From an uncultured Desulfovibrionaceae bacterium (GTDB taxonomy: Bacteria > Desulfobacterota > Desulfovibrionia > Desulfovibrionales > Desulfovibrionaceae): a stretch of DNA of 46,588 nucleotides. Below are positions 1 through 46,588 of the stretch, one piece after another. The stretch lies in the NCBI GenBank assembly GCA_964371825.1, contig CAYJOQ010000001.1, positions 1-46,588 of the forward strand, in the 5' to 3' direction. The position numbers were made by a program, and so were the translations under genes. Each line of letters opens with the position of its first letter. Within the stretch, counting starts at the first letter, position 1. Under the pieces are notes generated by a model. The model was not told the origin of the DNA, made no database searches, and saw only the letters and a program-made list of their open reading frames with translations.

Positions 1-55
1 AATTTATTGCAAAAGCACAAAAATAAAATTGGAAAATAATTATGCAGGACTCTCA
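1..55 (+). repeat. Family-A dispersed intergenic repeat, copy A1 (cut by window start)
   Basis: 1-55 is an exact reverse complement of 46471-46525 and differs at 1 nt from 10971-11025. Confidence 0.9.
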
Positions 56-62
56 GTTTGAT

Positions 63-85
63 AATAGCCAAAAGGCTATTTTTTT
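63..85 (+). terminator. Weak hairpin plus T-run abutting repeat A1; contains the stop codon of the minus-strand cyclase gene
   Basis: 7-bp inverted repeat 63-69/74-80 (aatagcc/ggctatt) followed by T5. The T-run is on the + strand only, so a role for the minus-strand operon is doubtful. Confidence 0.3.
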
Positions 86-2307
86 GTAAATGTCCACACT
101 CCTTGCCAATTTTGCGGAGGGTGTGCAAGCAATTCTGTGCTGCGTTCAAGATATAGCCTATATAATACATTATTTGGAAAATCTTGATGCAATGTTATAA
201 ACATTTGTTTTGCAAGAGCAAAATCTCCTTCACTATACGCGTTCTTGGCTTTTAAGAAAAATTCAATTTCTTGCGCTCGTAAAGATGCTTCCTCTTGAGT
301 AATGGGAGAATATATTTCTATAGGTTCTGTTTTGCCCTTAACACGAATAGAGTCTAAAGGAATAAAATAGGGTATATCTTCCTTTGTAAGAGTGGGATTA
401 TCATGAACATAGTGTATGCATTTGTCAGCAGTCACCTTGCTTGTAACAACACCCACACCATAGACAGGGCACAATCCTTCTAACCTTGAAGCAAGGTTTA
501 CGGTATCACCTATACAGGTATAATCTAAAAGTTCTGCGCTTCCCATATTTCCTACATATACCTTACCTGTATGTACACCTGCACCCATAGCGAAGTTAAT
601 TTCTAAGTCTTCTTGTAACTCTTTATTAAGTTCTATGAGAGCTGCTTGCATTTTCATGGCACTATTTATGGCTTTAAGTTCATGCATAGGCACATCAAGG
701 GGGGCATTCCAAAAAGCCATAATAGCATCGCCAATAAATTTATCTAATGTTCCGCTATTATTACGTATAATAGATGTCATGGGGGTAAAATACCTATTTA
801 ATGCGCCCACAACTTGATCAGGTGAAAGTTTTTCAGACATGGACGTAAAGCCGCGGATGTCTGTAAACATAAGTGTAGCAACTCTTTCTTCCCCAGCAAG
901 CACAGCTTCACCTCTGTCAACAATACGTGCCACCATGTCAGGGGCTATGTAACGACTAAAGGCATTGCGTAAGGTGCGTTTTTGTTGTGCTTCTTGCCAA
1001 AAACGTACCGCTAAAAGGGTTACTGCAAGGGCTGTAATGGTTAATAAAGTATATAGAGGTGAAATAAATATACCGTGTGTAAATATATATATACTGCCCA
1101 TAATAGCCCCGCTCACAAGGGCAATAAGTATGGGTAAGTATATAATTGCAGGCGCAAGACTAAAACTTATGGTGCCAAGCAAACCTACTAAAGCTATGCT
1201 AGAAATTTGTGCGCCGGGAATCCAATGGGGAATTGTAATATGTTTATTGCTTAATATGGCGTCGATGACTGTGGCATGAACTTCAGCACCAGGATATACA
1301 GAATCAAAGGGAGTTGCTCGTATATCTAAAAGACCAGGAGCTGAAGTACCCACAATAAGCACACGACCTGCAAGCTCAGCTGGTAGAATTTTTCTATTTA
1401 AGATATCAGCGGCTCGAAAGGTAGGATAGTATCCCCTAGGGCCTCGAAAAGGTACCATAAAACGACCGTCTGGTGTTACGGGTAATGTATACTTTCCTAC
1501 ACGTACTGCTTGCAGACCGTCTGCCCCTCCTATAAGCATAAGATTTGTAGTGCCCATGCCTTGCATAAGCGCGCGTAAAGAAAGCGAAATAAATATACGA
1601 TTGTCAACTTGAATCACCAATGGAATAGAGCGGATAATGCCGTCAGGGTCAGGTGCCACATTTAGCGTTCCTATGGGGGCGATATGTCTAAGCTCAGCAA
1701 GGGGTAGGGTTGCGCTATGCGCTTTTAAAAGAAGGCTTCGCGGATTTTTTCCACCTTTAACCATACGATCAACTATGCCTTCCTTTGTGGGAAGATTTTC
1801 AGGCAAGGCAATTTTTTCGCCAACAAATCTTGCGTACGATCCTAAGACAGTGGGGGTTTGCGATAAAATAGAAGCGAGAATTTTGTCATTATCGTGTAAG
1901 TTTTTAGGAATGCCTTCAAGGGGAATGGTAATATTAAAATGCTTGGCAAAGGAGCTTTGTATATTTTTTATGGAAGTGGCGTCAGGTTCGGCAAGTAAGA
2001 TGTCAAGCCCAATGGCAGCAGCGCCAGATTCGGTAAGAATGGTTACAAGTTTTGCAACTAAATGACGTGGCCATGGCCATTGACCAAATTCTTGTAAACT
2101 TTTTTCATCAAGGTCTACCAGTGCAGGCGTTGGAGAAGGTTCTCCTCCACCATGCAAACGCAAAAACACATCATAAATTAAGCGATCACCTTGTTGCAGT
2201 AATGTTGGTTGTGTGATGTAAAAAAACATCATACACATGCAGAGAAAAAGACCCGCAATATATCGTAAAATAGTACCGCGTAGGAGCTTTTTTCCCATAG
2301 TATACAT
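76..2307 (-). CDS. CHASE2-sensor membrane adenylate/guanylate cyclase (class III) with TPR-like C-terminal tail
   Basis: 743-aa ORF. N-terminal TM, CHASE2-type 'VDLDEKSL..GQWPWPR', a cluster of TM helices, then cyclase motifs FTDIRGFT, KFIGDAIMAFW, GVHTGKVYVGNMG and IGDTVNLASRLEG. 2-nt gap to the upstream hlyD-family gene. Confidence 0.9.
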   Translation of the reverse strand: MYTMGKKLLRGTILRYIAGLFLCMCMMFFYITQPTLLQQGDRLIYDVFLRLHGGGEPSPTPALVDLDEKSLQEFGQWPWPRHLVAKLVTILTESGAAAIGLDILLAEPDATSIKNIQSSFAKHFNITIPLEGIPKNLHDNDKILASILSQTPTVLGSYARFVGEKIALPENLPTKEGIVDRMVKGGKNPRSLLLKAHSATLPLAELRHIAPIGTLNVAPDPDGIIRSIPLVIQVDNRIFISLSLRALMQGMGTTNLMLIGGADGLQAVRVGKYTLPVTPDGRFMVPFRGPRGYYPTFRAADILNRKILPAELAGRVLIVGTSAPGLLDIRATPFDSVYPGAEVHATVIDAILSNKHITIPHWIPGAQISSIALVGLLGTISFSLAPAIIYLPILIALVSGAIMGSIYIFTHGIFISPLYTLLTITALAVTLLAVRFWQEAQQKRTLRNAFSRYIAPDMVARIVDRGEAVLAGEERVATLMFTDIRGFTSMSEKLSPDQVVGALNRYFTPMTSIIRNNSGTLDKFIGDAIMAFWNAPLDVPMHELKAINSAMKMQAALIELNKELQEDLEINFAMGAGVHTGKVYVGNMGSAELLDYTCIGDTVNLASRLEGLCPVYGVGVVTSKVTADKCIHYVHDNPTLTKEDIPYFIPLDSIRVKGKTEPIEIYSPITQEEASLRAQEIEFFLKAKNAYSEGDFALAKQMFITLHQDFPNNVLYRLYLERSTELLAHPPQNWQGVWTFTKK

Positions 2308-2309
2308 TA

Positions 2310-3677
2310 CTATTTCTCACGTAATGCACGCTGCTGAGCTTTTAATAAGGGCTTTAATAAGTAATCAAGAATGGTTTTTTTGCCTGTAAGAATATCTACT
2401 TCAGCTTGCATGCCGGCAATAATGGGGTGATCTTGCCCGCTGTGCTTAAGGTGCGCTGTGTCTGTGCGTACCTTGACTCTATAAAAAGTTTCACCTTGTT
2501 GCGTTTGTAAAGTGTCAGCACTGATGGATTCTACCTTAGCATCCATGCCACCATATACAGAAAAGTCATACGCAGTAAGGCGCACGTGCGCTTTTTGGCC
2601 AGGATATACAAAGGCAATATCAGCAGGACTAAATTTTGCTTCAATTATTAACGAATCATCAATGGGGACAATTTCCATAACGGTGGCGCCAGGCGCTACA
2701 ACACCGCCAACAGTATTGGTATAAATAGCTTTAACAATACCACGCACAGGTGAGCGCATTTCAGTACGTTTTACTTTATCATCACCAGCGCTGAGAAGTT
2801 CACGTAAGGATAAAAGTTGGATATGTATTTCATTAAGCTCTTTGCGATACTCTGCAGCAAGCTCTGCTTTGCGAAGGCGCATGCGTTCTTTGGCTTCACG
2901 GGCGGTTGCTTCAAGACGAGGAATAGAGTGCTCAAGCGTTGCTAGTTCAGACTTAACAGTTTGCAAACGTTGCTCAATGTCTAAAAATTCAAGTTCAGAA
3001 TATGCTTTAGCTTTTAATGCAGGTAATGCCAATGCACGTTGTTTTTCAATAAGCGTAAGACTACGTTGAGATTGCTTTTTTACTTCTTTGAGTTCTTCAG
3101 CTTCACGTTGACTAGATTCACTTTGTAAGGCAAGAACCTGCAATTCTGCAGAAGCTTTTTCACGGGCAACATCAAGCAATTTATTATGCCTGCTGACAAC
3201 GTTTTGATTTGCTAAAACACTAGCAGGATATACGGGGTCAGTTTCTTGTATAAGCGCTTCAATACGTGCAATACCAGCTTCAAAGTCTAGGCTTCTAATA
3301 AGTGCTTCACGGTATTGACTGTCGGCTGTTTCATTGTTGATACGCATAACAATTTGATTTTTTTCAACGAGTTCGCCCTCGTGTACAGGGATTTCATCAA
3401 CTATACCGCCTTCAAGATTTTGTATAAGCTGCACACGCTGCGATGGCACTACTTGCCCAATTCCTCGGGCCATTTGATCTATTTCTGCAAAACCTGCCCA
3501 AATGAGTAAAATAATAATAGCAAAAAAACTTCCCCATACAAGACGAAAAGAAGATGAGCTAACAGTTTTTTCGGTAGAGTCGGGTGTAAATGTCGCACAA
3601 AACTCAAGCGCAGTTTTCCAATACTTTTGTATGGGATGTACCTTTTGAGATGCAGGGAGATTTTTAGTATCTGACAT
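2310..3677 (-). CDS. HlyD-family type I secretion membrane fusion protein
   Basis: 455-aa ORF with a single N-terminal TM (FFAIIILLIWAGFA), a long coiled-coil centre and a C-terminal beta-rich region. Sits between the ABC and cyclase genes. Confidence 0.88.
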   Translation of the reverse strand: MSDTKNLPASQKVHPIQKYWKTALEFCATFTPDSTEKTVSSSSFRLVWGSFFAIIILLIWAGFAEIDQMARGIGQVVPSQRVQLIQNLEGGIVDEIPVHEGELVEKNQIVMRINNETADSQYREALIRSLDFEAGIARIEALIQETDPVYPASVLANQNVVSRHNKLLDVAREKASAELQVLALQSESSQREAEELKEVKKQSQRSLTLIEKQRALALPALKAKAYSELEFLDIEQRLQTVKSELATLEHSIPRLEATAREAKERMRLRKAELAAEYRKELNEIHIQLLSLRELLSAGDDKVKRTEMRSPVRGIVKAIYTNTVGGVVAPGATVMEIVPIDDSLIIEAKFSPADIAFVYPGQKAHVRLTAYDFSVYGGMDAKVESISADTLQTQQGETFYRVKVRTDTAHLKHSGQDHPIIAGMQAEVDILTGKKTILDYLLKPLLKAQQRALREK

Positions 3678-3686
3678 AACGTATCT

Positions 3687-5423
3687 TTATGGTGTCTTTG
3701 GGGTAATTTTTTTAATGGCTTCTTGACATGGGCCTTCCCATACAACTTTTCCCTTTTCAAGGGCTACAACTCTTTGCACCAATTGTAACATAGTAGCCTT
3801 ATGGGTAAAAAGAAAAACGGTTTTATTAGCAAGAAAGGGCGTAAGCCTTTGCACAAGGCGAGCTTCTGAGGCGCCATCTAATTGTGCTGCAGGTTCGTCT
3901 AAAATAAGTGTATGTGGATTACCTAAAATAGCTCTGGCAAGGGCTACAGTTTGTGCTTGCCCGCCAGAAAGTCCCGTTCCTTGTTCTCCGATGGGCATAT
4001 CAAGGCCCAAGGGGTGCTGCGCAGCAAATTCTAAAACACCAGCAATATTAGCTGCCTTAATTATTTCTTCTTCAGGGCACGGTCCTTCATAGGGCCAAGC
4101 CATAGAAATATTTTGCTTTATAGTTCCTCTAAAAATACGAATATCTTGTGGAAGATACCCTACTTTATTTCTATAGGGGCGCATGGGCATTTGGCTCATA
4201 TCAAGCCGTCCTAACATAATACGCCCTTCAGTTGGTAAATATAGTCCCGAAAGCATTCTTGCCAAGGTAGATTTACCACAACCAGAAGTACCCACAAAGC
4301 CAACCTTTGCTCCAGGATATAGAGTAAGGCTTAGATCACGCAAGGCTAATGTTTGCACATGCGTTGTAGGGTATGAAAAGGACACTTTTTCAAATTGAAT
4401 AGGTACAGGAATACTTTGATCAGGCAAAGAACCTTCTATAGATTCATTTTGCACATTTTCATTGGGCATTTGTAAGAGCTTATCAATTTGCTCAAGTGTC
4501 ATAACTGTTTTTTGATAATTGGCTAATAAATGCACAAGACCATTCATGGGTGCAGCGCAGCGACCAAAGAGAATAACACAAGCAATCAGACCGCCTGTAG
4601 TCATAAGCCCTTCAGAAATACGATATACACCTATAATAACAATGGTTACAGATAAAAGCATGCTGAAAAGCACCATGCCATAATTTGTGGTGTTTGATAA
4701 TGCTCGTGCGTGAATGGTGGCATCTGCATTATCTGCAACCTTAGCGCTCCAATTTTGCATAAGAGCCGTTTCCATACGTGTAACACGAATGGTTTCAAGA
4801 CTATTGATGAGCTCTGATAAAAATGATTGCTTTTCCGCTGCAGTGCGCATTTGATATAATGATGTTTTTTTCAAAACATTTTGCACTAGATACGCAAAAA
4901 TTGCTAAAACAGGAATAGCAATAAGAGGCACAAGCCCCATAGATCCGCCAAGATAAAAAATAAGCAGTATAAAAAAGAGCACAAAAGGAAGGTCAGCCAA
5001 GGCCAAAATTGTGTTAGATCCTAAAAAATCTCGCACATATTCAAGCTCTCTTACGCGGGCAATAATAGCACCCACTGAGTTTGTTTGTGGATTTTTATAC
5101 AGTGCATCAAAACGCACATGCATAAGATTATCCATAAACATAGCCTGAAGCTTTACATCAGCATTGCGACCAGCCACATCAACATAACGCATGCGTGCAA
5201 TACGCAACGAAAAGTCAAGCAAAGCAGCAATGGCCATGCCAATGGCTAAGACCCAAAGGCTTTCAAAAGCATTATTAGGCACAATTCTGTCATACACATT
5301 CATGACAAAAAGTGGCATGGATAGGCTTAATAGGTTGACAATAACTGAACTAACAACAACGTGACCATAAAGAGGAGTGTATCGTCTAAGTACGCCCCAA
5401 AACCAAGTATGTGTGTTTTTCAT
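3687..5423 (-). CDS. Type I secretion ABC permease/ATPase, PrtD/AprD type (no N-terminal C39/CLD domain)
   Basis: 578-aa ORF. Exporter TMD followed by an NBD with Walker A GTSGCGKST, signature LSGGQAQ and Walker B LILDEP. Its start overlaps the tolC-family stop (TAATG at 5421-5425). Confidence 0.9.
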   Translation of the reverse strand: MKNTHTWFWGVLRRYTPLYGHVVVSSVIVNLLSLSMPLFVMNVYDRIVPNNAFESLWVLAIGMAIAALLDFSLRIARMRYVDVAGRNADVKLQAMFMDNLMHVRFDALYKNPQTNSVGAIIARVRELEYVRDFLGSNTILALADLPFVLFFILLIFYLGGSMGLVPLIAIPVLAIFAYLVQNVLKKTSLYQMRTAAEKQSFLSELINSLETIRVTRMETALMQNWSAKVADNADATIHARALSNTTNYGMVLFSMLLSVTIVIIGVYRISEGLMTTGGLIACVILFGRCAAPMNGLVHLLANYQKTVMTLEQIDKLLQMPNENVQNESIEGSLPDQSIPVPIQFEKVSFSYPTTHVQTLALRDLSLTLYPGAKVGFVGTSGCGKSTLARMLSGLYLPTEGRIMLGRLDMSQMPMRPYRNKVGYLPQDIRIFRGTIKQNISMAWPYEGPCPEEEIIKAANIAGVLEFAAQHPLGLDMPIGEQGTGLSGGQAQTVALARAILGNPHTLILDEPAAQLDGASEARLVQRLTPFLANKTVFLFTHKATMLQLVQRVVALEKGKVVWEGPCQEAIKKITPKTP

Positions 5424-6838
5424 TATTTATTTGTAAGGGTTGAACCCTTAAGTACTTCTTGTTCGTCAATTTGCTCTGCGCCAAAATTCCAAAGAACTGT
5501 TTCACTTGGTTGCCCCATTGTAGGAGCAAGTAGTGATGCAGTATTGACATTAACTTCTTCTATTATGTCGCCTGTGAGTGCAAGAAGGCGATATGAGCCA
5601 AGCAATACATCAACTTTAAGTACTTCGTACTCAACAACACTGAAGAAATATTCTCCTTCAGCATCAAGAACAGAAAGTAAATCACGTTGGCCAACACTGA
5701 ATTGCTGCGCATAATTTCTTTTGGACTTACGTGAAGACATGGCGCCTGATTTATAGTGTTCAGCTTGTTCCTTGGCATTTTTGGTATAGGAATATGTTGT
5801 GATGAGTTCCTGATTTATTTCGTCCATGGTTCTGTGGAGCGTTTGACGCAGTTCACGCACTTTAGCAGCACGAGATTTAAGGTTTGCAACCTCTGAACCA
5901 CCAGTAAAAATATCCCACCGCATGTTGAGCATGGCTGACCAAGAGAGCGTTGAGGTATCATCATTATAGGCATTGTCGGTAAACTGAGGCCCACCTTCAA
6001 CAGTAAAATGCGGTGCAAATCCTGCACGGACAACATCTTTATCTGCTACAGCACTGCGAATAGCTGCTAAATCCGCTTTAATTCTTGAGTTTTTAGAAAC
6101 ACAAACTTCACGTGCTTCATCTTCATTGGCATATATACGAGAAGGAGGACTCAAGGGAGCAAGTTCTTTAGGAACAGGCTGACCTGTAACCATGGTATAG
6201 GTAGCGTGGGCAGCTGATAAACCTTGAACGTGTTGACTTAAAGTAGCTTTGGCACGACTTAAACGACTAAGAACCAAGTCTAAATCGCCTTGACTTGAAA
6301 GGCCTTGGGCAAAACGAGTGCGTAATGTTCTAAGAATATTTTCAACTTCTTTAACATTTTCTTCCGCAAGCTCTACTAATTTACGACGGCGCAAAACATC
6401 TGCATGGGCTGTAATTGCTGAATATGCCAAGGAATTAGCGCTGTCCATAATAAGCCAACCACGCTGGGCTAAGATTTCATTTTGCACCCGTACGCGTGAA
6501 GAGGTATATCCACCGCGCCAAATGGTTTGGCTAAGCTGTAAGCCTGCATTGCCTGTTCCTATAACAACATCATCTGACTTAGTAATGCGCGTGTTTACAT
6601 CATCAGATTGTTGTATGCCAATACCACCCCAAATACCAATGGTAGGATAATATCCAGCTTCTGCAACACGAACATCATGTACAGCTTGTTGCCGGCTTTC
6701 TTTAGCAGCTTTAATATTTGGACTATATGAAAATGCGTGACGTAAGGTATCATCAACCGTTACAATTGATTTTGCATGCGCATTACCAACAAGAGCTCCT
6801 AAGAGAAGAACGGTACAGACTATTTTTTTTCGCAACAT
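5423..6838 (-). CDS. TolC-family outer membrane channel
   Basis: ORF 5423-6850. The Met at 6838 gives signal peptide MLRKKIVCTVLLLGALVGNAHA and has a G-rich SD-like stretch upstream. Start at 6850 remains possible. Confidence 0.88.
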   Translation of the reverse strand: MLRKKIVCTVLLLGALVGNAHAKSIVTVDDTLRHAFSYSPNIKAAKESRQQAVHDVRVAEAGYYPTIGIWGGIGIQQSDDVNTRITKSDDVVIGTGNAGLQLSQTIWRGGYTSSRVRVQNEILAQRGWLIMDSANSLAYSAITAHADVLRRRKLVELAEENVKEVENILRTLRTRFAQGLSSQGDLDLVLSRLSRAKATLSQHVQGLSAAHATYTMVTGQPVPKELAPLSPPSRIYANEDEAREVCVSKNSRIKADLAAIRSAVADKDVVRAGFAPHFTVEGGPQFTDNAYNDDTSTLSWSAMLNMRWDIFTGGSEVANLKSRAAKVRELRQTLHRTMDEINQELITTYSYTKNAKEQAEHYKSGAMSSRKSKRNYAQQFSVGQRDLLSVLDAEGEYFFSVVEYEVLKVDVLLGSYRLLALTGDIIEEVNVNTASLLAPTMGQPSETVLWNFGAEQIDEQEVLKGSTLTNK

Positions 6839-6997
6839 GCCAACCCCCATTGCAAATTATATAAATAAAAATCGTATCGCTATAAAAGTATAACGACACG
6901 ATAGTTATGCTAACATTGTATGCATAAAAAGGCAAGTTCTAGTTTTATATCATGCAGTACTCTAAAGTATTTCTAGCAAAATTATTGTAAAAAAATA

Positions 6998-9076
6998 CTA
7001 TTCGAGTTCTTCTTCTTTATACTTATTTTGAATATCAATCATGGTGCTTAATATTTCCATAAAAGAATCAACAAGTTCAGGGTCAAAATGTGTACCAGAA
7101 TCATTTTGCAATATGGCAAGAGCTTTTTCAACAGAAAATGCTTTTTTATAACACCTTGGAGATACAAGAGCATCAAAAACATCAACAACTGATGTTATGC
7201 GCGCCTCAAGGGGAATATCCTTGCCCTTAAGCTGCGGCGCATCACTTGTTCCTGTATATCCTGTACCATCCCATTTTTGATGATGATGCATAGCAATACT
7301 TGCAGATAAATCGTCTAACAAATGAGACCTATCTTTGAATATGGCTGCACCAATGGCACAATGCTTTTCCATTTCGCGCCTTTCGTCAGGCTCAAAGGGG
7401 CCGGGCTTTTTTAAAATACAGTCAGCTATGCCCACCTTACCTATATCGTGCAACATAGAGGCAAGCCTTAGGTGAGATTTAAAGGTAAATATTTCCACAA
7501 GGTCTACATTGTGTTTTTCTGCCCAGTGATGATAGAGTTCTGCTGCCATAGCGCCTACGCGTACTACGTGGGTTCCTGTTTCGGTAGGATCTCGCATACG
7601 TGCTGTTTCCAACACACGCAAAAGCATCTCGCGCGTACGTAATGCTTGTTCTATGGCTTGGGCTCCAGCAAAAGAAATATTGCGTAAGGTTCTCACCATT
7701 CGGGGCGTAAAAGGTACTGGTTCATTATTTTCAAGGCAGTTAATAAGCTGCATTACCCCTAATAGAACGCCGCGTTGTGAAATAATGGGTAGGGCACAAA
7801 TCGAAACGGTACGATATCCTGTAGCTTTGTCAAATGAGTCATTAAATGCATAAGGAACGTCTACGTCTAAATTACGCACGTTGGCAATATTAAGAAAATT
7901 TCTCTTGTAGGCCACATAACCGGCAATAGAATTGGGGGTTATGGGTAATCTAGCATTTAAATATTGGTGCCTTGCTGATTGGGAGCGCGTGAACAAAGTG
8001 TCATTATGTGAATATGAAAAAACAAGCTGGCCATCTTCAATAAGATAGATAGTGCCTGCATCAGCATTGGTCATTTCACGCGCCTTATGCAAAAGAGTAT
8101 CAAGTACAGAGCTCATGTCTGGTATATCAAAAAGCTTTGCAGCAAACTCACAACGCCCATATACCGCTAAATTAGGGTCGTCCGGAAATGGCATGGTAGT
8201 ATCATAACTTTCTCCACATACAAGAGAAAGCCCTTCATGCGCCATGCGTAAACGTGACGTTATTGTGGGATTTTCTATAATAATTTTATGGCACAATTCA
8301 TCAATATATTCATCAGAATAATTAGGGTCGTGATGTGTTGGAATAAAAAGCTTAACATTAAGTTTGTCTATAATCGCAGGCCATTGCTCAATGGATGAAT
8401 GCCCCCAATCAACATGCTTTTTATAATCTTCAAGGCTATATTGTGAATCCAAAATAGCCATATCCGTGCCCTTAAGCCCTTCATAAAATGACTCTGTAAA
8501 GTTAACACTTTCTATATCAGTACCAATTTCATGGTCACCACTATAAAAAACACTGTGTTTTCCATCTTCTATTCGGTATGCAGCAGCATAAAGACCATCA
8601 AACTCTGCTCCGCCATGATTTGAAGCATAGGCCCTTACGGTAACTGTGTCAGTAATGGTGATTTTTTGTTTGTCTTTAAGTGAAAAAACATGCCGCTTGC
8701 TTGGTAAGTCGTCCCACGCCACAGGAAAAAAATTTGTAGAAAATAAATTTTTTATGAACGTCAGTGCATCAAGGCCGCCTATGCGCTCAGGTGCATAAAT
8801 GTATACTTCCCAGTCAGCTTTGTATAATGGCACAAAAAACGGCAGGCCTGAGATATGATCCCAATGATTATGACTAAGAAATATATAACATTTTTTAATA
8901 GAAGAACTTTTTAGGAGGGTGTGTCCAAGTGTGCGTATTCCAGATCCTGCATCAAAGATTACATAGGGTGCAGAGGCAGACGTAACACTATAACATGATG
9001 TATGATGACCATAGTACGATGATTGTTCGTTGCTTCCGGCAATGGAACCCCGAACACCCCAAAAATCAACCTGCAT
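6998..9076 (-). CDS. MBL-fold hydrolase / GAF / HD-GYP three-domain signalling protein
   Basis: 692-aa ORF. N-terminal FWGVRGS and HNHWDH (HxHxDH) metallo-beta-lactamase motifs, a central GAF-like region, and a C-terminal HD-GYP core 'HDIGKVGI...HHHQKWDGTGYTG' with GYTG in place of GYP. GGTGG SD upstream. Confidence 0.85.
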   Translation of the reverse strand: MQVDFWGVRGSIAGSNEQSSYYGHHTSCYSVTSASAPYVIFDAGSGIRTLGHTLLKSSSIKKCYIFLSHNHWDHISGLPFFVPLYKADWEVYIYAPERIGGLDALTFIKNLFSTNFFPVAWDDLPSKRHVFSLKDKQKITITDTVTVRAYASNHGGAEFDGLYAAAYRIEDGKHSVFYSGDHEIGTDIESVNFTESFYEGLKGTDMAILDSQYSLEDYKKHVDWGHSSIEQWPAIIDKLNVKLFIPTHHDPNYSDEYIDELCHKIIIENPTITSRLRMAHEGLSLVCGESYDTTMPFPDDPNLAVYGRCEFAAKLFDIPDMSSVLDTLLHKAREMTNADAGTIYLIEDGQLVFSYSHNDTLFTRSQSARHQYLNARLPITPNSIAGYVAYKRNFLNIANVRNLDVDVPYAFNDSFDKATGYRTVSICALPIISQRGVLLGVMQLINCLENNEPVPFTPRMVRTLRNISFAGAQAIEQALRTREMLLRVLETARMRDPTETGTHVVRVGAMAAELYHHWAEKHNVDLVEIFTFKSHLRLASMLHDIGKVGIADCILKKPGPFEPDERREMEKHCAIGAAIFKDRSHLLDDLSASIAMHHHQKWDGTGYTGTSDAPQLKGKDIPLEARITSVVDVFDALVSPRCYKKAFSVEKALAILQNDSGTHFDPELVDSFMEILSTMIDIQNKYKEEELE

Positions 9077-9119
9077 AATACCACCTAAAAGAGGTTTAAG
9101 AACGTATATGATAATTACG

Positions 9120-9139
9120 CAATATTATTTGTAATATTG
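9120..9139. promoter_or_regulatory. 8-bp perfect inverted repeat (caatatta-tttg-taatattg) about 45-65 nt upstream of the MBL-GAF-HD-GYP start; possible operator
   Basis: Palindrome read directly from the sequence. It is AT-rich, so chance occurrence is plausible. Confidence 0.2.
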
Positions 9140-9408
9140 TTTATACAAAGCGTAGTAAAGGCGATAGGTCAATTATAAATTTTTGGCAAATAAAGTCAAG
9201 TGTATCAATACCCATTTCAACAATAAGCAATAATGCACAAAACCTAGCTGTTCTATGAGCACGGCATTATGCTATTGGATTTTAATATTATTTATTAAAT
9301 AAGAAAAATATATTTTCACATATTTTCTAAAGGCATGGGCTTGTTTTACATACTCTTTTCTATAAAGCAAAAAGCACGTTCTGTGTATTTTATGCTACGC
9401 AACATTTT

Positions 9409-10662
9409 TTATACTACGCTATTTACACCGCTAAAAGTGCTTAAAGCACCGCCGCTAAATACACCCACAGAACTTTGATTGCTTTGTCCCCACCATGCGG
9501 TAAGATTTTCCATTTCAATACGTTTACGCATGCTTGTTACGTCTATTTGTAAGGATTTTCTCGCAGAATCTAAACCAGCTAAGGCATCTACCTGCATGTA
9601 CTGTTTACTTAGTTCTGCATCCGCATTAATAAGCTTTTGCAATTTTTCAGCATCTGGGTGGGAGCTATTTATGACTATAGCACCATCGGCAATGGAGAGG
9701 CTAAATTCGATATTAGGGTCAATACTTTGCGCTGCAAGGCCATTCTTTATACTTTGCCCTGTTTCATTTTCATTTAATAGGCCTTGTAGGGCGCTCATAT
9801 CTTCTTCTGAAAGGTTATTTGCACTTGCTTTAACGTCTACACTTAAAGAGTTTGTTTGTGTTGTATCTAAGGTGAATGTTACGGAAGTATTACTACTTAT
9901 GCCTTGCTCTTCAAGTAATGCTTTAATTTTTTCGGTAAGCTCAGTTTGTTGTTCTAAGAATTTTTCTAGCTCTTCGTTAACTTCAATGCCCTCAGATAAT
10001 TTTATAGTATCACCTTCAAGGTAAAATTTCATGGGAGAGTTAAGGTCAATGCCTTCTTCTTGTAATGCTTTTTCAAATTCACTTGCAAGTTCATTAGATT
10101 GTAACGACTCTTCTAAGGTGTTTTTCAGTTCTGCAGTATCTATGCTACTTACAATATTAGGCACTACTGTAGCGCCGTTACTTTGCACAGTAAATTGTAT
10201 GTTACCAGAGGTATCAATACCTTTGTCTTTAATATCTTGTAATAATTGTGTGCCAATATTTGGATTAGCATCAAAATAGCTTTGAATGTCGACAGTATCA
10301 GAATGTGTTCCGCCAACGGTGATTTTGCCTTCACTATTGAGCGAGATGGTAAAAGTGGCATCAGGATCAATATTTGTAGCGGCAATACTTGCATTAAGGC
10401 TATTGCTAAATTCACTTTCAAGCTGTTCTTTATATTTATCTATTTGGCTAAACGTAACACGATCATTAGCACTCACACCCATAGCTTCCATGGCGTATTT
10501 AGCAAGTTCTGCTAATGAAGAAACAGTGCTTGTACCATTATATGATAGGGTATCAGTGGCAGTCGTACTTTGTGGATTAGCTGAAGCACCTTGTAATTCT
10601 TGACTTTTCCATTGATACATATATGCAGAGTAATTGCTTGTGGAAATGGAAGAAACAGCCAT
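9409..10662 (-). CDS. Hypothetical acidic, Cys-free, S/T/N/E-rich modular repeat protein (candidate T1SS cargo)
   Basis: 417-aa ORF with no Cys, no signal peptide and no TM. About six ~50-aa modules each start (G/S)I(D/S)-x2-4-hydrophobic-x-F-(T/S/Y)-(L/I/V). AGG SD about 8 nt upstream. No family recognised. Confidence 0.8.
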   Translation of the reverse strand: MAVSSISTSNYSAYMYQWKSQELQGASANPQSTTATDTLSYNGTSTVSSLAELAKYAMEAMGVSANDRVTFSQIDKYKEQLESEFSNSLNASIAATNIDPDATFTISLNSEGKITVGGTHSDTVDIQSYFDANPNIGTQLLQDIKDKGIDTSGNIQFTVQSNGATVVPNIVSSIDTAELKNTLEESLQSNELASEFEKALQEEGIDLNSPMKFYLEGDTIKLSEGIEVNEELEKFLEQQTELTEKIKALLEEQGISSNTSVTFTLDTTQTNSLSVDVKASANNLSEEDMSALQGLLNENETGQSIKNGLAAQSIDPNIEFSLSIADGAIVINSSHPDAEKLQKLINADAELSKQYMQVDALAGLDSARKSLQIDVTSMRKRIEMENLTAWWGQSNQSSVGVFSGGALSTFSGVNSVV

Positions 10663-10712
10663 AATAACCTCGCAGGTAAAAAATACCGTATTAATTTTTT
10701 ATACCTATGAGA

Positions 10713-10729
10713 TTGCAAAAAAAAGGCCA
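10713..10729 (-). promoter_or_regulatory. Candidate sigma-54 (-24/-12) promoter for the 417-aa gene
   Basis: Minus strand reads TGGCCT-TTTTT-TTGCA against consensus TGGCAC-N5-TTGCA. GG/GC spacing is correct. About 50 nt upstream of the ATG at 10662. Confidence 0.35.
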
Positions 10730-10814
10730 AAGTATGTAATATATTGTTATAAAAGATTTATTTTGCATTTTTAAGCCTATGCGGAAAAAATTGTCCATAA
10801 GCAAAATGCATATA

Positions 10815-11025
10815 GTAAGACTCCTGCACAATTCATTGTGCGGAGTTTTTTGGAGCATTGGCGCTAGCCATTGCGACCAAAAATCAAGAGTAAGCGCAAT
10901 TCACTTGCGTAGTTAAGCGATTGATTTTTGTGCCTTTTGTCCTGCACAAGTAAATTTTCAAACTTAAGTAAATTTATTGCAAAAGCACAAAAATAAAATT
11001 GGAAAATAATTATGCAGCACTCTCA
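10815..11025 (+). repeat. Composite structured repeat region including family-A copy A2 (10907-11025)
   Basis: 10907-11025 matches the reverse complement of 46471-46588. 10971-11025 matches 1-55. 10820-10846 is an inverted copy of the hairpin at 39237-39270. Internal stems at 10878-10887/10921-10930 and 10924-10939/10980-10994. Confidence 0.85.
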
Positions 11026-11081
11026 TAGTAGTGGGATAAAAAAAATAGACAGTTCATGGAAAATACGCTAAGTGATAAGGT

Positions 11082-12074
11082 ATGTCAGAAACTACTGTGC
11101 ATTATGAAACGGTCTCTTTTGACGATGCTGTTTTTGCAAATATGTTGTTTGGCCCACAAAATATGCATCTTGATGCTCTTGCAAAAATAAGCGGAGCAAC
11201 CATTTTTTCAAAAGGAACCAACGTAACCATTGGTACGTCAAATCAAGAGACTTTGCATCGTCTTTGCAATCTTTTTGTGCAATTATATGAATATGTACAA
11301 GAAGGTAGCACATTAACAAAGCACGATATCACACAAGCGTATGCTATGCTAGAAACAAAGCCCCATCTTTCTTTGCGCCATATTTACAAAGATACAATTT
11401 TTGTGGCAGCACCACGTAAAACTGTGTTTGCCAAAAACCTTGCGCAAAAAAATTATCACGAATTATTAACAAAAAAAGAAATGGTGTTTTCTCTTGGGCC
11501 GGCTGGTACTGGTAAAACCTATCTTGCTGTGGCTATGGCTGTTTCTATGTTACAACAGCACAGGGTTAAGAAGATTGTTCTTACAAGGCCTGCAGTTGAA
11601 GCTGGAGAAAGACTTGGCTTTTTGCCAGGAGACTTAGCTGATAAAGTTAATCCATATCTACGTCCACTGTATGATGCTTTATATGATATGATACCCCAAG
11701 CAAAGGTTGCTTCTATGCTTGAAACCGGTATTATTGAAGTTGCACCACTGGCATTTATGCGTGGACGAACGTTAAATGATGCCTTTATCATTCTTGATGA
11801 AGCACAAAATACAACCCCAGAACAAATGAAAATGTTTTTAACGCGCCTTGGTTTTGGCTCACGAGCTGTCATTACAGGCGATATAACACAAATAGACCTT
11901 CCTCCACAGTGGGGAGATAAGGGTGAAGAAGCGCGTTCTGGCCTTGTGCAGGCCATACGTATTTTACGCTCAATTAAAAATATTGGGTTTCATCATTTTA
12001 CCGAAAAAGATGTGGTTAGACATCCTCTTGTCAGCGCCATTGTAGCAGCCTATGATACACAAAATACCAAATAA
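11082..12074 (+). CDS. phoH: PhoH-family ATPase
   Basis: 330-aa ORF with Walker A GPAGTGKTYLAV and the PhoH-like 'AFIILDEAQNTT' box. Followed by the conserved 7TM-HD and ybeY genes. Confidence 0.92.
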   Translation: MSETTVHYETVSFDDAVFANMLFGPQNMHLDALAKISGATIFSKGTNVTIGTSNQETLHRLCNLFVQLYEYVQEGSTLTKHDITQAYAMLETKPHLSLRHIYKDTIFVAAPRKTVFAKNLAQKNYHELLTKKEMVFSLGPAGTGKTYLAVAMAVSMLQQHRVKKIVLTRPAVEAGERLGFLPGDLADKVNPYLRPLYDALYDMIPQAKVASMLETGIIEVAPLAFMRGRTLNDAFIILDEAQNTTPEQMKMFLTRLGFGSRAVITGDITQIDLPPQWGDKGEEARSGLVQAIRILRSIKNIGFHHFTEKDVVRHPLVSAIVAAYDTQNTK

Positions 12075-14415
12075 GAAAAACTCACTATTGCATACCGTTA
12101 AAATGCTCTATACATGGCATCATTGCGGGCAAGGACTCTTTATATTCTTTACGTCATTATTTGTGCTCTCTGTGCTTGCCGGTATGAATTTTTATAATAA
12201 ACCCCATCTGTATGTTGCCGGTAATGTGGCAACTTCAGATATTGTGGCAGAGCGCAGTTTATTGGTAGAAGATGTTTTTGCAACAAATTTTCGCCGTGAA
12301 CAATTGCAATTGGCGCAGCCCTTTGTTTTTGACTTAAGTTATGCAAGTTATGTGGATTTTAATACAAGAATATTAGATATCCTTAAAGAAATTAATGGCA
12401 TTAGCGATGATGGTTCTTTTTCTGGTCTTGCTGGTTTAGATGAAAACCTCACACCACAAGTGGCAGAAGATGTTATTGTGCAGCTTGCGCGCCCTCGTGT
12501 ACAAAGGTATATAATAAATGAACTTATGCCCATGATTCGCGAAATATTATATGCGGGTATTGTAAGTGATATTCGTATGGGGCGTGTGGGTGAGCCAGGG
12601 GCGATTATACGTATTATAGAAACTAATGACGAGATTTTACGTACAGATATTAACACCTTACCAGATCTTCAATCTACAATTGTGCAATTAGGTGCAGCTT
12701 TGCGCCAAGAAAAACTTCTTTCTCCTGTAGAGCAAAGAGCGATTCTTGTGTTACTTTCTGCCTACTTACCACCATCATTAACCTTTAACAAAGAAGCTAC
12801 CGATGAAAGGGCTTCAGCCGTAACATCTATGGTTGAACCGGTGTATTATACTTTACAGCGCGGTGAAATGATTGTGCGTAAAGGTGAGCTTGTCACAAGA
12901 GATCAACAAGCTAAATTACAGGCCATGTATTCAGAGGCAAATTCATGGTTACAGTGGCGCTATTCTTTAGGTTTTTTACTTTTAAGTGGTATTATTTCTC
13001 TTGGTTTGCTTGTAGCTCCAAGTGGCAATCCAAGTTCTCCATTGCGTTGTAAAGATTATGTATTTATGTCGCTCCTTCTTGTTTCTTCAACATTGATTGC
13101 TAAGATAATTTCTTTCCTTGCCATGGATTCAGGAGAGCAAACAACCCTTGTTGCTTTAGCATATGCCTTTCCTGTGGCGGGTGTTGTGGGGCTTGTTGCT
13201 ATGGTTTTTGCTGCAAGGCGTTATTGTACCATGGGGCTCCTTTTGGCAATTTTTGCCACGGTTATGTTTAAGGGAGATTTACAGCTCTTTTTCTTTTATT
13301 TTTTGGGCGGTATGCTCAGTACCTTACTTGTTACCAAGGCGCAAAGTCGTCAAGATGTGGTATGGAGTATTCTTCCTTTAACAGCAGGGCAAGCTCTTTT
13401 TTGGTTTGCAGCAGCATGTATTGGTCAAACACCCATATCGCAATACCCACTACAACTTCTTTTTGTGGTATTAAATAGCGTTGTATCCTTACTTATGTTT
13501 TTTGCCTTTAGCCCTGTTCTTGAACTCTTTTTTGGGTATACAACTCGCTTTAGACTTATGGAGTTAATGAGTCTTGAACAACCATTACTTCAAGATATGA
13601 TGGTAAAAATGCCCGGCACCTATCACCATTCATTAATTGTAGCAAATATGGTGGAGGCTGGGGCAAAGGCCATTGGCGCTAACAGTTTACTCTGTAAGGT
13701 AGGGGCATTATATCACGATGTTGGTAAGCTTATGCACCCTGAATATTTTATTGAAAACCAATTTGGTGGACGCAATAAACATGATAAACTATCACCATCC
13801 ATGAGTGCGCTTATTTTAACATCACATGTTAAAAAAGGTACTGAGTTTGCGCAGCAACATAAGCTTGGTCAAGAAATCAGTGATATTATACGTCAACACC
13901 ATGGTACCCGTGTTATCCGTTTCTTTTATCAAAAGGCTCTTGATTTGGGTGAAAATCCACGCGAATCTGATTTTAGTTATACAGGACCACGCCCCCAAAC
14001 ACGAGAATCGGCAATTTTAATGCTCGCAGACTCTGTAGAAGCTTCATGTCGTACTTTAAGTGATCCTACTCCAGCTCGTATAAAAAGCCACATTGATGGT
14101 ATTATGAAGGGTATTTTTTCTGAAGGGCAACTTGATGAATCTGAACTTACCTTTAAAGATTTGCATAAAATTGGAACGCAATTTGAACGTATTTTAACGG
14201 GCATTTTTCACCAAAGGGTGGTGTATCCATCAGGTACACCTAAGGAAGAGCCCAAAATGAAAGAAGCTGTTAAAGATACGGTTGTGAATACTGCAGATGT
14301 TGAAAAGGTTGTATCAGTTATTGATGAAGATATTATTCTTGAAGACGTGAATACAACGCAAAAAGATTCACTAGGATTTACCGCTCATGACTCTCCTAGA
14401 AGACGCATGCAATAG
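12052..14415 (+). CDS. 7TM-receptor HD (HDIG) membrane phosphohydrolase, PgpH/YqfF-like
   Basis: 787-aa ORF. N-terminal TM and extracellular region, a multi-TM block, and a C-terminal HD domain 'HHSLIVANM...GALYHDVGK'. The start may be 12103 instead; 12052 overlaps phoH by 23 nt. Confidence 0.88.
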   Translation: MIHKIPNKKNSLLHTVKMLYTWHHCGQGLFIFFTSLFVLSVLAGMNFYNKPHLYVAGNVATSDIVAERSLLVEDVFATNFRREQLQLAQPFVFDLSYASYVDFNTRILDILKEINGISDDGSFSGLAGLDENLTPQVAEDVIVQLARPRVQRYIINELMPMIREILYAGIVSDIRMGRVGEPGAIIRIIETNDEILRTDINTLPDLQSTIVQLGAALRQEKLLSPVEQRAILVLLSAYLPPSLTFNKEATDERASAVTSMVEPVYYTLQRGEMIVRKGELVTRDQQAKLQAMYSEANSWLQWRYSLGFLLLSGIISLGLLVAPSGNPSSPLRCKDYVFMSLLLVSSTLIAKIISFLAMDSGEQTTLVALAYAFPVAGVVGLVAMVFAARRYCTMGLLLAIFATVMFKGDLQLFFFYFLGGMLSTLLVTKAQSRQDVVWSILPLTAGQALFWFAAACIGQTPISQYPLQLLFVVLNSVVSLLMFFAFSPVLELFFGYTTRFRLMELMSLEQPLLQDMMVKMPGTYHHSLIVANMVEAGAKAIGANSLLCKVGALYHDVGKLMHPEYFIENQFGGRNKHDKLSPSMSALILTSHVKKGTEFAQQHKLGQEISDIIRQHHGTRVIRFFYQKALDLGENPRESDFSYTGPRPQTRESAILMLADSVEASCRTLSDPTPARIKSHIDGIMKGIFSEGQLDESELTFKDLHKIGTQFERILTGIFHQRVVYPSGTPKEEPKMKEAVKDTVVNTADVEKVVSVIDEDIILEDVNTTQKDSLGFTAHDSPRRRMQ

Positions 14416-14428
14416 TTGATAAAACAGT

Positions 14429-14884
14429 ATGTTACAGGTTGTTGTGCATAATGCAACGGGTTTTTTATGCCCAATACCAAGAAGAATATTACAAAGGGTG
14501 CTAGCACATATGCTTGCGCCCTTTGTGGCTCATGGGCAAAATGGGCAATGCATACTCTATGTTGTGCATGATGCACATATGATGCATATGCAAGCTGAGC
14601 ATATGTTATGTACGGGGCCAACGAATATTTTATCCTTTCCTGCTTGTGATAATAACCAAATTATATTTGTGAAAAAAGTTGATGAATTACCTAATATATT
14701 AATACTTTCTGTTGATACTTGGCTGAGAGAATGCTTGCTGTATGGACAAGATGGTATGGAACATTTTTTACGCTTGTTGGCGCATGGTGTTGGGCATATT
14801 CTTGGGTATGATCACGGACCAGAAATGTCTGCACTGTGTGCTACCCTTGAGCAACGAGCGCAAGATTTTTTGGCAGGCTGTTGA
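14429..14884 (+). CDS. ybeY: rRNA maturation endoribonuclease YbeY
   Basis: 151-aa ORF with the zinc motif HGVGHILGYDH and NILSFP. Position after phoH and the HD gene is typical. Confidence 0.9.
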   Translation: MLQVVVHNATGFLCPIPRRILQRVLAHMLAPFVAHGQNGQCILYVVHDAHMMHMQAEHMLCTGPTNILSFPACDNNQIIFVKKVDELPNILILSVDTWLRECLLYGQDGMEHFLRLLAHGVGHILGYDHGPEMSALCATLEQRAQDFLAGC

Positions 14885-14911
14885 AAAACTGCAATCTACG
14901 TTGTCAGATTC
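14876..14911 (+). repeat. Family-C repeat unit, copy C1 (covers the last ybeY codons and its stop)
   Basis: ggctgttgaaaaactgcaatctacgttgtcagattc is about 85% identical to 43659-43694 and about 80% identical to the reverse complement of 44745-44780. Confidence 0.8.
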
Positions 14912-14925
14912 TTTTTTTGCTCTAG

Positions 14926-14975
14926 TTAGTCGATGCTGAAACACGCGTGGAAATGCGTTTTTCAGCATCGACTAA
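14926..14975. terminator. Long hairpin between convergent ybeY and cca (probable bidirectional terminator / repeat module)
   Basis: 21-bp stem 14926-14946/14955-14975 with 1 mismatch and an 8-nt loop. The 3' arm contains the cca stop codon. The arm sequence recurs in family B at 39580-39596. Confidence 0.6.
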
Positions 14976-16069
14976 TGGATGTGTTGTTCATAAAATGTTT
15001 CTAGGGCAAGGCATCGTAATTGCATTAAATATTGACCTGATGCAGCACCTTGATTTCTATGGGCAATGGGCAAATGCACTTTTACAAGATGTTGTTCTGC
15101 GGCAAGACGCACACTACTTACCTTGCTATTGTGTATAATATCCATACATAACCAATAGGGCACACTGAGGCAACTTGCATATATTTTCATAAGATGAGCG
15201 CATTTATCCATCATAGAAAGCTCTTCAAACATTGTAGATTGACTATAATTTTGTGCCATGAGTAGTCCGGATTTTTGCAACGTTGTGCTTAAAGCCAATC
15301 GCTGACACAGGCTTATTACTTGCTGTTTGGTAAGGTTTCTGCAAAGCATCATAAAAGCCATATTTAATAAAAGCGTATCATCGTATACAATAGTATTGTC
15401 TTTTAAAAAAAAATTAATCTTATCAATTGCATAAAAGTATTCTGAGTCCATTGTGTCTAATTCCATAAACCATGGATGTAGAGCTCGTATAGTGTGTATT
15501 GTTATAAAAAAGTTACTGGGTTTTGCACATATAAGCCCTTTACATAATTCTCGCCCCACGCGTTCAGATGGAATGCAGGTATGTAGATTTTTTGTTGTAA
15601 CATTTAATCCGGCATGTATGGCTTCTTCTGTAAGAGAAAATTGAGGAAATTGTGCTGCGAAACGTGCTAAACGGTATATACGTAAAGGATCATTACTAAA
15701 CGCTTCTGGTGAGGCTGGGCGTAAGAAACCGTGTTGTAGATCAAAAAGTGCTTGCGGATGCGCATATAATTTTTGTAAGCATTGGTCTTTAGATATGTTT
15801 TTGGTAGGTACGTGCCTATGAATAGGCATGGCTACAGCGTTAATTGTTATATCGCGCGTATGAAGGTCATGAATAATATCATCCCCTTGTAAGGGCATAT
15901 ATTCACGCCCATCTAAGATGATGACCTTAACTGAGCGACCTACCACTTGCGCATGAGGAAAGAGCGCAAGAAAGTCATGAATATTGCCATTAAAGGCTAT
16001 ATCTGCATCCTTGGGTTCTTTGCCAAGAAGTATATCGCGAACAGCACCGCCAACCATATAAAAGTTCAT
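14972..16069 (-). CDS. cca: tRNA nucleotidyltransferase (CCA-adding) / poly(A) polymerase family, short form without HD domain
   Basis: 365-aa ORF with N-terminal 'VGGAVRDILLGKEPKDADIA' and 'RDITINA' motifs. Confidence 0.85.
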   Translation of the reverse strand: MNFYMVGGAVRDILLGKEPKDADIAFNGNIHDFLALFPHAQVVGRSVKVIILDGREYMPLQGDDIIHDLHTRDITINAVAMPIHRHVPTKNISKDQCLQKLYAHPQALFDLQHGFLRPASPEAFSNDPLRIYRLARFAAQFPQFSLTEEAIHAGLNVTTKNLHTCIPSERVGRELCKGLICAKPSNFFITIHTIRALHPWFMELDTMDSEYFYAIDKINFFLKDNTIVYDDTLLLNMAFMMLCRNLTKQQVISLCQRLALSTTLQKSGLLMAQNYSQSTMFEELSMMDKCAHLMKIYASCLSVPYWLCMDIIHNSKVSSVRLAAEQHLVKVHLPIAHRNQGAASGQYLMQLRCLALETFYEQHIH

Positions 16070-16976
16070 GGAGAGAGTATTGCATATTACTGTAGAAAAA
16101 AAAAGCCGTACTGACGCATCAGTAAATATGATAGCACATATGGAACATTTTTTAGGGCAATGGCAAAGTCATGAATTGCCGGCCGCAATTTCTCTTTTTG
16201 ATAATGTTGACTCAACTCTTGATGTGGCGTGGGATATGGTTGCGCATACTACGCTACCCATATGGGGTTCTGTGCTTGCGCAAAGTCAAAATCAAGGTCG
16301 TGGCCAAACACGAAGACAGTGGCATTCTCCTGCAGGAAATATTTATGCAGCTCTTCGTTTACCCTATGCTGGAACATTTTTAACAAGTGCTGCATCCATA
16401 GCCTTTTCGGTGCTTTTACTTAAAGCCTTTGCGCGCCTTGGCATATATTTGCAGTTAAAGTGGCCCAATGATCTTGTCATTGTAGCCTCTACAGCAGGTA
16501 AGGCACAAAAAGTGGGTGGTATTTTACTTGAAGAACGTAATGGAGTGCTTATGGCAGGAATTGGCATTAACCTTATGCATGCGCCAGATCCTGATATATT
16601 ACGTAAAGATTTCGCCATTCCTGCAGGAAATATCAGCATACCTTCTCAAATTTTGCACAATATATGTCGTAATGAAAACCATAGCTTTTTTTATGCACAA
16701 CCTCTTGCGGAGTGCTTGTGGTTACAGCTTGTAAAACATATGTATCTCTGCTACAAGAACTGCTCGACAACGGATTTTTCTCACGGTGACATGTCATGGA
16801 AAGAAGAGGCAGAAGCTGTATTGTTATGGAAAAATACCGTAGTGCAATTGCATGATGATGATCATTATGTGTGTGGTGTTTTGCAAGGCTTAAACGAGCT
16901 TGGCGAATTGGGGCTTTTGGTGGATAAAAAAGTACAATACTTTATGAACGGTAGCTTACGGTGCGGTACATTGTAA
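16068..16976 (+). CDS. birA: Biotin--[acetyl-CoA-carboxylase] ligase (no N-terminal HTH evident)
   Basis: 302-aa ORF with the 'GRGQTRRQWHSPAGNIY' biotin-ligase motif. Start uncertain; in-frame Mets at 16128 and 16140. Confidence 0.82.
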   Translation: MERVLHITVEKKSRTDASVNMIAHMEHFLGQWQSHELPAAISLFDNVDSTLDVAWDMVAHTTLPIWGSVLAQSQNQGRGQTRRQWHSPAGNIYAALRLPYAGTFLTSAASIAFSVLLLKAFARLGIYLQLKWPNDLVIVASTAGKAQKVGGILLEERNGVLMAGIGINLMHAPDPDILRKDFAIPAGNISIPSQILHNICRNENHSFFYAQPLAECLWLQLVKHMYLCYKNCSTTDFSHGDMSWKEEAEAVLLWKNTVVQLHDDDHYVCGVLQGLNELGELGLLVDKKVQYFMNGSLRCGTL

Positions 16977-17041
16977 GTTCGTATGTTTTATCGCTACATT
17001 TATGTTAATTTGGTAGCTTTTTTTGAGAAAAGGATCTTTTC

Positions 17042-20000
17042 ATGAGTGATATGGAAGTGCGTTCATTTGCCGATGTGCAAAATTTATTAAGAGGAAAGCC
17101 CATACTTGTGGCTAACCGTGGCATACCAGGGCGACGCATTTGTCGTTCCATCCGTGAACGTTTTGATGCCATTGCGGTAATGACTGCCACTGATGTAGAT
17201 AAAACAGCGCCGGCTGCTGCTACAGCTCAAGAACTTTTATTACTCGGTAGTGACCCACGCGCATATTTAGATATTGATCGTATTATTTCTCTTGCTAAAC
17301 AACGTGGCATTGTAGGCATACATCCTGGCTGGGGTTTTGCTTCAGAAGATTCGCAATTTCCGCGTAAGTGTGCTGAGGCTGGCATTGTGTTTATTGGCGC
17401 AACAGCTGATGCCATGAATATGCTTGGCAATAAGGTTGAAGCTCGTAATATTGCAAAAAAACTCAATATTCCAGTTGTACCAGGTTCTGAAGGGGCTGTA
17501 GATATTCCTACAGCACGTAAGCTTATTAAAGAAATTGGCTTACCCATCATGCTTAAGGCTGAAGGTGGCGGCGGTGGCCGTGGTATTTTTGCCATCTTTA
17601 ATGAAGAAGAACTTGAAGATGCCTTTTTTAAAGCCTCCACCATGGCGCAAGCATCCTTTGGGAACCCACGCCTTTTTGTTGAAAAATATTTAAGTCGTGT
17701 ACGACATATTGAAATTCAAGTTATTGCTGATAAGCATGGCAATGTGTTTGCTTTTGATGAGCGTGATTGTACTGTGCAACGTAATCATCAAAAACTTATT
17801 GAAATTACGCCTTCACCTTGGGCAGGGCTTACCCCAGAGTTAAGAGCAAAGCTTAAAAATTATTCTGAAAAACTTGTCAGTGAAGTAGGTTTTAACTCAT
17901 TAGCTACTGTTGAGTTTTTGGTAACTCCAGATGGCGAAGCCTATCTTATTGAAGTAAATACGCGTTTACAGGTGGAGCATGGAATTACAGAGTGCCGTTA
18001 TGGTGTTGACCTTGTTGAAGAACAAATTGCCATAGCTTTTGGTGCTCAGCTACGCTTAAATGAAAAAGATACACAACCCATGCACTTTGCCATGCAGGTG
18101 CGTATTAATTGTGAAGATCCACAAGCGCAATTTTCACCAAACTCTGGCCTTGTAACACGCTATGTTTCTCCTGGTGGTCCCGGTGTTCGTCTTGATTCAA
18201 ATATGACTGCCGGATATGAATTTCCCCCCAACTATGATTCAGCAGGTTCCTTATTAATATCTTATGCCAGAGATTGGGATAAAACCATTAGTGTTATGGA
18301 ACGTGCCCTTGGGGAATATATCATTGGGGGCATTAAAACCACCATTCCATTTTTCCGTCAAATACTTAAGCATCCGCTTTTCCGCGATGTGAATTTTGAT
18401 ACGAATTTTATTGCGCAAACTCCTGAGCTTATGTGCTATACTGATATGGCACCTGAAGGAGAACGTTTGGCACGTCTTGTGGCTGAAATTTCAGGTAAAG
18501 GATATAATCCCCACGTAAAACTTGGCGAATATCGTAGTATTGATACACCTCGTATGCCTGAATTTGATCCGGTACTTCCTACCATTGTCAGCGCTGTGAG
18601 AAGAGCTCCATCACCGTATCCTCGTGGTGATAGACGTGCACTTTTAGAATATGTGCGTGATTCAAATCATGTGCATTTCACAGATACAACACCACGTGAC
18701 TTTACACAATCCAATAGCGGTAATCGCTTTCGCTTGGCAGAAGATGCGCTTATTGGCCCATACCTTGATAATGCAAATTATTTTTCCATTGAAAATGGCG
18801 GCGGTGCACACTTTCACGTGGCCATGCTTGCCAATATGACGTATCCTTTTACTGAGGCAAAGGAATGGAATCTATTTGCACCAAAAACATTAAAACAAAT
18901 ATTGGTTCGCTCTACAAATGTGCTTGGATATTCGCCGCAACCTAAAAATCTTATGCGTTTAACTGGCGAAACCATATGTGACCACTATCAAATTATTCGT
19001 TGCTTTGATTTCTTAAACCATGTGGAAAATATGCGTCCTTTGGCAGAAGTTGTGATGTCGCGTAACGAAGTAGTTTTCCAGCCGGCCATTTCCTTATCTT
19101 TTGCCGATGGCTTTGATGTGAATCACTATATGGGTGTTACAGAATCCATGTTGCGTATGGTAGCAAGCGTTATGGGCGGTAGTTTAGAGCAAGCATCACA
19201 AAATATTATTTTGGGATTAAAAGACATGGCTGGGGTATGCCCACCACGCTTTATGACCGCACTTGTGACAGCTTTGCGTAAACGTTGGCCTGAACTTGTA
19301 TTGCATTATCATCGTCACTATACCGATGGTCTTTTTGTGCCTGCATGCGGTGCTGCGGCTAAGGCTGGTGCACATATTTTAGATGTAGGTTTAGGATCAG
19401 CTGTACGTTCGTATGGCCAAGGGGATGTTTTGGCAACTGCGGCCTATATTGAAGATGAACTTGGTTTACAAACACAGTTAAATAAATCTGCCATTCGTGA
19501 TGCAAACTTTGTATGCAAACAAATTATGCCTTATTATGACCGCTATTGTTCGCCATATTTTCAGGGTATTGACTATGACGTTGTAGAGCATGCCATGCCG
19601 GGCGGTGCAACGTCTTCTTCACAAGAAGGAGCTGTAAAGCAAGGGTATATTCACCTTTTGCCCTATATGCTTAAATTTCTTGCAGGAACACGTAAGGTTG
19701 TGCGCTATCATGACGTAACGCCAGGTTCACAAATTACATGGAATACAGCATTTTTGGCTGTGACGGGTGCTTGGAAACGTGGCGGCGATGAAGAAGTTCG
19801 TTATCTATTACGAGTGCTTAAGGAAATTACAGAACACTCTGAAGACCAACTTACGCCTGAGATGAAGCAAGCTCGTTTGAGTATTTATCAAGATTGTAAC
19901 GATGCTTTTAGAAATTTACTTTTGGGTAAGTTTGGTAGATTACCGTTAGGTTTTCCACCGGATTGGGTATATGAAAGTGCCTTTGGTAATACATGGAAAA

Positions 20001-20749
20001 ATGCCATTCAAGAAAGGGTTGATGTCTCACCACTTGAAATATTAGATGCCATCGACTTTGTAGCCGAAGAACAAGCCTTTATTGATATTATTCGTCGTAA
20101 ACCTACCGATGAAGAATTTGTTATGTATTTAAATCATCCTGGTGATGCCATTAAAACAGTACAATTTAAAATTGAAAATGGTGATCCTAATAACTTACCC
20201 TTAAATGTATGGTTTGAAGGGTTAAAAATTGGACAGGATTTGTATTTTAAAGATAGTAAAGGAAAGCCACATCACCTTGTTATTTTAAGTTTTTCAAAGC
20301 CAAATGCAGCAGGTCTTTCTGTGTGCCGCTATGTGCTTGATTCTGAAATTATGGTGTGTGATGTGCAAGTTGCCGAGCCTACAGGAAGCAATGTGAAGGG
20401 GGTAGCTAAGGTAGATCCTAATAATCCCTATCATGTGGCTGCACCAAGTAATGGAGACCTTTGGGTAATGTATGTACACCCAGGCGACCTTGTAAAAAAA
20501 GGCGAAGAACTTTTCAATGTGTCCATTATGAAGCAAGAAAAAGCTGTTCTTGCCCCTTGTGACGGCATAGTTACAAGAGTATTGAAAACAGCAAATTATA
20601 AAGAAAGTAAGCAAATGACTTCAGTAACTGAAGGTGAACTCATCGTGGAACTTGGTCCTGTGCCAAGGGTATGCAATAATAATGCATGCGCACACCCCAT
20701 ACCCATGGATAATATTGAATACTGCCCATATTGCGGGGATAAGTTATAG
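17042..20749 (+). CDS. pyc: Pyruvate carboxylase (single-chain BC-CT-BCCP) with extra C-terminal Cys4 tail
   Basis: 1235-aa ORF. Biotin carboxylase ATP-grasp N-terminus (KAEGGGGGRGI), carboxyltransferase TIM-barrel centre and a biotinyl domain with 'IMKQE'. AAGGA SD upstream. Confidence 0.93.
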   Translation: MSDMEVRSFADVQNLLRGKPILVANRGIPGRRICRSIRERFDAIAVMTATDVDKTAPAAATAQELLLLGSDPRAYLDIDRIISLAKQRGIVGIHPGWGFASEDSQFPRKCAEAGIVFIGATADAMNMLGNKVEARNIAKKLNIPVVPGSEGAVDIPTARKLIKEIGLPIMLKAEGGGGGRGIFAIFNEEELEDAFFKASTMAQASFGNPRLFVEKYLSRVRHIEIQVIADKHGNVFAFDERDCTVQRNHQKLIEITPSPWAGLTPELRAKLKNYSEKLVSEVGFNSLATVEFLVTPDGEAYLIEVNTRLQVEHGITECRYGVDLVEEQIAIAFGAQLRLNEKDTQPMHFAMQVRINCEDPQAQFSPNSGLVTRYVSPGGPGVRLDSNMTAGYEFPPNYDSAGSLLISYARDWDKTISVMERALGEYIIGGIKTTIPFFRQILKHPLFRDVNFDTNFIAQTPELMCYTDMAPEGERLARLVAEISGKGYNPHVKLGEYRSIDTPRMPEFDPVLPTIVSAVRRAPSPYPRGDRRALLEYVRDSNHVHFTDTTPRDFTQSNSGNRFRLAEDALIGPYLDNANYFSIENGGGAHFHVAMLANMTYPFTEAKEWNLFAPKTLKQILVRSTNVLGYSPQPKNLMRLTGETICDHYQIIRCFDFLNHVENMRPLAEVVMSRNEVVFQPAISLSFADGFDVNHYMGVTESMLRMVASVMGGSLEQASQNIILGLKDMAGVCPPRFMTALVTALRKRWPELVLHYHRHYTDGLFVPACGAAAKAGAHILDVGLGSAVRSYGQGDVLATAAYIEDELGLQTQLNKSAIRDANFVCKQIMPYYDRYCSPYFQGIDYDVVEHAMPGGATSSSQEGAVKQGYIHLLPYMLKFLAGTRKVVRYHDVTPGSQITWNTAFLAVTGAWKRGGDEEVRYLLRVLKEITEHSEDQLTPEMKQARLSIYQDCNDAFRNLLLGKFGRLPLGFPPDWVYESAFGNTWKNAIQERVDVSPLEILDAIDFVAEEQAFIDIIRRKPTDEEFVMYLNHPGDAIKTVQFKIENGDPNNLPLNVWFEGLKIGQDLYFKDSKGKPHHLVILSFSKPNAAGLSVCRYVLDSEIMVCDVQVAEPTGSNVKGVAKVDPNNPYHVAAPSNGDLWVMYVHPGDLVKKGEELFNVSIMKQEKAVLAPCDGIVTRVLKTANYKESKQMTSVTEGELIVELGPVPRVCNNNACAHPIPMDNIEYCPYCGDKL

Positions 20750-20758
20750 TAAACTACA

Positions 20759-20796
20759 AAGCCTTTTTAAGCTTACAACTTAAAAAGGCTTTTTGG
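20759..20796 (+). terminator. Rho-independent terminator of pyc
   Basis: 13-bp perfect stem 20759-20771/20779-20791 (aagcctttttaag/cttaaaaaggctt), 7-nt loop, then a T-run. Confidence 0.8.
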
Positions 20797-20828
20797 TTAA
20801 GTGGCATTGAAAAATACATAATTATTCG

Positions 20829-21059
20829 GTGCTGAAAAGCTATATAGGCTATTGTAACTACAAGCATTCACACCTTAAGAAGTCACAGAAAAATTGTCAA
20901 AAACAAAGCATGTAATGCGACTTTTTGGAAACTTTTTGACACTATTGCACCTGTTTTTCACGTGCTGACTGACAAAAATTTTGTGTGCCGCAAAATGAGC
21001 CAGAACGTACTTTTGACGGAACCAAAGGGATATTTTGTGCCAACATACCTTTCTGAACA
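20829..21059 (+). repeat. Family-B MITE/REP-like element, full copy B1
   Basis: About 231 bp. Aligns in reverse orientation to 39276-39507, its left half to 26347-26455 (inverted), and its right half to 36444-36557 and 39578-39690 (inverted). Confidence 0.85.
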
Positions 21060-21424
21060 ATATGTATAAACGTGATTTTGTGATTCAACCAGTTAGTGAA
21101 TAAATATACAAAGCCTTAAAAAAATAATTTTATGACCATATTACATGTACTTTTTAGCTTTTATTTTTGTAGCTAAAATATAATATGTTTAAATATATTA
21201 AGCTCTTGTATAGAAAATCGCATACCGTGATAGGCCGTGTGAATAACATAAAAAGCAAGGCATTATCGCATGAATAGCTCGACAAGTTGCACAATATTTG
21301 ATATTTCATGTAGGCTTTATATTTATGTATATTTTTTTTATATACTTCATAATAAAGCTAGTTATACGTGTTATTCTTTCAACAAAAGCATTCATAATGT
21401 ACTATGACCTTTATGGAGGACGGA

Positions 21425-24400
21425 ATGGAAAAAAAGCAGCCTACAAAAAAGTCTGCAACTGCTAACAACGAAAAGCCAGAAAACAAACTCATACTTAATG
21501 GTGCAGATATTGTAGCCATGGGTGAGAGTGCTGAACTACTCGTTGGTGGAAAAAACTATAATACTGCTTTGATTTCTGAAATTGAAGGGATTCAGGCCCC
21601 GCACTTTCGTGCTATTTCGTCCAACGCCTTTCATATGCTTTTAGATGAAACTAGTGTTATTGCTTCTGTTATTCGTGCTGTTGTAGATAAAGAATATAAA
21701 CGTATTGATTGGAACGATTCAGAGATTAATCAAGACCCTGAGTTTTTACAAAAATTTGTTCGTAATTTGGGGCAAAGTGCCAAAAAAGCCAGTGAAGGTC
21801 TTGAAGATGTACGCATTCCTTTACGTACATTTATTAATAATGTTGTTGATGGTTTTGCCACTTCAGCTGAAGGAATTGATCAATTACGCAAACGTTCTGT
21901 TCTTGTACAAGCTGCTATTTTAGCAGTAGAAATGCCTGCTAAGGTACGTGATGCCGTATGCAAAGCGTATTTAGAAATTTGTCAAGAAAATGAAGGTGAA
22001 ATAGTGCCTGTAGCAGTTCGTTCTTCGGCTGCAGGTGAAGACTCACGCAAAAAAGCCTTTGCTGGTTTGCAAGATACATACTTGAATATGGTTGGCGAAA
22101 ATAATGTGGCCAAGGCATATCATTGGGATTGTTCTTCTGCATATAATCTGCGTTCAATGACATATCGTCGTGAAGCCATTTTGGATGCTTTAGCTAAGGC
22201 TGAAGACCTTGGCGACCAAAGTATTGCTGAAATAGCAAAGAAAGAATGGGCCATTGAAAATACATCTCTTTCTGTATGTATGATGCAAATGATTAATCCT
22301 GTTATTTCAGGAACGGCTTTTTCTGCTGATACCGCAACGGGCTGTCGTGGTACTATACGCAAAGATCTTGTAAGTATTGATGCTAGTTATGGTCTTGGTG
22401 AGGCTGTTGTTGGTGGTAAGGTTACCCCTGATAAACTCTATGTTTTTCAACGTGACAATGGCTCTGAGGTGGTAATTCGCCAAATGGGCTGCAAAGATAT
22501 GAAAATTGTCTATGACGAAAAAGGCGGCACCAAGGAAGTTGAAGTTCCGGAGCTTGAAGCTTTACGCTGGGCTTTATCTTTAAATCAAGCTGAGCGTGTT
22601 GCCAAGGGTGTTCGTGCTGTAAGTGCTGCATATGATGGCATGATTATGGATACAGAGTTTTGTATTGATGCTAAAGATCGCTTATGGTTTGTACAAGCGC
22701 GCCCCGAAACTCGTTGGAATGAAGAACTTGAAGAACATCCGAATACAATTTTTATGCGTCGCCAAGAAGTTGATCCTAAAGCCGCAGCTCTTGCAGAAGT
22801 GCTTGTGGAAGGTAATGGTGCTTCGCGCGGGGCAGGGCAAGGTACTGTTAAATACTTACGCTCTGCTTTAGAATTAAATAAAATTGCCAAGGGTGATGTG
22901 CTTGCTGCCGAACGTACAGACCCTGATATGGTTCCTGGTATGCGTGTGGCATCGGCCATTTTAGCTGATGTTGGTGGAGATACAAGCCATGCAGCTATTA
23001 CTTCTCGTGAGCTTGGTATTGCGGCTATTATTGGAATTCAACGCCTTGATGTACTGCGCGCTCTTGATGGAGCAGAAGTTACTGTAGATGGCACAAGAGG
23101 TAAGGTATACAGAGGTCTTTTACCCCTACGTGAAGTGGGCGGCGAGATGGATTTATCTAAATTACCACGTACTAAGACCAAGGTTGGACTTGTGCTTGCT
23201 GACGTTGGTCAATCGCTATTTTTATCTCGTTTACGTGACTTACCAGAATTTGAAGTGGGGCTTTTGCGTGCTGAATTTATGCTTGGCAATATCAGCATTC
23301 ACCCTGCAGCCCTTGAAGCTTATGATAATGGTATCTTAGAAGGGGTAGTGCAAAAGAAGGTGCGTGAACTAGAATCACGTTTAACCAAGGTTATGCGTGA
23401 GCAAATGGCTGCAGGATTAATCGTTTCTGATTTGCAAATTCGCAGTTATGTGGGTGAAATTACAGGCCTTGGTTCAGAACTTGCGCGCTTAAACGAAACC
23501 TCTGCCAATGCTAGTGCCGATGAAATTTTGCTCGTACACCGCAAAATGCGTGAAGTTGAGCTTACACTTGATGAATATTTAGAAAATGCTACACGCCGTC
23601 TTGATATTTTAAAAAGTAGCCCAGATCTACACGAACATGTTCGTATAATTATGGGATATGATGATGCCATTGCCTTATTGTCTTCTACTGATAATGAAGA
23701 TATTAAGCGACGTGCTGAGTATGAAGCCATGGTGGCTGACCAAGTAGAGCGTATTAAAAATATTCCCTTAGTTGAAAGTGTGCTTGAAAATATTATTCGC
23801 TTGCGTGAAGAAGTTGGTTTACGCACCGGCCTTAAAAAAGAAATGGATGAAGTACGCCAGCTTATTGATAAAATTCGAACGCTTATTAAACAACGTGGTT
23901 TCCGTACTGGTAAGGAACATTATATACAAACTCTTGCGCAAAACCTTGCACTCTTTGCCATGGCTTTTTATGGCAAAACCATTGTATATCGTACTACAGA
24001 TTTTAAGAGCAATGAATATCGCAACTTGCTTGGCGGCAACCTTTTTGAGCAAGTGGAAGATAACCCCATGCTTGGTTATCGCGGTGTTTCACGTAATATT
24101 CATGACTGGGAAATTGAATCATTCAAGCTTGCTCGCGGTGTATATGGTGGAACAAATCTACAAATGATGCTGCCCTTTGTACGCACCCTTGAAGAAGCTC
24201 GCTCCATGCGTCGTTATCTAGATCAGGTGCATAAGTTGCGCCCTGGTCAAGATGGTTTAAAAATTATTTTAATGTCAGAAATTCCATCTAATGCCATATT
24301 GGCTAAACAATTTATTGAAGAATTTGATGGTTTTTCCATTGGTTCTAACGATATGACCCAAATGGTACTTGCCACTGACCGTGATAATGCCAGCCTTGGA

Positions 24401-24985
24401 CATATTTATGATGAAGAAGATCCGGCTGTTATTTGGGCCATTTTAGTGACCATTTTCACTGGGCAAAAATATTGTAAAAAAGTTGGTTTTTGCGGCCAAG
24501 GCGTATCAAATAGCTTAATTTTACGTGGCCTTGTGGCTATTGCTGGTATTGCTTCTGCTTCGGTTGTTCCTGATACATATTATCAAACAGTACAAGATAT
24601 AGCAGCCATTGAAGCTGAAAATACCCCTACAGAAACCCTTGGTGTATGGCTTGCAAATCAACATCACAAAAATCTTCAGAGATTAATGGAAAAAGAAGGG
24701 TATGGGCATATTTTGAAAAAATATACCAAGGCTGAAGATGTTCAAGAATGGTACGAAGGCGAATTACAACGTAGACATGAACAATTACGTGAACATTTAG
24801 ATACGCCTAAAGAAAATTTTTATAGAACAGAACTTGGCTCCTTCCGTGATACGTTCCATAAACCAGTTATTTATGCTTCTTGGGATTGGAATACCACGGT
24901 AAATGATGCCTTGCATCAAGCTGGTTTTGCAAACTTTGATGAACACAAAAAAGCCCTTGAAGAGTATAGGAAAATATCTTGGTAA
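21425..24985 (+). CDS. ppsA: PEP synthase-like pyruvate,water dikinase, enlarged form
   Basis: ORF from 21404; the ATG at 21425 follows GGAGGA at 4-nt spacing. ATP-grasp 'VGGKNYNTA', phospho-His domain 'GGDTSHAAITSRELGIAAIIG', TIM-barrel 'TTDFKSNEYRNLLGG' and 'SIGSNDMTQM', and 'CGQG'. Confidence 0.88.
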   Translation: MEKKQPTKKSATANNEKPENKLILNGADIVAMGESAELLVGGKNYNTALISEIEGIQAPHFRAISSNAFHMLLDETSVIASVIRAVVDKEYKRIDWNDSEINQDPEFLQKFVRNLGQSAKKASEGLEDVRIPLRTFINNVVDGFATSAEGIDQLRKRSVLVQAAILAVEMPAKVRDAVCKAYLEICQENEGEIVPVAVRSSAAGEDSRKKAFAGLQDTYLNMVGENNVAKAYHWDCSSAYNLRSMTYRREAILDALAKAEDLGDQSIAEIAKKEWAIENTSLSVCMMQMINPVISGTAFSADTATGCRGTIRKDLVSIDASYGLGEAVVGGKVTPDKLYVFQRDNGSEVVIRQMGCKDMKIVYDEKGGTKEVEVPELEALRWALSLNQAERVAKGVRAVSAAYDGMIMDTEFCIDAKDRLWFVQARPETRWNEELEEHPNTIFMRRQEVDPKAAALAEVLVEGNGASRGAGQGTVKYLRSALELNKIAKGDVLAAERTDPDMVPGMRVASAILADVGGDTSHAAITSRELGIAAIIGIQRLDVLRALDGAEVTVDGTRGKVYRGLLPLREVGGEMDLSKLPRTKTKVGLVLADVGQSLFLSRLRDLPEFEVGLLRAEFMLGNISIHPAALEAYDNGILEGVVQKKVRELESRLTKVMREQMAAGLIVSDLQIRSYVGEITGLGSELARLNETSANASADEILLVHRKMREVELTLDEYLENATRRLDILKSSPDLHEHVRIIMGYDDAIALLSSTDNEDIKRRAEYEAMVADQVERIKNIPLVESVLENIIRLREEVGLRTGLKKEMDEVRQLIDKIRTLIKQRGFRTGKEHYIQTLAQNLALFAMAFYGKTIVYRTTDFKSNEYRNLLGGNLFEQVEDNPMLGYRGVSRNIHDWEIESFKLARGVYGGTNLQMMLPFVRTLEEARSMRRYLDQVHKLRPGQDGLKIILMSEIPSNAILAKQFIEEFDGFSIGSNDMTQMVLATDRDNASLGHIYDEEDPAVIWAILVTIFTGQKYCKKVGFCGQGVSNSLILRGLVAIAGIASASVVPDTYYQTVQDIAAIEAENTPTETLGVWLANQHHKNLQRLMEKEGYGHILKKYTKAEDVQEWYEGELQRRHEQLREHLDTPKENFYRTELGSFRDTFHKPVIYASWDWNTTVNDALHQAGFANFDEHKKALEEYRKISW

Positions 24986-25024
24986 TAGTGTAACTTTTTA
25001 TATACAAAAGATTTACCATTTATT

Positions 25025-25062
25025 AGAGGGATACCTTTTATAAGCGAAAGGTATCCCTCTTT
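25025..25062 (+). terminator. Terminator hairpin after the pps-like gene
   Basis: 14-bp perfect stem 25025-25038/25047-25060 (agagggataccttt/aaaggtatccctct) with an 8-nt loop. The U-tract is weak (ttaata). Confidence 0.6.
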
Positions 25063-25101
25063 AATACGACAAAATTGCTATTTTGTACTTTTGCTTAATG
25101 C

Positions 25102-25140
<39 letters not shown>

Positions 25141-25173
25141 TTGGAACTCACATTGTCTTTGTATTGGTATAAA

Positions 25174-26178
25174 ATGCGTAAGTTTATCTTAGCTTTTCAA
25201 TTATTTGTGGTAATGTTGTGCAGTGCATGGCTTTGGAAACATGTACATTGGGATGCTGTATGGGATACCTGTAATTCTGTCAGTATTGCTATGCTTTGCT
25301 TTGTTTTTGTGCAACGTTTTATGCCATGGATATTGGTAGGGTTTCGTCTTACTCATATTTTTCCTCAAGAGATTAACATGCGTAAAGGATTTTGCGCAGC
25401 TTCTTTATGTACGGGCGTGAATGCGCTTATTCCGGCACGTATGGGCGAATTAGTTAAAATTTTTTGGTTAAAGGGGTGTAGCTCGTATTCGTATACAACA
25501 GTAATAAGTGGTTGCTTTATGGAGCGATTACTAGATCTATCTTGCTTATTTCTTTTACTTCTTTGTTTCGCCATGGATTTTTTACAATGGGGTATAGTAG
25601 TATTTCTTACCTTAGCTATTATTATGGCATGGTTGTGTTGCTATGCATTGCTTAATCATAGAGAACAATTACAAAACATATTTCCCATTTTAAAAAAAAC
25701 TTTTGTATGCCATACCGTACATAAATTAGAAGATGCTTTTGCCCACATTACATCCATACCTGTTCTAGCCAAGCTTGTTGTATGCACTCTTGGTATTTGG
25801 CTTTTAAATTATTTACATATAGTCTTAATCAGTCACGGTCTTATAGGTCTTGACCTAAGCTGGCTAGAGATGGGTGTACTACTCGTGAGTATTTATTTTA
25901 GTAGTGCCCTTATGTTGGTGCCGGGTGGTATTGGAATTATGGAAGCAACAGTTGTTGGCGTATTGCAACTAATGGATGTAAGTTTGGAAAATGCTGCTTT
26001 GTTGGCTATTTTTGTACGTGTATATCATTTTATTCCCTCAGTATTACTTGGAGGCATTGCGCTTTTACAGAGCGGTGAAAGTTATACATATTATCGAAAT
26101 GTATTGAAAAATTCTAGGATTATGAATCCATTTAAAAGTGATGAAATTCAAGAAAATCTTAAAGCATACAAGCTGTAA
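25174..26178 (+). CDS. Flippase-like multi-TM protein (LPG_synthase_TM / UPF0104 family, MprF N-terminal-domain-like)
   Basis: ORF 25141-26178 (TTG); first ATG at 25174. About 8 TM helices with the family-typical 'IPARMGELVKIFWLK' loop. Confidence 0.7.
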   Translation: MRKFILAFQLFVVMLCSAWLWKHVHWDAVWDTCNSVSIAMLCFVFVQRFMPWILVGFRLTHIFPQEINMRKGFCAASLCTGVNALIPARMGELVKIFWLKGCSSYSYTTVISGCFMERLLDLSCLFLLLLCFAMDFLQWGIVVFLTLAIIMAWLCCYALLNHREQLQNIFPILKKTFVCHTVHKLEDAFAHITSIPVLAKLVVCTLGIWLLNYLHIVLISHGLIGLDLSWLEMGVLLVSIYFSSALMLVPGGIGIMEATVVGVLQLMDVSLENAALLAIFVRVYHFIPSVLLGGIALLQSGESYTYYRNVLKNSRIMNPFKSDEIQENLKAYKL

Positions 26179-26346
26179 TAGCAATATACATTATGCTTAT
26201 AGGAAAGTAGAGCGTTGCCTTTTCGTGATTTTTAGCCACATTGACTAACGTTAGTACTCCATACAACCTTACGCAATTCATTACGCAGAGGCTTTTGCTT
26301 TATAACAATAAGACGTAAAAGGCTCAATATTTTGTGATTACATAGT

Positions 26347-26455
26347 AAAAATTGCCGAAAAAACGTAAACAATACGCTTTTTCGGCAATTTTTCTGTGAC
26401 CTCTTAAGGTGTGAGTGCCTGTTGTTACAATAGTCTGTATAGTTTTTCAGTATTG
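26347..26455 (-). repeat. Family-B left-half copy B5, including a 16-bp-stem bidirectional terminator-like hairpin (26347-26393)
   Basis: The reverse complement of 26381-26450 matches 20841-20895. Perfect stem aaaaattgccgaaaaa/tttttcggcaattttt flanked by A and T runs, between convergent genes. Confidence 0.75.
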
Positions 26456-26468
26456 ATTGTTACATGTA

Positions 26469-28493
26469 TTATTTTGTAGCAATATTTTTTTCTGATAACT
26501 CTGCGGCTTTTTCTTCTTTAAAAGTAGCATAGGTTGTTTCTATTTCTTCTAAAAATTCATCCATGGTGCCAACCACGTCTACCTTGCCCCAAGTGAGATT
26601 TTCCATTCCACAACCAAAATAGATAAGTCGTTCTAGTACGTGGGCTAATGTTCCGTCGCGCACGCCTGTGTCTGGAGTTTCAAAATCATCAAAACTAAGG
26701 TTCAGATCAAGCCAAGGCTTAAGAGCTGCACTGCGCATCCAAAACATTCCCCCTATGGGAAAATCAATGGCGGCATCTTCTGGTATTTCTAAGCCTTTTT
26801 TTTCTAACACTTCATTTAAAAGCTTATGATTAGGGCCTTGAATGGGCAAAGCCCACGGTGGATAATTAGGCGGTGCTATAATGCCAACTTGAGGGTTGTG
26901 TAAAAAATATTGTAGTATTTCTTCAACTCTTTGCTGAGTACCTAAAAGAGAGTTGTATAACACATAACGCCAAGCAGCAGAGCCGCGCACATCCATATGC
27001 GTGGATTTTTTTACGTGTAACTTGAGAATATATTCGTATTTTGTCAGTATGTCTCCAAGCCCCACAAAGAAGGCTGCCATATCCCATCCCTTATTGGGGC
27101 AAATGCGCACTTCCTTATGCACAAAGGTCAATTCTTGTAGTAATTGTAAAATCTCTTGTTTTTTTGCTTCTGTATCTGTTGTTACATAAAGATGGCAATA
27201 CGTAGGCATATTTTGTAAGTAGGGCAAAAGCTTATGCAATGTGTCGGGATAAAAACAATGTAGAGCAAGGGCCACATTATCAGTCATTTGTGTTTGAGCT
27301 TGTGTGACAGCAGGCAAATGAATTGTATCATACGCTGTGAGAACATTTTGAGGAAAATTCTTATATTGCCTATATTTAACCTTTATATCACCCACACTGT
27401 ACGCAATTCTTGTAGAGAAAAAAGAGGCAGTATTTGGCAAAAGCCCAATTCTAATGGTATATGCATGTACAGCTTGAAGCAATTCTTTGTCAGGGTAGAG
27501 TTCATTAAGGTCAAGAAGGTAAAAATATCCACCGCCGGAAAAAATTTTATCTCTTTTAAAAAGTGGCACGCCAAATTCCACTAAGGTTCCTGTGTGATGA
27601 TAGGTAGGGTTATATGCCTTACACTTCCAGCCTTCAGGAGCAGCATAGGCAGCTGCTTGAAAACCATGTGTTTGTAAATATAGGGGAAGAGTCAATTCAA
27701 ACTTCAAAGCCAATTCACGCTTTTTGCTCAAAGGGATGGCTTGTATAAATTTTTTGAATGCCTTATGTTGTAAAACTTGATTTCTAAACACTAAGTAAAA
27801 GCTTTGTATATGTGGGGTGAATTCCTCATTATAGGTAAGACCCCAAAAATCACACTCAAGGCTATGCATGGTATCATGCACAGATTTAAAAGACCCCACA
27901 GGCCCAAAGTATGAATCATTGGTAAAGACAAGTTCCTTGCAATTGTATAATGAAGGAAAGCAATCAAGGGCTGCTTTCCAGCTTGTAAAGTCATAGCCAT
28001 CACAAGTGCGATATATGATAGCATCTGTCCATTCTTGCCAATGTTCTGTATGAGTATTTTCTTGTAAGGTATTTGAAGATGCTAAAATAACCTTATAACC
28101 TACGCTTTTAAAATGTCTGCATAATATCATTACATAGGTATCAATAATATTTTCTGGATCCCAATGAGCTACAATGACTGTGGTTTGATTGCTAAAGTCT
28201 GCGTTTTTTCCCTGTAGGCAAATGTATTGACCGTCTATGCCATAGTTATTATCATAGATACCATCAAAGGATTCAAGGGCATTATGTACCCTCTCTTCTT
28301 GGTTTTTTCCTTTAATGTCTTTTAAAAAATCAATTTTTTTAGTAGCAAAGTCATATTTTTCACCTGAATAAAAATACGCATTAACTCTATCAGATATATA
28401 TTCTTTAGTATTTTGTATGGTTTTGGCTGGACCATATTTAAATGTTTTTACAATAAATTTCTTAGGTAATTCGTAGAGTTTATAAATAAACAT
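26469..28493 (-). CDS. Rhamnan synthesis protein F (RgpF)-family glycosyltransferase, paralogue 1
   Basis: 674-aa ORF with 'AHWDP', 'YRTCDGYDFTSWKAAL', 'NDSYFGP', 'LHCFYPD...YVTTDT', 'GGMFWMR' and 'DGTLAHVLERL'. GGAGAG SD upstream. Confidence 0.8.
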   Translation of the reverse strand: MFIYKLYELPKKFIVKTFKYGPAKTIQNTKEYISDRVNAYFYSGEKYDFATKKIDFLKDIKGKNQEERVHNALESFDGIYDNNYGIDGQYICLQGKNADFSNQTTVIVAHWDPENIIDTYVMILCRHFKSVGYKVILASSNTLQENTHTEHWQEWTDAIIYRTCDGYDFTSWKAALDCFPSLYNCKELVFTNDSYFGPVGSFKSVHDTMHSLECDFWGLTYNEEFTPHIQSFYLVFRNQVLQHKAFKKFIQAIPLSKKRELALKFELTLPLYLQTHGFQAAAYAAPEGWKCKAYNPTYHHTGTLVEFGVPLFKRDKIFSGGGYFYLLDLNELYPDKELLQAVHAYTIRIGLLPNTASFFSTRIAYSVGDIKVKYRQYKNFPQNVLTAYDTIHLPAVTQAQTQMTDNVALALHCFYPDTLHKLLPYLQNMPTYCHLYVTTDTEAKKQEILQLLQELTFVHKEVRICPNKGWDMAAFFVGLGDILTKYEYILKLHVKKSTHMDVRGSAAWRYVLYNSLLGTQQRVEEILQYFLHNPQVGIIAPPNYPPWALPIQGPNHKLLNEVLEKKGLEIPEDAAIDFPIGGMFWMRSAALKPWLDLNLSFDDFETPDTGVRDGTLAHVLERLIYFGCGMENLTWGKVDVVGTMDEFLEEIETTYATFKEEKAAELSEKNIATK

Positions 28494-28926
28494 TGTGATG
28501 CTCTCTCCTAAAGTTTTTTGCTCAGCATATCTTGCGTAGCATTGGTCTCTTTACCTAAAAAAAGTATTCTTTTAAAAGTTTTAGGCTTTGACGTAGTTGG
28601 CACTGATAGCAAAAAATGATTATAAAGGCAAGTATGAATATATTATATAGATACTGCGTTTTTCTTAAAATTTAGCTAGTTAACCGTAAATGAATTTCAA
28701 TAAGAATGAAATTTATTAATGCTACGCCATGATATTGTGTGTATTATTGCAAGGCGAGGCTTGTTTGACAAAATACATTTTTTGGGGCATCTTACCTTGT
28801 TCTTAGTGAAACACGTATAAAATAATGGTATGAGCAATATTCATAGCTGTAATTCAATAAAATAGACATACTACAACACAAATGTGTTTTGTTCAAACTT
28901 AACTACAATACATAAGATTAAACTGA

Positions 28927-30759
28927 ATGTTCTTAAAATATTTACAGAATAATTTTGGCCAAGAGTTATTACGGATTTTCCCATTAATTCCTTCACCTTT
29001 ACGGGTGCGGTCTTTTTGGGTGTTTGTGCTTATGGTCATGCACAGCTTGCTTGAATTGTTTTTCATTTTGTCCTTACATGATATGGGCATTGCTCTCACA
29101 AATCCAGATGGATTACGCGCTTCTTTTTTATACGCTTGGATTTTTCATTTCTTCCCTAATTTATATGCTATGACCCTTGACCCAAGGCATCTGTTATTGC
29201 TTGTGGGTGTGGTGGTTGTGCTTGTCAATATAATTAAAAATATTGTAAGTTTTTATACTAGTTTAGCTATAGCCTACCTTGGAGAAGATATTTCTCTTAA
29301 CGTTGGCAATGAAATTATGTCTCGTTTTTTATATCAAGATTATGCGTGGCATTTATCGCCTGAAAGCACAAGTATGTATCAAAGTATGCTTTGGCGCGGT
29401 CAGCTTGGTGCTATGTTAACGCAATTATTAACGCTTTATGCTACTATTTTAACAACAATCATTTTATTTTTTAGCCTTATGGGGAGTGAACCCATTTTAA
29501 CCTCACTGGTGGTTGGTTTAACAAGTGCCATAGGCTATATTCTTTTTCATACTTTACGCTCAAACGTTGATAGTAGCGCTCATCTTTCTTCACTGAGTGC
29601 ACAAGCCGAAAATAAAGCTCTTTTGTGTGCTAGCAAGGGGATTCGTGAAGTGCTTATCTATAGGCAGCAAGAAACGTTTTTAGAAGCTTTGATGTCTGCA
29701 GCACGTGCTGGGCGTAGCCACCGTACCTTTACAAGTATTGCCCCCACATTGCCCACATGGGTTCTTGAAGCTGTAGGCTTTTTTGTGGTTATTTTAGCCA
29801 TGGCTTTTCTTATTTTTGTAGAAAATGCAGATATTCCTAGAATTTCTGCTGCTCTTGGACTTCTTGTTCTAACCGCTTGGCGTCTTTTGCCTTATTGCAA
29901 TCGAGTGGTGAGTTTACAAATTTCCATTCGCGGTACAAGACCTATGGCTCATGCTGTTATAGATTTATTAGAAAAATTACGTTCTTTACCAAGCAAGCCA
30001 CATCCAATTCCCGAAAAAGATTTTACTTTCACCAATGAAATCAGTTTAGAAAATATTTGTTTTCGCTATAGCGGTGCATCTGCTGATAGTTTGAAAAATA
30101 TTAACTTTACTGTACGCAAAGGAGAAAAAATTGGTTTAATTGGTGCTTCTGGTGGAGGTAAAACTACCTTAGCTGGCGTATTAAGCGGCTTATTACCACC
30201 AACTCATGGTAATATTCTTATAGATGGCATTACTCTTGATAGTAGCAAACGCGCAGCGTTAGCTGAACAAATAGGATATGTGCCACAATCTCCCTTTCTT
30301 TTTGCAGGAACACTTGCAGAAAATGTGGCCTTTAAAGATTGGGGAAAAGAGTGGGACGAAGAAAAAGTATATAAGGCTTGTAAACAAGCTTCGATTGACT
30401 TTGTTCAAGATCACAAAAAAGGTATTTTGCGACCCATTGGCGAAAATGGTGCAGGTCTTTCTGGCGGGCAAGCGCAACGTGTATCTATAGCAAGGGCTAT
30501 GTATACTGATCCTTCCTTATTAATTTTTGATGAGGCCACAAGTGCCCTTGATCAGCACAATGAGCATGCTATTCAAGAAACAATCGAAAATTTAGCTGAT
30601 AAGGTTACGTGTGTTATTATTGCGCATAGATTGAGCACAGTGGCACATTGTGACCGTGTGCTTTGGATTGATAAAGGCACCATTATTATGGATGGTCCTG
30701 CCAAGGAAGTTGTAGAAAAATATCAAGCTGTACTTGATACAAGTGCATTAGCGAAGTAA
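28927..30759 (+). CDS. Fused TMD-NBD ABC exporter (MsbA/PglK-like half-transporter)
   Basis: 610-aa ORF. 6-TM exporter domain, Walker A GASGGGKTT, signature LSGGQAQR and Walker B LIFDEATSALD. Confidence 0.85.
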   Translation: MFLKYLQNNFGQELLRIFPLIPSPLRVRSFWVFVLMVMHSLLELFFILSLHDMGIALTNPDGLRASFLYAWIFHFFPNLYAMTLDPRHLLLLVGVVVVLVNIIKNIVSFYTSLAIAYLGEDISLNVGNEIMSRFLYQDYAWHLSPESTSMYQSMLWRGQLGAMLTQLLTLYATILTTIILFFSLMGSEPILTSLVVGLTSAIGYILFHTLRSNVDSSAHLSSLSAQAENKALLCASKGIREVLIYRQQETFLEALMSAARAGRSHRTFTSIAPTLPTWVLEAVGFFVVILAMAFLIFVENADIPRISAALGLLVLTAWRLLPYCNRVVSLQISIRGTRPMAHAVIDLLEKLRSLPSKPHPIPEKDFTFTNEISLENICFRYSGASADSLKNINFTVRKGEKIGLIGASGGGKTTLAGVLSGLLPPTHGNILIDGITLDSSKRAALAEQIGYVPQSPFLFAGTLAENVAFKDWGKEWDEEKVYKACKQASIDFVQDHKKGILRPIGENGAGLSGGQAQRVSIARAMYTDPSLLIFDEATSALDQHNEHAIQETIENLADKVTCVIIAHRLSTVAHCDRVLWIDKGTIIMDGPAKEVVEKYQAVLDTSALAK

Positions 30760-30771
30760 GGGCTGAATATT

Positions 30772-31773
30772 TTGAGTGCACAGATGGCATCTGCTGTAAA
30801 ATCGGCAGTGGTTATACTGAATTATAATAATTGGCAAGATACCATAGCTTGTGTTGAATCTGTTCTTTCAAGTTCAGTACCTCCATATTTTGTTTTTGTT
30901 GTTGATAATGCTTCACCAGATGACTCTTTTGCACGCTTGCAAGCATGGGCTCAAGGCCACTTAGAAGATGAACTTCTTGGGCTTGGAGTAAAACATTCCT
31001 TACAAAAGCCTATTAAGTATAGTGTTTTTACAAATGCAGAACATTCACCTACACAGCCTGATACGCAACTTGTCTTTATAAAAAATGCACAAAATAATGG
31101 ATATTCTGCAGGCAATAATCTAGGTATTAAGCTTGCTATGCGTTTTGGTGCTGATGCTGTATGGATTTTAAATAATGATACTATTATAGAAAAAGATGCT
31201 TTACAGGCCATGCAAAAGTGTCTTTTTTCTAAGGCAAGACCAGGCCTTTGTGGTTCACTTGTTTGCTATGTTGACACAGGCCTTGTGCAGTGTTGTGGTG
31301 GTGGAAAAACTAATCCACTCAACGGTCTTTCTTGTTTATATGGGCATAATGTTACAAGAGAAGAAGCTCGCAAATTTAGTACTAATAGTGTTGAAAAAGA
31401 AATAAATTTTATTTACGGTGCCAGTGTGATGGCAAGTAGAAATTTTATAGAGACAGTAGGGCTAATGGATGAGCGATACTTTCTTTATTGTGAGGAGCAA
31501 GATTGGGCATATAGTGCCAAAGGGCGGTTTGATTTAGCCTATGCTCCTTTAGCAGTAGTACACCACAAAGAAGGCAGTACTACGGGTTTTTCAAGTAAAA
31601 AAATGTCTGTGCGGTCGCTTTGGCATTTGACGCGCAGTCGGATTTTACTTACTTATAAACACAAGCCTTGGGCATTGCCCACAGTGTTTTTAAGCATTGG
31701 TTTTGCGGCAACGCGAATGTTTTGGCGCCGAATTTTCGGCAGAAGATCTTTACCTATAAAAAGTGAAAAATAA
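30772..31773 (+). CDS. Family-2 glycosyltransferase (rhamnosyltransferase-like)
   Basis: 333-aa ORF (TTG start; alternative ATG at 30784) with 'VVILNYNNWQDTIACVESV', 'VVDNASPDDS' and 'NNGYSAGNNLG'. Confidence 0.82.
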   Translation: MSAQMASAVKSAVVILNYNNWQDTIACVESVLSSSVPPYFVFVVDNASPDDSFARLQAWAQGHLEDELLGLGVKHSLQKPIKYSVFTNAEHSPTQPDTQLVFIKNAQNNGYSAGNNLGIKLAMRFGADAVWILNNDTIIEKDALQAMQKCLFSKARPGLCGSLVCYVDTGLVQCCGGGKTNPLNGLSCLYGHNVTREEARKFSTNSVEKEINFIYGASVMASRNFIETVGLMDERYFLYCEEQDWAYSAKGRFDLAYAPLAVVHHKEGSTTGFSSKKMSVRSLWHLTRSRILLTYKHKPWALPTVFLSIGFAATRMFWRRIFGRRSLPIKSEK

Positions 31774-31774
31774 A

Positions 31775-32836
31775 ATGGCATGTTATCTTGTTACCGGTGG
31801 TGCGGGCTTTATTGGCTCCTGTTATGTTTTACAAAGTCGTAAAAATGGTGCGCAAGTTATTAACTTAGATAAGCTCACCTATGCAGGTAATTTAGACAAT
31901 CTTTCTATGCTCGCCAATGATGCAGGGCATGAGTTTGTTCGCGGAGATATTGGCAATGAAGAATTAATTGCCCATTTACTTGAAAAGCATGCTCCAGATG
32001 CCATAATTAATTTTGCGGCTGAATCTCATGTGGATCGTTCCATATTAGATCCTGATGCTTTTATACGTACCAATGTTCTTGGTACTTGCGTATTACTGCG
32101 TGTAGCTCTTAAATATTGGCAAGGCTTAAGTGGTAATAGAAAAAAAGATTTTCGCTTTTTACATGTATCTACCGATGAAGTGTTTGGTACTTTGCACTTA
32201 GATGATGCAGCCTTTACCGAAGATACCCCTTATGCTCCCAACAGTCCTTACTCTGCCTCAAAAGCTGCCAGTGATCATCTTGTGCGATCTTTTCATGAAA
32301 CCTATGGCATGCCTATTTTGATTACAAATTGTTCCAATAACTATGGACCTCGTCAATTCCCTGAAAAATTAATTCCCTTAGTCATTTGTAATGCCCTTGA
32401 AAATAAGCCATTGCCTATTTATGGAAAGGGTGAAAATATTCGTGATTGGTTACATGTGGAAGATCACTGTGCTGCCATTGAAGAAGTATTACAAAAAGGA
32501 ACAGTAGGGCGCACGTATAATATTGGCGGTCGTGCAGAACGAACCAATATAGATGTGGTAAAAACACTTTGTGCTGCTTTAGACCAATTTGTACCACGTG
32601 CACATGGTAAATATGAAGATCTTATTACCTATGTGAGTGATCGTCCTGGGCATGATTTTCGTTATGCCATTGACTGCACACGCATAGAAAAAGAACTTGG
32701 TTGGGTTCCTGCACATACCTTTAATGAAGGTATTTTAGAGACGGTGCGTTGGTACTTAGAAAACCAGGAATGGGTAGGGCGAGCACGCAGCGGTGCATAT
32801 CAAGATTGGCTACAAAAGAACTATACGGCGAGATAA
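31775..32836 (+). CDS. rfbB: dTDP-glucose 4,6-dehydratase
   Basis: The ATG at 31775 lies 2 nt after the GT2 stop (the ORF track starts at GTG 31763). Motifs '[10 protein letters not shown]', 'STDEVFG' and '[11 protein letters not shown]'. Confidence 0.93.
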
Positions 32837-32838
32837 TT

Positions 32839-33726
32839 ATGAAAGAGCGCAAAGGTATTATTTTAGCAGGAGGATCAGGCACACGCTTACACCCCCTTAC
32901 ATTAAGCATCAGTAAGCAGCTTATGCCTATTTATGATAAGCCTATGATTTATTATCCTTTAAGTATTTTGCTACAAGCAGGTATTAAGGATATAAGCATT
33001 ATTTCTACACCAGATCATTTGCCTCTTTTTGAACAATTATTAGGAGATGGCAGTACGTGGGGATGTACTTTTAGATATATAGTACAACCATCACCAGATG
33101 GCTTAGCGCAAGCATTTTTGTTAGCGCGCCCATATATTGAAGGACATCCTTGTTGTCTTGTGCTTGGTGATAATATTTTCTTTGGTCATAATATGGATAA
33201 ACTTTTACAAAGAGCCACTGAACAAGAACGTGGCGCTTCTGTTTTTGGGTATCACGTAAGTGATCCGCAACGTTATGGTGTGGTAGAATTTGATGCAGAG
33301 CAAAAAGCTATCAGCATTGAAGAAAAACCAGAAAACCCGCGTTCTAATTATGCTGTTACCGGTTTGTATTTTTATGATGAAGATGTTGTGGATATTGCAG
33401 CATCCATCAAGCCTTCTGCTCGTGGTGAACTAGAAATTACTGATGTAAATAATGTATATTTGCAACGAGGTGATTTACGTGTTGAGCTTATGGGTCGTGG
33501 TATAGCTTGGCTTGATACAGGCACTCATGATTCCTTGCTTGCCGCATCATCCTATGTGCAAGCTATGCAAACTCGTCAAGGTTTGTATGTGGCTTGTCCA
33601 GAAGAAATTGCATGGCGCAAAGGCTTTATTGACGCTGAGCAATTGCGTGCTTGTGGTTTAGCCTTGCGTAAGTCTGCCTATGGTGAATATTTGTTAGAGC
33701 TAGCTGACGGAAGCAAAGGAAAATAG
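32839..33726 (+). CDS. rfbA: Glucose-1-phosphate thymidylyltransferase
   Basis: The in-frame ATG at 32839 ([21 protein letters not shown]) lies 3 nt after the rfbB stop. The longer ORF from 32749 overlaps rfbB and is unlikely. Confidence 0.93.
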
Positions 33727-33727
33727 T

Positions 33728-34252
33728 ATGGAAATAGTAACAACACCTATACAGGATGTTCTTTTAATAAAACCAAAGGTTTTTGGCGATGCGCGTGGCT
33801 ATTTTGTAGAAACATGGCAACAAAAACGCTATGAAGAAGCAGGTATAAATCTTGCTTTTGTTCAAGATAATCATTCTCGCTCCAGTTACGGAATTTTGCG
33901 CGGTTTACATTTTCAAAAAACTAAACCCCAAGGTAAACTTGTTTCGGTATCCTTTGGTTCAGTTTTTGATGTGGCTGTGGATATTCGTAAAAATTCACCT
34001 ACCTATGGAAATTGGTATGGTGTTGAGTTAACACAAGACAATCAATATCAACTCTGGGTTCCTCCGGGGCTTGCGCATGGTTTTGTGGTTACGTCAGAAG
34101 TGGCACATTTTCATTACAAGGTTACTGATTTTTATGATCCAAGTGATGAAGGTTCTTATTTTTGGAATTCACCTGCACTTGGAATTACATGGCCTGTTGC
34201 AGAACCAAAATTATCTGACAAAGACGCCAATGCAGACCTGTGGGAGAGGTAA
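33728..34252 (+). CDS. rfbC: dTDP-4-dehydrorhamnose 3,5-epimerase
   Basis: 174-aa ORF with 'FGDARGYFVETW', 'RGLHFQ' and 'VPPGLAHGF'. AAAGGA SD upstream. Confidence 0.93.
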   Translation: MEIVTTPIQDVLLIKPKVFGDARGYFVETWQQKRYEEAGINLAFVQDNHSRSSYGILRGLHFQKTKPQGKLVSVSFGSVFDVAVDIRKNSPTYGNWYGVELTQDNQYQLWVPPGLAHGFVVTSEVAHFHYKVTDFYDPSDEGSYFWNSPALGITWPVAEPKLSDKDANADLWER

Positions 34253-34258
34253 GTAATC

Positions 34259-36130
34259 TTGAGATTCATAGAGCTTGTTAAAAAGTTTGGCATTAAAGTT
34301 CAGGAAGAGGGTTTACTGTATACTGTCCAATTCACGTATGATTTTTTTCGTCGTGAATTCTTCCGATTCCTTTACCAAAGAGCAAGGCTACATACTACCA
34401 AGCTCCCCTTTATTAAAGGGCTTAGAAAGGGAAACCCCACTGCTGTAACTAAGGCAAAAAAATATATTTCAGCACCTCTTGATGCTGTTATTTCCATAGA
34501 AGGGCACTGCCATTGCCTTTATGGGCACAACACAGACTTTAGCGGTAGCCGTGCTGTGGTGATTGCTCATTGGGATCCTGACAATACTATTGATGTGTAT
34601 GTTGAGTACTTGTGCAAGCACTTCAAAGACCTTGGTTTTAAGGTAGTAATTTCCTCTGCAAATCCCATTGAAAATACTCTTGTTGCTCGTCGCTGGCAAA
34701 ACTATGCCGATGCTATTGTGTATAGAACTTGTGATGGGTATGACTTTACCTCATGGAAGGCTGCATTGGCGTGCTTTCCTTCGCTATATCAATGTGAAGA
34801 ATTAACGCTTACCAATGATTCTTTTTTTGGCCCCATAGGATCTTTTGCGCCTGTCTATGAACGCATGGAAAAAATATCTTGCGACTTTTGGGGTCTTACA
34901 TACAGCCAAGATGAAGCTCCACATATTCAAAGCTTCTTTATGGTGTTTCATAAAAATGTCTTACAAGATGCAGCTTTTTCTAATTTTATTGCTGCTGTTC
35001 CCCTTGATTCAAGTCGCAAGAAAGCCATTGCGTTTGAGCTTTCACTGGGTATATATTTCACCATGCACGGCTTTCAAGGTGCTACCTATGCCCAAGCTGT
35101 GCAGCATATTCTTCGTAAATATAATCTTGCCACCTATTGCTATGATAAGCTTATAGACTATGGGGTGCCTGTATTAAAAAGAGAAACCTTGCGCAGAAAT
35201 AGCTTAGCGTTTAAAGCCATTATTGCTTTAGAAAGTGGCGAATTTAAAGGGTACCCTCTAGAATTTTGTCATGAATATTTTTTGCGAATAGGCCTTGGAC
35301 CAAGGGGAGTTCTTACGGCTGGTAAACAATATCCTACTTTTCCTCCTGATGTACTTTGTTTATTTGAAAAAATTGACCTTACGCCCATGGTTGAAAAACC
35401 TAAAGAAGAGCCTTTTGCCGTAGCCTTACATTGCTTTTATCCAGAATGCTTGCCTGATTTGGAAGTATATTTACGAAACTTGCCTCACTATGCTCATATT
35501 TTTATAACTACCGATACTGAAGAGAAGAAAGAAGAAATTTTACGCTTTTTTGCAAAAATGACTTTTGACGCCATTGAGGTAAGAATTTGCCCCAATCTCG
35601 GATGGGATGTAGCACCTTTTTATATTTCATTACAGGATGTTATAAAGAAATACCCATTATTGTTAAAAATTCATGTAAAAAAATCCACCCATGTACAAGG
35701 TAACTTTACCATGTATTGGAAAAATTCCATGTATGGTTCACTTATGGGGAGTAAGGAACACATAGAAAACATTTTACAGTATTTGCAAAATAATGAACAT
35801 ATGGGTGTTATTGCGCCAACACAATACCCTCCATGTATGCCTATTATTCAAGGTTTTAACAATACTGATATGTCACGCCTTTTAAAGCACTATAATATCA
35901 CTTTACCGCATAATACCATGATTAATTTTCCGGCAGGAACCATGTTTTGGTGTCGTACGAAGGCATTATATCCTTGGCTGAACGTTAATTTGCAATATGA
36001 CGACTTTCCTCCTACTACTAAGCGTGATGGAACGTTGGCGCATGCTTTAGAAAGGCTTATTTTCTTTGGTTGCGGTATTGAGGGTTTAAGATGGGGTAAG
36101 GTTGGTATGCCAAAGGGTGTAAAATTGTAA
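34259..36130 (+). CDS. RgpF-family glycosyltransferase, paralogue 2
   Basis: 623-aa ORF (TTG start after GGAGAGG). Long collinear similarity to 26469-28493, for example 'YRTCDGYDFTSWKAALACFPSLY', 'LHCFYPE...FITTDT', 'GTMFWCR' and 'DGTLAHALERL'. Confidence 0.8.
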   Translation: MRFIELVKKFGIKVQEEGLLYTVQFTYDFFRREFFRFLYQRARLHTTKLPFIKGLRKGNPTAVTKAKKYISAPLDAVISIEGHCHCLYGHNTDFSGSRAVVIAHWDPDNTIDVYVEYLCKHFKDLGFKVVISSANPIENTLVARRWQNYADAIVYRTCDGYDFTSWKAALACFPSLYQCEELTLTNDSFFGPIGSFAPVYERMEKISCDFWGLTYSQDEAPHIQSFFMVFHKNVLQDAAFSNFIAAVPLDSSRKKAIAFELSLGIYFTMHGFQGATYAQAVQHILRKYNLATYCYDKLIDYGVPVLKRETLRRNSLAFKAIIALESGEFKGYPLEFCHEYFLRIGLGPRGVLTAGKQYPTFPPDVLCLFEKIDLTPMVEKPKEEPFAVALHCFYPECLPDLEVYLRNLPHYAHIFITTDTEEKKEEILRFFAKMTFDAIEVRICPNLGWDVAPFYISLQDVIKKYPLLLKIHVKKSTHVQGNFTMYWKNSMYGSLMGSKEHIENILQYLQNNEHMGVIAPTQYPPCMPIIQGFNNTDMSRLLKHYNITLPHNTMINFPAGTMFWCRTKALYPWLNVNLQYDDFPPTTKRDGTLAHALERLIFFGCGIEGLRWGKVGMPKGVKL

Positions 36131-36443
36131 CATCCATCTGTTTATACAACATATATGGTGTTTATTCTGTTGGGTATGTTTTGCTAAAAATATTATAAAA
36201 TATACGTTTTTTGCAATCGCAATGCGTTTTTTTATTCTTGCGTTTACCATAAAATTTGAGTAAAAAAACAAGCTCTTAACGTGGATTATACGTATTAAGA
36301 ATAATCATTTAATAACATACTAATTGTTTAAAATAATTTTGTTTTTTAAGTATAATACATAAATAAAAATGGTGAAAATACGAGCATACAATGCATTTTA
36401 CGTATTTTTACTTTGTGATGCGTAGCAATATGTGATTGCGTGC

Positions 36444-36557
36444 GAAATTTTGCGCTACGTAAAATAAGCCAGAACGTACTTCTAGCTGCCCCCTAGGGAT
36501 ATTTGGAGCGTGCGTGCCTTTACAAAAGTGCGTAAATACACATTTTTTAGGTTCGAC
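36444..36557 (+). repeat. Family-B right-half copy B4
   Basis: 'ttttgcgctacgtaaaataagccagaacgtact...ggagcgtgcgtgccttt' aligns with 20970-21059. Confidence 0.7.
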
Positions 36558-36574
36558 AAAATAAATACAGTATG

Positions 36575-36590
36575 ATCTAAAATTTTAGAT
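36575..36590. promoter_or_regulatory. Perfect 16-bp palindrome atctaaaattttagat about 28 nt upstream of the MBOAT start; possible operator
   Basis: Read directly from the sequence. It is AT-rich, so chance occurrence is not excluded. Confidence 0.2.
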
Positions 36591-36617
36591 TATGCCCTTA
36601 TGTAAAAGTGAGATTTT

Positions 36618-38132
36618 ATGGTCTTTAGTTCTTCAATTTTTCTTTTTGCATTTCTCCCCTTGATAATTTTTTTGGTCTTTATCGGGCCACGCTGTGGTGA
36701 AAAGGGTGTGTTATGGCGTAATACATGCCTCACCATTGGCAGTTTTATTTTTTATGCTTGGGGTGAACCTTTGTGGGTTATTCCACTCTTTGTACTTGCT
36801 TGGTTTAACTATGCTTTAGGCAAGCGCATTGAAGTTGCAAAAAAAGAAGCACTGCGCTTAGAAGAGCAAGGTTTGTGCTTTGCACAAATACAAACTAAGG
36901 CCAAACATTTGGTATATTTTGGTATTCTTTGTAATCTTGGCTTACTCTTTGTGGTAAAGTACGGCATATGGTTATTAAATTCTGTATTCTTAATTCAATT
37001 ATATCCATCTATTGGAATTAATCCTTCACCAGTAGTTTTTGAAACCTTCCCTCTGCCCTTGGGTGTAAGCTTTTTCACCTTTCAAGCTGCAAGTTATCTT
37101 ATTGATGTATACAGAGGTGATATTGAAGCTGCCAAGCGCTATATCAACTTTTCTTGCTATTTAACTATGTTTTCGCAGCTAGTGGCAGGCCCCATTGTGC
37201 GTTATGCCGATATTGCCGATGAAATTACATCGCGCCGAGACAATATGGGCATGTTTTATAGTGGAATGAAGCGTTTTGTGGTTGGTCTTGCAAAAAAGAT
37301 TCTCATAGCCAATCAAGTTGCTTTACTTGCTGATTGGGCATTTTCTTTACCTGATGTGGGTTTAAGCACAGAGTATGCTTGGGTAGGAATTTTAGCCTAT
37401 GCCATGCAAATTTATTTTGACTTTTCTGCATACTCAGACATGGCTATAGGCATTGGTCTTATTTTTGGTTTTAATTACCTTGAAAACTTTCGCCACCCAT
37501 ATAGGGCAAGATCCATGCAGGATTTTTGGCGTAGGTGGCATATTTCTTTATCTTCGTGGCTTAGGGATTATTTATACATACCTCTTGGCGGTAGCAGAGG
37601 CTCAAACTTCCAAACATACAGAAATTTATTTATAATTTTCTTCATTTGCGGACTGTGGCATGGCGCAGCCATTACCTTTATTATTTGGGGACTTTGGCAT
37701 GGCTTTTTCCTCGCACTTGAAAGAGGCTTCTTGCATAATCTGTTACAGAAATCACCTGTGATTTTGCAGCATGCGTATGTTTGGGGTGTATTTTTGCTAG
37801 GTTGGGTTTTCTTTCGCTGCGAAAGCCTTGGGCATGTTATAGCATATGTTAAAGCCTTGATGGGTATAGGACCTGCCGGTCTTGGCTCCATAGTTGGTTT
37901 TATACAATCTCAGCCGTATTATTCTGCCTTGCTTGCAGCTGCAATTATCATAAGCTTTGGCGGTATAACCAATGCCTTTACACAATATTACGACAAGATT
38001 CAAACGCAATCATCCACAACAAAGGTTGCTGTTGAAGGAAGCCTTATTGCTGTTGGTGCCGTAGTATGTTTCTTCTGCGGTATTTTTATCTTGAGTGATA
38101 GTTATAATCCATTTATTTACTTTAGGTTTTAA
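36618..38132 (+). CDS. MBOAT-family polysaccharide O-acyltransferase (AlgI/DltB-like)
   Basis: 504-aa multi-TM ORF. N-terminal 'MVFSSSIFLFAFLPL' and the catalytic-His region 'FWRRWHISLSSWLRDYLYIPLGGSRG'. Confidence 0.88.
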   Translation: MVFSSSIFLFAFLPLIIFLVFIGPRCGEKGVLWRNTCLTIGSFIFYAWGEPLWVIPLFVLAWFNYALGKRIEVAKKEALRLEEQGLCFAQIQTKAKHLVYFGILCNLGLLFVVKYGIWLLNSVFLIQLYPSIGINPSPVVFETFPLPLGVSFFTFQAASYLIDVYRGDIEAAKRYINFSCYLTMFSQLVAGPIVRYADIADEITSRRDNMGMFYSGMKRFVVGLAKKILIANQVALLADWAFSLPDVGLSTEYAWVGILAYAMQIYFDFSAYSDMAIGIGLIFGFNYLENFRHPYRARSMQDFWRRWHISLSSWLRDYLYIPLGGSRGSNFQTYRNLFIIFFICGLWHGAAITFIIWGLWHGFFLALERGFLHNLLQKSPVILQHAYVWGVFLLGWVFFRCESLGHVIAYVKALMGIGPAGLGSIVGFIQSQPYYSALLAAAIIISFGGITNAFTQYYDKIQTQSSTTKVAVEGSLIAVGAVVCFFCGIFILSDSYNPFIYFRF

Positions 38133-38134
38133 GC

Positions 38135-39223
38135 ATGAAAATATTACAAAAAGTAACTATAGCTTTTTTTGGGCTTTGGCTTTTATCCGGTTTTGCTGGG
38201 GTTCTTATTGGTGTTGATGAAGGCAAATTTTCTGCCTCTGAAATGCGCAAGCCCACAACCTTTAAAAATCTTAGCAAGTATGATAATGCCCAACAATTTC
38301 TTAAGGATGTTGAAAACTTCTTTAATGATAGAGTATACTTTCGCGGAGCATATATTGCGCTTTATCAAGCTCTTGGTCTTGAAAGTTTAAGTGCTGCGTT
38401 TAAAGTTAATAATAGTAGTGTTAAGGGTAGTGATGATTGGTTATTTTTGGGGAATTCTTATTCACAGGTACTTGATTATACAAAGAATGAAGGAAAGCTC
38501 GACACTGCTGCTGTAGCGCATAGAGTAAAACAATTTAAGCATTTACAAGATTTAGCAGCAAAGTATTCAATTCCGTTTACTGTGCTTATTGGACCTAATA
38601 AACACACTATTTATAGTGAATTTTTGCCTGAATGGTTTAAACCTAAATCTGAATATCGTTTTGCTGATGCTGTGCTTGATTTGGCACAAAAAGAGCACGT
38701 TCATGTTATTTACCCTAAAAAAGAAATTTTAGCTGAAAAAGCACGTGCTACGAGTCAAGGTACGCGCATTTATTATAAGGATGATACACATTGGAATCAT
38801 GCGGGCGCCTTTGTTGCATTTAAAGAGCTGTGGGGAGAGTTACAAAAACAAGGAACCTTGTTTGATTTACCTAAAGCCATACGCCTTGAAGATTCTAAAA
38901 AGCCATTTAATGGTGATCTTATCAGTATTGGAAAATATGATGATAGCTATAAGGATGAGCTTGATTATAAATATGTATTAGATAGTGCGACGGATCCTAA
39001 TAATCTCAAAAAAGGACACCTTTTACTCCTTGCTGACTCCTATTCTGAAGCTTTAATGCCTTTATATGATATGGCTTTTGCTAAAATTACTCGTCTTCAC
39101 TGGACAACAATTACCATGCCTAAATATAAAGAGCTGGTAGAAACGTTACGTCCTGATGTTATTATTTTTGAAACTGTAGAAAGAGATTTAAGTCACGCAG
39201 GCATGTTACTTGGTGAATTTTAA
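38135..39223 (+). CDS. AlgJ/AlgX-like SGNH-type O-acetyltransferase partner
   Basis: 362-aa ORF with an N-terminal signal anchor and the 'YYKDDTHWNHAGAF' (DxHW) motif typical of AlgJ/AlgX. Starts 2 nt after the MBOAT stop. Confidence 0.75.
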   Translation: MKILQKVTIAFFGLWLLSGFAGVLIGVDEGKFSASEMRKPTTFKNLSKYDNAQQFLKDVENFFNDRVYFRGAYIALYQALGLESLSAAFKVNNSSVKGSDDWLFLGNSYSQVLDYTKNEGKLDTAAVAHRVKQFKHLQDLAAKYSIPFTVLIGPNKHTIYSEFLPEWFKPKSEYRFADAVLDLAQKEHVHVIYPKKEILAEKARATSQGTRIYYKDDTHWNHAGAFVAFKELWGELQKQGTLFDLPKAIRLEDSKKPFNGDLISIGKYDDSYKDELDYKYVLDSATDPNNLKKGHLLLLADSYSEALMPLYDMAFAKITRLHWTTITMPKYKELVETLRPDVIIFETVERDLSHAGMLLGEF

Positions 39224-39236
39224 TCTTTTTTGAGTG

Positions 39237-39270
39237 TCTTGCACAATGAATTATGCAGGAGTCTTTTTTT
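39237..39270 (+). terminator. Terminator hairpin plus T7 after the O-acetylation pair (also a repeat module)
   Basis: Imperfect 11-bp stem tcttgcacaat/attatgcagga followed by ttttttt. An inverted copy lies at 10820-10846. Confidence 0.5.
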
Positions 39271-39275
39271 ACGTA

Positions 39276-39507
39276 GTCGACGCTGAACAACACATTTTAA
39301 TGTGCTGTTCAGAAAGGCACGCCCACTCCAAATGCCGCTTTGCGGCCGCCAGAAGCAAGTTCTGGCTTATTTTGCGTGGCGCAAAATTTTTCTTACAGAA
39401 AAATTTCGTTAGTCAGCACATGAAGAACAGGTGTAATAGTGTCGATAAATTGCCCCTTACATATGAAGTATACAATTACAAATAGTTGTTTGGTTTTTCA
39501 GTGCTGA
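39276..39507 (-). repeat. Family-B near-full copy B2 (inverted relative to B1)
   Basis: Aligns to the reverse complement of 20829-21059. Carries hairpin 39283-39296/39299-39312. Confidence 0.85.
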
Positions 39508-39577
39508 CTACTTATAATTAAACGTATTATAAAAAAGTCGGGCATGTACAAATGAGTATATGTCCGGCTTTGTATAT

Positions 39578-39690
39578 CGTCGATGCTGAAAAACGCATTT
39601 CCATGCGTGTTTCAAAAAGGCACATACCTCTAAATGCTCCTTTAGGGCCGCTAGAAGCGCATTCTGACGTATTTAACGCCACGCAATTCT
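39578..39690 (-). repeat. Family-B right-half copy B3, in tandem with B2
   Basis: 'tcgatgctgaaaaacgcatttccatgcgtgtttcaaaaaggcaca...gccgctagaagcgcattctg' parallels 39278-39370. Hairpin 39588-39598/39603-39613. Confidence 0.75.
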
Positions 39691-39711
39691 CATGTATCCC
39701 CCAAAAAAAGT

Positions 39712-40857
39712 TCACTCCAATATTTCATAACGTTTAACGCAAGATTGACATTGCGGATGTGCAGGTTTTTTCTGTGCATGCTGCTGCCTAAAGGTCACAA
39801 AGGCATCTTTTTGCCAAATATCCATAACATATTCATTATTAACATTTCCATATATAGCTTGAGTATTACAGTCAACAGTAAAGTATTGCTTTATGTTTTG
39901 GTCATAAGAAAGATCTTTTGTGATGCTGTGTTCTTTAAGGGGAATATTTAGGTATACACAAGGAGAGATGTCGCCTTTGGCGTTGATATAAAGATTTTTT
40001 TGGATATTTTCTCTGCATTGTGTACTTGCGGTATTGCTAGGTAAGGCATAGTGCAGTTGCACACCGTATTCTAGAGCCAGCGTTTTTGCTTTAGTTAGTA
40101 TTTCTTTAGCTTTTTGTAATTTTTCTACATCATTAGGCGTAATGGCTAGATGTGCAAGGGTACTATGTGGCACGTAATCAAGAGTGCTTATGATGGCTGT
40201 TGTTATTCCTAACTGATGCATGATTTTAGGCAGCGTAAGAACGGCCTCCATACGATCAGCTAAAAGTATGTATGCTATATGAATTTCTAAATGCACAGCC
40301 ATATGCTTTTTACGTAAAGACTGTAAATTCAATATGTTTTCATAGACTTTATCAAAATTTGCTCCTTTGCGTATGGCATTGGTGGTTGTGTCTGTTCCGG
40401 CGAGAGAAAAGGCAATAATGTCTATGCCGCTATTAAGAATAGTATGATACATATTTTCTGTAAGATGCAGACCGCATGAGGTTGTGGAAACAAGACAATC
40501 GGCTTTACGGGCAAAGTGTACATAGTCAAAAAAATGTGGGTGTAAAAAGGGTTCTCCCCAGCCTTGAAGATGTACCCTGGTACTTTGCTTAAAAAGGGGC
40601 CAAAGATTTGCAAGGGTTTGAGGTAGCATATGTGTTCCTTGCCAGTGCTTAGCCATGGTGGTATGCGGACAATAGGCACATTGCGCAGTACAATGGGAGG
40701 TTACTTCCACTTGTAAACAGTCAAAGGCGCGAGGTTTGGGGCGTATGAGATCTTTAATAAGTTCAAAAACTGATGGGCTTGCAAACATGGGGTGGTGTAA
40801 AATATTATCGTCATCTGTTGCAAGAAGAGCTTTGGATAATGGGTATTGATTGTGCAT
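39712..40857 (-). CDS. Radical SAM enzyme with truncated SPASM/twitch C-terminal domain
   Basis: ORF 39712-40953. The Met at 40857 gives a TAATG overlap with the upstream gene. 'HCTAQCAYCPH' (CX3CX2C), 'GWGEPFL', and C-terminal 'C-x13-GDISPC' plus 'CQSC'. Confidence 0.82.
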   Translation of the reverse strand: MHNQYPLSKALLATDDDNILHHPMFASPSVFELIKDLIRPKPRAFDCLQVEVTSHCTAQCAYCPHTTMAKHWQGTHMLPQTLANLWPLFKQSTRVHLQGWGEPFLHPHFFDYVHFARKADCLVSTTSCGLHLTENMYHTILNSGIDIIAFSLAGTDTTTNAIRKGANFDKVYENILNLQSLRKKHMAVHLEIHIAYILLADRMEAVLTLPKIMHQLGITTAIISTLDYVPHSTLAHLAITPNDVEKLQKAKEILTKAKTLALEYGVQLHYALPSNTASTQCRENIQKNLYINAKGDISPCVYLNIPLKEHSITKDLSYDQNIKQYFTVDCNTQAIYGNVNNEYVMDIWQKDAFVTFRQQHAQKKPAHPQCQSCVKRYEILE

Positions 40858-41759
40858 TATGTAGTGCTCCGAGAAAATAGGCGCGTAAGCCAAGTAATGG
40901 CATTGTTTTGTGTTTGTGGGCTTGTACGATGAGAGAGCGGTGTTTTTTGCCAATGTGTTTCCACAAAGGGGAGTAGGGGCTCAGCGCCCCATTTTTCTTT
41001 AAAAAATCGTATGCCCTTATTAATACCAAGGCCAAGATTACACATGGTATAGCCTTTGGCATGAGCACATTGTAAAAGGCTTGTGAGGAGAGCTTCACTG
41101 CTGCCAGCTGGTGCGTTTTGAATGCGCATACTAAACATATAAAAGGCTGTGTGTAAGGAAGTAAAGTCAGCCATAGAAAATGCCACAAGGGCATTGGTAT
41201 TTTTTTCAAAAGCAGAAAATATGCGCATATTTGGTACTTTTTTGCAATAGAGCCCAAGGTTTTGAAAAATTATTCCCATTTCTTTACGTATATTTTCACG
41301 ACGTATGTAGCTGAGCATAAGCTCTTGATGGGCGCCAGTCCATGCTTTTGCCCCATATTCTTGAGTAATATATATATTTTGTAGAGCTTTGCTAGTCATG
41401 TGACGTATATTTTGATTCTTTTGTATATTAAAGGGAAGCCTTATGAAATAATAAGCATCATTATGGCTTATGGCATTTTCAGGGGCTATTGGCGGTCTTG
41501 ATGGCGCTAACACAGTAATGTGTGTAATTGTATCTAAGTCCATAATGTGTTTAATACATGTTTCAAGGCCTGTATTTTGTTGCATATCGTTGAGATTATA
41601 GCCTATAATTATAGCGTGGTCATGCTGCGTGTGTATGATAAATTCTCCAAAAAGATGTGATTGCACAGAGCTTACGGCCTGTACATAGGGGAGAAGTTGG
41701 TCAGGGGTATAGGCTTTATAACTGGCCATATCAATGCTAAGTGAAGTATTGCTAAACAT
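40857..41759 (-). CDS. FemAB / MprF-C (DUF2156)-like dupli-GNAT protein, stand-alone
   Basis: 300-aa ORF. Paralogous to the N-terminal half of the upstream 624-aa protein; shares 'NLGLGINKGIRFFKEKWGAEPLLPF' against 'HLGLGVNEGITRFKRKWGAQASLPF'. The G-x-x-x-FK-x-K-(F/W)-G motif resembles FemX-type transferases. Fold assignment is from memory. Confidence 0.55.
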   Translation of the reverse strand: MFSNTSLSIDMASYKAYTPDQLLPYVQAVSSVQSHLFGEFIIHTQHDHAIIIGYNLNDMQQNTGLETCIKHIMDLDTITHITVLAPSRPPIAPENAISHNDAYYFIRLPFNIQKNQNIRHMTSKALQNIYITQEYGAKAWTGAHQELMLSYIRRENIRKEMGIIFQNLGLYCKKVPNMRIFSAFEKNTNALVAFSMADFTSLHTAFYMFSMRIQNAPAGSSEALLTSLLQCAHAKGYTMCNLGLGINKGIRFFKEKWGAEPLLPFVETHWQKTPLSHRTSPQTQNNAITWLTRLFSRSTT

Positions 41760-41761
41760 AG

Positions 41762-43636
41762 TTATTTTTGTAGTAATGCTTTGAGTTTGTGACTGAGGGT
41801 TGGCGTAACCTTTGTTAGGGTAAAACCATCTTCCACAAGCATATGTTGTAAATTGAGCATATGGGCTGTACCAACAAAAACACAGGCGCGACCTTGCTCT
41901 AAAAAGGGGCGCATGCGACGACGAAAACGTTCATCCCTTACATTAATGATAGTGTGTGTACGTGTTGGAAATTCAGCACTTGTGCCCATGAGTTTTTCTA
42001 AATTCCCTTGCAAGTACGCTTGAACATTTTTGCGTATCATGCGTGGCCAAGCGTTACAATTTTGAAAGTAACGTATAACTCTTTGTGGCGGCACTGCATT
42101 AAGGGAGGCTAATTGTTCCTCAAGACTTTCCATGGCGACCACATGCTTTCCCATATCATGGGCCAGATGCCAAGCTTCAAGGTCAACTGATTGTTGCCAT
42201 CCCTTACGCTCTAAAAAGCCTGTCCAGAGAGTAAATAGGGCAGTCCAAGGGCGAGTATGGGTAAGATACCAACGCACATCTACAAGGCGTTTAGCTTCCA
42301 TATTTAATGCCCTTGCTAACAAACCTTCTGGGCCACGTACCATACGTTCTAGATTACGAATTTCTTGTTCTGTTATGTAGGGAAGTAATGGTTGTTGCTC
42401 TGGGGTAAGACGCTTGCCTTCTGCCTCCACTTCTTGCAAACTTAAAGAATCTAAAGGGCCTTCAAAAAGTACTGTGTCTACAGAGTCAAAAAGCTTCCTA
42501 AACGCATTTTCAAAAGAATAACAAAAAAAATGTGCCGAGCCGCCAATCCAAGATACTTTATGGTTTTTTTGCACTTTCCAAAGCATGGCATAGGGACGTT
42601 GTTCGGGCAATGAAGCAAGGATTTGCCTTTTGGATTTACCCATTATTTGTAAAAGTGCAGCATTTTCTTGTTTTTGTGTTGCAGCAATGCCTGTACTTTG
42701 GGATTGTAAGAGTTCTTTAAAAAGCGTCTGAATATCACTGTGTAATGACGTATCCTTGGGTTTTTCTTCCCAAGAAGCAAGCTTGAATGGTAGGCTAGCT
42801 TGAGCTCCCCATTTGCGCTTAAAACGAGTAATGCCTTCATTGACACCAAGGCCAAGATGAATAAAGGATTTGTGTTCTTCACGAGCCCTTTGAAGCATAA
42901 ATGCAAAGAGGGCATCACTTGCATGGGGGGTATAGTGTTTGCGTGAGTGCGCACCCAGTAGATAGGAACAAAAATTTTGGGGAGCAAAATCCATGAGTAG
43001 GGCTGCAGCAAGGTTTCCTTCAGCATCATAGGCATTTAACATACGAATATCTGTGTTAGGATGTGCAAGGGCTGTGGGAGTTGCGACAAAGAGGCGCTGC
43101 ACCATAGAAGACATGGGAGCTGGCGAAATCACCTGCGTTAGAGGAAGAGAGGCAGAAGATATATGCTCTATATTTGCTGATAATGGCAAAGACGATGTTC
43201 TTTGCTGTAAAAATTCTGTCCAAAGGGCATGATGTTTTGGGGTAAAGATCTTATCTTCTTCTATGTGAAGAATGTTTTGTGCTTTTTCTACGGCCCTTTG
43301 TACTTTTTTGGGTATGGATGCATTGGCAGAAAGAGTATAATAAACATCTTGTTCTTGTATAAAGGGTACAAGTTCTTCTGGTAACTCAGGCGCAATGGCA
43401 AAGCATGTTGTTGCTCCTGTTTTTTCTAGGGCCATGTTCTTAGCGTGTAAAAAATCATCATGGGTATACTTTGCGTTTGGGCCTAAGGGATAGCCAATAA
43501 TTGTGAGCCAATCATCCTTAGCAAAACATAGATAGTTATGCACAATGCATGGGGTACCACCAGAAACGGCATGCATAAAGTCTACAGAATGTTCAGGTAT
43601 TGTAGCTATGTTCTTAAGAGCATGTATATCAACCAT
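41762..43636 (-). CDS. Fusion protein: FemAB/MprF-C-like dupli-GNAT module plus TraB/GumN (Tiki-like) module
   Basis: 624-aa ORF with GGAGA SD. N-terminal ~300 aa as above. The C-terminal ~280 aa carry TraB/GumN-type 'WIGGSAHFF' and 'VFVGTAHMLN' motifs. Confidence 0.6.
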   Translation of the reverse strand: MVDIHALKNIATIPEHSVDFMHAVSGGTPCIVHNYLCFAKDDWLTIIGYPLGPNAKYTHDDFLHAKNMALEKTGATTCFAIAPELPEELVPFIQEQDVYYTLSANASIPKKVQRAVEKAQNILHIEEDKIFTPKHHALWTEFLQQRTSSLPLSANIEHISSASLPLTQVISPAPMSSMVQRLFVATPTALAHPNTDIRMLNAYDAEGNLAAALLMDFAPQNFCSYLLGAHSRKHYTPHASDALFAFMLQRAREEHKSFIHLGLGVNEGITRFKRKWGAQASLPFKLASWEEKPKDTSLHSDIQTLFKELLQSQSTGIAATQKQENAALLQIMGKSKRQILASLPEQRPYAMLWKVQKNHKVSWIGGSAHFFCYSFENAFRKLFDSVDTVLFEGPLDSLSLQEVEAEGKRLTPEQQPLLPYITEQEIRNLERMVRGPEGLLARALNMEAKRLVDVRWYLTHTRPWTALFTLWTGFLERKGWQQSVDLEAWHLAHDMGKHVVAMESLEEQLASLNAVPPQRVIRYFQNCNAWPRMIRKNVQAYLQGNLEKLMGTSAEFPTRTHTIINVRDERFRRRMRPFLEQGRACVFVGTAHMLNLQHMLVEDGFTLTKVTPTLSHKLKALLQK

Positions 43637-43658
43637 ATATTCTCCAGCGGTATAACAA

Positions 43659-43694
43659 GGCTGTTGAAAAACTGTAATCTACATCGTCAAATTC
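43659..43694 (+). repeat. Family-C repeat unit, copy C2
   Basis: ggctgttgaaaaactgtaatctacatcgtcaaattc against 14876-14911. Lies 23 nt upstream of the 624-aa gene start. Confidence 0.8.
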
Positions 43695-44175
43695 ATTTTT
43701 TGCTCAAGTCGAGTGCCAAAAGAGTACATGCCCTTCGCAAAACACTTCATCTTTCTCATTTCTTACACTTCATGCTTTATTTCTGCAATTTTGCCAATGC
43801 AGTGTGACTATTTCGTTTTTTATTATGATTGGTTACTATATTTTTACTGCCGACTATGTAACCGACGCTGAGCAACATGTTTTTATGTTTTTTAAATATT
43901 TTTTTATTTCAAATGTTTATCATATTTTTTAATGTTAATTATAAACATATACTAAAAAAATATATAAAGAGCTAGTACATCAGACAGCTAAAAAACGCAC
44001 TACAAGAGCTGTTATGAGCAAAATTTATTAAAAATGTACATCGAATGCTTGTTTTACGATAGTTTTTGACTTTCATAACAATATCTTTATTTTGAAATTA
44101 TATACTACTATGCTATTTTTGCATATCTTAACTGCGTACACAATGCTTTTTACGCATATATAAAAAGGAAAAAAA

Positions 44176-44727
44176 ATGTCAAATCATGTATTTATCGCTA
44201 CTAGCTTGGATGGATATATTGCTGATGCTGCAGGCAGCGTTGATTGGCTCAATGCTTTATCAGCACAACATATGAATGATAACCTTGATAATGGAGAAGA
44301 TGTTTTTGGTAATTTTATGCACAATATAGATGCCATACTTATGGGACGTAATACCTTTGAAGTGGTGAAAACCTTTGAACAGTGGGTGTATACCAAACCT
44401 GTTATTGTTATGAGCTCACGTTTACAATCGTTAGAGCCTACTTACGCAGGAAAGGCTAGTATCAGCGCAGAAGATATAGAAATATTATTGCCAAAACTTC
44501 ATGCTCAGGGCCTGCATAGATTATATATTGATGGCGGTAAGTTAATTCAAAGTTTTTTGCAAAAAAATCTCATCGATAGTATGACCATCACACGAATCCC
44601 CGTGCTCCTTGGAGCGGGCATCCCTCTTTTTGGAATGATGCCACAAATGATGTTTTTCAAACATGTGCAAAATAAGGTGCTGAGCGGTGGTTTTGTTATG
44701 GATACATATGTGCCTAGTACAATCTAA
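44176..44727 (+). CDS. Dihydrofolate reductase-family protein (RibD C-terminal domain type)
   Basis: 183-aa ORF with 'VFIATSLDGYIADAAGSVDWL', 'ILMGRNTFE' and 'YIDGGKLIQSFL'. AAGGA SD upstream. Confidence 0.8.
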   Translation: MSNHVFIATSLDGYIADAAGSVDWLNALSAQHMNDNLDNGEDVFGNFMHNIDAILMGRNTFEVVKTFEQWVYTKPVIVMSSRLQSLEPTYAGKASISAEDIEILLPKLHAQGLHRLYIDGGKLIQSFLQKNLIDSMTITRIPVLLGAGIPLFGMMPQMMFFKHVQNKVLSGGFVMDTYVPSTI

Positions 44728-44744
44728 AAAAAGCATTTTCACAC

Positions 44745-44780
44745 GAGTCTGACGACCTAGAGTAGAGTTTTTTAACAGCC
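44745..44780 (-). repeat. Family-C repeat unit, copy C3 (inverted)
   Basis: The reverse complement ggctgttaaaaaactctactctaggtcgtcagactc is about 80% identical to C1. Lies 18 nt after the reductase stop. Confidence 0.7.
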
Positions 44781-45134
44781 TGATAAAGCTACATTCATTG
44801 TACATACTTTACTTAAAATATCATACCTTTGTTTTTACTCTCATTATACGAACTTTTTGTGCTTTTTTCGCCATTATTACCTTAATAAAGCCATAAATAA
44901 GAGGGAATACACATACATGAAATGCATTTGAAACACTTGATAATATTTGAAAAATATGCAACAAAAAAATATCTTTACGATGAGAGTGCAGAAAATTATG
45001 CTCATTGCTCCTCAAGATATACACAGCTTTTAATGTAGCCTATACTGTATTTTGTACGATTTTACCGCGTATACGTGTTTTTTGTGTTGAAAAATAGTAT
45101 TTTGTCATAACATATTATGTAAAGGTTATGTACA

Positions 45135-46409
45135 TTGCATATGCAAGCAACAACACGCCCTCCACAGATCTACTTAGAACAAAGCGATCAAAAGCATCGT
45201 TTTCATATTATGTTTAAGCCCATTGGCGCGCAATGCAATCTTAGATGTAGGTATTGCTATTATTTACATAAGAAAGATGTACTTTTGCAATACAAAAAAC
45301 AAGATAATGCGCAACATGCTGCTTTTACCATGAGTGATGCTACTCTTGAAGCTGTTATTGCTGCATATATTACATCTAATGAGCATGAAAATATTGTATT
45401 TTCTTGGCAAGGGGGTGAACCCACATTATTAGGAGTACCATTTTTTGAAAAAGTTGTGCGTTTACAAGCAAAGCACAATACCTTGCGCAAAAATATTGCC
45501 AATACCGTGCAAACAAATGGAACGTTACTTACCAAGGATTGGGCAAGCTTTTTAAAAGAGCATGACTTTTTGGTAGGGCTTTCCCTTGATGGACCGGAAG
45601 AGTTGCACGATATGTATCGTTTTGATTTGCAAGGTAATGGAAGCTTTGCAAAAGTTATGCGTGGTTTAGAGCATTTGCATAAAGAAAGTGTGCCCTTTAC
45701 TACATTGACAACTGTTAATAGACACAATGCTAAAAAACCTCTTGAGGTATATAATTTTCTAACACAAACTGTAGGTTCAACCTATGTTCAATTAAACCCT
45801 TGTGTAGAGCTGTTATCATTTGATAGCAAAGCTCCGCATCATTGGGATAAAACTACATTACCGCATATAAAAAATTACAAAAATTCTAATAAAGCACAAA
45901 AGTATATGACTCCATGGTCTGTGATTCCCGAAGATTGGGGATCATTTTTATGTGCTATTTTTGATACGTGGAAGGAAAGAGATTTGGGGCGTGTTTTAGT
46001 TAATTGGTTTGAAACTGCTGTGGCCCAAACGTTAAACCTTCCTGCACAAATATGTACCACAGGGCAAATTTGTGGCAAGGGAGTGGCTGTTGAGCATGAT
46101 GGCAGTGTGTATAGTTGTGATCATTATGTAAATGAAGAATACTGTCTTGGTAATATTCATACAACAGACCTAAAAAGTTTAGTTTTTTCTGCGCGTCAAC
46201 AAGCTTTTGCCTTTAAAAAACAGCGCGAACTCTCTGAACAGTGCCTGCACTGCCCTCACGGTACACTTTGCTGGGGCCAGTGCCCACGCCATCGTTTTGT
46301 ACATACTGCATATGGCGCATATCCTATAAATTATCTATGTCCTGGTTTTAAGCAATTTTATACCCATGCAAAACCATATATTAGAGCTATAGCTGAACAG
46401 TGTTTATAG
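45135..46409 (+). CDS. Anaerobic sulfatase-maturase-like radical SAM/SPASM enzyme
   Basis: 424-aa ORF (TTG at 45135; ATG at 45141). 'FHIMFKPIGAQCNLRCRYCYY', 'WQGGEPTLL', and a full SPASM signature 'DGSVYSC...CLHCPHGTLCWGQCP'. Confidence 0.85.
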   Translation: MHMQATTRPPQIYLEQSDQKHRFHIMFKPIGAQCNLRCRYCYYLHKKDVLLQYKKQDNAQHAAFTMSDATLEAVIAAYITSNEHENIVFSWQGGEPTLLGVPFFEKVVRLQAKHNTLRKNIANTVQTNGTLLTKDWASFLKEHDFLVGLSLDGPEELHDMYRFDLQGNGSFAKVMRGLEHLHKESVPFTTLTTVNRHNAKKPLEVYNFLTQTVGSTYVQLNPCVELLSFDSKAPHHWDKTTLPHIKNYKNSNKAQKYMTPWSVIPEDWGSFLCAIFDTWKERDLGRVLVNWFETAVAQTLNLPAQICTTGQICGKGVAVEHDGSVYSCDHYVNEEYCLGNIHTTDLKSLVFSARQQAFAFKKQRELSEQCLHCPHGTLCWGQCPRHRFVHTAYGAYPINYLCPGFKQFYTHAKPYIRAIAEQCL

Positions 46410-46470
46410 CACTATTTCATTAGTTTAGACTGCGAGAAATACATATTATGATCGACACTGAAAAACAAAA

Positions 46471-46588
46471 TGAGAGTCCTGCATAATTATTTTCCAATTT
46501 TATTTTTGTGCTTTTGCAATAAATTTCCTTAAATTTGAAAATTTACTTGTGCAGGACAAAAGGCACAAAAATCAATCGTTTAACTGCG
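46471..46588 (-). repeat. Family-A repeat, copy A3 (inverted; cut by window end)
   Basis: The reverse complement aligns with 10907-11025 over about 118 nt with few mismatches. 46471-46525 is an exact reverse complement of 1-55. Confidence 0.9.

Follow-up and report, generated by a model that had tools for sequence, protein, structure and literature searches.

A three-gene operon of an uncultured Desulfovibrionaceae bacterium, a relative of sulfate reducers in the family that includes the gut members Bilophila and Desulfovibrio piger, raises the question of what two putative aminoacyl transferases, a protease-like domain and a radical-SAM enzyme do together. The initial annotation of this DNA could map the combination to no described pathway, and our literature search found neither a description of the system nor a matching pathway. 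The window is the whole stretch of 46,588 nucleotides that was analysed.

Gene organization and predicted location of the proteins

The operon consists of three minus-strand genes: ORF1 (41762..43636; 624 aa), in whose product a double-GNAT transferase domain (G1) is joined in one polypeptide with a TraB/Tiki-like hydrolase domain; ORF2 (40857..41759; 300 aa), which encodes a stand-alone double-GNAT paralogue (G2); and ORF3 (39712..40857; 381 aa), which encodes a radical-SAM enzyme whose auxiliary-cluster domain is twitch-like. The three reading frames and their tight coupling were read directly from the sequence as initially described, with the TAA of ORF1 separated by CT from the ATG of ORF2 (a 2-nt gap) and the TAA of ORF2 overlapping the ATG of ORF3 as TAATG. 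The ORF3 start at 40857 was favoured over an upstream TTG at 40953 by the N-termini of homologues. The GC content of the locus was the same as that of the contig. No 19-residue window of ORF1, ORF2 or ORF3 exceeded a Kyte-Doolittle value of 1.6, and so all three proteins appear from their sequences to be cytoplasmic and free of transmembrane segments, as had been proposed. Each of the motifs quoted in the initial annotation (LGLGVNEGITRFKRKWG, GGSAHFF, VGTAHML, NLGLGINKGIRFFKEKWGA and CTAQCAYC) was found at the computed coordinates.

Two double-GNAT transferase domains

The first 300 or so residues of ORF1 had been likened to dupli-GNAT transferases. The assignment of the G1 domain (aa 1-295; 42752..43636 (-)) as a FemX/MprF-C-like double GNAT was confirmed at the level of a predicted structure, because Foldseek comparison of a confident AlphaFold2 model (mean pLDDT 86 for ORF1) returned such proteins and was supported by matches to Acetyltransf_6 (PF13480) in 29 of 53 ORF1 orthologues. 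The best PDB matches were L-PGS 4v36 (2e-9), A-PGS 4v34 and FemX 7z6a/1xe4, and others included the clavulanate tandem GNAT 2wpw, Sba18 9wqy, Sbb17 and MprF. Residues 149-171 form a lineage-specific insert of low model confidence. A Pfam search with ORF1's own sequence gave no double-GNAT family match, ORF1 and ORF2 both fell below the Pfam and NCBIfam thresholds for FemAB, Acetyltransf_6 and LPG_synthase_C, and the PDB sequence matches of these transferases were not significant (E about 0.4).

ORF2 proved to be a paralogue of this module, as claimed: the ORF1 N-terminal domain and ORF2 aligned by BLASTP with E=1e-15 and 26% identity over about 290 aa. The only Pfam match of ORF2 was LPG_synthase_C (E=0.039), its weak signals in Pfam, NCBIfam and PDB searches all led to LPG_synthase_C/MprF, and some orthologues came near the LPG_synthase_C Pfam threshold (27.1 bits vs 27.5).

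The transferases share an invariant motif pattern, G-x-x-x-F-K-x-K-W-G, and the Phe-Lys pair is invariant in both. The G1 motif LGLGVNEGITRFKRKWG (42806..42856 (-)) contains F272-K273, K275 and W276, invariant across 53 ORF1 orthologues, and the AlphaFold2 model places it on a helix of positive charge (aa 267-275). The G2 motif NLGLGINKGIRFFKEKWGA (40983-41039 (-)) contains F253-K254 and W257, invariant across 30 ORF2 orthologues. FemX-type enzymes are described as double GNATs with a basic helix that binds tRNA and a Lys that acts in catalysis, and the G1 motif is comparable to the catalytic Lys305 of FemX and to Phe328-Lys329 of DhpH-C (PMC12945691). From the resemblance of the motifs, rather than from superposition, we infer that K273 of G1 and K254 of G2 are equivalent to FemX Lys305.

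The double-GNAT fold is shared with the FemABX peptidyltransferases and the related enzymes of natural-product pathways (FemX of Weissella viridescens, DhpH-C/DhpK of dehydrophos, PacB, VlmA and Orf11/Sba18/Sbb17), as is the basic helix on the second lobe with its invariant Phe-Lys (PMC12945691). The window transferases are likewise predicted to be soluble and cytoplasmic, and there are two paralogues per cluster, as for DhpH-C/DhpK or FemX/A/B. However, they have no significant FemAB Pfam match, are about 10-15% identical to PDB members, and have as fusion or operon partners a TraB hydrolase and a radical-SAM enzyme, neither of which we found described for Fem-type systems. The top structural match of G1 was the MprF C-terminal domain (L-PGS 4v36, A-PGS 4v34; LPG_synthase_C/DUF2156), but the window transferases have no membrane domain and their TraB and radical-SAM partners are foreign to MprF.

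The TraB/Tiki-like domain of ORF1

The attribution of the C-terminal part of ORF1 to TraB/GumN was borne out by Pfam: the TraB/PrgY/GumN domain of the TIKI superfamily (PF01963; aa 351-608, 41813..42586 (-)) scored 118.4 bits (E=6e-34) against a cut-off of 26.8. The TIKI catalytic set comprises a paired His and Glu, another His and a basic residue (PMC6254334). In ORF1 these correspond to H369 in GGSAHFF (42524-42544 (-)), E392 (42461-42463 (-)), H592 in VGTAHML (41855-41875 (-)) and an Arg, with R559, R567 and R570 invariant among orthologues. Because the set is retained, the domain is probably an active hydrolase. It resembles the Tiki Wnt protease, RRSP, erythromycin esterases and enterococcal TraB/PrgY (PMC6254334), and ORF1 also has an appended domain, of a kind thought to recruit substrate. 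Whereas the characterised TIKI members are either macrolide esterases or proteases that are secreted, bound to the membrane or toxins, the ORF1 domain is predicted to be cytoplasmic and is fused to an aminoacyl-transferase-like domain.

The radical-SAM enzyme

ORF3 exceeded the Pfam cut-offs for both Radical_SAM (51.9 bits) and SPASM (45.1 bits). In addition to the CX3CX2C core (40669-40692 (-)), it has four invariant C-terminal cysteines (C281, C300, C370 and C373, within 39739-40017 (-)), spaced as CX18C...CX2C in the one-cluster twitch pattern that had been noticed at the outset and that we take to resemble the pattern of BtrN. A seven-cysteine SPASM pattern is found in most peptide maturases, and a four-cysteine pattern in BtrN-like twitch enzymes. 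The nearest folds of the ORF3 model (pLDDT 90) were DesII (the best), SuiB, BlsE, SkfB, anSME and BtrN, and also CteB and PqqE, a mixture of sugar-modifying and peptide-modifying enzymes; the best PDB sequence match was BtrN. The model has no RiPP-recognition-type (RRE-like) N-terminal domain: three short helices precede the core, which begins near residue 45. Although ORF3 shares the CX3CX2C core and a C-terminal Fe-S domain with twitch/SPASM enzymes (BtrN, DesII and BlsE; anSME, SuiB and SkfB; TIGR04317 and TIGR04311), it falls far under every curated family cut-off (the best NCBIfam matches, TIGR04317 and TIGR04311, scored 128 bits against cut-offs of 380 and 400), has two further invariant core cysteines (C121 and C128), and is partnered, sometimes fused, with a double-GNAT protein.

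Conservation, gene order and fusions

Relatives of ORF1 are encoded in 437 species genomes, and their protein identity follows taxonomy. All of 560 ORF1 homologues had the two-domain architecture or a further fusion. Orthologues are annotated by NCBI simply as 'GNAT family N-acetyltransferase'.

Among the 80 best of the 437 genomes, gene order hardly varied. The neighbourhood check suggested in the initial annotation revealed the order ORF1-ORF2-ORF3 in about 70 of 88 mostly Desulfovibrionaceae loci, the exceptions being mostly contig ends, and no other conserved neighbour family was found beside the triad in these loci. ORF1 and ORF2 were fused as G1::TraB::G2 in 13 loci, and ORF2 and ORF3 as G2::rSAM in 4. 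The latter may be compared, by analogy only, with Elp3, which joins a radical-SAM domain to a GNAT/KAT domain and acts on tRNA, a plausible tRNA connection being common to both; however, the domain order is reversed, G2 is a double FemX/MprF-like GNAT and Elp3 has a single acetyl-CoA-binding GNAT, and any sequence relationship would be limited to superfamilies.

In 80 metagenomic loci the genes were separate, with G1 directly upstream of TraB, and G2 adjoined a radical-SAM gene wherever the contig reached far enough; this pair was adjacent to, divergent from or about 5 kb away from G1-TraB. Many G1-TraB pairs had no G2 and radical-SAM gene within 8 kb, and therefore the four activities need not form one linear pathway. 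The system is best explained as made up of two ancient sub-modules, G1 with TraB and G2 with radical SAM.

Flanking regions and neighbouring genes

The region upstream of ORF1 (43637..44175) is AT-rich and presumed to contain the promoter; it had no Rfam match at E<=1 and no excess of promoter-like sites over shuffle expectation. Within it lie one copy of a dispersed repeat (family D5; 43658-43709) and, near 43853-43885, part of a hairpin repeat. Downstream of ORF3 (39224..39711) are two dispersed hairpin repeat copies (39276-39420 and 39579-39690), which probably act as terminators. These hairpin elements recur at 14929-14972 and 36414-36521 and so are not specific to the locus; with these included, copies of the flanking repeats lie at 14875-14972, 20832-21052, 26379-26450 and 36414-36521. 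The repeats on the two sides (39276-39690 and 43658-43709) are real, but the suggestion that they fence the locus was abandoned, as copies are dispersed intergenically throughout the contig.

The genes flanking the triad vary between genera. Single loci had tRNA-related neighbours, namely tgt (L089), cysS (L094) and, about 3 kb away, glnS (L091), which we regard as anecdotal. No precursor-peptide or transporter gene was found at the window locus. The initial finding of no precursor gene extended to other genomes: in one locus (L001) unrelated genes border the triad so closely that a precursor gene could not fit in, and no further family recurs next to the triad. A YeiH-family transporter gene lay beside the system in three or more lineages outside the Desulfovibrionaceae. 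Two or three tandem NF038143 'HYxxLL' paralogues adjoined G2 and the radical-SAM gene in Desulfonatronum, a Desulfobacterales MAG and one metagenomic lineage, and no HYxxLL homologue was found in the window or in the 88 mostly Desulfovibrionaceae loci. The literature on the HYxxLL family yielded no matching pathway either.

Discussion

The finding survived the profile and structure searches, the comparison of neighbourhoods and the search for a known pathway, which had been named at the outset as possible grounds for refutation. Our leading, still tentative, interpretation is that the operon encodes a self-contained enzyme system by which a cytoplasmic acceptor is aminoacylated from aminoacyl-tRNA, processed by hydrolysis and tailored by radical chemistry. 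G1 and G2 would each take an aminoacyl group from aminoacyl-tRNA and attach it to a soluble acceptor in the cytoplasm, at an amine or a hydroxyl. For this they would use the conserved Phe-Lys pair, which sits on the basic helix of the second lobe, in the manner of FemX, MprF-C, DhpH-C/DhpK and Sba18. The use of two FemX-like transferases in sequence has a precedent in DhpH-C and DhpK (PMC12945691). The TraB domain would hydrolyse an ester or amide linkage in what G1 uses or makes, for trimming, deprotection or turnover, and the radical-SAM enzyme would perform a 5'-deoxyadenosyl-radical step on a G2-linked intermediate, such as oxidation, decarboxylation, deamination or cross-linking; the order of these steps, the tRNA dependence and the nature of the acceptor are inferred. 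Candidates for the acceptor are small metabolites and nucleotide-linked precursors of the envelope. A small-molecule substrate is favoured because of the absence of a conserved extra family, the lack of space at L001 for a precursor gene and the nearby YeiH transporter in other lineages.

A less probable reading, although one to be taken seriously, is the maturation of a protein or peptide encoded elsewhere, in which TraB would trim the substrate, G1 and G2 would add amino acids to its N-terminus or side chains, by analogy with Fem and L/F-transferases, and the radical-SAM enzyme would cross-link or oxidise it; in other lineages the nearby HYxxLL paralogues could be the targets. Most TIKI members whose activity has been established are endopeptidases (Tiki, RRSP and PrgY/TraB; PMC6254334), and Tiki/TraB peptidases occur with SPASM radical-SAM maturases in graspetide-type or RiPP-like loci (PMC8939145), which favours a peptide or protein substrate, as do the 'maturase' names of the best NCBIfam relatives of ORF3 and its closeness to SuiB, SkfB, CteB, anSME and PqqE. 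However, in the 88 loci there is neither a conserved candidate substrate gene beside the triad nor an HYxxLL homologue, ORF3 has no RRE-like domain and a BtrN-like four-cysteine rather than a seven-cysteine SPASM pattern, and L/F-transferase and ATE1 were absent from the top 50 Foldseek matches of G1.

It is unlikely that G1 and G2 are acyl-CoA- or acyl-ACP-dependent tandem GNATs that N-acylate a metabolite, without tRNA, before its further processing. Acyl-CoA-dependent tandem GNATs (clavulanate 2wpw/2wpx, VipF 6wqb, MAB_4324 7q3a and NMT) scored similarly in the G1 Foldseek list, with E-values within one to three orders of magnitude of those of the tRNA-dependent matches, and therefore tRNA dependence is not implied by the fold; the NCBI label of the orthologues is also in keeping with acylation. 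Against this, the top structural matches and the sole Pfam/NCBIfam matches fall within the tRNA-dependent clade (LPG_synthase_C, MprF and FemAB-like Acetyltransf_6), the G-x-x-x-F-K-x-K-W-G pattern resembles the FemX/MprF C-terminal motif with its presumed catalytic Lys, and the tRNA-related neighbours, anecdotal as they are, point the same way.

The initial annotation had also raised a split MprF, in which the transferases would aminoacylate a membrane lipid and a separately encoded protein would flip the product. The gene at 25141-26178 does encode a genuine LPG_synthase_TM protein (PF03706; 111.8 bits), the best Foldseek matches are aminoacyl-phosphatidylglycerol synthase domains, and a fused esterase-type TraB would mirror the aminoacyl-lipid hydrolase with which MprF systems are commonly paired. 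This idea is nonetheless very doubtful: the gene lies 14 kb from the operon on the opposite strand, inside a rhamnan/glycosyltransferase cluster (RgpF, GT2, ABC and rml genes), no LPG_synthase_TM homologue was near the system in 90 related loci, G1, G2 and TraB are without a membrane segment or anchor, and the radical-SAM partner is, to our knowledge, without parallel in MprF systems. A mobile accessory or defence module, suggested by the genus-variable flanks, the repeats on both sides and a weak match of ORF3 to prokaryotic viperin models (46 bits), is highly improbable, as PADLOC gave no match for ORF1 or ORF2, the viperin likeness is confined to the generic radical-SAM core, identity tracks taxonomy, no integrase or transposase lies near the locus, the locus GC content equals that of the contig, and the repeats are dispersed housekeeping intergenic elements.

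The aminoacylation, hydrolysis and radical tailoring that we favour would be carried out by a hydrolase, two transferases and a radical-SAM enzyme whose genes keep together, and in some loci are fused, across hundreds of species.

Organization of the three-gene operon

The operon at 39712-43636 consists of three minus-strand genes arranged as in the initial annotation, and all of the motifs quoted there were recovered on re-translation. ORF1 (41762-43636, 624 aa) encodes a double-GNAT domain, G1 (aa 1-295), fused to a TraB/Tiki-like hydrolase domain (aa 351-608). ORF2 (40857-41759, 300 aa) encodes a stand-alone double-GNAT protein, G2, and ORF3 (381 aa) a radical-SAM enzyme. The coupling of the genes is seen directly in the sequence: the TAA stop codon of ORF1 is followed by the two bases CT and then by the ATG start codon of ORF2, and the stop codon of ORF2 overlaps the start codon of ORF3 in TAATG. 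The N-termini of 27 homologues favour this ATG at 40857 as the start of ORF3 over the TTG at 40953 that is reached in a mechanical ORF list.

Hydrophobicity windows showed no membrane-compatible stretch in any of the three proteins, in agreement with the earlier statement that they lack transmembrane segments; the LPG_synthase_TM protein of the same contig, used as a control, gave 76 such windows. Judged from sequence, the system is located in the cytoplasm. An Rfam search found neither a riboswitch nor a T-box, at gathering thresholds for the whole window and at E ≤ 1 for the upstream region, and promoter and terminator scans gave signals no higher than shuffled expectation. Two lineage-specific inserts were modelled with low confidence (pLDDT < 50), one in ORF1 (aa 149-171; 43124-43192, minus strand) and one in ORF3 (aa 306-335; 39853-39942, minus strand), and the ORF3 insertion is common only to the closest relative, P0122.

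The repeats on either side of the operon had been interpreted as a fence around it. The same elements are present at five other intergenic sites of the contig, and because the flanking repeats are dispersed intergenic elements found throughout it, this interpretation was rejected and the locus is not delimited by them. The repeat family (35-110 nt, several copies with hairpins) occurs at 14875-14972, 20832-21052, 26379-26450, 36414-36521, 39276-39420, 39579-39690, and 43658-43709. Its members, to which the copies beside the triad of ORF1, ORF2, and ORF3 belong, resemble REP or terminator elements.

A second radical-SAM/SPASM gene (45135-46409, plus strand) lies 1.5 kb past ORF1 and points away from the triad. 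The gene plainly encodes an anaerobic sulfatase maturase (TIGR03942, 447.5 bits; cut-off 349) and has no conserved adjacency to the triad in other genomes. Therefore, because of its divergent transcription and unconserved adjacency, it is probably unrelated to the triad.

Transferase domains G1 and G2

Structure prediction was needed because searches of PDB sequences were uninformative: the family profile of ORF1 had no match at E ≤ 1, and the ORF2 profile gave only non-significant matches. The confident AlphaFold2 model of ORF1 (mean pLDDT 86, mostly above 90 at residues 1-145 and 175-295) has two α/β lobes in its N-terminal half, and the model and the Foldseek search together identified these as two tandem GNAT lobes in one domain. 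The Foldseek neighbours include the aminoacyl-phosphatidylglycerol synthase domains of MprF (4v36, 4v34, 5vrv, and 6lv0), FemX (7z6a, 1xe4, and 4ii9), and the tRNA-dependent peptide synthases Sba18 and Sbb17. The matches to L-PGS, A-PGS, FemX, MprF, and Sba18 had a probability of 1.00, E values of 2e-9 to 1e-7, and target-normalised TM scores of about 0.5-0.6.

At the level of Pfam profiles, the N-terminal half of the window's ORF1 had no match, FemAB (PF02388), Acetyltransf_6 (PF13480), and LPG_synthase_C (PF09924) included, and ORF2 scored 13.5 bits against PF09924, below the cut-off of 27.5. Among the 53 orthologues, 29 matched PF13480 at E < 0.01 and some exceeded its threshold (P0086, 35.7 bits, cut-off 22); orthologue P0090 scored 27.1 bits against PF09924 (cut-off 27.5). 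The dupli-GNAT assignment of the initial annotation is thus upheld by the fold and by the PF13480 matches of the orthologues, whereas the window sequences themselves fall below the Pfam thresholds.

ORF2 had been described as a stand-alone paralogue of the transferase module, and it matched the G1 domain over its full length (E = 1e-15). Common to G1 and G2 is the motif G-x-x-x-F-K-x-K-W-G on a basic helix, with an invariant Phe-Lys pair (F272-K273 in G1, F253-K254 in G2) that sits on the helix EGITRFKRK in the G1 model. The catalytic lysine is Lys305 in FemX, with Phe328-Lys329 in DhpH-C, and is placed on or beside a positively charged helix of lobe 2 that binds tRNA (PMC12945691). The Phe-Lys pairs of G1 and G2 resemble Lys305 of FemX and Phe328-Lys329 of DhpH-C, a putative equivalence that comes from motif comparison rather than residue-level superposition.

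TraB domain

The C-terminal half of ORF1 is an unambiguous TraB/PrgY/GumN domain, as first assigned, matching PF01963 at 118.4 bits against a cut-off of 26.8 and covering positions 1-262 of the 263 in the profile; all 53 orthologues also matched. Invariant in these 53 are G366/A368/H369, E392, G589/A591/H592, and several arginines, including R559/R567/R570, and in stand-alone TraB relatives H29, E52, H251, and R226/R233 are invariant or nearly so. Active TIKI-superfamily hydrolases have a His-Glu pair, a second His, and a nearby basic residue (PMC6254334). The TraB domain of ORF1 appears to keep this catalytic set, to which its residues correspond when mapped by motif order and spacing rather than by superposition.

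Radical-SAM enzyme

ORF3 matched PF04055 (Radical_SAM) at 51.9 bits against a cut-off of 29.5, and the three cysteines of its CX3CX2C motif (C56, C60, and C63) are invariant. Further invariant cysteines are C121 and C128 and, in the C-terminal domain, C281, C300, C370, and C373, with G295 preceding C300. The Pfam SPASM profile matched at 45 bits. The seven-cysteine SPASM motif, CX9-15GX4C ... CX2CX5CX3C ... C, has two auxiliary clusters; in ORF3 this motif was not found, and the four invariant C-terminal cysteines form only CX18C...CX2C. Therefore, the one-cluster twitch description that had been given to ORF3 fits better than the Pfam SPASM label, and the C-terminus has a half-motif, twitch arrangement, not a full SPASM motif.

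ORF3 scored far under every curated NCBIfam cut-off. The best score was 128.3 bits, and membership in TIGR04317 (a tungsten-enzyme radical-SAM maturase) or TIGR04311 was rejected against their cut-offs of 380 and 400. The model lacks an N-terminal recognition (RRE) domain, the first 45 residues forming short helices only.

Conservation, fusions, and modularity

Relatives of ORF1 were found in 437 of the species genomes scanned, and the best 80 of the 437 are almost all from Desulfovibrionaceae, plus one from Syntrophobacteraceae; carriers among these 80 include Bilophila wadsworthia ATCC 49260 and Desulfovibrio piger ATCC 29098. The order ORF1-ORF2-ORF3 recurs across 88 loci wherever the contig is long enough, with four or five exceptions, so the three genes are neighbours in related genomes as well. 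Which genes flank the triad depends on the genus (polA or PPK2, for example). When flanking ORFs of at least 60 aa in the 88 mostly Desulfovibrionaceae loci were clustered all against all, no conserved extra neighbour family appeared in more than 11 loci, and only lineage synteny was seen. In one locus (L001) the intervals between the triad and its neighbours, polA and a convergent gene, are just 24 and 15 nt. The earlier failure to find a precursor-peptide gene agrees with these flanks, and a RiPP cluster was rejected on the same grounds together with the lack of an RRE domain.

Fusions of the form G1::TraB::G2 (870-950 aa) were present in 13 loci and G2::radical-SAM fusions (640-760 aa) in 4, and these fusions link all three genes to each other. 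Among 1.84 billion representatives searched, no more than 203 clusters reached E ≤ 1e-30, and in many of these the double GNAT and TraB are split into separate proteins of about 280 aa each. In the 80 metagenomic loci that were recovered with stand-alone TraB sequences, G1 is immediately upstream of TraB almost everywhere, and G2 and the radical-SAM gene occur together wherever the contig extends far enough for both. Relative to G1-TraB, the G2/radical-SAM pair may be adjacent, divergent, about 5 kb off, or absent within 8 kb. Therefore, two ancient pairs make up the system: G1 is paired with TraB, and G2 is paired with the radical-SAM enzyme, exactly as the fusions imply. Taken together, these results strongly support that the combination of three genes is real.

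Genes beside the system in other lineages

In Desulfonatronum lacustre, a Desulfobacterales MAG, and one metagenomic lineage, extra genes lie between or beside the pairs. They encode a YeiH-family transporter (PF03601/TIGR00698, 'putative sulfate export') and, as two or three tandem paralogues, members of the uncharacterised 200-aa family NF038143 of NCBIfam ('HYxxLL'), each with one hydrophobic segment near the N-terminus. The loci concerned, all outside Desulfovibrionaceae, are L008, L089, L117, L134 (e.g., 10588-13280), L135, L151, L167, and L173. Neither kind of gene was found in the window, nor close to the triad in Desulfovibrionaceae loci, and no literature was found on NF038143.

Other neighbours were seen at single loci: tgt overlaps ORF1 in Desulfonatronum lacustre (L089, 6178-7296), cysS is directly upstream of the system in L094 (3446-4840), and glnS and nifU-nifS-cysK are near it in L091 (852-2537 and 7729-11641). 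A cysteine/thiol or tRNA theme drawn from cysS, nifS/cysK, tgt, and glnS was set aside, these occurrences being too few to be told from chance.

Other features of the contig

A large cell-surface polysaccharide cluster at 25141-39223 encodes, besides a stand-alone membrane protein of the LPG_synthase_TM type, an ABC exporter, a GT2 glycosyltransferase, two RgpF proteins of rhamnan synthesis, and rmlB/rmlA/rmlC. The same cluster holds an MBOAT and AlgX-like SGNH pair, which suggests O-acetylation. The ends of the window (1-60 and 46466-46588) repeat each other in inverted orientation (98% over 60 nt), and a third copy is located at 10908-11026 (119 nt, 96%); because the window is the whole 46,588-nt contig with a repeat at both ends, a repeated element is probably where the assembly broke. 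A 417-aa ORF (9409-10662, minus strand) matched nothing in Pfam or NCBIfam at the thresholds applied. A 1193-aa protein of unusually long architecture (21404-24985, plus strand) has PEP-synthase-like N-terminal two-thirds (576 bits, just below the cut-off of 598) and a PTS enzyme-I-like C-terminal region (aa 883-1072).

Discussion

We tentatively propose that the system combines tRNA-dependent aminoacylation by G1 and G2 with TraB hydrolysis and radical-SAM tailoring. G1 and G2 would move aminoacyl groups from aminoacyl-tRNA onto a soluble acceptor, the TraB domain would hydrolyse an ester or amide in either the substrate or the product of G1, and the radical-SAM enzyme would tailor a G2-linked intermediate. 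With somewhat greater reserve, it is possible that this amounts to a novel two-transferase aminoacyl-tRNA pathway, each transferase hard-wired to its own processing enzyme (the Tiki hydrolase or the twitch radical-SAM enzyme), which makes an aminoacylated metabolite or envelope modification. Such a pathway would be conserved in Desulfovibrionaceae and related sulfate reducers and syntrophs, with the gut pathobionts Bilophila wadsworthia and Desulfovibrio piger as carriers, and elsewhere would work with the YeiH-type transporter and HYxxLL proteins.

The main alternative, which we regard as rather unlikely, is that the system matures a protein or peptide whose gene lies elsewhere. Most TIKI enzymes are peptidases, members of this superfamily occur alongside SPASM maturases in RiPP-like loci (PMC8939145), and the HYxxLL paralogues could be targets of maturation. 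The Foldseek neighbours of the ORF3 model mix sugar-modifying (DesII, BlsE, and BtrN) with peptide-modifying enzymes (SuiB, SkfB, CteB, anSME, and PqqE) and do not discriminate between the two. It is more doubtful still that the GNAT domains use acyl-CoA instead of tRNA, a reading in keeping with the acyl-CoA-using tandem GNATs (2wpw, VipF, MAB_4324, and NMT) that stand in the same G1 Foldseek list as MprF and FemX. The initial annotation had further raised a possible split MprF, its other half being the flippase-like domain encoded at 25174-26178 (the PF03706 gene, 25141-26178). A bifunctional MprF was rejected and the split reading is very improbable, since neither ORF1 nor ORF2 has a membrane segment, the only PF03706 gene is 14 kb off in the rhamnan/glycosyltransferase cluster, and none of 90 loci had a homologue of it in the neighbourhood of the system. 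That the triad is a defence or mobile module is hardly credible and has no support, and neither ORF1 nor ORF2 matched a PADLOC defence family.

Each part of the system is a member of a known enzyme family or similar to one. In full-text literature searches no paper on the gene set was found, as the first reading of the locus had led us to expect, nor any on the combination of transferase, TraB, and radical-SAM enzyme or on either pairing (transferase with Tiki hydrolase, or with radical-SAM enzyme). The names given to these genes in public records are generic ('TraB/GumN family protein', 'GNAT family N-acetyltransferase', 'hypothetical protein', and 'radical SAM protein') and in one case erroneous ('translation initiation factor IF-2'). 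A 2013 genome comparison recorded the TraB COG as enriched in host-associated Desulfovibrio and noted nothing more on it (PMC3608642).

The lead is well supported and experimentally approachable, with a function that is so far predicted. If the transferases are ordinary acyl-CoA enzymes, this would simply be one more conserved operon of unknown function. To our knowledge, aminoacyl-tRNA-dependent transferases outside the ribosome are few, and each new class of them has brought new chemistry, as with the bridges of cell walls, lipid aminoacylation, and the assembly of antibiotics. Under the proposed tRNA-dependent reading, two candidate transferases are coupled, in some genomes by fusion, to a Tiki-family hydrolase and a radical-SAM enzyme, and the fusions and two-pair modularity lead to clear, testable predictions on which enzymes act together. 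The family to which almost all of the best 80 relatives belong includes hydrogen-sulfide-producing gut bacteria of medical interest, and because cultured, genetically approachable carriers exist, the system is open to knockout study.
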